64,000 bases of DNA from Bacteroidales bacterium (GCA_021740645.1 JAIOZL010000003.1:50179-114178), one strand, 5' to 3'; positions 1 to 64,000 are shown, counted from the first letter of the stretch. Notes: a model not told the origin generated them from the letters alone. Translations and numbers: made by a program.

Positions 1-94
1 CCAGAAGTTGGAAGGTATTTTCAGCTATCCCAATAGATATATACGCCAGGCTAGCGAAAAGGGTTAATATTAATTTTAAAATAATTTTTGTCAT
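1..94 (-). CDS. 5' end of a probable secreted protein that runs off the left edge
   Basis: ATG at 94, open to the edge: MTKIILKLILTLFASLAYISIGIAENTFQLL, signal-peptide-like; not in the ORF track. Confidence 0.55.
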   Translation of the reverse strand, partial: MTKIILKLILTLFASLAYISIGIAENTFQLL

Positions 95-203
95 ATGATA
101 CAAAAAACCTCGAATACAACTGGGTTATGCAATGAAACTTGTACGCAATTTTTTCAATAGGGTTAACAATATACAGTATTTTTTCTGAAATGATAACAAT
201 CAT

Positions 204-233
204 TTTGTCTTTTTGCAATTATTCGTAATTTTG
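204..233 (+). promoter_or_regulatory. Bacteroidota primary-sigma promoter for tRNA-Arg
   Basis: TTTG (204-207), 18-nt spacer, TAATTTTG (226-233), matching the -33 TTTG / -7 TAnnTTTG consensus. Confidence 0.7.
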
Positions 234-290
234 CGATCTGAAAATCTATTTGGAAGCTGGCAAAAAGTGCGAATTTACAGTTATAATTAT

Positions 291-364
291 GGTCCCGTAG
301 CTCAGTTGGATAGAGCAACAGCCTTCTAAGCTGTGGGTCACAGGTTCGAATCCTGTCGGGATCA
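291..364 (+). tRNA. tRNA-Arg(TCT)
   Basis: Acceptor stem GGTCCCG/CGGGATC, D-arm AGCTCAGTTGGATAGAGC, anticodon arm ACAGC-CTTCTAA-GCTGT, T-loop GGTTCGAATCC; CCA not encoded. Confidence 0.97.
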
Positions 365-374
365 CAAAAGGAAG

Positions 375-404
375 AACCTGCCTGGAAGGTGGGTTTTTGT
401 TTTT
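375..404 (+). terminator. Intrinsic terminator after tRNA-Arg
   Basis: Stem AACCTGCCT/AGGTGGGTT (two G-U pairs) followed by a T-rich run. Confidence 0.7.
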
Positions 405-418
405 ACATAAGTTTAGGA

Positions 419-1381
419 CTAAACCCCAAACTCTTTCCAAACCAAAGCACTTGCCCCTAAAACTGCAGCCTCACCCGGAGGGAGCTCTGAAGGAAGTACC
501 TTCACTTTGTTTTTATAAATATTCAGCAGATTATCTTCCAGGTTACGTTTTACAGGTTCAAATATCAAGTCACCGGCCTGGGCCAGTCCGCCAAAAAGGA
601 AAATGGCTTCCGGGCTGGTATGGGCTACGGCATCAGCCAGTTTTATACCAAGCACTTCACCTGTGTACTCAAATGCTTCAAGGGCAATAGCATCCCCATT
701 CCTGGCAGCCTTATCAATCTGAAGTGCTGACAGGTCATTAAAACTAATGCCCCGCAATTCACTGGGATCAACCATCACCGATAATAGTTCAAAAACAGTT
801 CGTTTTAATCCAGGAGCCGATGTATAAGTTTCAAGACAACCTTTCCTTCCGCATCCGCAGTCGCGGCCATTGGGATCAAAAATCGTGTGCCCTATTTCAC
901 CTGCAAAGCCATCATGGCCGTAAACCATTTCGCCATTTACAACAATTCCACTACCCACTCCTGTTCCAAGGGTGATCATAATAAAATCTTTCATTCCTTT
1001 TGCCCCGCCATAGATCATTTCACCTATTGCTGCTGCATTGGCATCATTTGTCAGGATAATATAAGGAAAGTCGAAACTCTTTTTCAGATAATCGACCACA
1101 GGAACGATTCCCTCAAATTTTAAATTTGGTGCAAATTCAATGGTTCCGTTATAATAATTACCGTTGGGTGCCCCAACCCCGATACCGATAATTTCAAACT
1201 GAGATTTATAAGTATCTACAAGGTTTTGTATCGCATCGCAAAGGGAATTCATATAAATAGTGTAGTCAGGATGCGTTTTGGTGGGAATAGAGGTTTCTTT
1301 AATAACTAAACCATCCTTATCTACAAGGCCCATTACGGTATTGGTCCCACCTATATCTATTCCAAGTGCTGCTTGTTTCAT
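419..1381 (-). CDS. ROK family sugar kinase (glucokinase/GlcNAc kinase-like)
   Basis: GIDIGGT, NDANAAA, TLGTGVG, GEIGH, CGCGRKGCLE zinc motif. Confidence 0.93.
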   Translation of the reverse strand: MKQAALGIDIGGTNTVMGLVDKDGLVIKETSIPTKTHPDYTIYMNSLCDAIQNLVDTYKSQFEIIGIGVGAPNGNYYNGTIEFAPNLKFEGIVPVVDYLKKSFDFPYIILTNDANAAAIGEMIYGGAKGMKDFIMITLGTGVGSGIVVNGEMVYGHDGFAGEIGHTIFDPNGRDCGCGRKGCLETYTSAPGLKRTVFELLSVMVDPSELRGISFNDLSALQIDKAARNGDAIALEAFEYTGEVLGIKLADAVAHTSPEAIFLFGGLAQAGDLIFEPVKRNLEDNLLNIYKNKVKVLPSELPPGEAAVLGASALVWKEFGV

Positions 1382-1386
1382 ATATG

Positions 1387-2577
1387 TTAAACTTTTTGAG
1401 ATTTTATGGCTACAAATAAATTATATAAAATGGCAATTAACGGGATTACGAATGCAATGGTGATGGAGCTTAAGTCAGCTACCTTACCCATTATTGGCGG
1501 GAGGATGGCCCCTCCAACGATTGCTGTAACCATTAATCCTGAGAGTTCATTCGACCGCTCGGGCATTTTATCTACGGTAATTGAAAATATTAATGGGAAT
1601 ATATTTGCAAATCCAAGTCCTACCAGTATGATACTGACAAATGTAACCATTTGGTTATTCAGGAAAATCAATGCCAGGCCAATAACCGAAATACTTACAG
1701 TTATTAAAAGAAATTTTCGAGGGCTTAAATAACGTAAAATGATTCCACCTGTAAACCTTCCCAAAAGAATGGGGAGAAAGAAAAGAGCCCATGCCAACCA
1801 TAAACCAAATTCTTCAATACCAAAATTTCTTTTGAGCAAAACCGGAATCTCAGAACTCATTGAAACTTCAGCACCTACATAAAAAAAAATGCCCATAACC
1901 ATAACCAACACATAGCTATTTTTCAATAATGAAAAACAGGATTTGATCGTGGCAGGTTTATCACCTTTTATTGTCGACTCTTTAAAACCAGAAGAATTAA
2001 ACCAGAGGATATTAATTAAAATAAGTAAAGAATATACAGGAAATAAAATAGACCAGTCGAGGCTCAAAAACTTGATAGCGAAAGGGGGCAGTAAAAATCC
2101 TAATGAAGAACCCACAGCTTTTATGGATTGCGCAAATGATAGGTTGCTGGAATAATTACCCACCGGCGAAACATCGCGCATTATTGGATTCCCCACCACT
2201 TGTAAGGTAGTAGCCCCGGCGCCCAGTAATAAAATGGCAAACAACAGGATCACAAATTTACCCGTCGTGGCATCTTCCAATGTCACAATTGGGCCATACA
2301 TTCCATTAAAAACCGGGATAAGGAGGCCTATAAGTGCAATGATCAAACCCAGGTTCATGATGTACTTTTTCCCTTTTCTATCCTGCAATATCCCCATTGG
2401 AATAGATAAAAGTCCAAACATGATAAAGCCGGACAAAGATATTAGCTGAGCCTGGAAATTAGAAATATTGAATGATTCTTCTACCAGACTAACCATTGGT
2501 CCTACAGCGTCACCAAATCCCATACATAAAAAAGCCAGGAAAACAGGCATGGAGGTTCTTATCCCTGCATTTTTCAT
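1387..2577 (-). CDS. MFS sugar permease (FucP/GluP/NagP-like)
   Basis: About 12 hydrophobic segments, LQVVGNP, YVGAEV, FANIFP; 5 nt upstream of the ROK kinase. Confidence 0.88.
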   Translation of the reverse strand: MKNAGIRTSMPVFLAFLCMGFGDAVGPMVSLVEESFNISNFQAQLISLSGFIMFGLLSIPMGILQDRKGKKYIMNLGLIIALIGLLIPVFNGMYGPIVTLEDATTGKFVILLFAILLLGAGATTLQVVGNPIMRDVSPVGNYSSNLSFAQSIKAVGSSLGFLLPPFAIKFLSLDWSILFPVYSLLILINILWFNSSGFKESTIKGDKPATIKSCFSLLKNSYVLVMVMGIFFYVGAEVSMSSEIPVLLKRNFGIEEFGLWLAWALFFLPILLGRFTGGIILRYLSPRKFLLITVSISVIGLALIFLNNQMVTFVSIILVGLGFANIFPLIFSITVDKMPERSNELSGLMVTAIVGGAILPPIMGKVADLSSITIAFVIPLIAILYNLFVAIKSQKV

Positions 2578-2762
2578 TTTATTATTTTTTAATTGTTATT
2601 CATCTCTTTGAAAATGCTCCAAATGGAAATTTTCTGAGTTTGCTAATTTAAGAATGAATTTTATAAGATTGAGTACAAATTAATACAGTATGAGTATTTC
2701 GTGAATGGAAGGGCCAGGAAGTAATTATCAGCGAGTAACAGGAGAATATATTTTTTGTACTC

Positions 2763-5177
2763 TTATACCGAAAATTTATCAATAGTATTGGTTATGGCAT
2801 CCAGAAATTGTTGTCGTTTAAAAGGTTTTGAAATGTAATCATCCATCCCAGCCTGAATACATAGATCTTTATCCGACTTCATAGCATATGCGGTTAGAGC
2901 AATGATGGGAGTATGTCTGCCGCTGGCCTTTTCATATTCTCTTATTTCTTTTGTGGCTTCGTAGCCATTCATTGTTGGCATCTGGACATCCATCAATACC
3001 AAATCGAAAGTGTCTGATTTAAACGCTTCAACGGCCTGGATTCCATCATCTACAACGGTTATATCCCACTTTTGTGATTTCGTTATTGCTTTAATTAAAA
3101 ACTGATTGGCTTCATTATCTTCGGCCAATAAAATTTTAATTTCCCTTCCGGTACTTTCCTTTTTTTCACTTTGGTTTTCCATAATTAACTCTGATTTATG
3201 ATTTGATTGAGTGGAAAATGGAATCTCAACAACAAATCGACTTCCTTTTCCGGGTTCACTTTCTACATTAATCTGGCCATTTAAAAAATCGGTTAGTCTT
3301 TTAGTAATAGCGAGGCCCAATCCTGTTCCTTTCATCCTTTTGGTCAGGTAATACTCTAATTGTTCAAACTCAATAAAAATATTCTCTAGTTGTTCAGGAT
3401 TAATGCCAATCCCCGAATCTTCAACTGTAATTTTAAAATAGACTTTATTCTGAACTTGCCTGGTGCTTGAAATAATAAATACTGAGCCTTCATCGGTAAA
3501 TTTGATTGCATTACTAACAATATTAACAAGAATCTGGCTCAATTTTACATAATCACCGTATAACTCCTGGGTTTCAATATGTTCATCGTTTACTATTATA
3601 TTTAATCCCTTTTTCTTAGCAGCCTGAGTATAATAAGCCACCGTTTCGTCCACAAGTTTTTTTGGACTGAAAAGAGATTCTTTTAATGTGATCTTCCCGG
3701 CTTCAATCATTGAATAGTCAAATATATCATTGATAATTCTAAATAATTGCTGACCCGATTCTTCAATTAATTTTAACATCCGTTGCTTACGCTCGTCGGT
3801 TTCCTGGGAGATTAACATTTCAGAAAATCCCATTATACCATTAAGTGGTGTCCTTATCTCATGACTCATGTTAGCTAAAAACTGGCTTTTGGCTTTGTTG
3901 GCATTTTTTGCTTCCCTTGTGGCTTCCTTAAGGTCATTTTCGAGAAACAGACGCTTATGCTCTAAAGCAAGCGACACAGCTAATGTGCTTATTATCTTTT
4001 TCTCTGTTTCAGTAAACTGCCTTTTTTTTGTATCAAATACGCAAATTGATCCGGGAGATTTTCCATTGACCTGCACAGGATGAGCTATAAACGAACGTAA
4101 ATCAAAGTTTTGAATCGCCGGATCAGATACAAAATATTCAGTTTGTTCCAGATCATGAACTACAAAGGGTGGGGCTTGCAGGTTATGGAAAGCGTCATAA
4201 CATACATGCCCTTCTGTTATATCATTTATTTCCAAAAGTTCCGGCATATTGAATGAATCAAATGCAGTGATTTTATCCTCTTTTTGTTGATAGTTCAGAT
4301 AGAAAGTGCAATATCCATTTAATATTTCATTGGTTTTTTTTACAATAGTTGAAATATTCTTTTTAGGATCAGTTCCTAATTCTATAAAGATATTATTGAG
4401 TTGGTTGATTTGAGTTTCAGCTATTTTCTTATGTGAGATATCTTCTACCGATCCTTCAAAAAAAGTTAATTGGCCTGATTTATCCCTGATTACCCTTGCA
4501 CTTTCCATCATATAAACCGCATCCCCCGATTGGGTTTGCCATAAAGATTCAAAACCGTGTATTTCATCTTTTTCGGAGAGAATCTCATCAAGGTCATCGG
4601 GAAGGTTAATTGCCACTCTTTGGTTTTGGAGTTTTTTCCCTTTAATATCATCAAATGATTGGTATCCTAAAATTTTAAGTAATGCATTGTTAGCTAAAAT
4701 AAATTCCCCATCAGCTTTAGCTTTGTACATGCCAACAGTTGCATTTTCATAAACCCCCCTGAATTTTTCTTCCTGGATTTTAAGCTGTTCTAATTTTATA
4801 TGGTCAGAGGAAGAATCATTGATGATTAAATTAACTTTGGATCGGTGGAATAGAACAATGAATACATCAAACCATTGATTTCTGGATTCAATAAAAAGCT
4901 CAAAATTATATTGAATTTGATCAGGTTTTTTATCGATCTCAGGAATTCTGTCTTTATCAAAAACTTCTTTAAAGTCTGGAGAAAATTTAGATAATAGCTG
5001 ACCTTGAAGTTCATCCCTGTTGAACCGGGCAACTTTGCAAAATAAAGTATTTACCTCATCTAACCTTAAATCAACTGCCTGATTATCTTTATATATTATC
5101 TCTCCCTTAGCAAATGGGAGTGGAATATTTTCAATTGATAATCCAATCTCTTTATTTTTTAAACCTAATAAGTCCAT
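2763..5177 (-). CDS. Soluble PAS/GAF hybrid histidine kinase-response regulator
   Basis: PAS/PAC segments, GAF-like region, FLANMSHEIRTPLNG, NAIKFT, DSGIG, GTGLGL, receiver AEDN/LMDVQMP/KPF. Confidence 0.93.
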   Translation of the reverse strand: MDLLGLKNKEIGLSIENIPLPFAKGEIIYKDNQAVDLRLDEVNTLFCKVARFNRDELQGQLLSKFSPDFKEVFDKDRIPEIDKKPDQIQYNFELFIESRNQWFDVFIVLFHRSKVNLIINDSSSDHIKLEQLKIQEEKFRGVYENATVGMYKAKADGEFILANNALLKILGYQSFDDIKGKKLQNQRVAINLPDDLDEILSEKDEIHGFESLWQTQSGDAVYMMESARVIRDKSGQLTFFEGSVEDISHKKIAETQINQLNNIFIELGTDPKKNISTIVKKTNEILNGYCTFYLNYQQKEDKITAFDSFNMPELLEINDITEGHVCYDAFHNLQAPPFVVHDLEQTEYFVSDPAIQNFDLRSFIAHPVQVNGKSPGSICVFDTKKRQFTETEKKIISTLAVSLALEHKRLFLENDLKEATREAKNANKAKSQFLANMSHEIRTPLNGIMGFSEMLISQETDERKQRMLKLIEESGQQLFRIINDIFDYSMIEAGKITLKESLFSPKKLVDETVAYYTQAAKKKGLNIIVNDEHIETQELYGDYVKLSQILVNIVSNAIKFTDEGSVFIISSTRQVQNKVYFKITVEDSGIGINPEQLENIFIEFEQLEYYLTKRMKGTGLGLAITKRLTDFLNGQINVESEPGKGSRFVVEIPFSTQSNHKSELIMENQSEKKESTGREIKILLAEDNEANQFLIKAITKSQKWDITVVDDGIQAVEAFKSDTFDLVLMDVQMPTMNGYEATKEIREYEKASGRHTPIIALTAYAMKSDKDLCIQAGMDDYISKPFKRQQFLDAITNTIDKFSV

Positions 5178-5355
5178 CGTTTCCCGATCAAATCCATTTA
5201 TCGTAATTCCAACCTGATTATTTAAATTTATGCAACAAAAATAATCGAATTTAAATTAATATCCTGAAATATAACTTCGTAAACCAAATATTGAAAATGG
5301 ACTCTTAAAAATTCTATTTAAGGATTTGAAAAGCTGATTGTAAACAATGGGAGTA

Positions 5356-6090
5356 TTACAATAAAAAACTCAAATCCGAACCGGGTTCAAATTCTTTGGT
5401 ATCATGGCCATGTTTAAATAACCTTAAGGGCTTTTTACCCATTAAAGTCATTTGGTCCCCATCGATTGATAGAAGAGATGCTTCGCGAAGGCCCGCTACA
5501 AATACAATGTTGTTTATTACCATAAATTCCTCAAGTCGCTGTTCTCTAGTTTCCCCTCCATGGCCTTCAATTGTGGCATCAAGAAAATGAGGATTTATTT
5601 GAAAGTTGACCAATTGGAGACAATTTAAACTTTCGGGTTCAATAATAGGCATATCGTTAGTAGTGCACATGGTAGGACAGGCAATATTAGCCCCGGCACT
5701 CCAACCCATAAATGGCAAACCATTTTCAACTGATTCTTTGATGACTTTCATTATTTTTAACTGGTGAAGCATATAAACAAGGTGAAAAGTATTGCCACCG
5801 CCAACAGCAATCGCCAGGGCATCCTTTATAGCAGAGGCAGGATCTTTTTCTCTGTGAATTGAATATACTTCAAAACCCATCTCATTAAATACTCCATTTA
5901 CCCTTTCTTCATAGGCATCAAATGACGCTTCCAAACCATTCTCAGATAAGGCTACGCCAGCATAAGGAACAAATAATACTCGTCTGACTCCGGTCCTGTT
6001 CAAAAATTCTGTAATATATTCTTTGGGCCACTCAAGGTAATCTTCACCGTAGTTAGTAGAATTACTAATTAATAACATCCTCTTTTTCAT
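5356..6090 (-). CDS. pepE: Dipeptidase E (peptidase S51)
   Basis: GGGNTF, GWSAG nucleophile, TTNDMP, QINPH, GETREQR. Confidence 0.93.
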   Translation of the reverse strand: MKKRMLLISNSTNYGEDYLEWPKEYITEFLNRTGVRRVLFVPYAGVALSENGLEASFDAYEERVNGVFNEMGFEVYSIHREKDPASAIKDALAIAVGGGNTFHLVYMLHQLKIMKVIKESVENGLPFMGWSAGANIACPTMCTTNDMPIIEPESLNCLQLVNFQINPHFLDATIEGHGGETREQRLEEFMVINNIVFVAGLREASLLSIDGDQMTLMGKKPLRLFKHGHDTKEFEPGSDLSFLL

Positions 6091-6223
6091 CTGTCAACTT
6101 TTAATGAATTATCTATATAGAATTAGCTGCTAATATACAAATTCTTTATTAAAAGATATTTAGTAATGTAATTTATAATAAATATTAAATAGAAAAGAAT
6201 GTAGGATTCACTTTGAGGTAGGT

Positions 6224-8890
6224 TTACCACTCTTTAATATACTCTTTCTTAAAATATTTATAAAAGGTTTTACCTCCGGTATATTTCTCCACATTGACTT
6301 TAGGATTAGAATCGCTATGGTTCACTTTGTCAGCACAAGCGAGCCTTTGCGCTAATTTTTCCTGTATAGGTTTTGTATCCTTAAGAGATGTATTATTGGC
6401 TTCAAGAACATTTAAAATCCTAAAAGCTGTGGCATAATCTTCTTCGTGCTGATAGTTGTTTATTGATGATTCAAGCAGTGCCAGATTTTTTTTCGCTGAA
6501 AACAAATAATGCAGGGGCATAGGTTCTATTCTCTTACGGATAACTTCATATCTACTGGAGAGTTCTTCCATTTTCTCATATACTTCATTAAAGTGCTTTT
6601 GGTCCTGTTCCTGCAGGGCTTTTTGGGCTTCACCTGCTAGTTCCTGATAAGTCGCGGCGGGCTCATACATTTCGCGGTAACTCACAACAATGGATTTGTC
6701 CAGATCGCAATAATAATTGTCTCTTGCCACCTCATTTGTTTGATCAAGAATATTCATGGCAGTGATAAAATCACCACTTTCAACTACATTGGCAAATTGG
6801 TTCAATAGCCCATCATACTCCTGATTAATGTTTTCGCATTTCCTGGTAAAAATATCATTGTTTAGAATTGTTAAACTTGCCATTAAGTCCTTTTCGAAGA
6901 ATAACCCATAATCGCTTTGAAGTTGAAAGCAGTGATCATAAATTGCACGTGCCTCATCCAGTTGATTTTTCTTAACCTTTAACTCACCTAACTTACACTG
7001 GTCAACAAGATATGGAGTAGCTGCCCTGGCAAATAAATCAACAAGCGGATCATAAATTGCAAAGTCAGAACTTCCTTCTAATATCAACGCATTGAGGAAC
7101 TTTTGGTATGCCATAGTATAGTTACCCGTTGCAAGAAGTTTCCTTCCATCAGAAATATCATTCAGGTACTTTTGATAAGCCAGCTCTCCACTTAATTCGT
7201 CAAGCTTTTCCACTTGGTGAATTTGAGTGGGATAATAGGATGCAATATCAGATGCTTTTGCCATGCATGATTGGGCTACTTCCTTATTTTCTTCTGCAAG
7301 TGCCTCATGCGCTTTTTCAATGAGCATCAAGTATAATCCATTTCTGGATTGGATTAAGCCGTGCTTTATAATGTAATCCTGGTTAAACACTCCAATGCTG
7401 CTGCACACAGCCTGTGCCTGCTCAAAACAATATACAGCCTCTTCGAATTCTTCAGTCTCAATTTGACGGAAACCTTTATTAATGTAGAGGTTCACTAGCT
7501 CTTCGGAAGCATTTTGTATTTGTCTTTTTGAGATTATAGTCGACCTGTTTATTTCCTGGAAATTTTTTGCTTTTTCAATATAATTTTCAGCCAGGGAATA
7601 ATTTCCAATATCTATCGCCCTGTCAATTAAGTGCAGGTATGAATTGTAAATGCCATAATTAGCTTTCGACATTAATATATTGGATTCAACAGGCGTTTGC
7701 TTTCCAAGGGTAGACTTATAAAACTCTCTGGCACTTTCAATAATTGCTTTAGCAATATTGAAGTTTTCCATTTCAATCTGCTTCTCTGCTTTAACAAGGT
7801 ATGCTTTGTAAATTTCAGATTTGAACCGATCGAAAACTATATCAGAATCGTTGCAATACTTAGACTTTAGAAGGACACTTGAAATACTTTTATGCAAGTC
7901 GTAAAGTTCGGGATAGGAATAATTGGATTTTCCCAGTTTATAAAAATAGGGTTGATAAGCATGTTTGGTATTATTAGAGAGCTCGACAAACTCACATATC
8001 AGGTTCACATGATCTTCAGCGAGCCGTGTCAGACTTTCAGAAAACTTAATGTATTCGGAAGTTTTAACTAATTTGACATAATTAAATTCAACCTGTTCAA
8101 TTTTCTTTTGAAAGGCATTCATATCCCTAAAAAACTGCTCGTCCTTTTTAGCGTCAAAATTTAGCTTGTGGAGAAATTCAGATCGGTAGATAGCGTTATA
8201 AATACGTTTTGACTCATGTAGGCGAAGGAGAATCCCTGGAATATTCGACGGGGTATAATCCATGCTCCCCAATTTGTTTTTTGAAAAATCAATAGCCGCT
8301 AAAGAAGCATAATAGTCATCAATGTAGCTAATTCTCTCTTGAAATTTTTGTCGGTCTTCATCCACTGAATAAAACTTTACAGCATCCAGCACCAAATTAA
8401 ATTCAGATTGGTTATTAAAAGTTTCAAATTCAAATGAGATCCTAAATTCATTATTCGGCCCTTTCATTATGTTTTTAAACTCACGGTTTACAATATAATT
8501 ACCATGATCATTCACATAAAGGGTAAAATTCATCTTATCAGGAAACAAAATATCAGAGATATCAAAATCTTTATAAAAAATATCACCTGTACATTTTTGT
8601 CCGGTTATTACTGCTTCTGCCGTAAAGGTATGTTCATCAATTTTTTTTATGCTTTCACGAAGAGAATAATGGAAAGTGTATTTTGTGCTGTACAGACCAG
8701 AAAGGTTATACCGTGCAAGCTCCTTTATAAAAAAGTTACTTGTTGAATTACGTTCAGCATAACTATTGGAATATTCAAACAAGTAGGAATCGTTTTCAAT
8801 TAATTCAAAAGTGATTTTTGAAGAATACCCGGCATTTGAAAGCAGAACCAGTAAAATTCCACTAAGTAAAAATATTTTCAGAATTCTCAT
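6224..8890 (-). CDS. Large hypothetical exported protein, helical/TPR-like
   Basis: 888-aa ORF with a signal peptide and repeated TPR-like helices (e.g. FEEAVYCFEQAQAVC); no catalytic motif recognised. Confidence 0.8.
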   Translation of the reverse strand: MRILKIFLLSGILLVLLSNAGYSSKITFELIENDSYLFEYSNSYAERNSTSNFFIKELARYNLSGLYSTKYTFHYSLRESIKKIDEHTFTAEAVITGQKCTGDIFYKDFDISDILFPDKMNFTLYVNDHGNYIVNREFKNIMKGPNNEFRISFEFETFNNQSEFNLVLDAVKFYSVDEDRQKFQERISYIDDYYASLAAIDFSKNKLGSMDYTPSNIPGILLRLHESKRIYNAIYRSEFLHKLNFDAKKDEQFFRDMNAFQKKIEQVEFNYVKLVKTSEYIKFSESLTRLAEDHVNLICEFVELSNNTKHAYQPYFYKLGKSNYSYPELYDLHKSISSVLLKSKYCNDSDIVFDRFKSEIYKAYLVKAEKQIEMENFNIAKAIIESAREFYKSTLGKQTPVESNILMSKANYGIYNSYLHLIDRAIDIGNYSLAENYIEKAKNFQEINRSTIISKRQIQNASEELVNLYINKGFRQIETEEFEEAVYCFEQAQAVCSSIGVFNQDYIIKHGLIQSRNGLYLMLIEKAHEALAEENKEVAQSCMAKASDIASYYPTQIHQVEKLDELSGELAYQKYLNDISDGRKLLATGNYTMAYQKFLNALILEGSSDFAIYDPLVDLFARAATPYLVDQCKLGELKVKKNQLDEARAIYDHCFQLQSDYGLFFEKDLMASLTILNNDIFTRKCENINQEYDGLLNQFANVVESGDFITAMNILDQTNEVARDNYYCDLDKSIVVSYREMYEPAATYQELAGEAQKALQEQDQKHFNEVYEKMEELSSRYEVIRKRIEPMPLHYLFSAKKNLALLESSINNYQHEEDYATAFRILNVLEANNTSLKDTKPIQEKLAQRLACADKVNHSDSNPKVNVEKYTGGKTFYKYFKKEYIKEW

Positions 8891-9220
8891 TTAACTAAGT
8901 CTCGTTGGTAATAGCACCATATTTTTTTGACCTTACTTCTCACCTATAAAGGTATTTAACATATGAGCTTTGATAAACTTTATACGTCATATTCTGGAAT
9001 TGTTACATTAATTTATTTTTCAAACGGTTAGCCTGCCAATACATTGTTTGAAATTTTATAATCAGGTAGAGGGGATAATTTTTAAGCAAAAGTAATAAAA
9101 TTGTAATATCTTTCTAAAAAACAACGAAATACAAATAAAATTACTAAGAGGTTTTAAACTTGGCGATTAAAATATTTTGGAATAACAATAAAGTATTGGA
9201 AAAAAATATACTTCATTTTG

Positions 9221-9304
9221 TGCCCAGAACAAGACTCGAACTTGCACTCCCTTGCGAGAACTGGTCCCTGAAACCAGCGCGTCTACCAATTTCGCCATCT
9301 GGGC
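9221..9304 (-). tRNA. tRNA-Leu(CAG)
   Basis: Reverse complement GCCCAGATGGCGAAATTGGTAGACGCG, anticodon arm CTGGT-TTCAGGG-ACCAG, long variable arm, GTTCGAGTC. Confidence 0.96.
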
Positions 9305-9326
9305 TGATAGCATTTCGTTCAAGGTG

Positions 9327-9334
9327 CAAAGATA
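9327..9334 (-). promoter_or_regulatory. -7 promoter element for tRNA-Leu(CAG)
   Basis: TATCTTTG on the minus strand, 22 nt upstream of the tRNA. Confidence 0.6.
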
Positions 9335-9343
9335 AAGGAGCAA

Positions 9344-9378
9344 AGTCAACCTTGAACATCGAACTTTAAACTTTGAAC
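9344..9378. repeat. Degenerate 7-bp tandem repeat (about 5 units)
   Basis: agtcaac cttgaac atcgaac tttaaac tttgaac between the two tRNA-Leu genes. Confidence 0.55.
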
Positions 9379-9383
9379 CTTTC

Positions 9384-9470
9384 TGGTGCCCAGAACAAGA
9401 ATCGAACTTGCACTCCCGAACGGGAACATGGCCCTCAACCATGCGCGTCTACCATTTCCGCCATCTGGGC
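9384..9470 (-). tRNA. tRNA-Leu(GAG), CCA encoded
   Basis: Reverse complement GCCCAGATGGCGGAAATGGTAGACGCG, anticodon arm CATGG-TTGAGGG-CCATG, GTTCGATTC, ends TCTGGGCACCA. Confidence 0.96.
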
Positions 9471-9539
9471 ATCTTTTTAAAGAAGGTGCATTAAAATATC
9501 GCAACGTTTGTTGTATGAACCATCTTTTAAAATGGACGG

Positions 9540-9631
9540 CAAAAGTAATAATTTTATTCTTTTTAAAACAAAATTAATTCATTATAAATAGGAGCCGAAA
9601 AATCCCTCTTTATATTTTATTATTACTTTTG
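9540..9631. promoter_or_regulatory. Divergent primary-sigma promoters
   Basis: TACTTTTG on minus (9540-9547) toward tRNA-Leu; TACTTTTG on plus (9624-9631) toward the 9663 gene. Confidence 0.6.
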
Positions 9632-9662
9632 CCGAATTGTACAAAAACAAGAATATAACTTA

Positions 9663-10295
9663 ATGACACTAGTAAAAATATACGGCGAACGGAACAGCGG
9701 AACCATTTATCTTGAATGGCTTTTGAAGAAAAACCTTGAAGTTGATCTTCATGAATCTTTTGAATTAGGCTGGAAACACAGGCTGGCCCCTTCTCCTGAA
9801 GAGTTAACGGATGATCATAAAAAGAATATTCTTTTTGTTTGCCTGGTCAAAAATCCCTATTCCTGGTTGCTATCCATGCACAAAAGACCATACAATCATG
9901 AAAGCTTAAGGGATCTAAGTTTTTCTGATTTTCTGAAATATTCATATGGTGATTACAGAAACCCCATGGTAATGTGGAATATGAAATATCGTTCGTATGT
10001 GAATATGGAAAATTATGTAGACCAACATATTATAATTAGATATGAGGATGCCCTGGTTGATATAAAAACTACACTAAATAACCTTGCAGAAAAATTCAAC
10101 ATTGAAAAACCTGAGCTTTATAAAAATATTAAAAATCTTCTCACTAATAAACATGGGATAAAGAGTCAGAAATTTCATCGGGATTTTTATATTGAAGAAA
10201 AATGGAAAAAAAGTCTGAGGCCAAACCACCTCGAGGTGATCAATCAGTTTCTTGATAAGGATTTAATGAATTTATTTAATTACTCAATTCTCTAA
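9663..10295 (+). CDS. Sulfotransferase-like protein
   Basis: GERNSGT (5'-PSB-like loop), VKNPYSWLLS (3'-PB-like), IRYED. Confidence 0.7.
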   Translation: MTLVKIYGERNSGTIYLEWLLKKNLEVDLHESFELGWKHRLAPSPEELTDDHKKNILFVCLVKNPYSWLLSMHKRPYNHESLRDLSFSDFLKYSYGDYRNPMVMWNMKYRSYVNMENYVDQHIIIRYEDALVDIKTTLNNLAEKFNIEKPELYKNIKNLLTNKHGIKSQKFHRDFYIEEKWKKSLRPNHLEVINQFLDKDLMNLFNYSIL

Positions 10296-10297
10296 GA

Positions 10298-11845
10298 ATG
10301 TTCACTCAAAAAGATTTGGATCAGTTTAAATCCAAAGGAATATCCATTCCAGTTATTGAAAATCAAATAGAAAATTTTAAAAAAGGATTTCCATTCTCCA
10401 GGCTCGTAAAACCTGCTACCATTAATGATGGGATAAATAATTTTAATAAGCAGGAAGTGGATAAACTGGTCGAACTGTTTAATCAAAAAACCAGAGAATA
10501 CTCCATAGTAAAGTTTGTGCCCGCATCAGGTGCAGCGAGCCGAATGTTTAAAGCCCTTTATACTTTTCTGGAAGAGGCAAACGAAAACAATCAGCAGGAA
10601 ATAGTACAGGCAGATACCGGTTTTAACTCTGTATTTAATTATGCTAAAAGGATTAAAAACTTTGCTTTCTTTAATGAGCTTAATAATGTATTAAATAAAC
10701 ATAGCCTGAACGTTGACGACCTACTGGCCGATCAAAATATTATCCCCCTGGTTTCTTTTCTTGTGGAAGATAAAGGCCTGGGCTATGGTAACTTGCCAAA
10801 AGGCTTATTGTTATTTCATCAATATGGGGAAAATAGCAGGCTTGCCCTGGAAGAACATTTAGTTGAATCTGCAGAATATGCGCTCGATTCAAATAAAGTT
10901 GCGAGTGTACATTTTACCGTTTCACCTGAACATATGCAAAAATTCAAAGAGGCATTGAAAAGGGTGCTCCCTGGCTATGAATCAAAATATAAAATCAAAT
11001 ATAAAGTTGAATTTTCCATTCAAAAGCCATCTACTGATACAATAGCAGTGGATATGGATAACAATCCTTTCAGGGAAAACGGCTCAATTCTTTTCAGACC
11101 GGCCGGACATGGAGCTTTAATTGAAAACCTCAATGACCTGGTATACGATATTGTATTTATTAAAAATATCGATAACATTGTTCCTGACAGGCTAAAACCG
11201 GAAACCATCCGATATAAAAAGGTAATTGGTGGATTGTTAATGGAGCTGCAGAAGGAGGACTTTTTCTGGCTTAAAAAAATTAGTTCCGGTAAACTAACGG
11301 AAACTGACCTTTCAAAATTAGAAGACTTCGCTGTAAAACGTTTGAATATCAAATTGCCTGAAGTTTATATAAATTTATCATTCCAGGCTAAAACAGAATT
11401 TCTTTATAAAAACCTGAACAGGCCTATCCGTATTTGTGGCATGGTAAAAAATGAGGGCGAACCAGGTGGAGGCCCTTTCTGGGTAAAAAACAGCAAAGAC
11501 GAGATCTCGCTTCAAATTGTGGAATCATCCCAGATCAATATGGAGGCACCCGACCAGGTAGAAATCCTGAACAATGCTTCACATTTTAATCCTGTTGACC
11601 TGGTATGCAGCCTTAAAGATTTTAAAGGAAATAGGTTTGACCTGCATAAATTCACAGATCCTGAAACCGGCTTTATCTCCGTTAAATCGAAAAGTGGTAA
11701 AAACCTTAAAGCGCAGGAACTTCCAGGACTTTGGAATGGGGCCCAGGCCGATTGGATCACAATTTTTGTAGAGGTCCCTCTGCTTACTTTTAATCCTGTG
11801 AAAACAGTGAATGATTTATTACGTGATCAACACCAGCCTGGCTAA
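10298..11845 (+). CDS. DUF4301 family protein
   Basis: KFVPASGAASRMFK, LPKGLL, FRPAGHGAL, IKNIDN, GEPGGGP, ELPGLWNG, FNPVKTVNDLL. Confidence 0.88.
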   Translation: MFTQKDLDQFKSKGISIPVIENQIENFKKGFPFSRLVKPATINDGINNFNKQEVDKLVELFNQKTREYSIVKFVPASGAASRMFKALYTFLEEANENNQQEIVQADTGFNSVFNYAKRIKNFAFFNELNNVLNKHSLNVDDLLADQNIIPLVSFLVEDKGLGYGNLPKGLLLFHQYGENSRLALEEHLVESAEYALDSNKVASVHFTVSPEHMQKFKEALKRVLPGYESKYKIKYKVEFSIQKPSTDTIAVDMDNNPFRENGSILFRPAGHGALIENLNDLVYDIVFIKNIDNIVPDRLKPETIRYKKVIGGLLMELQKEDFFWLKKISSGKLTETDLSKLEDFAVKRLNIKLPEVYINLSFQAKTEFLYKNLNRPIRICGMVKNEGEPGGGPFWVKNSKDEISLQIVESSQINMEAPDQVEILNNASHFNPVDLVCSLKDFKGNRFDLHKFTDPETGFISVKSKSGKNLKAQELPGLWNGAQADWITIFVEVPLLTFNPVKTVNDLLRDQHQPG

Positions 11846-11902
11846 AAGTTCGAAGTTTTGGATTCAAGATTAATTTGGTAAACTTTGTATTTTTGTTTGA
11901 GG

Positions 11903-13423
11903 ATGGAATACCAAACACAACTTCTTATAGTAATGATCGCCTATATGACCCTACTTATATTATGGGGACTTTACCAGGGGCGAAAAGTAAAAACAAGTGC
12001 TGACTTTGCCATTGCAGGGCGCAACCTACCCGGATGGGTGGCTGCCTTATCAGAAAGGGCAACAGGTGAATCTTCCTGGGCATTGCTTGGTTTACCAGGT
12101 GCTGCCTATGCTACCGGTTTAATGGAAGTGTGGACCGCCATAGGTTGTGTGTCAGGGATTATTTTTGCATGGATATTCCTGGCCTGGCGGTTACGTGATG
12201 AAGCCGCTAAATATAAGGCCGATACCTTTACTGATTACATCGCTCAAAAACATGGTGACGCTGGAAAATGGATACGCATTTTTGGAAGTTTAACCATCGT
12301 TTTCTTTTTCTTCTTCTATGTGGGTGCCCAAATTATCGGGGGTGGAAAAACCCTGGAAAATATTTTTGGTATCGACAGGATATGGGGTATGTTCCTGGTT
12401 GTTTTGTTTGTAGTTCCTTATACCATTTATGGAGGATTCAGAAGTGTAACCTATACGGATGTTGTTCAGGCCGTCATCATGATCATTACCCTTATTGTAG
12501 CTCCCATTGCAGGCATCATCTATATTTCAGGCCAACCCGAAAGTAGTCTTTATGCCTCATCCATTTCGCAAGCTTTATTTAAGGCAGGTGATAGTTACAG
12601 TACCTTTGCAGGAGGTGCTAACCTGGTGCAAGGTTCACGTTTAGAGATTTTTCTATCGGGTATATTTCCAGACTCAATAAACCTAATAAATGGTTTGGGA
12701 GCGGGTATCATTATTGCCGGAGCTTTCTCATGGTTTTTTGGATACCTCGGAGGACAACCTCAGTTAAGCATGCGGTTTATGGCGATTAAAAATTCACAGC
12801 AGGCAAGGCAGGCGAGAAACATTGGTGTAGCATGGACCATTATTGCCTACATCGGGGCGTTAATGATTGGATGGATCGGTATTGCTATGTTCGGCCCTGA
12901 CGGATTAAGGGACCAGGAAACTGTGATGCCGGAGGTTTTAACTACGCTTTTTCACCCTGTGATGGCAGGAATATTAATAACCGGAGTGCTGGCAGCTGTT
13001 ATTTCCACAGCAAATTCTTTGCTAATATTATCCGCTACAGAACTATCAGAAAATCTTATTAAACCCCTTCGGGATACTTCAGCAAAGAATGCTCTTTTAC
13101 AATCGCGTTTGGTCACTGCCATTCTTTCACTTATAGCATTAATGTTAGCTTACTTTATAAAAGATGACCTAATATACACGGTGGTAGGTTATGTATGGGC
13201 AGGGATCGGGGGTACTTTTTCAGTGGTGATATTGCTTTCACTTTTCTGGAAACGCTTCCATGGAAAAGCGGCTTTACTTACGATTATTTCCGGCTTAGTT
13301 TTTACAATCATATGGATCAGTACCGGACTGGATGAGATCATTACCTCCAGATTTATGACTTTTTTAGTGGCAATGGTGGTGGCTGTTGGTGGCACATATT
13401 TTTTACCCGGGCAGAAGAAATAA
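11903..13423 (+). CDS. putP: Sodium/proline symporter (SSS family)
   Basis: ALSERATGESSWALLGLPG, GGFRSVTYTD, GYLGGQPQ..RFMAI, AAVISTA; start moved to ATG 11903 because TATTTTTG (11888-11895) lies just downstream of the track's TTG. Confidence 0.85.
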   Translation: MEYQTQLLIVMIAYMTLLILWGLYQGRKVKTSADFAIAGRNLPGWVAALSERATGESSWALLGLPGAAYATGLMEVWTAIGCVSGIIFAWIFLAWRLRDEAAKYKADTFTDYIAQKHGDAGKWIRIFGSLTIVFFFFFYVGAQIIGGGKTLENIFGIDRIWGMFLVVLFVVPYTIYGGFRSVTYTDVVQAVIMIITLIVAPIAGIIYISGQPESSLYASSISQALFKAGDSYSTFAGGANLVQGSRLEIFLSGIFPDSINLINGLGAGIIIAGAFSWFFGYLGGQPQLSMRFMAIKNSQQARQARNIGVAWTIIAYIGALMIGWIGIAMFGPDGLRDQETVMPEVLTTLFHPVMAGILITGVLAAVISTANSLLILSATELSENLIKPLRDTSAKNALLQSRLVTAILSLIALMLAYFIKDDLIYTVVGYVWAGIGGTFSVVILLSLFWKRFHGKAALLTIISGLVFTIIWISTGLDEIITSRFMTFLVAMVVAVGGTYFLPGQKK

Positions 13424-13612
13424 AACATTTAAAATCATCAGTCATACAATAGGATACGGGGGTTTAATTGAAATAAACTAAACAATTCCTTTCTCATGTA
13501 AAAAAAAGTTTAGATATTTGCACCCCTTTTTAAGGGGGAATTGTTTATATTCTGGATAATTCAGAATCGTAAGTATTTCAAATTCAATATTCAATTTATA
13601 AAATTTTAAAGT

Positions 13613-14392
13613 ATGCCAACAAAGATTAGATTGCAAAGACAGGGTAAAAAAGGTCAGGCCTTTTACCACATTGTTATTGCGGATGGTCGTGCACCACGTG
13701 ACGGGAGATACATTGAAAGAATTGGCACATACAATCCGTTAACCAAACCAGCTGATATTAAGCTGGATTTCGACAGGGCTTTATATTGGCTTCAGGCAGG
13801 CGCGCAGCCCACTGATACCATGCGGTCCATTTTATCTTACAAAGGTGTGATGTACAAAAACCACCTTTCAGTAGGTGTAAAAAAAGGAGCGCTAACCGAA
13901 GAACAAGCTGAAGCAAAATTTGCCTCCTGGCTGAAAGACAAGGAAGATAAAATAGAAGGAAAAGTGAAGGAGCTGGCTTCAGAAGAAAGGAATGAAGCCA
14001 AGAAACGCCTGGATGCTGAAAAAGAAGTAAACGAGGCAAGAGCGAAGGAAATCGCTGCCAGAAAAGCTGAGATTTTAAAAGCTGAAGAGGCGAAAAAAAT
14101 TGCTGCTGCAAAAGCAGAATTAGGAGAGGAAGCAGTAGCTGAGCCTCCAGTAGAAGAAACTACCCCTGTGGAAACAAAAACGGAAGATGCAGTTGCAGAA
14201 GAAGCAGTAGTAGAAGAAAAAACAGAGGAAACTCCTGCTGAGGAAGTGAAAGAAGAAGCTGCTGAAGAAGTTAAGGCTGAAGAAAAAACAGAAGAAGCGC
14301 CCGAAGTAAAAGCTGAAGAACCAAAAGAGGAAGCACAGGAAGAGGAACCGAAAGAGGAAGAAAGCAAAGAAGAAGAAAAAAAAGCTGAATAA
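13613..14392 (+). CDS. rpsP: 30S ribosomal protein S16 with acidic C-terminal extension
   Basis: [35 protein letters not shown]; upstream of rimM. Confidence 0.97.
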
Positions 14393-14404
14393 TTTAAGTT
14401 CAGC

Positions 14405-14932
14405 GTGATGGATAAAAAAGACTTTTATTATCTCGGAAAAATTGTAAAGACATCAGGTTTCAAGGGAAGCCTGGTGTTTTTTTTTGATGTGGATGAAATT
14501 GAATATTATCGCAATCTGGAGGCGGTATTTATTGAAATAGGATCGGAACTGATCCCTTTTGCCATTCGTAGTCTAAATATCAAATCCGGGAAAACTGCTT
14601 ACGTTACCCTGGAAGAGGTAAACAACGAAGAACAGGCTATTGCTTTAGTCAACCAAAATGCCTACTTACCTGTTTCATTCTTACCAGAGCTTAGCGGGAA
14701 TAAGTTTTACTTCCATGAAGTCATTGGCTTCATAGTTATCGACGAAAAACATGGATTGATAGGTGAAATAGAAAAAGTTTACGATCATGGGCCTCAGGCT
14801 CTTTTAAGTGTTAAAGGAGATAAAAACGAAATATTAATACCTGTTGCGGATGAGATCATTAAAAAAGTAAACCGTCACCAACGGCAAGTTATAATCCTTT
14901 TACCAGAAGGTTTACTGGATATTTACCTTTAA
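14405..14932 (+). CDS. rimM: Ribosome maturation factor RimM
   Basis: LGKIVKTSGFKG, FYFHEVIG, ILIP, LPEGLL; follows rpsP; start may be ATG 14408. Confidence 0.95.
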   Translation: MMDKKDFYYLGKIVKTSGFKGSLVFFFDVDEIEYYRNLEAVFIEIGSELIPFAIRSLNIKSGKTAYVTLEEVNNEEQAIALVNQNAYLPVSFLPELSGNKFYFHEVIGFIVIDEKHGLIGEIEKVYDHGPQALLSVKGDKNEILIPVADEIIKKVNRHQRQVIILLPEGLLDIYL

Positions 14933-14941
14933 CAATAAATC

Positions 14942-15652
14942 TTGAGAAAACCATTTCAATTCAAGGAATTCAGCATTGCTGACGACAAATGTGCTATGCC
15001 CTTAAGCACTGATGCCGTATTATTGGGCGCCTGGGCATCCACTCCTAAAAGCGGGGCTATACTGGATATTGGAACAGGTTGTGGAATTATTGCTCTTATG
15101 CTGGCACAAAGGTCAGAATTAAAAATTGATGCCATCGATATTCATCAGGCTTCCGCAATACAGGCTGCCACAAACTTCGAAAATAGTCCGTGGCCGGAGC
15201 AGTTGTCGGCCTTCCACTCAGATATTACCAGTTTCGCTTTTTCAGTCAAATACCCTTATGAGCTTATTGTTTGCAACCCTCCATTTTATACAAACAGCCT
15301 GAAATCGGGCTCCGATTTAAAAAATCTTTCAAAACACGATGGACACCTCAACTTTAAAATGTTAGTGACTTCAGTTGACAAACTCCTCTCACTAAAAGGG
15401 AAATTTTGTATAATTATTTCCGCAGAAAGTTTTGGTGAATTTGTTCGGGAAGCCTCAATTTCTGATCTTTCATTAATACGAAAAACAATCATTTACCCAA
15501 AATCCTGCAAAGATGCCAACCGGGTATTAGCCGAATTTTCCAGAGAAAAATTATCAACTCCTATGGAATCGTCATTATGTATCAGAAACATTGATAATAG
15601 CTTTACCTCTGAATATATAACCCTAACTAAAAGTTATTACCTAAACTTTTAA
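14942..15652 (+). CDS. tRNA1(Val) adenine(37)-N6 methyltransferase (YfiC/TrmN6-like)
   Basis: FQFKEF..TDAVLLGAW, ILDIGTGCG, CNPPFY. Confidence 0.88.
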   Translation: MRKPFQFKEFSIADDKCAMPLSTDAVLLGAWASTPKSGAILDIGTGCGIIALMLAQRSELKIDAIDIHQASAIQAATNFENSPWPEQLSAFHSDITSFAFSVKYPYELIVCNPPFYTNSLKSGSDLKNLSKHDGHLNFKMLVTSVDKLLSLKGKFCIIISAESFGEFVREASISDLSLIRKTIIYPKSCKDANRVLAEFSREKLSTPMESSLCIRNIDNSFTSEYITLTKSYYLNF

Positions 15653-15694
15653 GTTGGAACTATTCTTGTATTAAAAAAGCGCAAAACATGCGCA

Positions 15695-16042
15695 ATGAAA
15701 TCAACCATTGTTTCAATTTCTCTATTTCTCTTAATGAGTATTTTTACTCACAGTATCCTGGCTCAGAAAATTTATTCCTGTGAAAATAAATATGATGCTG
15801 ACGTCAAAATATTTGTAACTGAAAACAAATACGATGCAGACCTTTTGGTTTATAAAGTCGAAAATAAGTACGATGCTACCGGGAATAAAGGCTTATGGTA
15901 TTTTGTAGAAAATAAATACGAAGCAGACAAAAAGGTATTTTTCGTAGAAAATAAATATGATGCTGATTTAATCATCTATTTCGACGAAAATAAGTACAAT
16001 GCTAAATGGCAAAATAATAGCAAATTATATTTATTGTATTGA
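15695..16042 (+). CDS. Small secreted ENKY-repeat protein (DUF6150-like)
   Basis: Signal peptide followed by six ENKY[DEN]A units. Confidence 0.8.
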   Translation: MKSTIVSISLFLLMSIFTHSILAQKIYSCENKYDADVKIFVTENKYDADLLVYKVENKYDATGNKGLWYFVENKYEADKKVFFVENKYDADLIIYFDENKYNAKWQNNSKLYLLY

Positions 16043-16185
16043 TATAATCCAGTATTTCTAGCTTTTTCTTATGACCTATCCGTTGTAAAAGATAGAGTAT
16101 CCCTTCATTTTAGAACATATTCAATAATCTTAATACCAATTATTTTTTTATTATCTTCGTTGCCATACTAATAAAATCAAACTTT

Positions 16186-17406
16186 ATGAGAAAATTATTA
16201 TCAATTTCACTTCTACTGTTATTTGCTTCAAGCCAGATAATAGCAGGAGGTTACCAGGTTAGGCTACAAGGCCAAAAGCAAACCGGGATAGGGCTTATTG
16301 GTACTCCGTTCGCTTATGGAGCTAGTAGTATCTTTTTTAATCCCGGATCCCTCTCATTTATGAAAGACACCTACAGTTTTTCTGCAGGAGTAAGTCCCAT
16401 TTTTTCAAATGCACTTTATCGGGCACAGGGCTCAGATTATGAAGCCATGACAGATAACCCGACAGGCACACCTTTTTATTTTTATGGTGCAGGAAAAGTT
16501 ACTGAGAAAATGACAGTTGGAGTTGGGGTTTATACCCCTTTTGGTAGTTCCGTTAAGTGGGATAAGGGATGGACAGGGAAATACCTCATCCAGGAGATTG
16601 CCCTTCAAACCATTTTCTTCCAGCCTACTGTTTCTTATAAATTAAACGACAAAGTTGGGATTGGTGCAGGCTTATGCGTTGCAACGGGAAGTGTGGATTT
16701 AACCAGGGCTGTTCCTGCTCCGGTAAATGGCACCTTTAACATGAACGGAAACACCACTGCTTATGGATTTAATGCAGGATTATACCTTACACCAACCGAA
16801 AAACTCAAGATTGGTATAGATTATAGAAGCAATATGACCATGAGCATCGAAAATGGAGATACAAAATTTACTGAAATTCCGGTGGCTTTAGTCGACAACT
16901 TTCCTGCCTCAGGAAACTTCAATGCTGAATTACCATTACCTGCAAATCTGGATGTTGGGATAGCTTATGATGTTACGGATAAACTTACACTGGCTGCAGA
17001 AATGAATTATGTATTCTGGTCGGTTTACGACTCCCTTGTTATCGACTTTGTTGAAAACACTGACCTTTTGACCGATTCACGTAATCCACGTGAATACACT
17101 AATTCAATGATTTTAAGATTTGGCGGTGAATATCGTATTTCGGATAAGATCCATGCTCGTGCAGGAATTTATTATGATCCGGCTCCCACAAGTGAAGACT
17201 ATTTTACACCTGAAACTGTTAGCCTGAACACCCTGGCATTTACTGTAGGGCTGTCAATAATGCCGATTAAAGGATTAAGCATTGATTTATCATACCTTCA
17301 GTTGAACGGTATGGAAGATGAAAGAATGTATAAGCCGGATAATTTTGGGGGTACTTATATGACCCGCACATTTGTTCCCGGATTTGGTGTAAGTTATAGT
17401 TTCTAA
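16186..17406 (+). CDS. OmpP1/FadL long-chain fatty acid transport outer-membrane protein
   Basis: Signal peptide, GGYQV..Q, FFNPG hatch motif, YTPFG, C-terminal YSF. Confidence 0.9.
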   Translation: MRKLLSISLLLLFASSQIIAGGYQVRLQGQKQTGIGLIGTPFAYGASSIFFNPGSLSFMKDTYSFSAGVSPIFSNALYRAQGSDYEAMTDNPTGTPFYFYGAGKVTEKMTVGVGVYTPFGSSVKWDKGWTGKYLIQEIALQTIFFQPTVSYKLNDKVGIGAGLCVATGSVDLTRAVPAPVNGTFNMNGNTTAYGFNAGLYLTPTEKLKIGIDYRSNMTMSIENGDTKFTEIPVALVDNFPASGNFNAELPLPANLDVGIAYDVTDKLTLAAEMNYVFWSVYDSLVIDFVENTDLLTDSRNPREYTNSMILRFGGEYRISDKIHARAGIYYDPAPTSEDYFTPETVSLNTLAFTVGLSIMPIKGLSIDLSYLQLNGMEDERMYKPDNFGGTYMTRTFVPGFGVSYSF

Positions 17407-17426
17407 TCCTCTAAAACGAAAGACGT

Positions 17427-18728
17427 ATGAAATTAAAATATATATTATTTATAGCATTAGCCGGGTTCTTCCTTTATTCTTGTGAACCCGAAATTGATTC
17501 CTTCGAATATACTAGTGGAAGTGCTGATTTTAGTACTTATGTGGCACTTGGAAATTCTCTTACGGCTGGTTATGCGGATGGCTCATTATACCGCGAATCA
17601 CAATTAAATTCATATCCTTCAATGATTGCCAAACAACTCAAGAATTTTGGGTTGAATGCCTTCGAGCAACCATTGATGGAAGGTGAATACGGGATACTCC
17701 CCGGAAAAAGGGTTTTAGGTTTTTCAATGGATTGTTTAGGAACTACTTCTTTGGGCCCTGTTTTAGCCGAAGGAACCCCTGAACCAATTTTACCAATTGG
17801 GAAAGTTGTTCACAACCTCGGTGTACCCGGTGCAAAATCCTTTCATTTACTGGCTGAAGGTTACGGTAATCCTGCTGGTGTTCCATTAGGGCTTGCAAAT
17901 CCTTACTATGCAAGGTTTGCGACTTCGGCAAATGCCAGTGTAATTGGTGATGCTCTTGCCTTGCAACCCACTTTTTATTCGCTTTGGATAGGGAACAATG
18001 ATGTATTGGGATATGCTACTTCAGGTGGCGTAGGGGATACAATTACAAGTCCGATGATGTACGGGTTCTTTATGGATAACCTTTTGGCTGCCCTTGCATC
18101 AACAGGTGCTAAAGGTGTGGTGGCTAACATTCCTGATGTTACCAGTATACCTTTTTTCACTACCGTTCCGGCAAATGGCCTTGTGCTGACTCAACAAGCT
18201 CAGGTAGATGGGTTAAATGCAGCTTATGGGCCTTTAGGTATCACGTTTAATCTTGGTCAAAATTACTTCATTATTGCTGATGCAAACTCTCCGGTAGGAT
18301 TACGTCAGGCAGTGGCAGGAGAACTTGTTCTTCTGACATGCCCGCAGGACTCACTCAAATGTGCAGGTTGGGGAAGCCAGGTGCCAATCCCTGATCAATA
18401 TGTGCTAACAGCAACTGAGATCAACAACCTTTCTACAGCTATTGCCGGTTACAACCAAACCCTTGAAGCTCTAGCGGCAACCTATGATTTTGCTTTGGTA
18501 GATATGAACAGTTATATGAAAGACCTACAGGAAGGCCTTACTTTTGATGGGGTATCTTTTTCCACCTCATTTATTACAGGGAATGCATTTTCATTGGACG
18601 GAGTTCATTTAACCCCAATGGGATATGCTGTAATTGCCAATAAGTTTATTGAAACCATCAATAAAAAATACGGATCGAGTATCCCTTATGTTTCCGTTAC
18701 TGATTACAGGGCAAATGTATTGCCGTAA
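17427..18728 (+). CDS. SGNH/GDSL hydrolase lipoprotein
   Basis: Lipobox LYSC, GNSLTAG, GVPGAK, GNND, DGVHL. Confidence 0.9.
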   Translation: MKLKYILFIALAGFFLYSCEPEIDSFEYTSGSADFSTYVALGNSLTAGYADGSLYRESQLNSYPSMIAKQLKNFGLNAFEQPLMEGEYGILPGKRVLGFSMDCLGTTSLGPVLAEGTPEPILPIGKVVHNLGVPGAKSFHLLAEGYGNPAGVPLGLANPYYARFATSANASVIGDALALQPTFYSLWIGNNDVLGYATSGGVGDTITSPMMYGFFMDNLLAALASTGAKGVVANIPDVTSIPFFTTVPANGLVLTQQAQVDGLNAAYGPLGITFNLGQNYFIIADANSPVGLRQAVAGELVLLTCPQDSLKCAGWGSQVPIPDQYVLTATEINNLSTAIAGYNQTLEALAATYDFALVDMNSYMKDLQEGLTFDGVSFSTSFITGNAFSLDGVHLTPMGYAVIANKFIETINKKYGSSIPYVSVTDYRANVLP

Positions 18729-18754
18729 AAACCTCTGAACATTTTAAAATATTT

Positions 18755-18790
18755 AAATCCCGGAATGCAGTGATTCCGGGATTTTTTTTT
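18755..18790 (+). terminator. Intrinsic terminator
   Basis: AAATCCCGGAAT-gcagtg-ATTCCGGGATTT followed by a T run. Confidence 0.88.
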
Positions 18791-18801
18791 AGCATTGCAC
18801 C

Positions 18802-19380
18802 ATGATAGAACTAGTTTTTGCCACAAATAATAAACATAAGCTGCAAGAAATAAAAGCAGTTGTAGGAGATAAATTTAACATTCTGTCCCTGGCCGAAATA
18901 GGCTGCACAAAGGATATCCCGGAAACGGCAGATGCTCTTGAAGGAAATGCGTCCATAAAATCCAGGTATGTATTTGATAATTACGGGAAAAATTGCTTTG
19001 CTGATGATACGGGGCTTGAAATTGAAGCCCTGGATGGAAAACCAGGGGTTTATTCGGCGCGTTATGCTGGCCCGGGCCATGATCATCAGAAAAATATGGA
19101 CAAAGTTTTAAACGAACTTAGAAATCAAAATAATAGAGCGGCACAATTCAGGACTGTCATATGTTTGATTATTGATGGAAAGGAAATGTTTTTTGACGGT
19201 ATTGTTAAAGGAACAATCCTGACTGAAAAGCATGGGGACAAAGGATTTGGATATGATCCCATTTTCCAACCTGAAGGGTATGATGTATCTTTTGCTGAAA
19301 TGGATTTGGAAGCAAAGAATAAGATTAGCCATCGGGGAAGGGCCGTTCAGAAACTCATCGAATATTTAAAACTGTTATAA
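18802..19380 (+). CDS. rdgB: Non-canonical purine NTP pyrophosphatase (RdgB/HAM1)
   Basis: [36 protein letters not shown]. Confidence 0.95.
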
Positions 19381-19428
19381 GCCTTTAATTCATTTAAATG
19401 ATCAGCAATATAAATCTGTAGTACTGAT

Positions 19429-22400
19429 TTAATCAGGTACCTGAACAGCCTGGCCTTCATTAGGTCGCCAGTAATCATTTTTGTCAGTATTGTCTACCTG
19501 CGAATCTAAATTTAAATCCGATTGGAAATAACCGGAAACTCCTGCTTCATCCACCCAATTGATATTTTTATCCAAATTATCAATAATACCGTTTGCATTA
19601 GCATCTCCGGAAATCATCCCCCATATATCGGTAGCAATTTCTTTCACTGCCAGGCTGCCGCCATAAGCCTGATTATTATCGTTGGTAAAGTCATAACTAT
19701 ATATACCTCCAAAAATTTGTTTTAATCCATAAGCAGACATGATTCCTAAATGGTTTCTGTGTCTAACAACGGCATATAAACTATCGGAATAATTAACAAA
19801 AAACCGAAGGTTGCTTACCCCATCAAGCCCCTTAACTCTTCCGTCATTTAAGATAAACCCGGCTTGTTGCGCTATGGTAGTACTTTGCGTTGCGATGGAT
19901 GAATTGGACGCATCTCTTAATTCAATCAAAACCCAGTCGACGATATCCTGGTTAGGAATTTGAGTTACATTTTCCAGGCCTGGATAATTCCATGGTTCTA
20001 CATTGTATGGTTGTGAAAGTGGGAAGCCCTCGACAGGTTCAAGCTGACCCGTTAAATAGGTATTCATGGTTGTTCCGTTAAAAGGCCCTTCAAGAAAAAC
20101 CTTAAGGCTAAGATTTATTTCTGGTGCATTGGATGCCCCTGGTGTGGAATTGGTCATAAAAACCCATTCCTCATTACCATCCGATATCCTTCCATAGGAA
20201 ATATCTGTCGATTGAGGACCAAAGGTTATAGAGTCCAATACTGTGACACCATCCTCATCATAAACACCAATATATTCTCCACTGGCAGCCAATTTCATCT
20301 CAAGATGCAGAATACCATCTGCTCCATCAGAATCTGCCCAGAACAATAAAAATTCGCCGGGTAAAATAATAGTTGAGTCAGGTGAATTATCCGAAACATG
20401 ATGCTTGGTGGGATCATAGACAAAATCTGTAAAGTATTTCCCACCAATATTTATATATTGCTCACCTGCGTTATAGAGTTCAATCCAGTCTTCAAATTCA
20501 CCTTGCGGGTCAGGAATAATATTATCATTATCTGCCATAAATTCATTGATATACAGTTGAACAGGTGCCTGAATTGAGTTTTGTTCTCCAGGGGTTCCAC
20601 CCATGACAAAACTGGCTCTCCAGTTTATTGCAAAATCATTATTGAGGGTATCACTTTTAAGTTCAAGTGTTGGTCCATAGCCATCCGGTAAATTAGTCCA
20701 GGGGTTGGAATCATAATAATGAACAGAATCAACTATTTCCTCAAAATTATTATAGAGTCTCAATACTTCATCAGTGCCACTCAGCCCATAATCCAGGTTT
20801 CCAAGAATATTATTTATTTCGGGATATACAGATTTAAACTGGGCTGTATCGTTGCATAAAACAACATAACTATTGGCAGCAATTACATATTCCTGAGGAA
20901 TCACAAAAATATGAGCATCATTTTCATCTTTAAATACCCACCCTGATATATCAATAGGAAATAATGACCTGTTCTTTAATTCTACCCAATCGCCCGAGTT
21001 GGAAGTGGTCAATGAATTATAATTTATTTCATTAATTATAACAGAGTCTCTAAGTTCTTTCACCTTGAACATGGCAAGTATATTATCCCCCATTGTCAAA
21101 TTTAAAGTTACATCTTCAATCGTGTCAATTGGAAAAACGGTATGATTGTTTAAAACCCATTTATCAAATTCGTAATTGGGGTTGGTTGGAATGGCTTTTA
21201 ATTTATTTTCTATCCCACCAAAATAATCCCCGCTCCATACATATTGATCCAACACCATTGAGTTGAGTTGTACATTTCCAACACCGGCAGGTTCCACGTC
21301 AACTGTAATTTCATAAGGGCCATCCAGATTATAACAATCCTTTAATCCTCCTGCTAAGTAGTCGTGCCTGGCAGTAATAAAATTCCTGATTTTTTGAACG
21401 TTATTCTCCCATTCATTCACACTGCCTCCCCATCGGGCAACCTGGTTGGGAAATTCTGGTGCCATTTTACTTTCAATGGAATCTAAGTACGCAATCATTC
21501 TTTCGGGTTGAAAAACAGTATTGTAAAGATCGATATAGCGTGTAATATAATACTGGTCAAATTCGGGGTTATCCCTTAATTTATTTAGCAGATAAATGTG
21601 TTCTTCAGGGTCACTATTCAAACCTTCGGGAAAACAAGGTGGCACTGTCGGACTTATTCCAGGTACACCGGTATAATTTATATAGTGGGCAAAAGTAGCA
21701 TCTTCATCCCACAATATATATCCCCATTTCTTATGCCCACCATCAGGATTAAGGCCTTTCCACCATCCGACATTCCAGTTAATCCAGTCGGAACAAACCA
21801 CGAAAGAATTAATATGAACATAATCAACCAGGCTGGTATAATCATATTGCGATTTTACATAATCAAAGTTCGACTGATTACTCATATCATTGTATTTGAT
21901 AAAATCATGTAGCGTATTCCAGTCGTTCCATGCTGCCTGCCCGCCATATTCAGCCCAACTCCAACCCCAAAGCTTAAGGAAATAAATATTGTATTTATCC
22001 TGGTTATAATAATATTCAGTATAATCGTGATCACTCACTTTTTCGCGGAAGCCATAAATTCCCCAGTATTGTCCATTCACATAAAGAACGCCCTTTTCTC
22101 CCCTACGAACATCAAGGTTCATATCGCCTATTTCGGCTGTATTTTGCACAAAATAATCTCTTAGCAGGGCGCTTGAATCTATACCCGGATAATTATCATC
22201 ACCTGCTGCCCGGAGAATAATCCTTTGAAACTCATCCCGATCAGTGAGAGGAATAATGTTATCCCTGATGGCGTAGTTAATTCCGCATTCATCACGAGAA
22301 ATATAATCGATGCTTCGCTGGTCATGAACCCAGGAATCCTGACCGTGCTCATTAAACTCACCATAACCAAATGTCGTCCGGTTACCCTTTTCATTGAAAT

Positions 22401-23277
22401 ATTCGAATGTACCGAAAGGCCTGAGTGATTGATTTCCATTAAGGAGATTATCCAAATCTTCAGCCGAAGTTGACATTACGGCCATAGTATGTGTAACATC
22501 AATAAAATAAGTATTAAAAACCACCAGGCTTTTTAATATCGCACTGTTTGTACTGTAGGTCCGGGCTATTAAAATCGTTGTGGATGTAATACTGATTGGT
22601 CCGGTATATAAAGGGGAAGCGCCGGTGGGTTCCGTTCCATTGGTTGTATAATGAATTTCAGAATTTGGTTCGGTTGTCGTTAATTCAACCAAAACGGAGC
22701 CTGTGTAAAATCCGGCTTCAACGCTCATAGTTGGCTTTTCGCAATATCTTAAATAGGCATTGGATGTATTGTTTGAATTGCCCGGAGTTTCCGTACCAAA
22801 TACACTCCAGTTCTCCGAGCCATCGATTGTTCTTCCTCTTGAATGCCCTCTCCTGGTTATCAGTAATTGAACAGAATCAACCAAACTGCTGTCGGGTAGC
22901 GACAAAATAATATGTTCAGGATCATCTTTTGTTTGAGATAATTTAAAATTAGAATGGTAATGCCCCCCCGATACTTCATCTCTTCCCGAAGCCCATATTG
23001 TAATAAACCCACCGGCAGGAATAGTTATTCCAGCCGGGAATTGCCATTTTGTTTTATTTAAAGTTTTGTCGCTTAGGAAATAACCGCCAATGTCAACTGT
23101 GCTGCCACCCGCATTATACAATTCAATCCAATCCTCATATTTCGAATAATTATCGGCAATGGTACTTAAGTTTGAGGCAGAATATTCATTTATTACTACC
23201 TGGCAGGATGCAGGTTGCAGATTTAAGCTTATGATAATAAGTAGAATCAGTGAAAAATATTTAGTAGATCGTTTCAT
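19429..23277 (-). CDS. Secreted CotH-kinase family protein with lamin-tail domains and a dockerin/EF-hand-like C-terminal module
   Basis: Signal peptide; three LTDs (INE..DWIELYN/DWVELKN..TPG); HYTTNGTEP; CotH core (LYVNGQYWGIY, SDW..WN, WDED); C-terminal LKVFLEGPF..GDANANG..DLNLD. Confidence 0.88.
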   Translation of the reverse strand: MKRSTKYFSLILLIIISLNLQPASCQVVINEYSASNLSTIADNYSKYEDWIELYNAGGSTVDIGGYFLSDKTLNKTKWQFPAGITIPAGGFITIWASGRDEVSGGHYHSNFKLSQTKDDPEHIILSLPDSSLVDSVQLLITRRGHSRGRTIDGSENWSVFGTETPGNSNNTSNAYLRYCEKPTMSVEAGFYTGSVLVELTTTEPNSEIHYTTNGTEPTGASPLYTGPISITSTTILIARTYSTNSAILKSLVVFNTYFIDVTHTMAVMSTSAEDLDNLLNGNQSLRPFGTFEYFNEKGNRTTFGYGEFNEHGQDSWVHDQRSIDYISRDECGINYAIRDNIIPLTDRDEFQRIILRAAGDDNYPGIDSSALLRDYFVQNTAEIGDMNLDVRRGEKGVLYVNGQYWGIYGFREKVSDHDYTEYYYNQDKYNIYFLKLWGWSWAEYGGQAAWNDWNTLHDFIKYNDMSNQSNFDYVKSQYDYTSLVDYVHINSFVVCSDWINWNVGWWKGLNPDGGHKKWGYILWDEDATFAHYINYTGVPGISPTVPPCFPEGLNSDPEEHIYLLNKLRDNPEFDQYYITRYIDLYNTVFQPERMIAYLDSIESKMAPEFPNQVARWGGSVNEWENNVQKIRNFITARHDYLAGGLKDCYNLDGPYEITVDVEPAGVGNVQLNSMVLDQYVWSGDYFGGIENKLKAIPTNPNYEFDKWVLNNHTVFPIDTIEDVTLNLTMGDNILAMFKVKELRDSVIINEINYNSLTTSNSGDWVELKNRSLFPIDISGWVFKDENDAHIFVIPQEYVIAANSYVVLCNDTAQFKSVYPEINNILGNLDYGLSGTDEVLRLYNNFEEIVDSVHYYDSNPWTNLPDGYGPTLELKSDTLNNDFAINWRASFVMGGTPGEQNSIQAPVQLYINEFMADNDNIIPDPQGEFEDWIELYNAGEQYINIGGKYFTDFVYDPTKHHVSDNSPDSTIILPGEFLLFWADSDGADGILHLEMKLAASGEYIGVYDEDGVTVLDSITFGPQSTDISYGRISDGNEEWVFMTNSTPGASNAPEINLSLKVFLEGPFNGTTMNTYLTGQLEPVEGFPLSQPYNVEPWNYPGLENVTQIPNQDIVDWVLIELRDASNSSIATQSTTIAQQAGFILNDGRVKGLDGVSNLRFFVNYSDSLYAVVRHRNHLGIMSAYGLKQIFGGIYSYDFTNDNNQAYGGSLAVKEIATDIWGMISGDANANGIIDNLDKNINWVDEAGVSGYFQSDLNLDSQVDNTDKNDYWRPNEGQAVQVPD
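20030..20049 (-). repeat. REP half-element in frame inside the CotH gene
   Basis: Minus-strand GGTCAGCTTGAACCTGTCGA matches GGTCATGTTGAGCCTGTCGA (40199-40218) at 17/20; encodes GQLEPVE. Confidence 0.6.
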
Positions 23278-23595
23278 AATATGAGCAGTATTTAATTGTG
23301 TGTTTATACAAAAGTTATTGGGAAAGAAAATAGTCGATTAGATGTTTTAAGCAAGGAAAACTTATCAATTCTAATTAAATCTCTAAAAAAAATTTCAACT
23401 TCTTAGTTCCAATATTTTGATTTACACAAATGTACTAATATTTTAAATTCGATTTTGCTGCTAGAATTCTTGAAAATGTAGTAGACTGCCCGATAAATTG
23501 GTTACCGAAATCCTATTGAAAATGTGAAATTTCAGTACTTGAATTTGGCGAAAAAAACATTTACTGATGAGTTTGTTGGAGTTTCTTATAATAAT

Positions 23596-24495
23596 TTAAT
23601 TCTTCTTTAATATATAATCGAAGATATTGGTCAATTCATCTGGTAAAAACCATCTAATATCTTTGTCCCGATTAAACCACGTCATCTGCCTTTTAGCATA
23701 GCGCCGGGTATGGGTTTTGATTTTTTCGATGGCCAATTCCATGCTCCAATCCCCGTCGAGGTATTTGAACATTTCTTTGTATCCAACCGTATTTAAGGCA
23801 TTCAGATCACGAAATTTCAGAAGTCCTTCGACTTCTTGAAGCAAACCGTTTTCAATCATTTGACCCACCCTCTGATGAATTATTTCGTTTAGCTCATGAC
23901 GAGGTTTTGTGAGCCCGATTTTTATAATATTAAATTCCCGCTCCTTTTTTGATTTCTTTCTGAGGTCAGTAAAAGTCTGGCCAGTCATTAAACAAACTTC
24001 AAGCGCACGAAGCAAACGGTTTGGATTATTCAGGTCTACAATGTCAGAATAGGCAGGGTCTAGTTTTTTTAGTTGTTTTTGCAGAGAGGCAATTCCATTT
24101 TCCTGCAGTTGTGCTTTCAGTTTATTACGTATATCCTCATCAGGATCCGGCAGGTCATCAATCCCAAAACATACTGCATCGATGTATAATCCGGAGCCAC
24201 CCACCATAACAGCATAATCATTTTTTGTAAAATAGTTTCTCAGAAAATTTAAAACATCGTTTTCATAAGATGACACATTATAATAATCTGTGACGGAAAG
24301 GTGCCCGACAAAATGATGGCTGGCCATTGCAAGTTCTTCCTTTGATGGGGCAGCCACTCCTATTTTTAGCTCTTTATAAAACTGACGCGAATCAGCGGAG
24401 ATAATTTCAGCATGGAATTCCCGTGCAATGTTTATCGCCATGGAAGTTTTACCTATAGCTGTCGGGCCGCAAATAACAATAAGGGATTTTTTCAA
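23596..24495 (-). CDS. miaA: tRNA dimethylallyltransferase
   Basis: GPTAIGKT, ISADSRQ, VGGSGLY, TRRYAKRQMTW. Confidence 0.97.
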   Translation of the reverse strand: MKKSLIVICGPTAIGKTSMAINIAREFHAEIISADSRQFYKELKIGVAAPSKEELAMASHHFVGHLSVTDYYNVSSYENDVLNFLRNYFTKNDYAVMVGGSGLYIDAVCFGIDDLPDPDEDIRNKLKAQLQENGIASLQKQLKKLDPAYSDIVDLNNPNRLLRALEVCLMTGQTFTDLRKKSKKEREFNIIKIGLTKPRHELNEIIHQRVGQMIENGLLQEVEGLLKFRDLNALNTVGYKEMFKYLDGDWSMELAIEKIKTHTRRYAKRQMTWFNRDKDIRWFLPDELTNIFDYILKKN

Positions 24496-24522
24496 AATGG
24501 GTATTCTTATAAAAAGCAGGCA

Positions 24523-25077
24523 CTAAGGGTCAATGCTGGTATCATTCTCATTAAATTCCTCCAGGGTATCACCCAGCAATTCATCAAAATCTTCAAGCAA
24601 TTGTGCTCTTACCTCCTCATCATCTTCAAAACTTTCTTCAGGAATCGGGTCTTCAATGGGTTCTCCCCTTCTCAGAGTGCAACGTGGATATGGATCATCA
24701 TCTTTTTGCTTATACACACTCAGCAATTCGATAAAGAAAGTCTTTAAGTTAATAAAGTCATATTCATAAAGTAAACGCTGGTGTGGCTCATTTATGAAAT
24801 TCCGGATCTTTGATTCGTGCATGATGTGAGTATCCTCCACCATTTTTCCAACTTCATCCTCACTTTCACCATCAAGCATATCAATAAGTGTTATTTCGGT
24901 GTTTTTATTCCACTTTTGATCACAAATGTGGAAAGAGGCAAGGTCGTTATCTTTGAGGTTTACACAATCCGCAATGGCATCATGGAAGTCTTTAAAAGTT
25001 TGTGCAGCCTGGATTTCAATATCTCTGACAAAATTATCATTTTCTCCACTCAACATCCTAAACTTATAAATGTGCAT
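24523..25077 (-). CDS. pRiA4b ORF-3 / IS1096-passenger TnpR-like protein
   Basis: FVRDIEI..TFKDFHDAI, ASF, LLYEYDF, YPRC; acidic tail; next to miaA. Confidence 0.8.
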   Translation of the reverse strand: MHIYKFRMLSGENDNFVRDIEIQAAQTFKDFHDAIADCVNLKDNDLASFHICDQKWNKNTEITLIDMLDGESEDEVGKMVEDTHIMHESKIRNFINEPHQRLLYEYDFINLKTFFIELLSVYKQKDDDPYPRCTLRRGEPIEDPIPEESFEDDEEVRAQLLEDFDELLGDTLEEFNENDTSIDP

Positions 25078-25135
25078 AAGGCAAAAATTATTTATATCAA
25101 TATCAAAAATAATAAATTCTGAAGAAATAGCCCAA

Positions 25136-26569
25136 CTACTTTTTTATTTTCTCCGGATTAGCTTTCAGACCCAATTCTTCACCCTTTTTTAGCATAAATT
25201 TAAAAGCCGGTTGAAATTCATTTGGAATAATACCATCAAGGATTCCTTCACGAATGGCAGTTTTAATTTCTCCGATCATTTTCCCAGGTTTTAGATTAAA
25301 GGTTGCCATAATCATTTCACCGGTAATGGGAGGTTGCCAATTCCGAATCATATCTTTTTCTTCAATCTCAATAAGTTTTTGTCGCACTACACTGAAGTTT
25401 TTCAGATAATTTTTAACTTTCTCCTTATTTTTCGATGTGATATCAGCTTCACACAATAACATCAAATCATCCGTTTCTTTCCCTGAATCGTATAATAGTC
25501 TTCTGATAGCAGAGTCTGTAACATGGCTTTCAGCCAAAACAATTGGCCTGAGATGAAGACGAACAAGTTTTTGAACATATTTCATCTTATCATTCATAGG
25601 AAGTTTTAATTCCCTGAAAATTCCGGGTACCATTTTTGCTCCCAGGAATTCATGCCCATGAAAAGTCCATCCCGTAGCCGGATCAAAGCGTTTGGTCGCA
25701 GGTTTTGCAATATCATGAAGTATTGCTGCCCAACGTAACCATAAGTTGTCTGTAGTTCTGGCTAAATTATCAAGAACCTTTATTGTATGGTAAAAATTAT
25801 CTTTATGCCCTTTCCCATTGATGATTTCCACCCCTTTCAGGTCCTGCATCTTTGGGAAGATTATCCGAAGCAGCCCTGACTCCTCAAGCATTCTAAATGC
25901 AATTGAAGGTGTATCTGATAAGATCATTTTATTTACTTCATCAATGATCCTCTCTTTCGAAACAATGCTAATTCTTGAAGCATTTCTGCTTAACGCTTTG
26001 GTTGTTTCTTCTTCAATAGTAAATCCTAACTGGGACGCAAAACGGATTGCCCTTAACATTCTCAATGGGTCGTCAGAAAATGTGATATCTGGATCAAGAG
26101 GTGTACGGATAATACCAGAGTCAAGGTCCTTTAGACCCCCGAAAGGATCTGTTAGCTCACCAAAATTATGTTTTTGAAGGCTGATGGCTAAGGTATTGAT
26201 AGTAAAGTCGCGCCGGTTTTGATCGTCTTCCAGGGTTCCATTCTCAACTACAGGTTTGCGGGAATTTTCCCGATAGGATTCTTTTCTGGCGCCCACAAAT
26301 TCAATTTGCCACTCCGCATCTTCCCGATAATTTACCATGGCGGTCCCAAAGTTCTTGTAGACAGAAACATGCGATTTCTTACCGATTTTTTCAGCAAATT
26401 TTTGTGCCAGGTCAATTCCACTTCCAATGGCTAACACATCCACATCTTTACTTTCACGGCCCAACAAATAATCTCTCACGTAACCTCCCACCACATAAGC
26501 CGGAAGTTCCAGCTCTGCAGCAGCATCAGATATTATTTGAAAAAGCGGGTTTTCTATAGCTTCCAGCAC
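25136..26569 (-). CDS. cca: CCA-adding tRNA nucleotidyltransferase with HD domain
   Basis: VGGYVRD, KDVDV, RRDFTIN, DDPLRMLR, LHDIAK; start moved to GTG 26569 because the track's TTG lies inside the TAATTTTG promoter element. Confidence 0.9.
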   Translation of the reverse strand: MLEAIENPLFQIISDAAAELELPAYVVGGYVRDYLLGRESKDVDVLAIGSGIDLAQKFAEKIGKKSHVSVYKNFGTAMVNYREDAEWQIEFVGARKESYRENSRKPVVENGTLEDDQNRRDFTINTLAISLQKHNFGELTDPFGGLKDLDSGIIRTPLDPDITFSDDPLRMLRAIRFASQLGFTIEEETTKALSRNASRISIVSKERIIDEVNKMILSDTPSIAFRMLEESGLLRIIFPKMQDLKGVEIINGKGHKDNFYHTIKVLDNLARTTDNLWLRWAAILHDIAKPATKRFDPATGWTFHGHEFLGAKMVPGIFRELKLPMNDKMKYVQKLVRLHLRPIVLAESHVTDSAIRRLLYDSGKETDDLMLLCEADITSKNKEKVKNYLKNFSVVRQKLIEIEEKDMIRNWQPPITGEMIMATFNLKPGKMIGEIKTAIREGILDGIIPNEFQPAFKFMLKKGEELGLKANPEKIKK

Positions 26570-26596
26570 GTAATATATTTTTGGCAAAATTAGAAA

Positions 26597-26626
26597 ATAA
26601 ACCGGAAAATCAATGCTCCGGTTTAT
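26597..26626. promoter_or_regulatory. Perfect 10-bp inverted repeat upstream of cca
   Basis: ATAAACCGGA-N10-TCCGGTTTAT. Confidence 0.45.
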
Positions 26627-26913
26627 GTCGTGTTTTTTCGCCCAAAACCAAATGTAAGACGTTCTATTTAAAATTTATTGAAGATACCTATTTTCATGGT
26701 GTATGACATTTTATTGGTGTAATTTTTTTCTTTAAAAATAGAGGGTGAGAATCAAAAACAAACTACATAAAGATAATCACGTGCTTACTAAAATTATCCG
26801 AACCCTTTCAATTTTATAAAATACCTCCGCACTTATTTTCAAAAAAAAAACAATAGAAATAATATTTATTTATATTTGCGTAGGAAATTATTTACTAAAT
26901 TATTCGATTAAGC

Positions 26914-27327
26914 ATGGAAGAGTTAGAAAACAAAGGACAAGAAAAAGTTCAATCAGAACATGATAACGAACAGGACAGACAAGAGATTTTTTCAAAAACA
27001 GTGAGGGCTGGTAAACGAACTTATTTCTTTGATGTAAAATCTACAAGAGCTGGTGAATATTATCTAACCATTACAGAAAGCAAGCGAAGATTTAACAACG
27101 ATCAGGGCAAATTCTTCTACGAAAAGCATAAGCTGTTTTTGTATAAAGAAGATTTTGAAAAGTTTGCCGATGGATTATCCACTACCATTGAATTTATTCA
27201 AACTGGTAAAGAACCAGAAGAACCTGTGCAGGAAACTTTAAATGAAAAAAATCCACATTTGGATGTTGAATTTGAAGATCTTGGCACAGAAACCTCTGAT
27301 TCAGAAGACACTGAAAACCAAGATTAA
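26914..27327 (+). CDS. DUF3276 / PUR-like nucleic-acid-binding protein
   Basis: IFSKTVRAGKRTYFFDVK..YLTITESK..EKHKLFLYKEDF; TATATTTG at 26871. Confidence 0.9.
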   Translation: MEELENKGQEKVQSEHDNEQDRQEIFSKTVRAGKRTYFFDVKSTRAGEYYLTITESKRRFNNDQGKFFYEKHKLFLYKEDFEKFADGLSTTIEFIQTGKEPEEPVQETLNEKNPHLDVEFEDLGTETSDSEDTENQD

Positions 27328-27508
27328 ATTTTTTTTCTTTCTTGCTGCTGACAACAATACCTTAACCTGCGGAACTTCCTATATTTCGCAGATTGATATT
27401 AACATTCTATGTTGAATTGTTAATATTTTATTCCAATCCCTTTTTCCTTATATTGTATTTTTGTGGGAAGTCATAATTATCATTCATTTCAATTAATCCA
27501 AGGATTTT

Positions 27509-28324
27509 ATGGGTAAAGTAATTGCTTTGGCTAATCAAAAAGGGGGCGTAGGAAAAACCACATCCTCAATTAACCTGGCTGCCGGTTTTGCAATTCTTGA
27601 GTACAAAACATTACTCATAGATGCAGATCCACAGGCTAATGCAACTTCAGGAGTGGGTATTGATCCTAAAAATGTTAAAACAAGCATTTATGAGTGCATC
27701 ATTGATGAGGTAGAGCCTGCCAACATCATATTAAAAACTGATACTCCCAATCTTGATCTCATCCCTGCTCACATCGATCTGGTAGGCGCCGAAATAGAAA
27801 TGATAAACTTGCCTAACAGGGAAAAAATGATGCGTAAGGTTATTGCAAAGGTGAAAGATGATTATGATTTTATTGTGGTTGATTGTTCACCCTCCTTAGG
27901 CTTGATAACCGTGAATGCACTTACAGCGGCTGACTCAGTTATCATTCCTGTTCAATGCGAATATTTTGCCCTTGAAGGATTGGGCAAATTACTTAATACT
28001 ATAAAAATTGTTCAGTCGAGGCTAAATCCCGACCTGGATATTGAAGGTATTTTATTAACCATGTATGATCAGCGACTAAGACTTGCCAAGCAGGTTGTGG
28101 AAGAAGTAAAAACCCATTTCCAGCAAATGGTCTTCAGCACAATCATACACAGGAACACTAAATTAGGCGAAGCTCCAAGTTTTGGAGAAACCATTATTAT
28201 GCACGACGTGAATAGTTCAGGGGCTATTAATTACCTGAATCTAGCCAGGGAAATTCTTCAAAATAATGGTTTAACCAATATTCCTGAAAAAGATAAACAA
28301 ATCCAAACGATAAATGAAAACTAA
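27509..28324 (+). CDS. parA: Chromosome partitioning ATPase ParA/Soj
   Basis: NQKGGVGKTT, DADPQANAT, DCSPSLG, PVQCEYFALEG. Confidence 0.96.
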   Translation: MGKVIALANQKGGVGKTTSSINLAAGFAILEYKTLLIDADPQANATSGVGIDPKNVKTSIYECIIDEVEPANIILKTDTPNLDLIPAHIDLVGAEIEMINLPNREKMMRKVIAKVKDDYDFIVVDCSPSLGLITVNALTAADSVIIPVQCEYFALEGLGKLLNTIKIVQSRLNPDLDIEGILLTMYDQRLRLAKQVVEEVKTHFQQMVFSTIIHRNTKLGEAPSFGETIIMHDVNSSGAINYLNLAREILQNNGLTNIPEKDKQIQTINEN

Positions 28325-29210
28325 AAAATCAGCTCTGGGGCGTGGCTTGAGCGCAATTCTGGAAAGTCCTGAAACTGATATCACTTCTAAGGATATTTCA
28401 GGGAATTATGTAGTGGGTGCCATTGCGAACTTATCATTGGATAAAATTGAGGCCAATCCTTTTCAACCAAGGGATCGTTTTGAAGAGGTATCTTTACGCG
28501 AACTAGCCAAATCAATAGAAGAACAAGGGATTATCCAGCCTGTTACCGTGCGTAAATTAGGATATGATCAATACCAGCTGATCTCAGGTGAACGACGGTT
28601 CAAAGCTGCACGTATGGTGGGACTTAATGAAATACCCTGTTATATTCGTGTGGCCAACGACCAACAAATGCTTGAATTGGCCCTGATCGAAAACATACAC
28701 CGAAAAGATCTGAATCCAGTTGAAATTGCCATCAGCTACCAGCGATTACTTGAAGAATGTAAGATTACCCAGGAAGAACTAAGCGATAAGGTTGGAAAAG
28801 ACCGCAGCACTATTACTAACTATATTCGATTGTTAAAACTTCCCCCACAGGTTCAGCTCGCCCTGCAGGAAGAAAAACTGTCAATGGGTCACGCCAGGGC
28901 AATCATAAATATTGAAGATGAGAATACCCAACGAGATATTTTAAACCGGATCATTAAAGAAAATCTCTCCGTCAGGGATGTTGAAAATATAGTGAAATCC
29001 TTATGCACAAAAGAAAATTCAAAAGCAGGGAAAATCATTCCTGAACTGGACGAAAAACATTTCGAGGCCAGGGGCCAATTAGAAAACAACCTTGAAACCC
29101 CGGTAAATATCAGGAGAAATAATAATGGCAAAGGAAGCATCGTTATCTCCTTCAAATCAGAAAGGGACTTCGACAGGATAATGTCAGTTCTTGAAAAATT
29201 AAAACATTGA
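28314..29210 (+). CDS. parB: Chromosome partitioning protein ParB/Spo0J
   Basis: ALGRGLSA, NPFQPR, GERR, ENIHRKDL, HTH. Confidence 0.96.
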   Translation: MKTKKSALGRGLSAILESPETDITSKDISGNYVVGAIANLSLDKIEANPFQPRDRFEEVSLRELAKSIEEQGIIQPVTVRKLGYDQYQLISGERRFKAARMVGLNEIPCYIRVANDQQMLELALIENIHRKDLNPVEIAISYQRLLEECKITQEELSDKVGKDRSTITNYIRLLKLPPQVQLALQEEKLSMGHARAIINIEDENTQRDILNRIIKENLSVRDVENIVKSLCTKENSKAGKIIPELDEKHFEARGQLENNLETPVNIRRNNNGKGSIVISFKSERDFDRIMSVLEKLKH

Positions 29211-29845
29211 AAGTTTTAGCAAAATTTACAATTGCTCATTTACCTAAAAAAGAATCACTGGTTTTTCTTTCCATATGTATTCTTTTTATTATCCCGAACA
29301 AAGTATCGTATTGTCAGGACTCTGATTCACTTAAAAGTATTCAGAATAAATCCAGGACCGATACTACTTTGTCTTTGGCACATTCCCCTCATAAAGCCTC
29401 ACTTTATTCCATGGTTTTACCCGGTCTAGGACAGGCATATAATAAAAAGTACTGGAAAATTCCTGTCGTGTATGCTGGTTTTGGAGTTTTTTATTACCTC
29501 ATAAAGTTTAATGATAAGGAGTATAAAGCCTGGAGAGCGGCCTATTATCATAATCTCAATAATATAGATGGGACTGAGCCGCCAATAAACGAATACGAAG
29601 AAAAATATGGAGATGATCCGGAATTTCTAAAAGCCAATAAAGATTTTTACCGTCGTAACCGCGACCTTAATTATATCCTTACTGGCTTGTGGTATATGCT
29701 TAACGTGGTGGATGCAACCGTAGATGCTCATCTTTACACCTGGGAAGTGGATGAAAATCTTTCCATTAGAGTTGAACCACAGATTTACAATGGGTTCACT
29801 GGTTTTAAACCTGCAGGAGGTTTAAAATTATCCCTTCGATTCTAA
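29207..29845 (+). CDS. DUF5683 domain protein
   Basis: HSPHKASLYSMVLPGLGQAYNKKYWKIP, DATVDAHL; between parB and dapB. Confidence 0.85.
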   Translation: MKVLAKFTIAHLPKKESLVFLSICILFIIPNKVSYCQDSDSLKSIQNKSRTDTTLSLAHSPHKASLYSMVLPGLGQAYNKKYWKIPVVYAGFGVFYYLIKFNDKEYKAWRAAYYHNLNNIDGTEPPINEYEEKYGDDPEFLKANKDFYRRNRDLNYILTGLWYMLNVVDATVDAHLYTWEVDENLSIRVEPQIYNGFTGFKPAGGLKLSLRF

Positions 29846-29860
29846 ATTATCAAATTCATT

Positions 29861-30577
29861 ATGGAGCTTATTTTATCTGGATACGGGCGAATGGGTAAAG
29901 AAATTGAAAAAATCGCCTTAAGTAAAGGGCATACAATTTATGCTAAAATAGATTCGTCAAAGGATTGGAACAGACTACAGCTTAACAACAATCTTAAGGT
30001 AGTTGTGGATTTCAGCTTACCTGATGTAGTTGTAAAAAACATTATGAAGAGCTTTGAATTAAAGTTACCAGTAGTTTGTGGAACAACGGGATGGGATCAG
30101 GATAGAGATAGGATCAAAAAATATTGCACTGAAAATAAAAACACATTGTTTACTGCCTCAAACTTTAGTATAGGCATGAATTTATTTTTTTCGGTAAATA
30201 AAGAGCTGGCCGGCTTAATGGACAAATTTGAGGCTTACGATGTTGAACTGGAAGAAATTCATCACATTCATAAGCTTGACAAACCAAGCGGAACGGCCAT
30301 AAGCATAGCACAAGATATTATTTCTAAAATTTCACGAAAGAAATCCTGGAAACTTGCCGGACAAAATGCAGAGGATGAATTAAAGATCAAAGTTCAAAGA
30401 ATAGGAGAAGTACCAGGCACGCATAAAATTGTTTATCGTTCTGATTTTGATGTAATTTCTTTAAAGCATAAGGCTTTAAGCAGAATAGGTTTTGCACAGG
30501 GAGCGGTGCTGGCTGCAGAATGGATACAGGATAAAAAAGGGTATTTTGAAATGGATGATCTATTGGGATTAAGGTAG
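29861..30577 (+). CDS. dapB: 4-hydroxy-tetrahydrodipicolinate reductase
   Basis: GYGRMG, GTTG, SNFSIG, EIHHIHKLDKPSGTA, FAQGA. Confidence 0.96.
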   Translation: MELILSGYGRMGKEIEKIALSKGHTIYAKIDSSKDWNRLQLNNNLKVVVDFSLPDVVVKNIMKSFELKLPVVCGTTGWDQDRDRIKKYCTENKNTLFTASNFSIGMNLFFSVNKELAGLMDKFEAYDVELEEIHHIHKLDKPSGTAISIAQDIISKISRKKSWKLAGQNAEDELKIKVQRIGEVPGTHKIVYRSDFDVISLKHKALSRIGFAQGAVLAAEWIQDKKGYFEMDDLLGLR

Positions 30578-30580
30578 AGA

Positions 30581-31627
30581 TTATTTTTCTTCTGAAAGCT
30601 TATGGATGGCATAATGCCGCCATTTTTCTAACAGTTCAGCAAAATCAGGAGAAAGGTTGGATTCAAACCTTAAGTTTTCATTTGTTGTAGGATGAATGAA
30701 GCCAAGTGTTTGAGCATGTAAAGCCTGGCGCGGACAAATCTTAAAACAATTTTCCACAAATTGTTTATATTTGCTAAATGTAGTTCCCCTTAAAATTCTG
30801 GCTCCCCCATAGGTTTCATCATTGAATAAGGGATACCCGATATATCTTAAATGTACACGAATTTGGTGGGTCCGCCCGGTCTCCAACTGGCACTCAACTT
30901 TAGTCACATATCCGAACCTTTCAATAACCTTATAATGGGTTACGGCATGCTTTCCTCTATCTCCATCGATGAACACCCTAAATACCTTTCGGTTGGATAA
31001 ACTCCGGCCAATATTTCCGGTAACCGTACCTGTTTCATTTTTAACATCTCCCCAAACAAGGGCAATATATTTCCGTTCAATGGAATGCGCTGCAAATTGC
31101 TGTTGAAGTTTGGCCTGAGCAACCTCGTTTTTAGCTACAATGATCAAACCTGAAGTATTTTTATCAATCCTGTGGACAAGGTATGGTCCTGCAGAATTCC
31201 CCGTTTTCTTACCTTTTGACTTATTGAAATGATAAATCAGTGCATTTACCAAAGTTCCGGTGTAGTTCCCATAAGCCGGATGTACTACCATGCCTGCCGG
31301 TTTGTTTATAATAATCAGGTCACTATCCTCATAGCATACTTCCAATGGAATATCTTCAGAAATTAATTCAATTTCACGTAATGGCTGATCCATCACAATG
31401 GATATTACATCCATGGGTTTGACTTTATATGAGGACCTTACCCTTTCATTATTTACCAGAATATTTCCCGCACTGGCCGCAGCCTGGATTTTACTTCTTG
31501 AGGCATTTTCTATCCTGCTCATTAAAAACTTATCAATCCGAAGCAGCCCCTGTCCTTTGTCTACCTCAAATCGAAAATGTTCATACATTTCCTGGTCTTC
31601 ATCCTGATTCAGGTTTAGATCCTCCAT
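30581..31627 (-). CDS. rluD: RluA-family pseudouridine synthase (RluD-like, S4 domain)
   Basis: RIDKFL, NKPAGMVVHP, VHRIDKNTSG, TGRTHQIRVH, RQALHA. Confidence 0.9.
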   Translation of the reverse strand: MEDLNLNQDEDQEMYEHFRFEVDKGQGLLRIDKFLMSRIENASRSKIQAAASAGNILVNNERVRSSYKVKPMDVISIVMDQPLREIELISEDIPLEVCYEDSDLIIINKPAGMVVHPAYGNYTGTLVNALIYHFNKSKGKKTGNSAGPYLVHRIDKNTSGLIIVAKNEVAQAKLQQQFAAHSIERKYIALVWGDVKNETGTVTGNIGRSLSNRKVFRVFIDGDRGKHAVTHYKVIERFGYVTKVECQLETGRTHQIRVHLRYIGYPLFNDETYGGARILRGTTFSKYKQFVENCFKICPRQALHAQTLGFIHPTTNENLRFESNLSPDFAELLEKWRHYAIHKLSEEK

Positions 31628-31636
31628 CTGCAAATG

Positions 31637-33781
31637 CTATTGTGTTATTATTAATTTACCCGAATAGACAAGCTGCATGGCTTCATCCCGGATTTGGATG
31701 ATATATATTCCGGGCTTTAACACATCTGTACCAAACTTATCTTCAATAACTCCTGAAATTTGCTGTTTGCCGAAAATATCAAAAACAGAAAGGTACATTT
31801 GTGAGTGTAGGCTGGTACTATTTAGGCCATCGATTTTAATGGTAACTGTTTGTCCTCTTTTAATCGGATTAGGATAAATCTTTAAACCCTTTTTGACTAT
31901 TTTTTGATTTGTGCTAGCTTGCGGGATTGGCTTACCAACCATCGGTCGTATCATTATAGAGCCTTCAAAGCTGGAGTTAAGCCAGGTTCCATTGGCATTG
32001 TAAAAGTTTTTATTTTTCGAATTGGTATTCCTGTCAAATCCAATATTAAGGTTATCGTTGGTGGTTTGTTCCCAACCGATGTAATAACTATTCTTTCCTA
32101 ACTTAAGGGCTTCCGGAAAAATATAGGTATGAAATACATTCAGGCTATCAGTAAAAATTGGCCTTCTGTTTTCCCACTTATAAAGCAATTCATTAGGTTT
32201 ACCCGAATTGTCAGTCCAGACACAAATATGGAAGATACGGTCGTTATTATCATTTAGGGTTTTATTAAAAAACATTTGGACCCCTCTCAAGGAATCAACT
32301 TCTTCCAATTTGAACTTTATTGCCAGCTTTGCTCCTGCAGGAGCGAGTCCATAACCTGCCTCTGCGGTGCCATCATCCCGAGCAAAATAATTCCTGAATT
32401 CCTGATGGTAGATCAATGTATCCCCCACGGTTGGATCATTCTGGTCATAGATTACATGAGTGACTGTAAAATCAGCGGTATCATTACTCAACGAAGTATA
32501 ATAAGATTTCACAGGAGGATAAGCAAAAGGAGGATAATCACTAACATCCTGTCCATAATAGGGATCAAGCGTTTCAAAGATATTATTTATCTGAAAGGAT
32601 GGAAGGGTATCCCCGCCTTCATTTTGCACAAAATACTTATACTTGTAGTTATGGCTGATTGAATCAAGATTATTTACAAATATGCTTATTGAATCCTTTT
32701 TATAAAAAATCACATCCCCCGCATAATGGGAATAAGGCATAGAAGTATGATCCGTAATCAAACTTTCGCCATCTTTAATAAAACTTACTTCTTTTGAGTA
32801 TTTATCTTTCACCGACCGTCCCCAATTCAGGTAGATTTTATCCAGGTTCCACTGATCGGTATTACTTTGCCAACTATTAATATTTGATATACTTGCATAG
32901 TTTTTAAACCTGAATTGAAAATCCTTTCTTAACCAGGCTTCATCTTCTATAGGGATAATTACGTACTTAAAAAAAACATCCTCTTCATCCAAAAATACCT
33001 CAAGAGAATCCCCTTCAGCTCTCCAAACCGATGTCCAATCCGTATCTAAAATAAAAACCGAATCACAAGGGATAAGTAAGGAATCATAAATATAAAAGGT
33101 ATCCTGAAGCACTGTTACAATGGAGTCGCAGGAAGTATAAGGCAGAATCCCAAATTCTGGCGGAAGCCACTCTCCTCCAAATTGTGCCATCGCTTCTTCA
33201 TATTGATAGCCATACACCCAAACCCTATCAAAGTGAGAAAATATGGTATCTGAATAAAAGCCAAACTCCAGAACCAGGGAATCATGAGCCAGGGGTATAT
33301 CACCATATCCCTGGGGTTGATAATAAAAACTAAAATAGACAGAATCAGCCAGGGTTATGGGCCTGATAGAATCACCGTTGTCATCAAATATAGCATCCAG
33401 ACGGATTGGTTTTGAGGTAAATCTGTCGGCTAAAAAAGTATAGGGTGTGGCCTCCGGATAAACATTTCCATTTGCATCTATGGCATCTAAAGTTGCCACT
33501 CCATAATTAACCGGGAAGTATCCAAAGGTTGAGTTAATGAAAGCTTCATTGTCGAGCCAGCGTGAGGTATCAGGATAAATTGTGATAGTAGTAAAATCAT
33601 CATAGAAAGGCAGTAGCAAAGGTTCAACTGTTTCAAACGATGATTTATATTGATTTTGTGTCTTATGCTTTAAAAGATAATTTTGGATAACAGCATTACT
33701 GCTGATCCCCGACAAATATTCCTGGCCAAAAAAAACTACTGGCAAAATAGTCAATAATATATTTAAAAGAATTTTTTTCAT
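31637..33781 (-). CDS. T9SS type A sorting domain protein
   Basis: Signal peptide, LPFYDDF, ARDDGTAE, IYPNP..PGIYIIQI..KLIITQ. Confidence 0.85.
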   Translation of the reverse strand: MKKILLNILLTILPVVFFGQEYLSGISSNAVIQNYLLKHKTQNQYKSSFETVEPLLLPFYDDFTTITIYPDTSRWLDNEAFINSTFGYFPVNYGVATLDAIDANGNVYPEATPYTFLADRFTSKPIRLDAIFDDNGDSIRPITLADSVYFSFYYQPQGYGDIPLAHDSLVLEFGFYSDTIFSHFDRVWVYGYQYEEAMAQFGGEWLPPEFGILPYTSCDSIVTVLQDTFYIYDSLLIPCDSVFILDTDWTSVWRAEGDSLEVFLDEEDVFFKYVIIPIEDEAWLRKDFQFRFKNYASISNINSWQSNTDQWNLDKIYLNWGRSVKDKYSKEVSFIKDGESLITDHTSMPYSHYAGDVIFYKKDSISIFVNNLDSISHNYKYKYFVQNEGGDTLPSFQINNIFETLDPYYGQDVSDYPPFAYPPVKSYYTSLSNDTADFTVTHVIYDQNDPTVGDTLIYHQEFRNYFARDDGTAEAGYGLAPAGAKLAIKFKLEEVDSLRGVQMFFNKTLNDNNDRIFHICVWTDNSGKPNELLYKWENRRPIFTDSLNVFHTYIFPEALKLGKNSYYIGWEQTTNDNLNIGFDRNTNSKNKNFYNANGTWLNSSFEGSIMIRPMVGKPIPQASTNQKIVKKGLKIYPNPIKRGQTVTIKIDGLNSTSLHSQMYLSVFDIFGKQQISGVIEDKFGTDVLKPGIYIIQIRDEAMQLVYSGKLIITQ

Positions 33782-34654
33782 TTAATATTCAAATAAGGAA
33801 TCCGTGTTTAAACTATCCATTTGAAGTGAGTCTGGTAAAAATGTTTTTAAGTAAGAATCAAAATCAAACGCAGTATCTGATTTATACCATAGGTGCACAG
33901 AATCGCCCGGAAAATGCGGCAAATCCGTATCCCACATAGGTTCTTGCATATAGACCCTGGCAAATTCATCCTGGATGCTGTCCATATAAAACTCATTTCC
34001 CAGGTTAAAAGAAGCTACATTTAGTTCGTATATCGCTTCCTGCCTGGTTAACCCCAGGAGGAAAGGTACAGGTATTTTATAATTACGTTCTCCAGAACCT
34101 ATCAAAAGGTCGATCAGGGCCCCCTTTTCAAGGGTGTCGCCCTCAAATACCGTATCACCCATATAAAACTGTTCCAGCACTGCATTCTTGTCAAAACTTG
34201 GTGTATACATGAGTTTTCCGGTTTTCAATTTATGCGCTGCCAAAATATTAATGGCCTGCCGTACTGTTAAATCGTGCAAGTCGGGCATGGTTACTATTTC
34301 CGGTGTAGAAGCAACGATGGTGAAATAAACATTTCGCCCCTCTTTCACCTGTGAGCCAGGCAAAGGATTTTGAATAACAATAGCCCCCTTCCTGTTATCT
34401 ACATCGTAAACCGAATCAATAACAAAAAAATCGTATCGTTCAGTGTACCCAATCGAATCCAGCTCTTCTAAGGTAAATCCGTAAAATTCGGGTAAAGGTT
34501 GCTCATTCCCGTGCTTGGTATAAACTCTCAGATAAAAACCAAGAATAATAAAAAGCACAGCTAAAATTATTGCTGCAATCCCAAACTGAATAAAAAACTT
34601 TTTGCTTAAAATAAATTTCAAAAACCCAGGATTTTCTGATTGTTGTTCCTCCAT
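33782..34654 (-). CDS. PASTA domain protein
   Basis: N-terminal TM, YTKHG, three PASTA-like repeats (LPEFYG, MPDLHD, VPFLLG). Confidence 0.88.
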   Translation of the reverse strand: MEEQQSENPGFLKFILSKKFFIQFGIAAIILAVLFIILGFYLRVYTKHGNEQPLPEFYGFTLEELDSIGYTERYDFFVIDSVYDVDNRKGAIVIQNPLPGSQVKEGRNVYFTIVASTPEIVTMPDLHDLTVRQAINILAAHKLKTGKLMYTPSFDKNAVLEQFYMGDTVFEGDTLEKGALIDLLIGSGERNYKIPVPFLLGLTRQEAIYELNVASFNLGNEFYMDSIQDEFARVYMQEPMWDTDLPHFPGDSVHLWYKSDTAFDFDSYLKTFLPDSLQMDSLNTDSLFEY

Positions 34655-34824
34655 ACCCTTTTTACTTCCTACAGGTAATATTTTTTATAACTATCCAAAC
34701 TTAACTTTATTGCATCCGTTGGCAAAGATAAGAAAACTTCAAAGGTAAAAATTATAGGGAGGAGGATTATACCATGAGTTGGGAATGATATTATTTGATA
34801 CTTTTGCAGGAAAGGCTTTTAGAA

Positions 34825-35811
34825 ATGAAAAAAAATATTGCTGTTGTTAGTGGAGGTTATTCAGGCGAATATGAAATTTCCATTCAGAGTGGTGAAGTTG
34901 TAGACAAATATTTGGATAAGGAAAAGTATAATGTGTATCCGATAATTATCAGCAAAGAAGAATGGATGCACGATTGCAAACATAATAATACCTACGAGAT
35001 CGATAAGAATGATTTCTCCATTCCCATGTTCACGGAAAAAATCACCTTTGATTGTGTTTTCATTGCCATTCATGGAACACCCGGGGAGGATGGAAGGCTG
35101 CAAGGGTATTTTGATATGATTGGCTTACCCTATACAGGTTGTAATCATGCTACATCGGCCCTTACGTTTAATAAACACTTTTGTAAAAATGTTGTAAAAA
35201 ACTTAAAGGTTAAAACTGCAGCTTCTGTTTGTCTTTTTAAAAACCAGGAAAATCCAGAAGCTTTCTTACAACATTTAAAATATCCTCTTTTTGTTAAACC
35301 CAACAATGGGGGTTCAAGTGTGGGCATGTCGAAAATCAATGAAAAAAGCGAACTTCCTGATGCCCTTGCCAAAGCTTTCAAAGAAGACGAGGAAATCCTT
35401 GTAGAAGAATTTATTAAAGGGAGGGAGATAACCTGTGGTGTGTTGAAATACAGCAATGAAATCATCACCCTGCCAGTGACCGAGATCATTTCAAAAAAAG
35501 ACTGGTTCGACTACGAAGCCAAATATGACCCAAGCCTTGCCGATGAAATAGTTCCGGCTCAAATACCTGAAGAGGTTTATAAGGAATGTCAGGAAATTTC
35601 AGGCGATTTATACCGACAACTTTCCTGTGCAGGAATCGTGCGATTTGATTATATTTTTAACGAAAATGGAATTTATTTTCTTGAGGTAAATACCGTACCT
35701 GGTTTAACGGAAGCTAGCATAGTACCCAAGATGGCCAAAGTACATGGGCTCAGTTTGCAAGAACTTTTCGGGATTATGGTGGAAGAGGCCCTGGCGAAGG
35801 ACAAGGGCTAA
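34825..35811 (+). CDS. ddl: D-alanine--D-alanine ligase
   Basis: GGYSGEYEIS, HGTPGEDG, KPNNGGSS, EVNTVPG; start set at ATG 34825, downstream of TACTTTTG (34799-34806). Confidence 0.95.
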   Translation: MKKNIAVVSGGYSGEYEISIQSGEVVDKYLDKEKYNVYPIIISKEEWMHDCKHNNTYEIDKNDFSIPMFTEKITFDCVFIAIHGTPGEDGRLQGYFDMIGLPYTGCNHATSALTFNKHFCKNVVKNLKVKTAASVCLFKNQENPEAFLQHLKYPLFVKPNNGGSSVGMSKINEKSELPDALAKAFKEDEEILVEEFIKGREITCGVLKYSNEIITLPVTEIISKKDWFDYEAKYDPSLADEIVPAQIPEEVYKECQEISGDLYRQLSCAGIVRFDYIFNENGIYFLEVNTVPGLTEASIVPKMAKVHGLSLQELFGIMVEEALAKDKG

Positions 35812-37385
35812 TTCACCTGAAGTTTCCAAACTTTTTTTCCCCGGTCATTTACCAAAGTAAGCAGGTATTGTCCAGGTTCGGCTACATCAATACACACCAT
35901 AATACTTCCCTGAGTAAGGAAACCATCAAAAAGCACTTTTATCAACCGGCCTTGAAAATCATGGACCATAATCATTCCATCTCCGGTCAATTCAACAGGA
36001 ATTAAAAGATTAGCCATCCTATTGACAGGGTTGGGTGAAATGTGATCAACCTTTCCAGATGACAATAATTCAAATCCAACTTCCTGATTCGTTTCAAAAG
36101 CACCTATATCCACGGAGCCATTATCGAAACGATAATTCATAAGCAAATCCCATAAAGGAAGTTGCAAGCCTGTCGTGTCAGGGTTACCGGCATCCACACA
36201 GGGTGAATCTTCGGCAAGGCAATAGGGGTTCATAGCAAATTCATCAAAGAGAGGATCCATTTCCAGGCAGTTTTCATAAATACCAATAAATCCGATCCCA
36301 ATACCACCAGTGCCACCAAAACCTTCTAATCCATCCTGAATATCACAGTAATAAAATTCAGGGGCAGAATATGTATCCCAAATATAAATCTGGGGGCCTC
36401 CTCCTTCTGCTTCATTTCCCCAAAGGATGCAGTTTTGAAATACTGAAAAACTATACTCATTAAAGTATAAACCACCACCTGCCCCACTTATATTATTTGC
36501 TATGGTATTGTTAGCGAATAATACCGAGGATTCAATCAATGCTACTCCACCTCCAAAAAACAGTGATCCATTAAAGTTAAGTAGATTACCAACGATGGAC
36601 CTGGAACCATCCGAGCGCAGGCAAACCATCCCACCACCAATAGCACTATAGTTTCCGGTAAATGTATTATTCACTATTCGTGGGTTACTATATTCAAAAG
36701 ATAGCCCTCCTCCAACTCCTGTTGATTGGTTAAAGGTGAAAATATTTAAAGCCACTTGTGCGTCGGAGTATTCCAGGCAAACACCTCCGCCATAGCCATA
36801 TAAGTCGGGTTGGCCACATAAGTTTGTATTAATTACTGAATGTTCAATTTTTATATCAGATTTTAGGGAATAAATTGCCCCTCCATTTTTGTAGGCTTTA
36901 TTGTAGACAAAATCACAATCGCTAATCCTAATTTTATCAAATTCGCGGATACAGATTGCTCCTCCATACCAATGTGTTGTATCGGAACCCACAGCTTTAC
37001 CATACTTAAACTTACAAAACTCAAAAATAGATGAATCATTGGATGGGCTTAAATGATCGAACCAAAATCCATTCCATCCACCACTTACCGACTCATAATC
37101 ATAAAATCCGGTCGTATCATTTACGGTATATAAAATGTACTCCGCTATGGTACCCAGGGCTTGAAAACTTCCGGCCACATTAACCATATAGTGCCCCATG
37201 AAAATAAATTCAACCCCCGGAACAACGGTTAAAGTTTGGCCATTTTCGATAAGTACATCACCTACTACAAAAACAGTATCCGTATCAATTGTTCCGGAAA
37301 CCGGCCCAGTAATAGTAATATTGGAAGATTGCAGAAAAAAAGAAAATGCAATGACAAAGAAGAACAAACAAACCAATTGTTTCAT
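35808..37385 (-). CDS. Secreted right-handed beta-helix repeat protein with probable T9SS CTD
   Basis: Repeated N..GGA[IV] units, SPCVDAG..DIGAFE, ISPNP..PGQYLL. Confidence 0.82.
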   Translation of the reverse strand: MKQLVCLFFFVIAFSFFLQSSNITITGPVSGTIDTDTVFVVGDVLIENGQTLTVVPGVEFIFMGHYMVNVAGSFQALGTIAEYILYTVNDTTGFYDYESVSGGWNGFWFDHLSPSNDSSIFEFCKFKYGKAVGSDTTHWYGGAICIREFDKIRISDCDFVYNKAYKNGGAIYSLKSDIKIEHSVINTNLCGQPDLYGYGGGVCLEYSDAQVALNIFTFNQSTGVGGGLSFEYSNPRIVNNTFTGNYSAIGGGMVCLRSDGSRSIVGNLLNFNGSLFFGGGVALIESSVLFANNTIANNISGAGGGLYFNEYSFSVFQNCILWGNEAEGGGPQIYIWDTYSAPEFYYCDIQDGLEGFGGTGGIGIGFIGIYENCLEMDPLFDEFAMNPYCLAEDSPCVDAGNPDTTGLQLPLWDLLMNYRFDNGSVDIGAFETNQEVGFELLSSGKVDHISPNPVNRMANLLIPVELTGDGMIMVHDFQGRLIKVLFDGFLTQGSIMVCIDVAEPGQYLLTLVNDRGKKVWKLQVN

Positions 37386-37464
37386 CTATATAATTTTATC
37401 AAATTACTTTTCCAATTCTATGAAGATTAGGGTTAATAATCTTATGATCTAAAATTCAAGAACC

Positions 37465-37842
37465 TTAAATAAAATCACTAAAATAACAGAAATTATCCTG
37501 CAAATTTTCAGGTAAAAAAAATCCTATGTATTCTATCATCAGGAATTTCAGCTGACAACTTAGAAATGGTTTGGATTCAAAAATGATCCTATTACCAAAT
37601 CCCATTTTTTCATTAAAAAAGTATGTCTGAATTAAAATTTCTTTTTTCAACAAAGGTTCATCAAAAAACCAGGTATTTTTAAGGAATTTGAAAACATGGA
37701 GGTCGGTCATTTCTATCACAAAAGGATCAAAATCTTCATCATCTTCCCTTCGGTCGTATCGCTGTTGAAATCCTATTGCCGAAACATTCAGTATAAAAGC
37801 AGTGAAAAAAACAAAGAAGAAAATATGGAGCTTTTTTTTCAT
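37465..37842 (-). CDS. Small hypothetical exported protein
   Basis: Signal-peptide-like N-terminus; own TATCTTTG element at 37858-37865. Confidence 0.55.
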   Translation of the reverse strand: MKKKLHIFFFVFFTAFILNVSAIGFQQRYDRREDDEDFDPFVIEMTDLHVFKFLKNTWFFDEPLLKKEILIQTYFFNEKMGFGNRIIFESKPFLSCQLKFLMIEYIGFFLPENLQDNFCYFSDFI

Positions 37843-37877
37843 TTATCAGTCTTTGCTCAAAGATAAACAATCGATCG

Positions 37878-40151
37878 TTACCACACAACTACCTCATCAC
37901 AAAAGATCCAGGACGGATATCCTGCCCCCGGATGCCAGTCAGGACAAATGCCTTGGTTAATAGCTATAATTTTTATGTAGCGTGTTTTTACTTTGTCAAA
38001 TTCATTTTTATATGTTTTGATAAATGTTCCATCCTTTTTCTCGTGAACATCATTTTTAATAATTCCGGTCAGTTTAAAATCTTCATTAGTGTTTGAAAAA
38101 TAAATTTCAACTTTATCAGGTAAAAATACCCAGGATTTGATTTCCTGGAAAAAGTCCACTTCAATGGAATGAATTTCTATTTCTGATTCCAGGTCAATTA
38201 CAGCAATCATATCCGGCCCTTCAAATCCCAGCCAGTTAAAGTGATAGTCGTTGACCCCCTTTAAACCATCTGTTAAAGCTCCGGCACCTCCAACGGGATA
38301 TTTTTGGCTGGATTCGGTAAGGAGTTGTGTGGGTTTATTCAATGCCAAATGTTTTTGCATGCTTGTACGGGCATACCTTTCCACTGTAGCTTTATAGTCG
38401 TCAGGATAATTACCATGTTCCCAGTAACGTTCTATTCCGGCTTCTTTGGCCAGCTTTGTTAATTGATCTAAACGTGCTAACATATCTTCTTTCACAAGCC
38501 AATTATCCCCCTCTTTGTAGAAATAAGTCAACTCATCATTTACATTTCGAAGAGAAATATCCAGAATGGCAAACTCCAGCGGCAGGCGGGCAATTTTAGC
38601 ACGTTGAAGGAATTTTTGATTTTCAGCCACTGAATTTTCCGCTTCATCAAAAAGGTGATTGTACTTTTTTATCAATTCAGGTGTAAGGTAAGTATTGATT
38701 CCATCAAAAGGGTAGCCATATATACCAAGGTCACCACCTGATTTTGTGAGCTCAGCATGCATCAGGTCAATATATTGACCTATAAATTTTCCAGCAGGGC
38801 CATAATATCCTTCCAAAAAGTCATTCATAATTTCTTCGACATCCACATCGGGGTCCCAAAGGAGTTTAGCGATTATATAGGAGCGCAATTCTACAAATTC
38901 ACTGATCAAACCGCCACTTCCCTGTTGAAACATCATTTGAATTCCATTATCCCTGAAATATTGAATATTGGGCTGAAGCACATGCAAATTAGGGAATGGG
39001 CATACCAGGTTTCGGAATTGCACCACATAATCCCACATAAAAATATTATCGGTTAATTTACACCAGTCCTCCGTATCTTTTCTGAATGAAGCACTCAATG
39101 GATCAGAGGCCAAACTCCGCGACCGGTTGCATTCAATCGAGCAAAACATGATGTTCACATTATCTGCTGGTTTTATCTTTAATGGGGCAGATCGCGTATA
39201 CTGGTAAGCCAGTGTTGAAATAATTTTATCAGGAAATTCTGCCGCAATTTTATTCACAAAATGGATCATGGCACCTGAATAACCCCCATATTGCTGATAC
39301 TCTTCCCGGCATACATCACATTCACAGGCTTTATAGGTATCGTTTTGGGATACACTCCAATACAAGGCCTCAGGTTTTTCATACATACGTTTCCGAAGCT
39401 TTTCCACAACAATGTCAAATACATCAGGATTGGAAAGACAATGCTGGCCATCAGGTATCCTTTGCACATTAAGCCATGAAAAGTACTCGGGATGGGATTT
39501 AAAATATTTTTCTGCAGGGATAAAGTCATCAAAGGTATGCACAAACAGGCCCCACTCATTTTTCCCCTCCTTCAAATCAAGTTTATGCCAGTTGAGGTAT
39601 TCCCTGTCCCATTTGGGAAGCGGCATATGCAATTCCCGGTAATGAAACGCAGGTTCTTGTTTTATATCAATTGGCTGGAAGGCCACTTTATCTGTTTTAG
39701 GAACCACAACCTCAGTCATGCTGTATTTTCTGCAACCCAGGTAATCCTCCAGAAACGTATATACACCATACAGCGCCCCTTTATCCACTCCTCCCATTAT
39801 GAATAATTTATTACCCTCTGTTTTGATAATAAATCCATCTTCGTGCAAGGTTTTTGTTTGGGGAAATGAATCATTTGTCCGGGCATTGTTTCCTATAAGC
39901 ACTTCAAAATCCGACTCAGGTTCTGAATCAGATTTTATTACCAATAACACTCCTGTGGCCTCATTAAAGTATTTCCTGAATTCAGCTGCTGCAAACCGGG
40001 TTAGGGTATCAGCTGATTCTGCGATGATGATTGTATACTCCGATTTCCCATTGTTGACTAAAGTGATCGTTTCCGAATTTTGACAGGAGAATAGGCCTCC
40101 TATCAATATTGTTATGAAATAAATAATCAAGTGATTTTTTCGCAAAGCCAT
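37878..40151 (-). CDS. DUF4838 lipoprotein glycoside hydrolase (GH163-like)
   Basis: Lipobox LFSC; GH20/GH67-type N-domain (EDGFII..GALYGVY); HPEYF, CLSNP, SQND..CEC..C, TLAYQY, WDY; C-terminal F5/8-like domain (WIFCDEV). Confidence 0.8.
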   Translation of the reverse strand: MALRKNHLIIYFITILIGGLFSCQNSETITLVNNGKSEYTIIIAESADTLTRFAAAEFRKYFNEATGVLLVIKSDSEPESDFEVLIGNNARTNDSFPQTKTLHEDGFIIKTEGNKLFIMGGVDKGALYGVYTFLEDYLGCRKYSMTEVVVPKTDKVAFQPIDIKQEPAFHYRELHMPLPKWDREYLNWHKLDLKEGKNEWGLFVHTFDDFIPAEKYFKSHPEYFSWLNVQRIPDGQHCLSNPDVFDIVVEKLRKRMYEKPEALYWSVSQNDTYKACECDVCREEYQQYGGYSGAMIHFVNKIAAEFPDKIISTLAYQYTRSAPLKIKPADNVNIMFCSIECNRSRSLASDPLSASFRKDTEDWCKLTDNIFMWDYVVQFRNLVCPFPNLHVLQPNIQYFRDNGIQMMFQQGSGGLISEFVELRSYIIAKLLWDPDVDVEEIMNDFLEGYYGPAGKFIGQYIDLMHAELTKSGGDLGIYGYPFDGINTYLTPELIKKYNHLFDEAENSVAENQKFLQRAKIARLPLEFAILDISLRNVNDELTYFYKEGDNWLVKEDMLARLDQLTKLAKEAGIERYWEHGNYPDDYKATVERYARTSMQKHLALNKPTQLLTESSQKYPVGGAGALTDGLKGVNDYHFNWLGFEGPDMIAVIDLESEIEIHSIEVDFFQEIKSWVFLPDKVEIYFSNTNEDFKLTGIIKNDVHEKKDGTFIKTYKNEFDKVKTRYIKIIAINQGICPDWHPGAGYPSWIFCDEVVVW

Positions 40152-40162
40152 TGGTGTATTGC

Positions 40163-40297
40163 AAAGAGGAAGTCCGAAAAGTCAATTTATTTACCCCAGG
40201 TCATGTTGAGCCTGTCGAAACATATTTGCATTTCAGTAATGTCACATTTCGACAAAGCTCGATGACCTAATTTTCAGATTTATTGGACTTCCTCTTT
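40163..40297. mobile_element. 135-bp MITE-like element with a nested REP-type palindrome
   Basis: Perfect 13-bp terminal IR AAAGAGGAAGTCC/GGACTTCCTCTTT; inner imperfect IR AGGTCATGTTGAGCCTGTCGAAA/TTTCGACAAAGCTCGATGACCT. Confidence 0.7.
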
Positions 40298-40318
40298 AAT
40301 TAATTTAACTTGTTTTTA

Positions 40319-42835
40319 TTATCGCACAATAATTTTATGCATTTCTTTTTTATCATTCACCTGCACCTGGAAGAAATATATTCCGGCGGGATACGCTGAT
40401 AGGTCAAGGGTTTTATCTTCCCCGTCCCAGTCAAATTTCTGAAGGGGTTTTCCCGCTATATTCAATATCTCCACAGTGAATTGATCCGCAGGGGAATCAC
40501 CCATACATGACAGCTCGAGAATACCATTTGTTGGGTTGGGAAGTATGGAAACGACCGGCTCAGGTTTTACAAGTTTTCCATCCACTGACACAACCGTTGC
40601 GCTATCAACAGGACTTTCAGAGAAAAGCACAAGATTACAGGCCACTATCAGGTGAGGATTATACCCATCATCACAATCAGAACAGGTAACACCCGTTACA
40701 CAGTCGGGGTGATTTGGATGGCAAAAGTCTACATAATCTTCATCAAAGATATACCCCAGGGTTATGTCTTCGTCAGGGATAAATTCATTCATATTGTAAT
40801 CGAACCAGGGGGCAATGGAACCTGGGCACCATCCGGCACGGTTATAAAACCAGGTACCATTTTGAGGGGAGCATCCATCCGGGTTGGGATTACATACAGC
40901 CCAGTTATGTTGTTCAAAGGTTTGTTCCCCATTTACCCAGATATGATGGGTGTCATCATGGAATTCCGCAGCATTTCCCGTATTCAGGTCGCCCCAGGCA
41001 TGGCCCGAAGATACAAGCTTTAAAGTGGCACCCAGGGTATTGGATGGAAAAGTAAACAAAGCATCTTCCACAGGCTGCAGATCGGCATAATCGCCAAATT
41101 GATAAGTATCCCACCAAATGACATTGATATCGCTAAAATTATAAGTAGGCGTTCCCTCACTATAATTTAGCGTTAGGTCGTAAATGTATCCATTATCGAG
41201 GGTATAACAATTTACCCGAAAAGATACCTTCCCCTGCAGAACCGACATATAATCCGTTAAGTCAATGACATGGGAGCAGGGAACTCCATAAGGTGTAATA
41301 TACCTGATAATTTCCACCCATTCGCCATTATGGCCCCGGGCATCCACACTGGCTACACGGTCCCATTCACCGCATCCACCAGTAGGACAGCTCACTTCAA
41401 GCGTGGCACTGATCTGACTGAAGGCACCGGTATACGATGGGAGCTCCGCATCAACAGTAATAGTGGGGTTATCCGTATTCACCCATATTCCATCTACTGC
41501 CAGCACTTCCATATCAGCAGCATTATCTATCACATTAAAAGAAACAGTTTCCACAGCGGATGCACCAAAATTGTTGGTGGCTGTGATCGTCAGTGTGTAG
41601 TTACCAAAGTTTGGTGGCATCCACCATCCTGAATAATACCCATCGCCCCAATTGGTTGGATTAAAGCCTTGCCCGTTGACACTAAATTCTACACTTTGGA
41701 CATCAAACAGTTCAGGATAATCAATATCGGTAAAAGTGGCGAGCTGGATATAGTCAAGATTGGGTACATACACATCACCAGCTAATGGATTTCGTACATC
41801 AATATTGGGAACATTTAAATCAGGATCCACTACCATAAAGGCATTGATCACAGGTTCAGCGGGATCAAAGGTCCCATTTCCGGGCTGTGTTGCGTCTATT
41901 ACTACTTCTCCTGCGGTACCATCCAGGGTTAACATATTCCCATCTACTGTTGCTGGTCCTGAGATCACCTCAAAGAAAACCTCCAATCCTGATGTAGCCT
42001 CAGCTTCAAGTGCAAAAGGAGGATCAGTGGTTAAATGATCAGGGATCTGTGCAAAAGAAATAGCCTGAAAACCCGGATCAACTGTTCCATTAAAATTCGA
42101 GGTTTCGCCTACAAGGGCAAAGTTCATTAAATCCGCATCCCTCTCTCCATTTCCAACTTCACATAACAATTGGGTAATGGTGGTATTATTCCCTCCCGGA
42201 TCACCCTGGTTCATTTTATAATATAGCTGGAGGTTGGGTTCGTTACCAGTCAGCTCATTGTCCATAATGTCCTGAATTTCCGTTTGTGATAGAGCTTTGT
42301 TCCAGGCTGTGACTTCATCCACACGGCCCCCATACACAAAATTAAATCCACTTAACAAGCTTTTTCCTATGGCAAAAGAAAAGTTGGCATTGGTTATCTG
42401 TCCACTTGCCGGAGAACTTCCAATCAGGGCGCCATCAATATAGAGCTGTACAGCACTTCCCGTATAGACCCATGCCCAGTGTTGCCATAATCCGGCTATT
42501 GTGGAGTTGGGTGGCGACACAAATTCAAACAATCCATTGCCGGTTTCCAGGCGGCACTCTACCTGCCCATTATTTAGCTGAATTAGGTAAAATCCGTTTC
42601 CACTTGTCCTGAATCCCATCATCCCCTGGCCATAAGCCAGAGCATCGCAATAAAACCAACCAGTTATGGAAATTCCACTGGAATTCACAATATATTGAGA
42701 AGCATTCTCAAGGACTACATAATCATCCACTTTATCAAAGTGCAGGTACTGGCTTGATTGCGATTGCAGGATGGCAGGCTGCATAACAAGAATAAATGGA
42801 AGCAGCATGAACAAATAGATGTAAAGTTTTTTCAT
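40319..42835 (-). CDS. T9SS-secreted peptide-N-glycosidase F-like protein with LamG and Ig-like domains
   Basis: LamG (WQHWAWVY..LYIDG..VDEV..WN), CGEWDR, EIIRYITPYG, SGHAWG, AAEF, RAGWCPG, LPNP..PAGIYF..KIIVR. Confidence 0.9.
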   Translation of the reverse strand: MKKLYIYLFMLLPFILVMQPAILQSQSSQYLHFDKVDDYVVLENASQYIVNSSGISITGWFYCDALAYGQGMMGFRTSGNGFYLIQLNNGQVECRLETGNGLFEFVSPPNSTIAGLWQHWAWVYTGSAVQLYIDGALIGSSPASGQITNANFSFAIGKSLLSGFNFVYGGRVDEVTAWNKALSQTEIQDIMDNELTGNEPNLQLYYKMNQGDPGGNNTTITQLLCEVGNGERDADLMNFALVGETSNFNGTVDPGFQAISFAQIPDHLTTDPPFALEAEATSGLEVFFEVISGPATVDGNMLTLDGTAGEVVIDATQPGNGTFDPAEPVINAFMVVDPDLNVPNIDVRNPLAGDVYVPNLDYIQLATFTDIDYPELFDVQSVEFSVNGQGFNPTNWGDGYYSGWWMPPNFGNYTLTITATNNFGASAVETVSFNVIDNAADMEVLAVDGIWVNTDNPTITVDAELPSYTGAFSQISATLEVSCPTGGCGEWDRVASVDARGHNGEWVEIIRYITPYGVPCSHVIDLTDYMSVLQGKVSFRVNCYTLDNGYIYDLTLNYSEGTPTYNFSDINVIWWDTYQFGDYADLQPVEDALFTFPSNTLGATLKLVSSGHAWGDLNTGNAAEFHDDTHHIWVNGEQTFEQHNWAVCNPNPDGCSPQNGTWFYNRAGWCPGSIAPWFDYNMNEFIPDEDITLGYIFDEDYVDFCHPNHPDCVTGVTCSDCDDGYNPHLIVACNLVLFSESPVDSATVVSVDGKLVKPEPVVSILPNPTNGILELSCMGDSPADQFTVEILNIAGKPLQKFDWDGEDKTLDLSAYPAGIYFFQVQVNDKKEMHKIIVR

Positions 42836-42905
42836 GATTAGATATTTTAATGATTTATTTATAATTCAATTTTATTTAAAGATACAACTAATTCTAATTT
42901 TACCT

Positions 42906-44513
42906 CTAAGGAATCCACCAAAGTTTCGTTGAAGAGTCATCGCCTCCCTGGTTACCAATGGCAGAAAGACAATTTTCTGTATTATAATCCTTCTCCGATG
43001 GCGGGTATGGCAAACGAAAGTAATTAATCGGATCACCTTCCCTGGGGGTCATTCCCGTTCTGCGGGTAAGTGCAAAGGCTTCCCCAGGTTGCCTGAAGGC
43101 ATCCAGCCATCGTTGTGCATATATCAATGCCAGTTTATCTTCTGTAAAGAAAATAAGGTTTGCCACATTAAATGCAGAAGTATTTATAAATAAAGGATCA
43201 ATGTTCTCCCAGGATTCTGTTGAGGCCATTACATCTGTCCAAAATTCGACCGAAGCACGAGCCCCTGCAAAATATTCCAAATCGGCTTTAGTTGGATCGG
43301 CAGCCACACCAATCCCCCGCATATAAGCTTCGGCTTTAATATAATGGACTTCGGCGCCTGTCATTAATACCTCAGGAATGTCGTATTCATCACGTATCAA
43401 ATAATAATTAAAGGGTGAATAATTACAGTCTTTCATATAGCCATAATTAAAATCACGGTCGTTTGAATAAGGCGCTCCAATTGAAATGGGTGTATTCACA
43501 TCCGGGATTTGAGGATAAGGATTCCACTCGCCCTCCTGATTTCGTTCAAAAAAGACAAAAGCACGCGGGTCAAAAATTCCACTCCCATCAAGGCTGTCAT
43601 GATTCGACATTTGGTGCCATATGTTTGACCCCATTCTTAAATTGTTATGCTCGCGAAATGCCCAGCTGGAACTTTCCCTCAGCCAATTCTGCTCACGGGG
43701 TTTCATGCAAACACTTTCCACAAAAGGATTGTCCAGGACATATCCAACCAAAACAGGTAAGTTATTTTCAATGATCTCACTGATTACTTCCCCGGCAAGC
43801 TGAGGATTTTTTTCAGCAATCCGCATGGCATGACGAAGCCTGAGAGAATTGGCAAATTTCATCCACATCAACATATCCCCATTCAGAAGATTATCAAAAC
43901 CAACAAGGCTGTAATATGGTTTGCCCTGAAAAGTATCCGGATAAAGTACCATATTATCCACTGCCCATTTCAGGTCATCAAGCAGGTAAGAATATATTTC
44001 TTCCTGGGAGTCGTATTTGGGCCTCAGATACTCAATACCTTCAAAACCCCTTCCTGCGTCAAAAAAGGGCATATCCCCGAAAAGATCCGTTACTTTAAAT
44101 GTTTTATAGGCAGTTATAATTTTTAATGCGGCTTTCACATTAACCATGGCGTTGGTATCTCGCTTCGTTTCTTCAACGGCAATTCGTTTTTCAATTTCTC
44201 GCACATGGGCCAGGGCCACATAATAGTTTTTCCAGATATCTTCGGTGCCAATGCTTAAGTTCGACCAGGCTTCTGTGGTTAATGCTGCCAGCTCGCTTTG
44301 TTTGTAGAGCACCTCATTATGCACATAAAATTGTTCGTCCCAACCAAGTTTTAAGGATTCGATAACGGTATTAAACAATGGGCCAATATCGGTTTCTGTA
44401 GGTTTAAAAGGATTTTTATTTAACTCTTCAAAATCTTTGGTACAAGACATTAGCGCAAGAAGCAGTAAAATAAAAGCGGTATAAGTAAAGTTGTGGATTG
44501 TTTTCATTTTCAT
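42906..44513 (-). CDS. SusD/RagB family lipoprotein
   Basis: Lipobox MSC, DFEELNKNP, TDLFGDMPF, PKYDSQEEIY, KFANSLRLR, RLPYP, LWW. Confidence 0.93.
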   Translation of the reverse strand: MKMKTIHNFTYTAFILLLLALMSCTKDFEELNKNPFKPTETDIGPLFNTVIESLKLGWDEQFYVHNEVLYKQSELAALTTEAWSNLSIGTEDIWKNYYVALAHVREIEKRIAVEETKRDTNAMVNVKAALKIITAYKTFKVTDLFGDMPFFDAGRGFEGIEYLRPKYDSQEEIYSYLLDDLKWAVDNMVLYPDTFQGKPYYSLVGFDNLLNGDMLMWMKFANSLRLRHAMRIAEKNPQLAGEVISEIIENNLPVLVGYVLDNPFVESVCMKPREQNWLRESSSWAFREHNNLRMGSNIWHQMSNHDSLDGSGIFDPRAFVFFERNQEGEWNPYPQIPDVNTPISIGAPYSNDRDFNYGYMKDCNYSPFNYYLIRDEYDIPEVLMTGAEVHYIKAEAYMRGIGVAADPTKADLEYFAGARASVEFWTDVMASTESWENIDPLFINTSAFNVANLIFFTEDKLALIYAQRWLDAFRQPGEAFALTRRTGMTPREGDPINYFRLPYPPSEKDYNTENCLSAIGNQGGDDSSTKLWWIP

Positions 44514-44525
44514 ATCGTTTCTATT

Positions 44526-47500
44526 CTAAAATGAAGCATTAATTCCAAATGTAATTGAGCGTTGCGATGGCAGTGATGCCCATTCCAGCCCTTGTGCATT
44601 CCCCGAACCATTAAGCCCTTCAGGATTTATTTTATCCGGCAAGGTGGTGTATATATAAAACAGGTCACGGCCAACAATCTGGAGGGATAAATTTTGAAAC
44701 ACTTTGGTTTTATCCACCAGTTTCTGAGGGAAATTATAAACCAGGGAAATTTCCCTCATTTTTACCCAGGTATTTTCAACAATACCCGGAGTAGAAATGA
44801 TATGTCCCCAGCCTCCTGCATTAGGCATGTATTTAAAGTAATAATGCACTACTTTATCATTAGGAGTTCCATCTTCATAAACGCCATCTAAAATTACCCC
44901 CACATTTCTAACATTTCCTTCAGGGTCAGTGTATGGAAGGCCACCTCCATCTCTTTCAAGTAGTGTTTCAGGGCTTTGGCCTGTTTGCAAACCCGTAACA
45001 TAGGATCCGCAATAGATATCCCCGCCCCACTTGGTATCTATCAGGGTATGAAGGGTAAATCCTTTATAGCTGATCCGGGTGGTCCATCCTCCGAGAAAAT
45101 CCGGTGAGGCATTCCCAATGGGAACCCTGTTTTCAGTAATTTTGTAGGTAGTGCCATCGTCGGATAATATGGGTTGGCCATTTTCGTGATATACATAATC
45201 AAAGCCTATGATAGTGCCATACTCCTCCCCTTCCTTTACCGCAATGGCGGGACCGTTTTTATCCCAGATATTAGCCAGCTCAATGGATTTTGCTCCGGAG
45301 CCCAGGCTCACTACATAATTCCTGTTTCGACTAAAATTAAGTCCTGTCTCAATGATGAAATTCTTGTTTTGTAGCACCACTCCATGCAATACCAGCTCCC
45401 ATCCTTTATTTTCCATAACCCCGCTGTTGATCCTTATTTTATATTCTGATGATCCGGAGGATGCAGGTATTGGAGATTCGATGATCTGGTTGTCGGATTT
45501 GATATAATAGTAAGTGAAATCAGCAACGATCCGATTATCAAAAACGCCAATATTTGTACCTATTTCATAGGAGTTGGCAAACTGGGGTTGCAAGTCAATG
45601 GGAGGAATGATACCCGGAAGAGATGCCGTTTGACTCCCTCCAAAATTTCCCAGGGTGTAAACAAAATCAAGTTCGTATGGATTGGTATCTGTAGCCGTTC
45701 CGGCAAAAGCCGATCGCAATTTCCAGAAATTAAACCAGGTAGGGAAAAATGTAAAGACTTCCGTTGGGATAAAACTCACTGAAACAGAGGGGTAGAAATA
45801 CGAATTTTTATCTTTTGGCAGGGTGGATGACCAGTCATTTCTTCCGGTAACTTCCAGGAATAAATAATTGCTGTAACTTAGGTTAAGAAAGCTATACAAT
45901 GAATTGATGTCTTTTTCTGTCCGGAATTCCCTGTTGGGATAGGTGATTTGGTTGGCATCCGAATAGTTGAGCATAGCAAATAACCAGGGATTGGTCCATG
46001 TGCCCGACTTTCCTTTTAAGCCGTACAGGCTTCGTTGATATTGGGCCCCGCCTAAGGAAAGTTTCGCATTGATCAGTGTTCCCCCAATATTTTCTTTATG
46101 GGCAGTAATTAAAAAATCATTGTTATGTACGATGTCCCTTCCCAATTCATTTTCATAAAAACCATCAACAAGTCCAAGCACATCTGTTGGGTTTTTTCTT
46201 GTTTCAAATTGATTTAGCGTAAAATCCAACCCCAGTCGCCCATGGGCATAAAGCCATGGGGTAATATCAAAATTAAGGGTAAATGCTCCCAACAGTTTGT
46301 CTCTTGACAAAGTCTTCCGGTTGTTATATAAATCCCAGGCGATAAATTCGGAAACATATTGAAAGGGATAAAAATCCCAGTCTTTCCTTGATCCGTCGGG
46401 GTTAGCATAATCGGCCAATTCTATCCCTTTCCAACTTCTGGGGTAAGAATAAACCATACCTTTACTGAAGGAATTTATTGAATCGCCTAAAACAGGGCTG
46501 TTTAAACGGTTATTGTTGATATAACTGAATACAATATCAGCTGTAACCTTGGAAGATATTTTCACATTCGACCCAAGATTAATGGTGGTTTGGTCCATTT
46601 TACTTTCAGGGACTATAGAGGTATGATCCATCCGTGAAATGGAAACCCGCATGGAACCCATTTCACCAGCACCGGAAAAAGAAATATTATGGTTTTGGGT
46701 ATTCCCATCAGCATAAAAGGTTCGCAGGTTATCGGGTTGTGGTGTATATCTGCGAACTTTGCCATCCCACCAATTAACCAGTTGACCGTTCATTTCAGGT
46801 CCCCATGAAACAGCTGACCCGTAATACCCGAATAATTCTGCTGTACTTGTTGGCAGGCCGTTATATTCCATATCTGCATGTATGTTGGAAGGATAGTTAT
46901 AAATGCCCTTAAGCGTATCCTGTAAAACATATTCGGGTTCGGTAAAAGAAATTGGCCCGCCAGCCCCGTATTTGTTTTGGACTTCACGATAACGGTAAGG
47001 ATGGATGAGTTTATAGGAATAATTATATGAAACTCCAATACCCTTCTTTTTTGACCCTCTTTTAGTGGTGATCAGGATCACCCCATTAGCCCCTCGGCTC
47101 CCATATAAAGCTGAGGCCGTAGGCCCTTTTAAAATGCTTGTTTCAGCAATATCGGATTGATTAATATTATTAATGGCCGACCCCCAGTCAACTCCCCGGC
47201 CAATGTTTTCCAGTCCGGGATCATTTTCAAGCGGGATGCCATCAACCACAATCAAGGGCTGGTTATTATCCTGAATATTATTATTTCCACGAATGGTGAT
47301 GCGTGTGGTCCCCCCTTCTACCCCATTGGCCGAAGCCACATTCACCCCAGCCGACCGGCCACTTAATGCATCCACCACACTGGGTGCATTTGATATTTGC
47401 AGCTCTTCCCCACTAAAGCTTTCCATGGTATAACCGATTTCCCGTTTCTCCCTTTTTATGCCTAAAGCCGTAACCACTACCCCTTCTATTTCTTTCGCAC

Positions 47501-47792
47501 TAGCCTGCAGGGAAACCATAATAAATTTCTGTTTACCCACTTTAATTTCCTGTGAAATAAATCCCAGGTAGCTGTACACCAGTGTATCGGAAGAAGTAAC
47601 CTCATTTAATTGATAATTCCCATCAATATCTGTGGTGGTCCCTTTGGTAGTTCCTTTAATTAAAATGGAAACCCCGGGCAAACCAACATCATCGTCCGAC
47701 GACTTTACATTGCCGCTTACTGAAAAGGTTTGTGAATAAATAAAAGGGGAAATAAGGAGTTGAAGAAATATAAAAATGTAGACTTTTTTCAT
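44526..47792 (-). CDS. SusC/RagA TonB-dependent transporter
   Basis: GTTTDIDG, VVVTALGI, PLIVVDG, LKGPTASALYGSRGANGVILITTK, GRNDWSS, C-terminal F. Confidence 0.95.
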   Translation of the reverse strand: MKKVYIFIFLQLLISPFIYSQTFSVSGNVKSSDDDVGLPGVSILIKGTTKGTTTDIDGNYQLNEVTSSDTLVYSYLGFISQEIKVGKQKFIMVSLQASAKEIEGVVVTALGIKREKREIGYTMESFSGEELQISNAPSVVDALSGRSAGVNVASANGVEGGTTRITIRGNNNIQDNNQPLIVVDGIPLENDPGLENIGRGVDWGSAINNINQSDIAETSILKGPTASALYGSRGANGVILITTKRGSKKKGIGVSYNYSYKLIHPYRYREVQNKYGAGGPISFTEPEYVLQDTLKGIYNYPSNIHADMEYNGLPTSTAELFGYYGSAVSWGPEMNGQLVNWWDGKVRRYTPQPDNLRTFYADGNTQNHNISFSGAGEMGSMRVSISRMDHTSIVPESKMDQTTINLGSNVKISSKVTADIVFSYINNNRLNSPVLGDSINSFSKGMVYSYPRSWKGIELADYANPDGSRKDWDFYPFQYVSEFIAWDLYNNRKTLSRDKLLGAFTLNFDITPWLYAHGRLGLDFTLNQFETRKNPTDVLGLVDGFYENELGRDIVHNNDFLITAHKENIGGTLINAKLSLGGAQYQRSLYGLKGKSGTWTNPWLFAMLNYSDANQITYPNREFRTEKDINSLYSFLNLSYSNYLFLEVTGRNDWSSTLPKDKNSYFYPSVSVSFIPTEVFTFFPTWFNFWKLRSAFAGTATDTNPYELDFVYTLGNFGGSQTASLPGIIPPIDLQPQFANSYEIGTNIGVFDNRIVADFTYYYIKSDNQIIESPIPASSGSSEYKIRINSGVMENKGWELVLHGVVLQNKNFIIETGLNFSRNRNYVVSLGSGAKSIELANIWDKNGPAIAVKEGEEYGTIIGFDYVYHENGQPILSDDGTTYKITENRVPIGNASPDFLGGWTTRISYKGFTLHTLIDTKWGGDIYCGSYVTGLQTGQSPETLLERDGGGLPYTDPEGNVRNVGVILDGVYEDGTPNDKVVHYYFKYMPNAGGWGHIISTPGIVENTWVKMREISLVYNFPQKLVDKTKVFQNLSLQIVGRDLFYIYTTLPDKINPEGLNGSGNAQGLEWASLPSQRSITFGINASF

Positions 47793-47918
47793 AGACCAAT
47801 AGTGTTGTAGAACCTTCGTGTAAATTTAGATAATTTTAAAAACAGCCCGAAGATTAATTTGAAATTAATCCCATTTTTCACATAAATCGTTTATTAGGTG
47901 GAAATTATTTCAGAGGAA

Positions 47919-48497
47919 TTATTCATAAAAGTGCATTTCCTGTATATATTCCCACACTTTTGCTGGAAGCATATAGCGCATATCTTTCCCTTCCTGAATG
48001 GATTTACGGATAAAGGTAGAAGCGATTTCCATTTGGGGCACATTAAAAATTTTCACCGAAGGATGAGCATCGTGCTTACTTCCCTCATATCCTGGCCGGG
48101 CATAAATGTATAAATTGTATAATTCAAGGATACGGTCCGGGTTTTTCCATTTGTCAAAAGAGGGGAGCTGGTCGGAGCCGGCTAAAATGACAAATTTTTT
48201 GTCGGGGTACTTTTCATCAAGGTAGGTAAGTGTATCAATGGTATAAGACGGCTGGGGCATTTTAAATTCGATATCGGTAACCCAAAAACGGGGATCATCT
48301 TCAGTGGCAATACGCACAAGTGCCAGACGATGATGATCAGCAAGTAAGGATTTTTTTTCCTTAAAAGGGTTTTGAGGCGAAACAACAAACCATACCTTAT
48401 CCAGGTCGGTATATTCCACAAACCAATTGGCAATGATCATATGCCCGATATGGATGGGATTAAAGGAACCAAAGAAGAGGCCAATTTTTTGCTTCAT
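47919..48497 (-). CDS. nadD: Nicotinate-nucleotide adenylyltransferase
   Basis: FGSFNPIHIGH, SYTIDT, GSD, ASTFIR; start set at ATG 48497 because the track's TTG lies inside TAATTTTG (48516-48523). Confidence 0.95.
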   Translation of the reverse strand: MKQKIGLFFGSFNPIHIGHMIIANWFVEYTDLDKVWFVVSPQNPFKEKKSLLADHHRLALVRIATEDDPRFWVTDIEFKMPQPSYTIDTLTYLDEKYPDKKFVILAGSDQLPSFDKWKNPDRILELYNLYIYARPGYEGSKHDAHPSVKIFNVPQMEIASTFIRKSIQEGKDMRYMLPAKVWEYIQEMHFYE

Positions 48498-48591
48498 AAA
48501 AAATTCTAAGTGAAACAAAATTAAGTAAAACTTAAGTCATAAAACTGATTTTTTATTTGTAGTTTTATTATCCATTTTCAAGCTATTAGCC

Positions 48592-49509
48592 ATGAAAGGA
48601 TTTCTATTTGCTTCAATTTTAAGCATAATTACCCTAAGCTCTTTCTCACAGGATTATCATCCCCTACCTGAATCGGATACTTATTGGATACATAAAAGTC
48701 ATGATATCCCAATGATATGTGGTTGTGGGGGAACATGTTCCGTTGAACAGTATATAATCGCAGGTGATACACTAATCAATGAACTGGTTTATCATAAAAT
48801 AGTACATTCAGGGTATTGGTTAAGTAACAATTGCGATGAAAATTTTTTCTATAATGGGTATCAGGGTGCATTCAGAAATGATATAGAAAACAAAATAGTT
48901 TGGTTTGTACCAGAGGGCGAGTCCAGTGAATCGCTCCTATATGAATTTGACCTTCAGGTTGGGGATACTTTATCAGAAGGAATTCTGGATCCTAATGATT
49001 ATTGGGATTTTTGGGTGGAGGATATTGATTCCGTTTTGGTGGGAGACAGTTACAGAAAAAGATTTCATATACGGTCGTGGCTTAACATGAGCGAAATGGC
49101 ACTTCAGATTGTTGAAGGAGTTGGTGGACAAAATCTAATTAAACCTTTTGAAAGTTGGTACTATTTTGAGGGAGGTTACACTTTGAGTTGTATTAATATC
49201 AACGACAGTATATTTTACCCCGAATGGGGGGATTGTGAAATGATCGTTTCGCAGAAGGAAAATAAACAAGCAGGTCCACATTTGATTTTCCCCAATCCAA
49301 CAAACGGATTATTATGGTTTCAAAATTCTGAAGAAACAAAACAATTGATTACAATAGAAATTTTCAATCAATTGGGAGTTAATGTAAAAAGCATCGAATC
49401 AAAAGAAGAAATTATTTTGATAGATTTAAGTAGTAAACCCAAAGGCTTATATTTTATTAAGATCTCCACTGGATTTAAAACAGTTACGCATAAAATCATC
49501 CATCATTAG
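48592..49509 (+). CDS. T9SS type A sorting domain protein of unknown function
   Basis: Signal peptide, GDTLIN..YHKI, LLYEFDLQVGDT, EGVG, IFPNP..KGLYFIKI..KII. Confidence 0.85.
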   Translation: MKGFLFASILSIITLSSFSQDYHPLPESDTYWIHKSHDIPMICGCGGTCSVEQYIIAGDTLINELVYHKIVHSGYWLSNNCDENFFYNGYQGAFRNDIENKIVWFVPEGESSESLLYEFDLQVGDTLSEGILDPNDYWDFWVEDIDSVLVGDSYRKRFHIRSWLNMSEMALQIVEGVGGQNLIKPFESWYYFEGGYTLSCININDSIFYPEWGDCEMIVSQKENKQAGPHLIFPNPTNGLLWFQNSEETKQLITIEIFNQLGVNVKSIESKEEIILIDLSSKPKGLYFIKISTGFKTVTHKIIHH

Positions 49510-49868
49510 CCTTTTAAAAAATAAAATATATACTAATTATAATTGTCATCATGATAAGCCTTTCCGTTTCTTCAGATTCTAGTCCTCAGTTGCTACGAGG
49601 ATTTATTTACCCCTTCCATTATTAATGCAATAGTTGAATATTTACCCGATCTGTTTCTGCACTATAGTCTTTCGCTGAACGAAATTTATATTCCTAATGC
49701 TTGCTGCAGGATCAAACCTTTTTTTCGAAGACTAAAATTCATCAATCAACAATCCCCGATTTATGATTGGATTGAATCGGGTGATGCAAATGCCTTTTTC
49801 TAATTGCATCCTCGTTATGAAGGAGGACGGGTTGGGGGAAGGTTACGCCACAGCTACTACCCTTTGGC

Positions 49869-50708
49869 TTAGTTTTTTCTTTTCTTTTGAATTGCTCGTT
49901 CAATCATTGCTATCAAATCTTCATTATGAGTCTTAGATTGAAAATCATTTCCATCAACATTGTAATTGGCATAAGTCTGTCCAGAAATATCAGAAGGAGG
50001 AGCTGGTCTGTCCTTTTGTTTAATTAGGAAGTATTCTTTTACCCCAAGTTAAAGCTACACCCATTTCTATCATTACGTTTGGATTTAAGTCAGATGTTTC
50101 AAAAACCGCAATATCAGATGAAATTATATCACGAGCTATTTGATTGAATAAATGTTCACCATACCCAGCTGCCAGTGGTTTGTAATTTAATTTGATATTA
50201 ATATTTTTCTCTTTCTTAAGTTTATCAAGTGACTTCTCAAAATCATCCTTTAAGTTTAAAACTAAGTTTTCAGTGCTATAATAATCTGATTCGAATTGAT
50301 AACCAATAACTACTTTTATTGTATCAATCTTACTATTTTCCTTTTGAACATATTCCCAGTCAATGTCTGTGAAACCAAATGGTGATCCAGCGGCTAATGG
50401 TTGTTTTGCAATCAAATTACTCTCACTTCCTTCTTTTTCCCTTTTTATTTCCTTTTGTAATTCGTGATATATATAATTCCCTTTACTGTTAAGATAGACA
50501 TGCCCGAAATTGTATGGTGCAGTTCCAAGGTAGTTGAGCCTTTCTAATAAATCTCGTTCATCCAAGTAATCCATTGCATTATTTATCTCATTAGGAGATA
50601 AACTTGTAAATTCCTCAATATCTTTCCCATCAAACTGTAAGTTTTCATAAGGATTGTTTTCGAATGTTTGATCAAATTTTTTGTTGCATTATCTTCTATT
50701 GGATTCAT
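49869..50708 (-). pseudogene. wHTH plus TIR/nucleoside-deoxyribosyltransferase-like protein with two frameshifts
   Basis: ORF 50020-50574 continues after a +1 shift at about 50025 (IKQKDRPAPPSDISGQTY..KKRKN*, stop 49869). It extends upstream via a -1 shift near the A6 run (50677-50682) to ATG 50708. Confidence 0.7.
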
Positions 50709-50850
50709 AATCATTTATTAAAATTGAGCCTAACATCATTATCCAGCTAAATTACCAATATATTTTCGTTTTATTAACCAACAATACTCAGCTATAAAAA
50801 TTCTATCTTTTGGGTAGGGCGGGACAAATTTTTATTTAAAACTGGTTTAA

Positions 50851-51123
50851 CTATATTACTATTTTTTTACTTATCATTTCGGGGCCAATACTTAAAGAAA
50901 TAAAATAAACCCCATTTGAAAATGAATGATTTATCTTATTCTCTCCCATATTCAATTCCTGCATGGCCTCCTTTTGACCTGACTCAGTATGAATAATACA
51001 AAATCCGGTACCACAGGAATTTTCTTTTAAGGTGATATATATCAGTCCACTTAGTACAAATATTTTTAGTTTATCTGTATCCATAAACACTTCAATCTTT
51101 ACTTTATTTTCTGCATCAATCAT
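50851..51123 (-). CDS. Stand-alone T9SS CTD-like small protein without signal peptide
   Basis: LKIF..IYITL..SGQ..SNGVYFISL..SKKIVI; start uncertain (ATG 51123 or the later MDTDK Met). Confidence 0.55.
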   Translation of the reverse strand: MIDAENKVKIEVFMDTDKLKIFVLSGLIYITLKENSCGTGFCIIHTESGQKEAMQELNMGENKINHSFSNGVYFISLSIGPEMISKKIVI

Positions 51124-51281
51124 AAATCTCTGCGTGCATAAGTTAAAGTCGGCAAAAATCCATCTCTTTAATAATGCTATGATTGGAAACAATAATCAGG
51201 AAATACATTTATACTCTAAATCAAAATATTTGATATAGCGCATCATGTATCTCCCATTTCAACCAATCCATTAATAGTATC

Positions 51282-51308
51282 ATCCATCAGACGTAAAAAA
51301 AGGAACCC
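51282..51308 (-). promoter_or_regulatory. Putative ECF promoter, copy 1 (toward the stand-alone CTD gene)
   Basis: GGGTTCCTTTTTTTACGTCTGATGGAT. Confidence 0.65.
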
Positions 51309-51535
51309 TGTTTTTAAATATTTTTTTACTTTTATTAACTCTGAAAACCCAAAGTCCTGATTTAATGGACGAAACAAGAAGAAATAATTTATCTGAAAAG
51401 CATAAAGAATTAAAAAGGTTCTCAATTTTATTCCAGGATATGCAGGATTTCCATATTCCATAAAAGCCAGGAATGGATATGTATTAGAAAATCCAATAAA
51501 CTTAAAGGTATTTTTCATTCTTCTTTCGGTTTAAT

Positions 51536-51562
51536 GGGTTCCTTTTCCTTTTCTTAATGGAT
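51536..51562 (+). promoter_or_regulatory. Putative ECF promoter, copy 2 (toward the dockerin/cohesin-like gene)
   Basis: GGGTTCCTTTTCCTTTTCTTAATGGAT, 27 nt before ATG 51590. Confidence 0.72.
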
Positions 51563-51589
51563 ATTATTATAAATTAAAAATCTACCGAT

Positions 51590-52813
51590 ATGAAAAATTT
51601 AAGAAATTTATGGCAATTAATTTTATCCGCCACCCTTGTGTTCACATTTAACAGCTCTTTTGCACAGAATTCCATGAACGGCATAGTTATTTATCTTAAT
51701 GCCGAACAAACCCCCCTAGCCAATGTTGATGTCCTGCTTTTGGATATGGAAGGTGAACTTTTACAAACAACATCTTCGAATGAAACAGGTAATTTTTCTT
51801 TTACCGGATTAGAAGCAGGAACGTATAAAGTAACGGCACAATCGGATCAGGAGCCCCTGCCCTTTATCGATCTTCTGGACGTTTCATTGCTTATTGATTA
51901 TTTAAACAATCAGGTGAACTTTACTTCCGTACAAGAAATGCTTGCTAATGTGAACGGGATTTCTGAAGTAGATGAAGCTGATTTAAACTTCCTTTTGGAA
52001 AACTGGTATTTGAATGGGGAGAATTTCCCGGTGGGCAACTGGATTTTTGAAGAGAAGACAGTTTTTGTGGGAGGAAAAGATGGACAAACAACAATAACAG
52101 GAGGATGCGTAGGTGATGTTTCAAGTGATTATGAGCCAGATAAAAGTTCATCAAATCCAATAGCAGATTTTAATGTTGTTGATATCTATCCGAATAGCAC
52201 TATTGAATTAGCAGTTATTACAGATTACGCTCAAATAGTAAAAAACTTTTTTATTGAAATTGATTTTGATCCTTTCTTGTTGAATGAGCTTATCCTCGAA
52301 TCACCCTTACCTGGCCTTAAATATACCATCGAAAATAACCTGATAAGAATAATCTGGGCTGACATAAATGGGAAAGGGCTTGCTTTATGTGATTTAGATA
52401 ATTTAATCACCTTTAAGCTAAGTTCTGGTAATATTACGAACATTAACCCGGATAATTTCGGCTTAACTGAAAATTGCTCCTTTGTTAACGGTGAAAATCA
52501 ATTTGCAAACGACATCGCACTCAAATTTGCAGAGCCGGTGGTCACTTCGAAGCCAAATCATGGGTTTGATATTTATCCGATTCCTTTGTCAGCCAATCCC
52601 ACATTTCAATATGAACTACCCTATGAGGGTAATGTTAACATTGAATTTATAAATACTTACGGACAGACTGCAAACAGAATTTTCCCCGGTCAATCAATAA
52701 AAGGGTATAATCAATTCTCAAGTCATGATCTTGATTTGGCTTCAGGTTATTATATTGCCATGTTGAGACTAAATGGACAGCTTATTGGCAGCAAAAAAGT
52801 AATCGTCCGCTAA
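51590..52813 (+). CDS. T9SS-secreted protein with Cna-B-like, dockerin-like and cohesin-like domains
   Basis: Signal peptide; LANVDVLL..GNFSFTGLEAGTYKV; IDLLDVSLL/ANVNGISEVDEADL; FFIEIDFDP..IRIIWA..LITFKL; IYPIP..ASGYYIAML..KKVIVR. Confidence 0.75.
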   Translation: MKNLRNLWQLILSATLVFTFNSSFAQNSMNGIVIYLNAEQTPLANVDVLLLDMEGELLQTTSSNETGNFSFTGLEAGTYKVTAQSDQEPLPFIDLLDVSLLIDYLNNQVNFTSVQEMLANVNGISEVDEADLNFLLENWYLNGENFPVGNWIFEEKTVFVGGKDGQTTITGGCVGDVSSDYEPDKSSSNPIADFNVVDIYPNSTIELAVITDYAQIVKNFFIEIDFDPFLLNELILESPLPGLKYTIENNLIRIIWADINGKGLALCDLDNLITFKLSSGNITNINPDNFGLTENCSFVNGENQFANDIALKFAEPVVTSKPNHGFDIYPIPLSANPTFQYELPYEGNVNIEFINTYGQTANRIFPGQSIKGYNQFSSHDLDLASGYYIAMLRLNGQLIGSKKVIVR

Positions 52814-52883
52814 TACCATTCTTACATATGGTATTTAAACCCTAAGTGAAAATCTACCAATTAATCTAAAATCAAAGGGGATT

Positions 52884-52939
52884 TCAGGGGAATAAGGAAT
52901 ACAGGAAATTTAATTATCTTGTACCACCTTTTCCCCTGA
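52884..52939 (+). terminator. Long stem-loop downstream of the secreted-protein gene
   Basis: TCAGGGGAA..AAGG..TACAGGA / TCTTGTA..CCTT..TTCCCCTGA; second hairpin AATACCAT/ATGGTATT at 52812-52835. Confidence 0.5.
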
Positions 52940-53005
52940 TCTGTTTTTAGATATTCAAAAATTCGGAAAGGGAATGAATAATTTTGTACCCTGGTAAATT
53001 GAAAT

Positions 53006-56000
53006 TTGAAAATTCATAAAGCTCATATTATTTATCTTTTTACTTTAATCCTGTGCTTCATCAATATTCAGGGATTTATTGCTGTAGCCCAATTTCAAAA
53101 ACTTTTATCATCCAATGCCGCAATTATCACCTTAGAATATGCCGACTCATCTATTATAGATAATGAAGCATACTATAATTCAAAAATTTCGATAATCAAC
53201 TCCTATATAAAACTGGGGGAATTTAGTAAAGCCAGGTCAGAATTAGATCCCATAATTTCTGAAGCAAATAATATAAAGAATTCAAATGGCAAAGTTTGGC
53301 TAATCTTCACTTACCTGGAAGGTGAAATTGATTACAATATGGGTAAATATCTGAATGCAAAAACCAGCTGGGAACAATGTCTTGAAAACATTAAAACCCC
53401 CAACCAGATTTACGACAGTATTATGGTCTTAAGCCTGAAAGGCCTGGGCAATATAGAACTTAAAGCGGGCAATTCAACAGCCGCACTCGAAAATTACTCC
53501 AGGGCGAAAGCAGTGGAATTAAAACGGAATAAAGGCACGGGACCATTATTAGGCTCCTTATATTTAAACATGGCCCTTGCGTTTGAACAGTTAACCGTTT
53601 TTGATTCGGCTGACGTCTATTTTTTAAAATCCATTCAGATCAAAAAAAAATACGCTGAGGACCAAAACTTACTGGCATCATCTTATGCCAATTACAGTAA
53701 TTATTTAATTCAATTTGGTAAAATTAAAAAGGCCCTTTTTTACCTCAACCTTGCCGACAGTTTGTACCGCTCAAAACATGGGGAAAATTTTTACAGGTTG
53801 GCCTATATCTATTTAAACTATGCCAAGGTACATATGCTAAATAACGAATACCGGCAGGCATTGTATTACTATATTAAATCGGAGAATATTTACATGGAAT
53901 ATTTGCCGGAAAACGATAAAAAATTTGAAAGTATAAAATCAGATATTGCATTGTTATATAAATATTTATCGCGATACGAAAAATCTATCGAAATATATAA
54001 TTCACCCACGCTTGCAAAGTCAGACAATCCAATCACACAAGTTGTTTGCCTCAGAAATATAGGGGAATGCCATTTGTTACTTGGAAACACGAAAGAGGCA
54101 GGATACTTTGCCAGGGAAGCCTTAAAAAAATCAATTCTTCTTTTTGGCATAAACCATATTCAGACTGCTACTTGTTATTTAAGTTATTCAAATTATAACT
54201 CAATGATCGGGGATAAAGTAAATGCTGAAAATTGCCTAAATACTGCACTTGGGTTTTTTACAAACTACTTTGGGAAAAACAACCGTGAAGTTACCAATGT
54301 TTACAATTTTTCCAGCAAGAATTATCTGGAATTAAAAACGTATTACAAAGCTGCAACAGCCGCACAAAAGGCAATAATATCAATAACTCCCGGCTTTACA
54401 GATACTTCAATATTTGTAAACCCGGATTTTGGTCTCTTACAGAATGATTACCACGCTATTGCTGCCTTAACTTTAAAAACCAGGGCCCTCGTTGAACTGA
54501 TGCTGGCTCACCCCACCAAACAGGTTTATGCAGTTAAAGCGCTTGAAACAGCATTACTGGGTATTCGCTTGTTCGAAACGTTTAGAACAACACTTGATGA
54601 GGAGAATAGTAAAATGTATACTACTGAAAAGGTCAATACACTTTTTCCGCTTGCTACCTATGCTGCCTGGCAAATTTTCACAAACACAAATAACCCTGAA
54701 TATCTTGACATTGCCTTTCAGCAAGCTGGCAAAAATAAAGCTACAATACTGGCCTCAGGAATGAAGACTGTAAAGGGCCTCGATAAATATATTCCTGAAC
54801 CATTGGCCCGGGAAGAAAAAAACATTAAGCAAGAGTTAAGGGCATTAAACAGCCTTATTCATGAAGAAAATAATAAGGACCAACAAGACAGTGCCAGGAT
54901 AGGTTGGCTCCAAAACAAATTGTTTAACAAATACACTGAGCTTGATAGTTTGATGAAATATATTTCTAAAAATTATCAGAAATATTTTGATTTAACCAAT
55001 ACCTATGATGTCGCATCATTAAAGGATATTGAAAATAGCTTAACTAAAGATGAGGCACTATTGGAATATGTCATGTCCGAAGATTTTCTTTTTCTTTTTG
55101 TTGTTAAAAACAATGAAGTAAAAGTCAGGAAAATTGATTTGGACACTACTTTTAGAAACACTATTAAAACCTACTTATCCTTATTGCATACCCCACCTTC
55201 ATTTGATGTAAGTCCGAAAGAATTAATTCATGAGTATTCATTGATTTCTTATGAAATATATCAAAAGCTTATTGGCCCCGTTGAAAGCCTGATCAAAAAC
55301 AAAGAATTGATTATTATCCCAGACGATGTGCTTGGTTATCTGCCTTTCGAATCATTGATTACGTCCCCTTATAACGAAAGCTTTAAAAATTTCAGAGAAC
55401 TTCCGTATATGGTAAAAGAATACCCCATTTCTTATCATTATTCTTCAAGCCTTTTTCTTAATAGCTTCATAACTAAACTCAACCATTTGATAAATAAAGC
55501 CCTGGTGATGGCACCTTCATATAGGATTAATGGCAGAAATAACGATTCAACCAAATTTGGCCATCTTCCTATTTTAAAATTCACAAAAAACGAAGCCGAA
55601 GTAATTCATCAGCTAGTCGGGGGGAAAATTTATGTTGATTCATCAGCTACAGAAAGAAATTTCAAAAACAATGCTTCAAACTTTTCAATATTGCACCTGG
55701 CTATGCATACTATCCTGGATGATGAAGACCCCATGTCGTCGAAGCTGATTTTTTCACAAAACGATGATCCGAACGAGGACGGTTTATTAAATACTTATGA
55801 GATTTATGACTTAGCATTAGATGCCCGCATGGTTGTGTTAAGCGCCTGTGAAACCGGGTCAGGGACCCTGAGAAAAGGTGAGGGTATTATGAATATGGCA
55901 AGGGGCTTTCTGTTTGCCGGTGTACCCTCATTGCTGATAACCCACTGGAAGGTAAATGATGCCTCTTCATCCCAAATAATGAAAGGATATTATTCATCCC

Positions 56001-56215
56001 TTCAAAAAGGAAAAAGCAAAGCATTACAAGAATCGAAACTAGTATTTATTTCAGGATCTGATCTGGTATTTGCCCATCCATATTATTGGAGTGCTTATGT
56101 AATTATTGGGGATGTAAGCCCTATTAAAGGCAGCAAAATGAAAATGATTATATCCCTTATTGGCCTTGTTTTAATCGGTATAATCACCCTATATTTTCTT
56201 CGGAAAAAATCCTAA
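53006..56215 (+). CDS. Membrane-anchored TPR-CHAT (caspase-like) protease
   Basis: N-terminal hydrophobic segment, many TPRs, LLEY, LIIIPDDVLGYLPFESL, ILHLAMH, LSACETG, GEG, HPYYWSAY, C-terminal TM; TAATTTTG at 52979-52986. Confidence 0.92.
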   Translation: MKIHKAHIIYLFTLILCFINIQGFIAVAQFQKLLSSNAAIITLEYADSSIIDNEAYYNSKISIINSYIKLGEFSKARSELDPIISEANNIKNSNGKVWLIFTYLEGEIDYNMGKYLNAKTSWEQCLENIKTPNQIYDSIMVLSLKGLGNIELKAGNSTAALENYSRAKAVELKRNKGTGPLLGSLYLNMALAFEQLTVFDSADVYFLKSIQIKKKYAEDQNLLASSYANYSNYLIQFGKIKKALFYLNLADSLYRSKHGENFYRLAYIYLNYAKVHMLNNEYRQALYYYIKSENIYMEYLPENDKKFESIKSDIALLYKYLSRYEKSIEIYNSPTLAKSDNPITQVVCLRNIGECHLLLGNTKEAGYFAREALKKSILLFGINHIQTATCYLSYSNYNSMIGDKVNAENCLNTALGFFTNYFGKNNREVTNVYNFSSKNYLELKTYYKAATAAQKAIISITPGFTDTSIFVNPDFGLLQNDYHAIAALTLKTRALVELMLAHPTKQVYAVKALETALLGIRLFETFRTTLDEENSKMYTTEKVNTLFPLATYAAWQIFTNTNNPEYLDIAFQQAGKNKATILASGMKTVKGLDKYIPEPLAREEKNIKQELRALNSLIHEENNKDQQDSARIGWLQNKLFNKYTELDSLMKYISKNYQKYFDLTNTYDVASLKDIENSLTKDEALLEYVMSEDFLFLFVVKNNEVKVRKIDLDTTFRNTIKTYLSLLHTPPSFDVSPKELIHEYSLISYEIYQKLIGPVESLIKNKELIIIPDDVLGYLPFESLITSPYNESFKNFRELPYMVKEYPISYHYSSSLFLNSFITKLNHLINKALVMAPSYRINGRNNDSTKFGHLPILKFTKNEAEVIHQLVGGKIYVDSSATERNFKNNASNFSILHLAMHTILDDEDPMSSKLIFSQNDDPNEDGLLNTYEIYDLALDARMVVLSACETGSGTLRKGEGIMNMARGFLFAGVPSLLITHWKVNDASSSQIMKGYYSSLQKGKSKALQESKLVFISGSDLVFAHPYYWSAYVIIGDVSPIKGSKMKMIISLIGLVLIGIITLYFLRKKS

Positions 56216-56955
56216 TCCAGCTTTTTTAAAATCTCAGAGGACTGCAATGCAAACGGACTTTTGGAAGCTTTAATGCGGCCGAAAATCTCTTTTGCTTCAG
56301 TAACCTTATTTTGTTGCAAATAAGTCAGGGCCAGATACCATTCAGCCTGCTCAATGAATAAATTCGTTTGGTCCATGTAAACATAGTTAAAACTTTGTTC
56401 TGCCATTCTGTAATCATGGAGTTCATAATAACAAATCCCTGTATAGAAATTGGAAACCACTTTATTCTCAAATAATAAAAAGAGTTCAAGGGATTTGGCA
56501 TATTCACCATTATTATATAGGGAAAAAGCCTCATTATTTCCCGATAAGTCCTGGTCTTCAATTGATCTGTAATCGTGAATAGAGTAGGCTGGCTTATAGT
56601 ATTTCTGTGCAATCTGCTCTGGTGCCACTATCTGACCATTAAGAAAAAAGTACAATAGACCTGATGCAATGAGCAGTGCCAGGCTGGCTGCAGCAGCATA
56701 AATATAATATTTCCCTCTTTTTTGATTGTATGGAATTTTGAAAGGGAAGGGATTTTTGGCTGTCCTTCGCTTATTTAAAACATTTCTGATGGTAACAAAA
56801 CCAGCATCGTTGATTGTATTTCTAAGTTCTTCCTGAAAATGAAGTTCCTTTTTAAGGGATTCATTATTCTCAACCTCATTAAGAAAAATTTCATTTTCTT
56901 GTGGCGACATCATTCCACATAGGAAGTTGTCCACACTTTCGGTATATCTTTCCAT
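56212..56955 (-). CDS. Putative anti-sigma factor (N-terminal anti-sigma domain, TM, TPR)
   Basis: VDNFLCGMMSPQENEIF..LKKEL, TM YIYAAAASLALLIASGLLYFFL, YYKPAY..YRS, TPRs (FYTGICY, AEWYLALTYL); ATG 1 nt after the sigma stop. Confidence 0.8.
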   Translation of the reverse strand: MERYTESVDNFLCGMMSPQENEIFLNEVENNESLKKELHFQEELRNTINDAGFVTIRNVLNKRRTAKNPFPFKIPYNQKRGKYYIYAAAASLALLIASGLLYFFLNGQIVAPEQIAQKYYKPAYSIHDYRSIEDQDLSGNNEAFSLYNNGEYAKSLELFLLFENKVVSNFYTGICYYELHDYRMAEQSFNYVYMDQTNLFIEQAEWYLALTYLQQNKVTEAKEIFGRIKASKSPFALQSSEILKKLD

Positions 56956-56956
56956 A

Positions 56957-57541
56957 TTAGTTGTCTTTTGAAAGTTCATTAAATCTTGGGTCACTTTTGA
57001 TACTTTTCATTAATTTTTCCTTGCATTTATACTTTACTTTCTTTGTATAGCTAACACTTTCAATATTTAGAATTTCAGCAATTTCTTTCAAACTTTTCCC
57101 ACCCTCAGAGAGCCTGATCAGCTCTTTACACCTGTCGCCCAACATATCAATATGATCCAGATAAAGTTTTTTTCTTTCCATGGTGTCCATTGATTTTTCA
57201 AAGGATTCAAAATTGATTTCTTTCGCTGATATTTCATTTATAATTCGTTTATAGTTTTTTCGTCGACTAAGCTTTTTGGCCCATATATTTTTACATACTA
57301 CAAAAAAATAAGCTTTAAATCCATCATGTATCTTTACATTTTCATGAACAATTTTTTGATACACAAGTAATAATGCGTCCTGAAAAACATCTTCTGCATC
57401 ATTTGAACTTCCCGAATTATATTTGACATAGCGGTTAATATTTTCAAAATAGGTATCATAAAGGAAATTTATAACCTTTTCGTCTCCCCTTGTAAGTCCC
57501 TCTACAATTTCAATATTTCCTAATTTAATACCCCTTTTCAT
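56957..57541 (-). CDS. ECF-type RNA polymerase sigma factor
   Basis: GDEKVINFLY, DAEDVFQDA, KNIW, region 4 LGDRCKELI..SLKEIAEIL..KYKCKEKL. Confidence 0.92.
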   Translation of the reverse strand: MKRGIKLGNIEIVEGLTRGDEKVINFLYDTYFENINRYVKYNSGSSNDAEDVFQDALLLVYQKIVHENVKIHDGFKAYFFVVCKNIWAKKLSRRKNYKRIINEISAKEINFESFEKSMDTMERKKLYLDHIDMLGDRCKELIRLSEGGKSLKEIAEILNIESVSYTKKVKYKCKEKLMKSIKSDPRFNELSKDN

Positions 57542-57545
57542 AAAA

Positions 57546-57572
57546 ATCCATTGTAAAATGAAAAAGTAACCC
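57546..57572 (-). promoter_or_regulatory. Putative ECF promoter, copy 3 (autoregulatory)
   Basis: GGGTTACTTTTTCATTTTACAATGGAT, 4 nt before the sigma ATG. Confidence 0.72.
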
Positions 57573-57833
57573 CTTTATGCAGATTTTTTATGTAAAAATA
57601 AAATATCAACCTGTGTATGCGGCTAATAGATTGCATACTTAGAAAGTTAACCCCTAAAATAATTATTACAAAATTTGAGTTGCGTTTTTGTACTTAGCGA
57701 AAGTACTAAAAGAGGAGATAACTAAACAAAATAAATAATCGTTCTATCAAATTCGTTATTTATCATACAGGTGAATGATAAAGATTCATTATTAATAACC
57801 TAACTTTTATTCTAAAATATTGTTACCTATTCT

Positions 57834-59942
57834 ATGCACTTTAAATATATAAATTTATATTTCCTTTTAATTTGTTCAATGATTATTCTTCAATCATGCA
57901 ACCAGACTATAACAAGTAAAAATATGTATACCAACGAATTAATAAATGAAAGCAGTCCTTATCTATTACATCATGCCCATAACCCGGTTAACTGGCATCC
58001 GTGGGGGGATAAAGCATTGGACAGGGCAAAGTCAGAAAACAAACTGATGATCATCAGTATTGGGTATGCTGCCTGTCATTGGTGCCACGTAATGGAAAAG
58101 GAATCGTTTTCAGATTCACTTGTTGCAGGGATTATGAATGAATCATATGTTTCGGTAAAGATTGACCGGGAGGAAAGGCCTGATATTGATCAGATCTACA
58201 TGGAGGCAGCCATGATCACCAATGGCTCCGGTGGATGGCCATTAAATATAATTGCCCTGCCTGATGGCCGGCCGGTTTTTGCCGGTACATACTTCCCCAA
58301 AGAAAAGTGGATCGACATTCTTACCCAGGTACAAATGATCTATATGGACAACCCTCAAAAGCTTTTTGATGTGGCCAGCCAGATTACAAGGGGAATCAGT
58401 GACAACGAGCTTTCTGCATTATCTTCTGATGGGTCAGCTTATACAATTGAAAACCTGGAAGGTGGGTTTAATAACTGGATAAAAAATATTGATTTTGACT
58501 GGGGTGGGTACAAACGAGCACCCAAGTTCCCTTTGGCAGCCGGTTTTCGGTTTTTGCTTGAATACCATTATTTAACGAATGACGAAAAAGCTCTCGAAGC
58601 CATTACCATCACACTCGACCGGATGGCCCATGGTGGAATTTACGATCCTATCGGAGGTGGATTTGCACGCTATTCTGTAGATGAATACTGGAAAGTCCCC
58701 CATTTCGAAAAAATGCTTTACGATAATGCCCAACTCATCAGTTTGTATAGCTATGCTTATCAATTAACCAAAGAGCCGCTTTATAAAAAAGTGATTGAAC
58801 AAACTATTGAATTTTCAAACAGGGAACTAAGTGATCCTTCCGGTTTATTCTACTCCTCACTCGATGCAGATAGCGAAGGGAAAGAAGGAAAATTTTATGT
58901 ATGGAAATATGAAGAAGTAAATAAAATACTGGGGGAAGATACAGAACTGTTTGCTGATTATTTTGGACTTGTACAAAATGGAAATTGGGAGGATAATAAA
59001 AATATACTTTTCGCAACAAAATCACTGGAGGAATTTGCCAGACAGAAAAATTTATTACCAACTGATTTAGAAACCAAATTTGATCTTTCGTTAAAAAAGT
59101 TATTCGAAGAAAGGGAAAAACGGATCAGGCCCGGTTTGGATGATAAGTGCATTACGGCCTGGAACGGGCTTATGGTTACTGCATATATTGATGCCTATAA
59201 AGTATTAGGTAATCCCGAATATTTAACTCGGGCAAAAACAGCGATGCAACACATCCTTGAAAAAAACACCGATAAGGATTATCGTTTAAACAGGATTTAT
59301 AAAAATGATAAAGTATCCATTAATGCCTTTTTGGATGATTATGCTTTGGTAATTGAAGCATTAATAGGATTGTATGAAGTTAGTTTTGAAGAGGAATGGC
59401 TTATTCATGCAGAAAAATTTACCGACTATGTTGTTTCTCATTTTTATTCTGAGACGGATAATATGTTCTATTATACTTCAGATACCGACCCACAACTTAT
59501 TGCCCGCAAGATGGAAATTCCCGACAATGTAATTCCTTCTTCAAATTCGGTAATGGCTAACGCGCTTTATAAGCTGGGGTTGCTGTTTGAAAACAATGGG
59601 TTTATTGAAAAATCAAATAAAATGCTTAACCAGGTAAAACAGCAGGTTGAAAAGGGAAGTCCCTATTATGCCAACTGGGGCCGCCTGTACTTTTGGCAAC
59701 TGGATCAATCCTTCGAAGTGGTGATAATGGGAAAGGAAGCATTGCAATTAAGAAAGGAATTCAATAATGAATTTATCCCCTTTGTACTTTTTGCCGGAAG
59801 TGAAAAAGAAGAGTACCTGCCACTTCTGGAAAATAGATATGTAGAAGATCAGACAAGAATTTATGTATGTAAAAACAAAACCTGCAATCTACCGGTAAGT
59901 TTGGTCGAGGAGGCCACAAAGCAACTTATAAAAAATCAATAA
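57834..59942 (+). CDS. Thioredoxin-domain YyaL/SPATA20-like protein
   Basis: [52 protein letters not shown]; N-terminal lipobox-like LQSC. Confidence 0.93.
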
Positions 59943-60318
59943 GCACTTATGATAGGCTCGGTGGGTTTATTTAAAATACAGGATTTACCTTATTAGCAAT
60001 TTCTAATATTTTTTTCCTCTCTCTCATGCAGGAACCTATGAAATGATAAATTCAAATCATAAACATACCAAAATAAACATTGAATGATGAAGTATAATAG
60101 AGTTTTATAGATCGCTAATCCCAATATTCGACATCCCGTTTTAGGAATCCCTTATTCACCTATCCGTTAACTCGTTGTTATACTTACTGTGTCTTGATTT
60201 AGACTCTGGCCGGTACAAAATCTTAAATTTTTCAAAACAAATACCATTGCTAAATGTTAATTAATAAATACTGTGAAATAGTATTAACTAATTAGTCTTC
60301 CAAATACTCAATTCAAAT

Positions 60319-61296
60319 ATGATTAATCAAATTAAAACTGAACATCTTGAAACTGTGATTAATAATCACTCTCAGGATATGACAAATAAAGTAGTAGTAA
60401 TTACCGGAACTACCAGTGGAACAGGTTATGTATGTGCAAGGGAAGTTGCTAAGAAAGGGGCAACCGTAATCCTTTTGAACCGTGAAAGTGAAAGGTCAAA
60501 AGATTCTTACAAACAACTTACTGGATCGGTTCCTTCCGGAAAATTTGACCCCATTGCATGTGATCTTCAAAACTTTAGTAGCATCAGATCTGCTATGGAG
60601 ATCATTAAATCCAGATATACACATATAGATGTACTGGTGAATAACGCCGGAGTGATGGCACTTAAAGATGAAGCCACGATAGATGGTTATGATGTACAGA
60701 TGCAAACCAATTGCATTTCTCATTTTTTAATTACCAAAGAGCTGTTTCCACTTCTGAGGAAAAGCAAGGAAGCCCGAATAGTAAATCATTCTTCCATGGC
60801 ACGATTAGGTGGCCCACTTGAATTGAAATATTTTGAGAAAAATGGTGGAAATCTGGGAGGCAATGGTACGGATGAGGCGAACGCAGGTTTTCAAGGCCCC
60901 CGCTGGGAGCGTTATCATCAAACAAAACTGGCAAATTGTGCATTTACCTATGGACTTAAAAAGAAGTTCGAAGAGAAAGGCATTACCAATGTTATTCCAC
61001 TTCTGGCTCATCCCGGCCTTGCACTCACCAAACTGCAAGTCACAACAGCGGCTGACGGAGGAATGGAAAGTAACAGTGGTTTAATGGCACAGGCTCAGAC
61101 AGCAGAAGATGGTGCAACCGGAATTATCCGGGCGGCAATGGATCAAAACGTTAAAGCTGGTGATTTCTTCGGGCCTTTAGCTGGTTGGAAAGGCTTTCCA
61201 GACCATATAACTCCCGAGGATTATTTATACAGCGATTCAAATATCAATATTAATTGGGAAGGATGTGAGAAGGCTGTTGGAAAGTTCGATATTTAA
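60319..61296 (+). CDS. SDR oxidoreductase (retinol-dehydrogenase/WWOX-like)
   Basis: TGTTSGTG, NNAGVMA, HSS, YHQTK, HPG. Confidence 0.9.
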   Translation: MINQIKTEHLETVINNHSQDMTNKVVVITGTTSGTGYVCAREVAKKGATVILLNRESERSKDSYKQLTGSVPSGKFDPIACDLQNFSSIRSAMEIIKSRYTHIDVLVNNAGVMALKDEATIDGYDVQMQTNCISHFLITKELFPLLRKSKEARIVNHSSMARLGGPLELKYFEKNGGNLGGNGTDEANAGFQGPRWERYHQTKLANCAFTYGLKKKFEEKGITNVIPLLAHPGLALTKLQVTTAADGGMESNSGLMAQAQTAEDGATGIIRAAMDQNVKAGDFFGPLAGWKGFPDHITPEDYLYSDSNININWEGCEKAVGKFDI

Positions 61297-61430
61297 TCAA
61301 AGTTAATACGTACCGGACCCGCCTGGAGTTCAAATCTTGAAAGTTCACTTAGCAGGTATTTCATACTAATTTGGTGAATTTTAATCTGTCCCATTCCTTC
61401 AAGGCAGAAGTCGCCCGGCAATATTCCATT

Positions 61431-61452
61431 GCCCTGGGTTCGATCCTGGGGT
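61431..61452. repeat. Short REP-like hairpin between convergent genes
   Basis: GCCCTGGG-TTCGAT-CCTGGGGT, imperfect stem. Confidence 0.35.
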
Positions 61453-61463
61453 GGGGGTGAGAC

Positions 61464-64000
61464 TTATGGAATAGTTTGATAAATAAAACCACCCAAAGGG
61501 CCATTATTATTCCCAACCAATATTATGGATTTATTTTTAGAATTTCCTAAATCAATTTTTAATAATGATTTTACATTACCAGTTGCCAAAAAGCCGCTTT
61601 GTAAAACAGGAACATAATTAAAGCCCCCTTTCGTGTCATTAAAAAACAAAGCTCCATTGGAAGCATCATACCGGGCTGTTTCAGGTTCAGTCCCAAAATT
61701 ATTTCCGGCGATTAATAAATCAGGAAATCCATCAGCATTAAAGTCTTCCGTTATTATTCCATTCAATTGTGAAAACTGAGCCTCAGCAGGTAGGGGGTGC
61801 AAATGCAAATTACCATTGTCATTCATAAGAATACAACTGCTGAATACTTTTGATTCAAGAACATAGGCTTTTGCCATTTCCTCCGGGCCAAGAATATCTT
61901 CTAGTTGCGCCAGCCCAAAGTCATTATAGGTTGGAAATTTTTCTACTATACCCGGCAACTGCAAAGATGAACATTCCCTTCCCCTAACAGGCAATTTTAC
62001 ATTATTGGATTCTTTCGCCAGGTACATATCCACCGAACCATTATGGTCGAAGTCGTTTAAGTAGACATATAAGGGACGATCCTCCCCCGGTTTGAACTTA
62101 TTGTTTTCACCTATATTTCCAATGATGTAATCGGTGTCACCGTCCAAATCCCAATCCACGGGAGCTATCCTGCTCCACCATCCTGAGCTTTCTGACAAGC
62201 CCATTTCATTGGTTATATTTGTAAATCGTCCGTTTTGATTCTCATATAAACTAACAGGCATCCACTCCCCGATTACCAAAAGATCTGGATCATCATCACC
62301 ATCAACATCCGTAAACAGAGCATCACTTACAAGGCCAGGGTTCGTTAAAGAGGGTGCATATATTTCAGTCACATCGCGAAATATTCCATTATTATTCTCG
62401 AGTAAAAAACTCCTGGGAGCAAGGGGGTATAATCCGGGAACCAGTCTTCCACCAACAAAAAGATCAATATCGCCATCCTGGTCAAAATCACCAGGACTGA
62501 CACTTAACCCACTTACCCACATTTCTGGTAGAGCTTTAGTATCACGGGCAAAATTCCCCTTGCCATCATTGATGTAAAGCCTGTCCTGCAAGTGCGGGTC
62601 ATTTTGATAATATTCGGCACCACCGCTTACGATATACAAATCAAGGTCGGCATCCTGATCTGCATCAAAAAACAGGCAATCCAAATCTTCAAACTCAATT
62701 TCAGCGCTCCAGGGTTGAGATGGAGCCAGGATAAATGTTCCTTTTGTTTGCTGCAGAAATAATTTCCCGGTTTGCAGGTAAGCACCGCCTAAATAAAAAT
62801 CCTCCAAACCATCCTGGTTAATATCACCCGCAGCTAACCAAGGGCCAAGTTCGGATTGCTTATGTGGCAATAATACTTCTTCGGTAAAATCATCAAAATC
62901 ATTTTCAATGTGTCTAACATTAACACCTAAATTTTTGGTATAATCGATAAATAGGCCAATCTTTGCCTTTGAATTAATAGGGCTTGTATAAAATTCATTC
63001 GAATCATATTCAATTTCCAGCATCTGGTTGACTTGAATATTTCCCATTTTTTGAACAAAGCCATCTGGCCATTCGATTATCAGACTATCGATCTGGCAGT
63101 TTGATGCTATCCCAAAGTGAAGCATGTATTCAACCGAAGATTGAAATCCCCTGGATGGATATAATGAAAGCATTTGCATTTGTTTCGCTGAGTATATCTT
63201 AACCTTTGATCCAACTGCAAAAGGATTGGAAGAAGGCCCATTCAATCTTATACTGATAAAATTACTTGCTTCCGTTTCCTGTTTCAGGTTTTGATATATA
63301 TTTGATGGTGCCTCCATGTTATTGACAATCACATCCAGATCACCATCCAAATCCAAATCGGCATAAGCAACGCCATTGGAATTGATGGGTTCAGATATTC
63401 CCCATTCCATGGTTTGATTTTTAAATTTCAATTTGTGGCTATTTTGAAAGATATAGTTAGGAATGGTTGCTGACGGCAGAGCCTGGGTAGCCTTCTTCCA
63501 TGACATACTCCCTTTTTCTTTTAACTCTTTCTCCATACTTATCCTGAAATCATTGTCCGTTACATCCTTTTTAATGCCGTTCGTAACAAAAAGGTCTTTC
63601 CAGCCGTCGTTGTCGAAGTCGGCCAAAAGTGGGGCCCAGCTCCAGTCTGTTTTAGAGATACCGGCCAACTGGCCTATCTCACTGAAAGGGCCAATCCCAT
63701 TATTCAGTTGAAGGGTATTGATCATGTATTGATAGTGATATCCATTCTCAACCAGGGTTCTGAAATTATCGGTATTCATGGAGGCCATCATCCGTTTCGA
63801 CCGAAGGTGACTTTCAGAAACCATATCCAAAACGATCAAATCCGCAAGGCCATCATTGTTCATATCTGCCAAATCAGATCCCATACTATAAAAGGAAGTG
63901 TGTTTGAAATATGCTTTTAAATTTTCAGAAAAACTACCATCCCTGTTATTGATGTATAAAAAATCAGGTTGATGGAAATCATTGGCCACATATATATCTT
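61464..64000 (-). CDS. FG-GAP/VCBS-repeat, ASPIC-UnbV (CRTAC1-like) protein, 5'-truncated
   Basis: Many DxDxDG..DL repeats, RGFQSS..LHFG..WPDG; frame is open to the window edge (DIYVANDF). Confidence 0.92.
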   Translation of the reverse strand, partial: DIYVANDFHQPDFLYINNRDGSFSENLKAYFKHTSFYSMGSDLADMNNDGLADLIVLDMVSESHLRSKRMMASMNTDNFRTLVENGYHYQYMINTLQLNNGIGPFSEIGQLAGISKTDWSWAPLLADFDNDGWKDLFVTNGIKKDVTDNDFRISMEKELKEKGSMSWKKATQALPSATIPNYIFQNSHKLKFKNQTMEWGISEPINSNGVAYADLDLDGDLDVIVNNMEAPSNIYQNLKQETEASNFISIRLNGPSSNPFAVGSKVKIYSAKQMQMLSLYPSRGFQSSVEYMLHFGIASNCQIDSLIIEWPDGFVQKMGNIQVNQMLEIEYDSNEFYTSPINSKAKIGLFIDYTKNLGVNVRHIENDFDDFTEEVLLPHKQSELGPWLAAGDINQDGLEDFYLGGAYLQTGKLFLQQTKGTFILAPSQPWSAEIEFEDLDCLFFDADQDADLDLYIVSGGAEYYQNDPHLQDRLYINDGKGNFARDTKALPEMWVSGLSVSPGDFDQDGDIDLFVGGRLVPGLYPLAPRSFLLENNNGIFRDVTEIYAPSLTNPGLVSDALFTDVDGDDDPDLLVIGEWMPVSLYENQNGRFTNITNEMGLSESSGWWSRIAPVDWDLDGDTDYIIGNIGENNKFKPGEDRPLYVYLNDFDHNGSVDMYLAKESNNVKLPVRGRECSSLQLPGIVEKFPTYNDFGLAQLEDILGPEEMAKAYVLESKVFSSCILMNDNGNLHLHPLPAEAQFSQLNGIITEDFNADGFPDLLIAGNNFGTEPETARYDASNGALFFNDTKGGFNYVPVLQSGFLATGNVKSLLKIDLGNSKNKSIILVGNNNGPLGGFIYQTIP

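Follow-up and report, generated by a model that had tools for sequence, protein, structure and literature searches.

A putative autoregulatory promoter and small predicted regulon of an ECF sigma factor encoded beside a TPR-CHAT protein in a Bacteroidales bacterium

In the ECF paradigm, as set out in the portions of two reviews of the subject available to us, sigma and anti-sigma genes form autoregulated operons with rigidly spaced -35 and -10 elements, for instance those of B. subtilis SigW and E. coli RpoE (PMC7826278, PMC8103513). In Myxococcus xanthus, the ECF sigma factor DdvS is held by DdvA, a transmembrane (TM) anti-sigma factor with a periplasmic TPR region and a CHAT caspase-like domain, and the available part of its description proposes this CHAT domain as a site-1 protease acting ahead of RseP (PMC11506125). 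The ECF54 family of Actinobacteria, according to the available part of its description, has carboxypeptidase, subtilase, and CHAT proteins in its gene neighborhood and is without an anti-sigma factor (PMC8999054).

Here we analyze a stretch of 64,000 nucleotides of a Bacteroidales bacterium (GCA_021740645.1, JAIOZL010000003.1:50179-114178), called the window throughout, with the remainder of its genome (G000) and the genomes of its relatives. Among 60 relatives searched, only G020 encodes a sigma factor more than 44% identical to that of the window (67%). The main features of the locus are as follows.

50851..51123 (-): small CTD-like protein, ~90 aa, no signal peptide, in an ORF open from TTG 51192
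51282..51308 (-): putative sigma-dependent promoter toward the small CTD-like gene, divergent from the site at 51536-51562, with an orthologous site, also divergent, in G020
51536..51562 (+): putative sigma-dependent promoter of the 407-aa gene; orthologous site in G020
51590..52813 (+): secreted 407-aa protein with a signal peptide, a CarboxypepD_reg/prealbumin-like domain, and a T9SS C-terminal sorting domain
52979..52986 (+): TAATTTTG, a TAnnTTTG match, 20 nt before the TTG start of the CHAT gene
53006..56215 (+): exported TPR-CHAT (caspase-like) protein of 1069 aa; a signal-like hydrophobic segment at the N terminus, a TM anchor at the C terminus
56212..56955 (-): single-pass anti-sigma-like protein with a cytoplasmic N-terminal domain, one TM helix, and a periplasmic TPR domain
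56957..57541 (-): ECF-type sigma factor, 194 aa (TIGR02937 sigma70-ECF, 58.3 bits, cut-off 42.9)
57546..57572 (-): putative autoregulatory promoter, GGGTTACTTTTT-N-AATGGAT, ahead of the sigma gene; same block and distance in G020
57581..57590 (-): A-rich block TAAAAAAT, ~10 nt upstream of the -35 element; conserved in G020, where its flanks have diverged

The TIGR02937 match spans residues 25-177 of the 194, the Pfam Sigma70_r2 model scores just below its cut-off (22.9 versus 24 bits), and the family profile matches B. subtilis SigW in the PDB (E 4.5e-8). By its match to the superfamily model, the protein is classified as an ECF (group 4) sigma factor. Two further marks of ECF systems were found: a candidate autoregulatory -35/-10 promoter ahead of its own operon, indicated by conservation, and a co-transcribed anti-sigma factor placed on sigma2 and sigma4, indicated by gene order and a predicted complex. 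The likely ATG of the anti-sigma gene (56955) lies 1 nt after the sigma stop codon, in an ORF open from GTG 56994. The protein has TPR matches, its N-terminal part is matched by no Pfam or NCBIfam model, and the family alignment contains a conserved first helix of the (Y/F)(L/I)DGxL type and a hydrophobic AAAS segment, with no conserved zinc-binding His/Cys motif. The predicted complex of the sigma factor with anti-sigma residues 1-80 scored 0.84 versus 0.41 for the best of three controls. Among solved complexes 58 of 80 attain this mark, and among mismatched pairs 2 of 110, counts that hold roughly because our own alignments were used; sigma/anti-sigma complexes have already been solved, and a high score may reflect likeness to them. 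At least 90% of the contacts agree between runs, the partner pLDDT is at least 78, and the predicted contacts involve sigma2 as well as sigma4, in a model compatible with a helical anti-sigma domain at the N terminus and a single TM helix behind it.

The CHAT protein matches Pfam CHAT (PF12770, 2.2e-52, residues 750-1036), with TPR repeats (TPR_12, 8.3e-20) N-terminal to this domain, as is characteristic of CHAT proteases. It contains a His in LAMHT and a Cys in LSACETG, which we take to be the catalytic dyad; no PDB chain matched it by sequence at E<=0.01. The 407-aa protein was predicted originally to be dockerin/cohesin-like, but neither family matches it at E<=0.01; by the sorting-domain model TIGR04183 (32.4 bits, cut-off 23) it is T9SS cargo of type A. 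The small CTD-like protein matches the same model weakly (21.6 bits), below the cut-off.

The motif GGGTT[AC]CTTTT-N10-ATGGAT has exactly three matches in the whole window with up to two mismatches allowed, and 100 dinucleotide-preserving shuffles gave 0.03 matches on average, none of them reaching three, for a pattern that was written once the sites had been seen. The three 27-nt sites lie exactly where the original prediction placed them, the sigma-gene and 407-aa-gene sites share the 21 of 27 letters it counted, and each is directed at a downstream gene, as the measured distances confirm. The motif ends 4 nt before the sigma ATG (57541) and 27 nt before the ATG of the 407-aa gene (51590). 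For the small CTD-like gene the distance is 89 nt if it starts at TTG 51192 or 158 nt if it starts at ATG 51123, the latter being the more likely start by homology to the 91-aa protein of G020. The TAnnTTTG sequence is the Bacteroidota housekeeping -7 box. As had been noted originally, none occurs on the relevant strand ahead of the sigma, 407-aa, and CTD-like genes, and one is present before the CHAT gene. No terminator-like site was found between the 407-aa gene and the CHAT gene, so read-through is possible, a point that bears on the original idea of a constitutive protease with inducible outputs.

The G020 locus is syntenic, with the gene order kept and the same three sites, situated 4 nt from the sigma ATG, 32 nt from the 406-aa ortholog, and 101 nt from the 91-aa ortholog. 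The motif is thus present upstream of the orthologous sigma gene, as an autoregulatory promoter should be, and again 4 nt before its ATG. The intergenic DNA around the G020 motifs has diverged from that of this genome, and the proteins of the locus are 50-67% identical (51% for the 406-aa and 407-aa proteins, 52% for the CHAT proteins). The relaxed pattern GGGTTCCTTTT-N12-GGAT occurs five times in this genome, three times in G020, once in G024, and not at all in the 26 remaining genomes of the genus; its reversed control is absent from every genus genome. The sole G024 copy lies inside a 702-aa ORF, and outside genes the target-type motif is confined, within the genus, to the two genomes with a window-type sigma factor. 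G000 and G020 may be sister species, and the co-occurrence of sigma factor and motif would then represent a single evolutionary event.

Four further sites with unchanged spacing were found on contigs C20, C33, C34, and C43, bringing the number in the genome to seven; the predicted regulon, originally confined to three sites, has at least seven. In a weight-matrix scan of the genome, the seven sites reached 31-42 bits, whereas no other position exceeded 17 bits; the matrix was trained on the same seven sites, but the gap is large, and the motif, standing far above background, is not frequent at random genomic positions. Six of the seven sites fall within the 10.7% of the genome outside ORFs of at least 120 aa, and all face a gene start 4-396 nt downstream. 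The raw pattern with up to two mismatches has 10 matches in the genome versus 5 for the reversed control, and the signal therefore resides in the exact and near-exact sites. The downstream genes encode mostly T9SS cargo, lipoproteins, and a LuxR-type regulator, T9SS cargo proteins occurring also in the C20, C43, and C34 clusters. Leaders are long at the C20 (234 nt) and C43 (396 nt) sites, and the latter is overlapped by a 148-aa ORF. The best G020 homolog of the C20 lipoprotein (36% identical) lacks a motif in the 700 nt upstream of it, and an unrelated gene follows the fourth G020 site; neither comparison suggests that the distal targets are conserved between the genomes.

Among sigma homologs, GGTW[AC]C[CT]TT-N13-G[AG]AT lies within 120 nt upstream of the sigma gene in 29 of 31 loci and has no match in their remaining 207,694 nt, the pattern being post hoc and some of the loci near-duplicates. 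Phylum-wide, the strict pattern stands directly upstream of the sigma gene in 20 of 80 loci and a looser one in 26; elsewhere in these loci the looser pattern has 37 matches versus 20 for the reversed control. No motif was seen in the 113 nt around the sigma match starts in Saprospiraceae, Aquimarina, and Spirosoma loci. The motif is not a universal feature of the family. Within 4 kb on either side of the sigma gene, 59 of the 80 Bacteroidota loci have a CHAT homolog, 56 an anti-sigma homolog, and 44 both; judged by these homologs, the sigma/anti-sigma/TPR-CHAT trio is widespread in Bacteroidota. When the -10 variants were mapped on the sigma tree, six changes were needed versus 9-10 in the ten shuffles shown (200 were run), a weak indication, and kin share labels. 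In this genome, 2 sigma matches at E<=1e-10 were found among 19 candidates scored. A paralogous sigma factor (contig C44, 42% identity) has its own variant, GGGTAACCTTTT-N10-(A/G)GAAT, which occurs before the paralog sigma gene, once just beyond the paralog's CHAT gene, and nowhere else in the genome; the two modules thus have distinct motifs.

At 11 sites of this genome and G020, the -10 element keeps an invariant GGAT core, and the three non-sigma G020 sites have A or G for the T of ATGGAT. Of the boxes proposed originally, GGTT[AC]C is to be corrected to the -35 block GGGTT[CA]CTTTT and ATGGAT to the shorter GGAT. Position 6 of the block is A at the sigma factor's own site in both genomes and C at all nine others. 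From -16 to -11 the 11 sites have an A-rich consensus, and the A-rich block is possibly UP-element-like. As only 4 nt separate the motif from the sigma ATG, the transcription start should lie within ~5 nt of GGAT, which is at the short end for ECF promoters, and the sigma mRNA is probably leaderless or nearly so.

Conserved, rare, and sigma-linked sites are what one expects of an autoregulated ECF sigma factor with a small regulon, and the motif is very probably a promoter read by the sigma factor encoded at 56957-57541. The original prediction of a promoter and regulon of this sigma factor keeps its substance on account of the footprint, the 29 of 31 loci, the co-occurrence within the genus, and the rarity of the motif, and gives way on the extent of three sites and on the ATGGAT core. 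Chance likeness between AT-rich intergenic regions might be argued from the late definition of the pattern, the 10 matches against 5 in the control, and the exact relaxed match inside a G024 gene. The shuffles, the score gap, the homolog loci, and the genus counts are all contrary to it, and the orthologous positions are conserved in G020 despite the divergence of the proteins, so that this explanation is effectively refuted. It is also very improbable that the motif is a non-promoter repeat, that is, a terminator remnant, the end of a small mobile element, or a 5'-leader RNA element. Indeed, GGGTTCCTTTTT looks like the 3' half of an intrinsic terminator (a G+C stem half and a T-run), and the C34 site (ATCGGAT) forms with its upstream complement a hairpin-like palindrome resembling a terminator stem with a T-run. 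Yet no terminator-like hairpins were found at the three window positions, an Rfam search of 50000-58500 gave no match, and the sites share only ~27 nt and a short AT-rich tail between unrelated flanks. Moreover, the motif is always oriented to a gene start, at a fixed distance from the sigma start codon across genomes, and at the sigma gene most of it would lie upstream of any ATG-containing transcript.

Another factor, such as the C44 paralog, a different ECF sigma factor, or a DNA-binding regulator, could in principle read the motif, with the window sigma gene as a mere target. Recognition by the window sigma factor is deduced from sequence, and the paralog's motif is alike in layout and in the same register; but the C44 module carries a distinct variant (TAACC, GAAT) at its own sigma and CHAT genes, and copies outside genes occur in the genus only where a window-type sigma factor is encoded. 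The position directly upstream of the sigma gene in nearly all of the 31 homolog loci is a classic pattern of autoregulation, and the bipartite layout with fixed spacing suits a sigma factor and not a dimeric repressor. We therefore consider a different reader unlikely.

With the window sigma factor as the reader, the promoter would consist of the -35 element GGGTT[CA]CTTTT and, 12 nt on, the -10 core GGAT, with an A-rich block upstream and an AT-rich start region downstream. The copy abutting the sigma start codon would provide positive autoregulation of the sigma/anti-sigma operon; the two divergent copies would drive the 407-aa T9SS cargo gene, perhaps with the CHAT gene behind it, and the 90-aa CTD-like gene; and the four distal copies would drive lipoprotein and T9SS cargo clusters, the LuxR-type response regulator, and three small genes of unknown function. 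At rest, the co-transcribed anti-sigma factor would use its N-terminal domain to hold the sigma factor, with its TPR domain facing the periplasm. Tentatively, the periplasmic membrane-anchored TPR-CHAT protease could be the sensor or the site-1 protease that triggers release. More speculatively, the motif might be the output of a phylum-wide, unpublished Bacteroidota "split DdvA", in which CHAT cuts the anti-sigma factor, the sigma factor fires, and paralogous modules are insulated. Here a separate periplasmic TPR-CHAT protease would sense a cue and cut the periplasmic TPR domain of the anti-sigma factor; the freed sigma factor would fire its leaderless autoregulatory promoter and turn on T9SS cargo and surface proteins; and one- or two-base differences (-35 TTCC versus TAACC, -10 GGAT versus GAAT) would separate the paralogous modules. 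The circuit would be of an ordinary kind, in an unstudied Bacteroidota signaling module.

Like ECF54 as far as it is described, the locus suggests an ECF sigma factor controlled by an adjacent CHAT-domain protease; unlike that description, it has a clear anti-sigma factor, and its family comes from Bacteroidota and is not actinobacterial. The type III-E Craspase reportedly comprises Cas7-11, the TPR-CHAT protein Csx29, Csx30, and an ECF-type RpoE, and is said to be cytoplasmic and RNA-guided. The likeness, from what is reported, is a TPR-CHAT protease linked genetically and functionally to an ECF sigma factor via a sigma-binding partner, whereas the CHAT protein here is exported; inspection of the ORFs at 42.9-64.0 kb revealed no CRISPR genes.

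The DdvS/DdvA system, in the available description, likewise involves an ECF sigma factor, a TM anti-sigma factor, and periplasmic TPR and CHAT domains. In place of the single DdvA chain, the TPR anti-sigma factor and the TPR-CHAT protein here are two membrane-anchored proteins encoded by separate genes, 56212-56955 (-) and 53006-56215 (+), which are separate in G020 and at the paralog locus too. Compared with DdvA as described, the window anti-sigma factor is without the CHCC zinc motif, the predicted regulon consists of surface and T9SS proteins versus CBASS/CRISPR defense for DdvS (PADLOC defense models gave no match), and the host belongs to Bacteroidota versus Myxococcota.

The closest likeness in sequence is to SigW, the nearest solved sequence to the window sigma factor. 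As in the SigW and RpoE systems, so far as they are described, a small sigma factor with sigma2 and sigma4 only is accompanied by a co-transcribed single-pass anti-sigma factor, and a bipartite promoter of fixed spacing, with a T-run after the -35 core, stands at its own gene and at a small predicted regulon. Unlike in those systems, the sigma gene starts 4 nt past the -10 core, implying a leaderless mRNA. The usual ECF cores are AAC at -35 and CGT (CGTC/CGTA) at -10. Neither is found here: the clade of the window sigma factor has GTT[CA]C at -35, most homolog loci examined having GTAACC or GTTACC, and GGAT at -10, where its relatives have GAAT, GGAT, or GTAT/CGTAT. These core differences are a variant, as in other ECF groups.

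Three sites of 27 nt with the pattern GGGTT[AC]CTTTT-N10-ATGGAT occur in the window, exactly where they were originally noted, and no others were found there at up to two mismatches:

57546-57572, minus strand: 27-nt motif site upstream of the sigma gene
51536-51562, plus strand: 27-nt motif site upstream of the gene of a 407-aa protein
51282-51308, minus strand: 27-nt motif site upstream of a small ORF resembling the C-terminal sorting domain (CTD) of type IX secretion (T9SS)

Each site is aimed at a downstream gene, as proposed. The first lies 4 nt from the sigma ATG (57541) and the second 27 nt from the ATG of the 407-aa gene, while the third precedes the small ORF, the likely start of which, ATG 51123, was fixed using its 91-aa homolog in the related genome G020. 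In 100 dinucleotide-preserving shuffles of the window, the mean number of matches was 0.03 and none of the shuffles reached three, a post hoc figure, as the pattern was derived from the sites themselves. The TAnnTTTG box, thought to be missing from these three genes and present in front of the CHAT gene, indeed has a sole match on the relevant strands of these intergenic regions, TAATTTTG (52979-52986), located 20 nt before the TTG start of the CHAT gene. A scan for E. coli-type sigma-70 promoters was at background (29 versus 32.9 expected), and Rfam yielded nothing at E<=1 within 50000-58500. The divergent promoter region is overlaid by a 91-aa ORF (51243-51518, minus strand); since it has neither a family match nor a counterpart in the much shorter intergenic region of G020, it is probably not a real gene.

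The source genome assembly (5.06 Mb, 83 contigs, 37.9% G+C, with the window on contig C25) contains four further identically spaced sites, one on each of the contigs C20, C33, C34, and C43. Their putative targets are:

C20 and C43: two clusters, paralogous to each other, headed by lipoprotein genes and encoding T9SS cargo
C34: a response regulator of the LuxR type and, after it, a pair of T9SS cargo proteins
C33: a set of three small uncharacterised paralogs

For four of the six non-sigma targets, the genes clustered on the same strand include one for a cargo protein that passes the curated cut-off; a fifth target, the 90-aa protein, falls just short of it. Since at least 150 matches to Por_Secre_tail exceed the cut-off across the genome, cargo next to a site is not rare, and no enrichment is claimed. 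No conserved small ORF that could encode an exported peptide behind the motif was found in the leaders of the C20, C43, and 90-aa genes, and the C20 and C43 leaders show no similarity to each other. On C34, a long (GA)n run (19530-19600, approximately 1030-1100 of the extracted locus L050) separates the motif from the likely start of the LuxR-type regulator (MKEKINL...); it reads (ER)n within the longest ORF, and the tract may be prone to slippage.

Homologs of the sigma factor at E<=1e-10 were identified in 34 of 60 relatives. G020 has the only close ortholog in the genomes and metagenomes searched, at 67% identity; the rest of the 34 do not exceed 44%, and scans for further window-type orthologs gave at best 37% among 20 relatives from metagenomes and 43% in genome contigs. 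The G020 locus is syntenic (cytidylyltransferase, 91-aa CTD-like gene, 406-aa gene, CHAT, anti-sigma, sigma), with protein identities of 50-67% to the window. The expectation that an orthologous sigma would be preceded by the motif held, and G020 has it at all three orthologous places, 4 nt from the sigma ATG, 32 nt from the 406-aa gene, and 101 nt from the 91-aa gene; a fourth G020 site precedes an unrelated secreted protein. In pairwise alignments, the motif blocks and an A-rich block directly upstream of the sigma -35 element are conserved amid diverged intergenic DNA. Positions G2, G3, T4, T5, C7, T8-T11, G24, G25, A26, and T27 are invariant in all 11 sites of the two genomes. Thus, of the -10 element initially proposed, ATGGAT, the GGAT core stands, but the preceding T does not, being replaced by A or G at the three non-sigma sites of G020. 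Position 6 is A at the sigma's own site in both genomes and C at all nine others. Conservation of the distal targets in G020, checked with the C20 lipoprotein, was not found.

Could these sites be something other than promoters of the window sigma? Chance is barely conceivable as their origin: a weight matrix derived from all seven sites of the source genome scores them at 31-42 bits and the next best position of the genome at 17 bits, so that the motif is not frequent at random positions; the absolute values are inflated, the matrix having been scored on its own training sites, but the gap is still wide. Six of the seven sites fall in the 10.7% of the genome outside ORFs of at least 120 aa. 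We also consider it very improbable that the motif is a non-promoter repeat such as a remnant of a terminator. The C34 site does lie within a terminator-like palindrome, its -35 element forming the 3' half (19410-19445: A-run, GGGACCC, 4-nt loop, GGGTTCC, T-run) of a structure that resembles a bidirectional terminator, whereas the three window sites are outside any such palindrome; none of the seven sites is weaker than the one on C34 (ATCGGAT).

That the motif is read by another factor is somewhat less far-fetched, yet still unlikely. In the genus, GGGTTCCTTTT-N12-GGAT occurs five times in the source genome, three times in G020, once in G024, where the copy sits within a 702-aa ORF, and never in the other 26 genomes, and the reversed control is absent from all genomes of the genus. 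The genome groups in this comparison were defined by sigma identity, not by the motif; the source genome and G020 may be sister species, so the co-occurrence of sigma and motif may reflect one evolutionary event. A further line of comparison is provided by a second module in the source genome:

C44:20791-27295 (extracted locus L047 5792-12296): sigma/anti-sigma/TPR-CHAT module paralogous to that of the window, bearing a motif variant of its own

Its sigma, anti-sigma, and CHAT proteins are 42%, 35%, and 32% identical to those of the window, respectively. The variant GGGTAACCTTTT-N10-(A/G)GAAT is found before the C44 sigma gene, just beyond the CHAT gene, and nowhere else in the genome; thus the two modules have distinct motifs, as would be expected if each sigma reads its own. 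Downstream of the second C44 site is the gene of an orphan cytoplasmic histidine kinase (HisKA+HATPase_c, 263 aa). On the minus strand between this site and the CHAT gene (around L047 10990-11150), reading by eye showed a small ORF whose N-terminus resembles a signal peptide and whose tail is rich in Gly. Overall, the assignment of the motif as the putative promoter and regulon of the window sigma is well supported by the sequence comparisons.

Variants of the motif accompany the sigma family more widely. The sigma-homolog loci compared number 31, made up of the window, its paralog, and 29 relatives. In 29 of these loci, GGTW[AC]C[CT]TT-N13-G[AG]AT lies no more than 120 nt ahead of the first aligned residue, a proportion that overstates independence, as the pattern is post hoc and several loci are near-duplicates. 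The remaining two loci have near-matches, and there is no occurrence in the other 207,694 nt of these loci on either strand. The homologs with 35-44% identity, which most genomes of the genus possess, are preceded by GGGT(A/T)ACCTTTT-N10-(G/A)GAAT. This form keeps the register of the motif, and a conserved GTG start follows about 13 nt later. Nearly all paralog-type sigma genes (loci L011-L034) begin with this GTG (VQE...), located about 13 nt past the -10 core and often directly preceded by an in-frame stop, which implies very short predicted leaders and a non-ATG start.

A phylum-wide scan gave 516 relatives (Bacteroidales, Prolixibacteraceae, Marinilabiliales, Saprospiraceae, Flavobacteriaceae, Cytophagales, and others). 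Among the 80 loci kept, a CHAT homolog is encoded within the 4-kb flanks in 59 and an anti-sigma homolog in 56, and the motif is directly upstream of the sigma gene in 20 by the strict and 26 by the looser pattern; in several lineages among these loci no motif was seen. Next to the CHAT gene of many Prolixibacteraceae-type loci, GGGTWACCTTTT-N10-GG(A/T)AT is clearly present and points outward. Further -10 variants include CGTAT, resembling the classic ECF -10 element CGTA. Mapped on the sigma tree, the -10 variants require 6 changes, compared with 9-10 in the ten listed of 200 shuffles, a difference too slight to carry weight; kin, moreover, share labels.

The products of the locus fit a membrane-controlled ECF system. 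The 194-aa sigma factor matches the NCBI ECF superfamily model TIGR02937 (58.3 bits, cut-off 42.9), and a PDB search with its family profile found B. subtilis SigW. Two cysteines of its sigma4 region, C138 and C173, are kept without exception across the 15 members of the family alignment and might form a structural or redox-sensitive pair. The anti-sigma-like gene begins 1 nt past the sigma stop, and its product has an N-terminal cytoplasmic domain, a single transmembrane helix, and a periplasmic TPR domain. The predicted complex of the sigma with anti-sigma residues 1-80 scores 0.84, whereas the best of three controls reached 0.41. Of 80 solved complexes, 58 attain this mark, as do 2 of 110 mismatched pairs; the alignments for the modeled pair were built for this analysis, so these counts apply to it approximately. 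At least 90% of the contacts agree between runs, the pLDDT of the partner is at least 78, and sigma2 and sigma4 are both contacted. The modeled score shows likeness to known anti-sigma complexes, sigma/anti-sigma pairs being a textbook case, and is not proof of binding.

The 1069-aa TPR-CHAT protein has a signal-like hydrophobic segment at its N-terminus and a membrane anchor at its C-terminus, in addition to TPR repeats and a CHAT domain (E 2.2e-52), and is thus predicted to be an exported caspase-like protein; a sequence search of PDB gave no matches to it. PADLOC had no match for the sigma, anti-sigma, CHAT, and 407-aa proteins, linking none to a known defence system. The 407-aa protein, taken at first for dockerin/cohesin-like, matches neither family at E<=0.01; it carries a signal peptide and a T9SS sorting domain along with a CarboxypepD_reg/prealbumin-like domain. 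The approximately 90-aa protein (50851-51123, minus strand; 5136-5411, minus strand, in the G020 locus L046) is a stand-alone CTD-like protein without a signal peptide, encoded downstream of the divergent motif site in both genomes. A 184-aa ORF between this gene and a T9SS protein gene (50020-50574, minus strand) has no Pfam or NCBIfam match; since both it and the 305-aa T9SS protein (48592-49509) are missing from the syntenic G020 region, they form an insertion relative to G020.

We propose that the anti-sigma would keep the sigma at the membrane until a periplasmic cue leads to its loss, whereupon the released sigma would start transcription at the promoter of its own operon and at roughly six others. 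As the sole possible start codon of the sigma gene is 4 nt past GGAT in both genomes, the autoregulated mRNA is likely leaderless or nearly so; this gap puts the start site at the short end of ECF -10-to-start distances. The CHAT gene has its TAnnTTTG box, and no terminator-like site was found between it and the 407-aa gene, putatively driven by the motif; the CHAT gene, first suggested to be constitutive, may thus also be reached by read-through. The exported TPR-CHAT protein would be the obvious candidate for sensing or site-1 cleavage.

Literature searches turned up nothing, for Bacteroidota, on a module of ECF sigma, anti-sigma, and CHAT proteins or on this motif; judging by titles and the beginnings of abstracts, the papers on CHAT and anti-sigma factors do not deal with Bacteroidota. 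The word CHAT is absent from the main text of PMC7826278, the ECF re-classification; its supplementary group descriptions and promoter logos may already include the group and a predicted motif. ECF21 was rejected as the group of the window sigma, being listed as the Dma group of Bacteroides. GGGTT[CA]CTTTT-N12-GGAT provides an ECF sigma that had not been characterised, from uncultured Bacteroidales, with a concrete putative specificity and a predicted regulon of seven promoters, and ties it to T9SS cargo, while the motif of the relatives, GGGTWACCTTTT-N10-nGnAT, is a handle to predict outputs of the sigma/anti-sigma/TPR-CHAT module. The module is widespread in Bacteroidota, including the cultured genera Marinifilum, Prolixibacter, Aquimarina, and Spirosoma, which makes experiments feasible; cultured carriers of the family include Marinifilum flexuosum, Prolixibacter denitrificans, and Ancylomarina longa. 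The two insulated variants of the source genome and the apparent leaderless autoregulation could be useful for studies of ECF specificity and for synthetic-biology part lists.

In kind, the circuit is a standard autoregulated ECF promoter, a known class, and the protease partner is the more interesting part of the module. By analogy, this partner could perform sensing or site-1 cleavage, a role to which we assign it tentatively, with slightly more doubt than confidence. A report on Myxococcus xanthus (PMC11506125) describes DdvA as a periplasmic TPR-CHAT region fused to an anti-sigma factor, for which self-cleavage ahead of RseP is proposed. DdvA, as described there, has the anti-sigma and TPR-CHAT parts on one chain, whereas in the window module they are two separate proteins.
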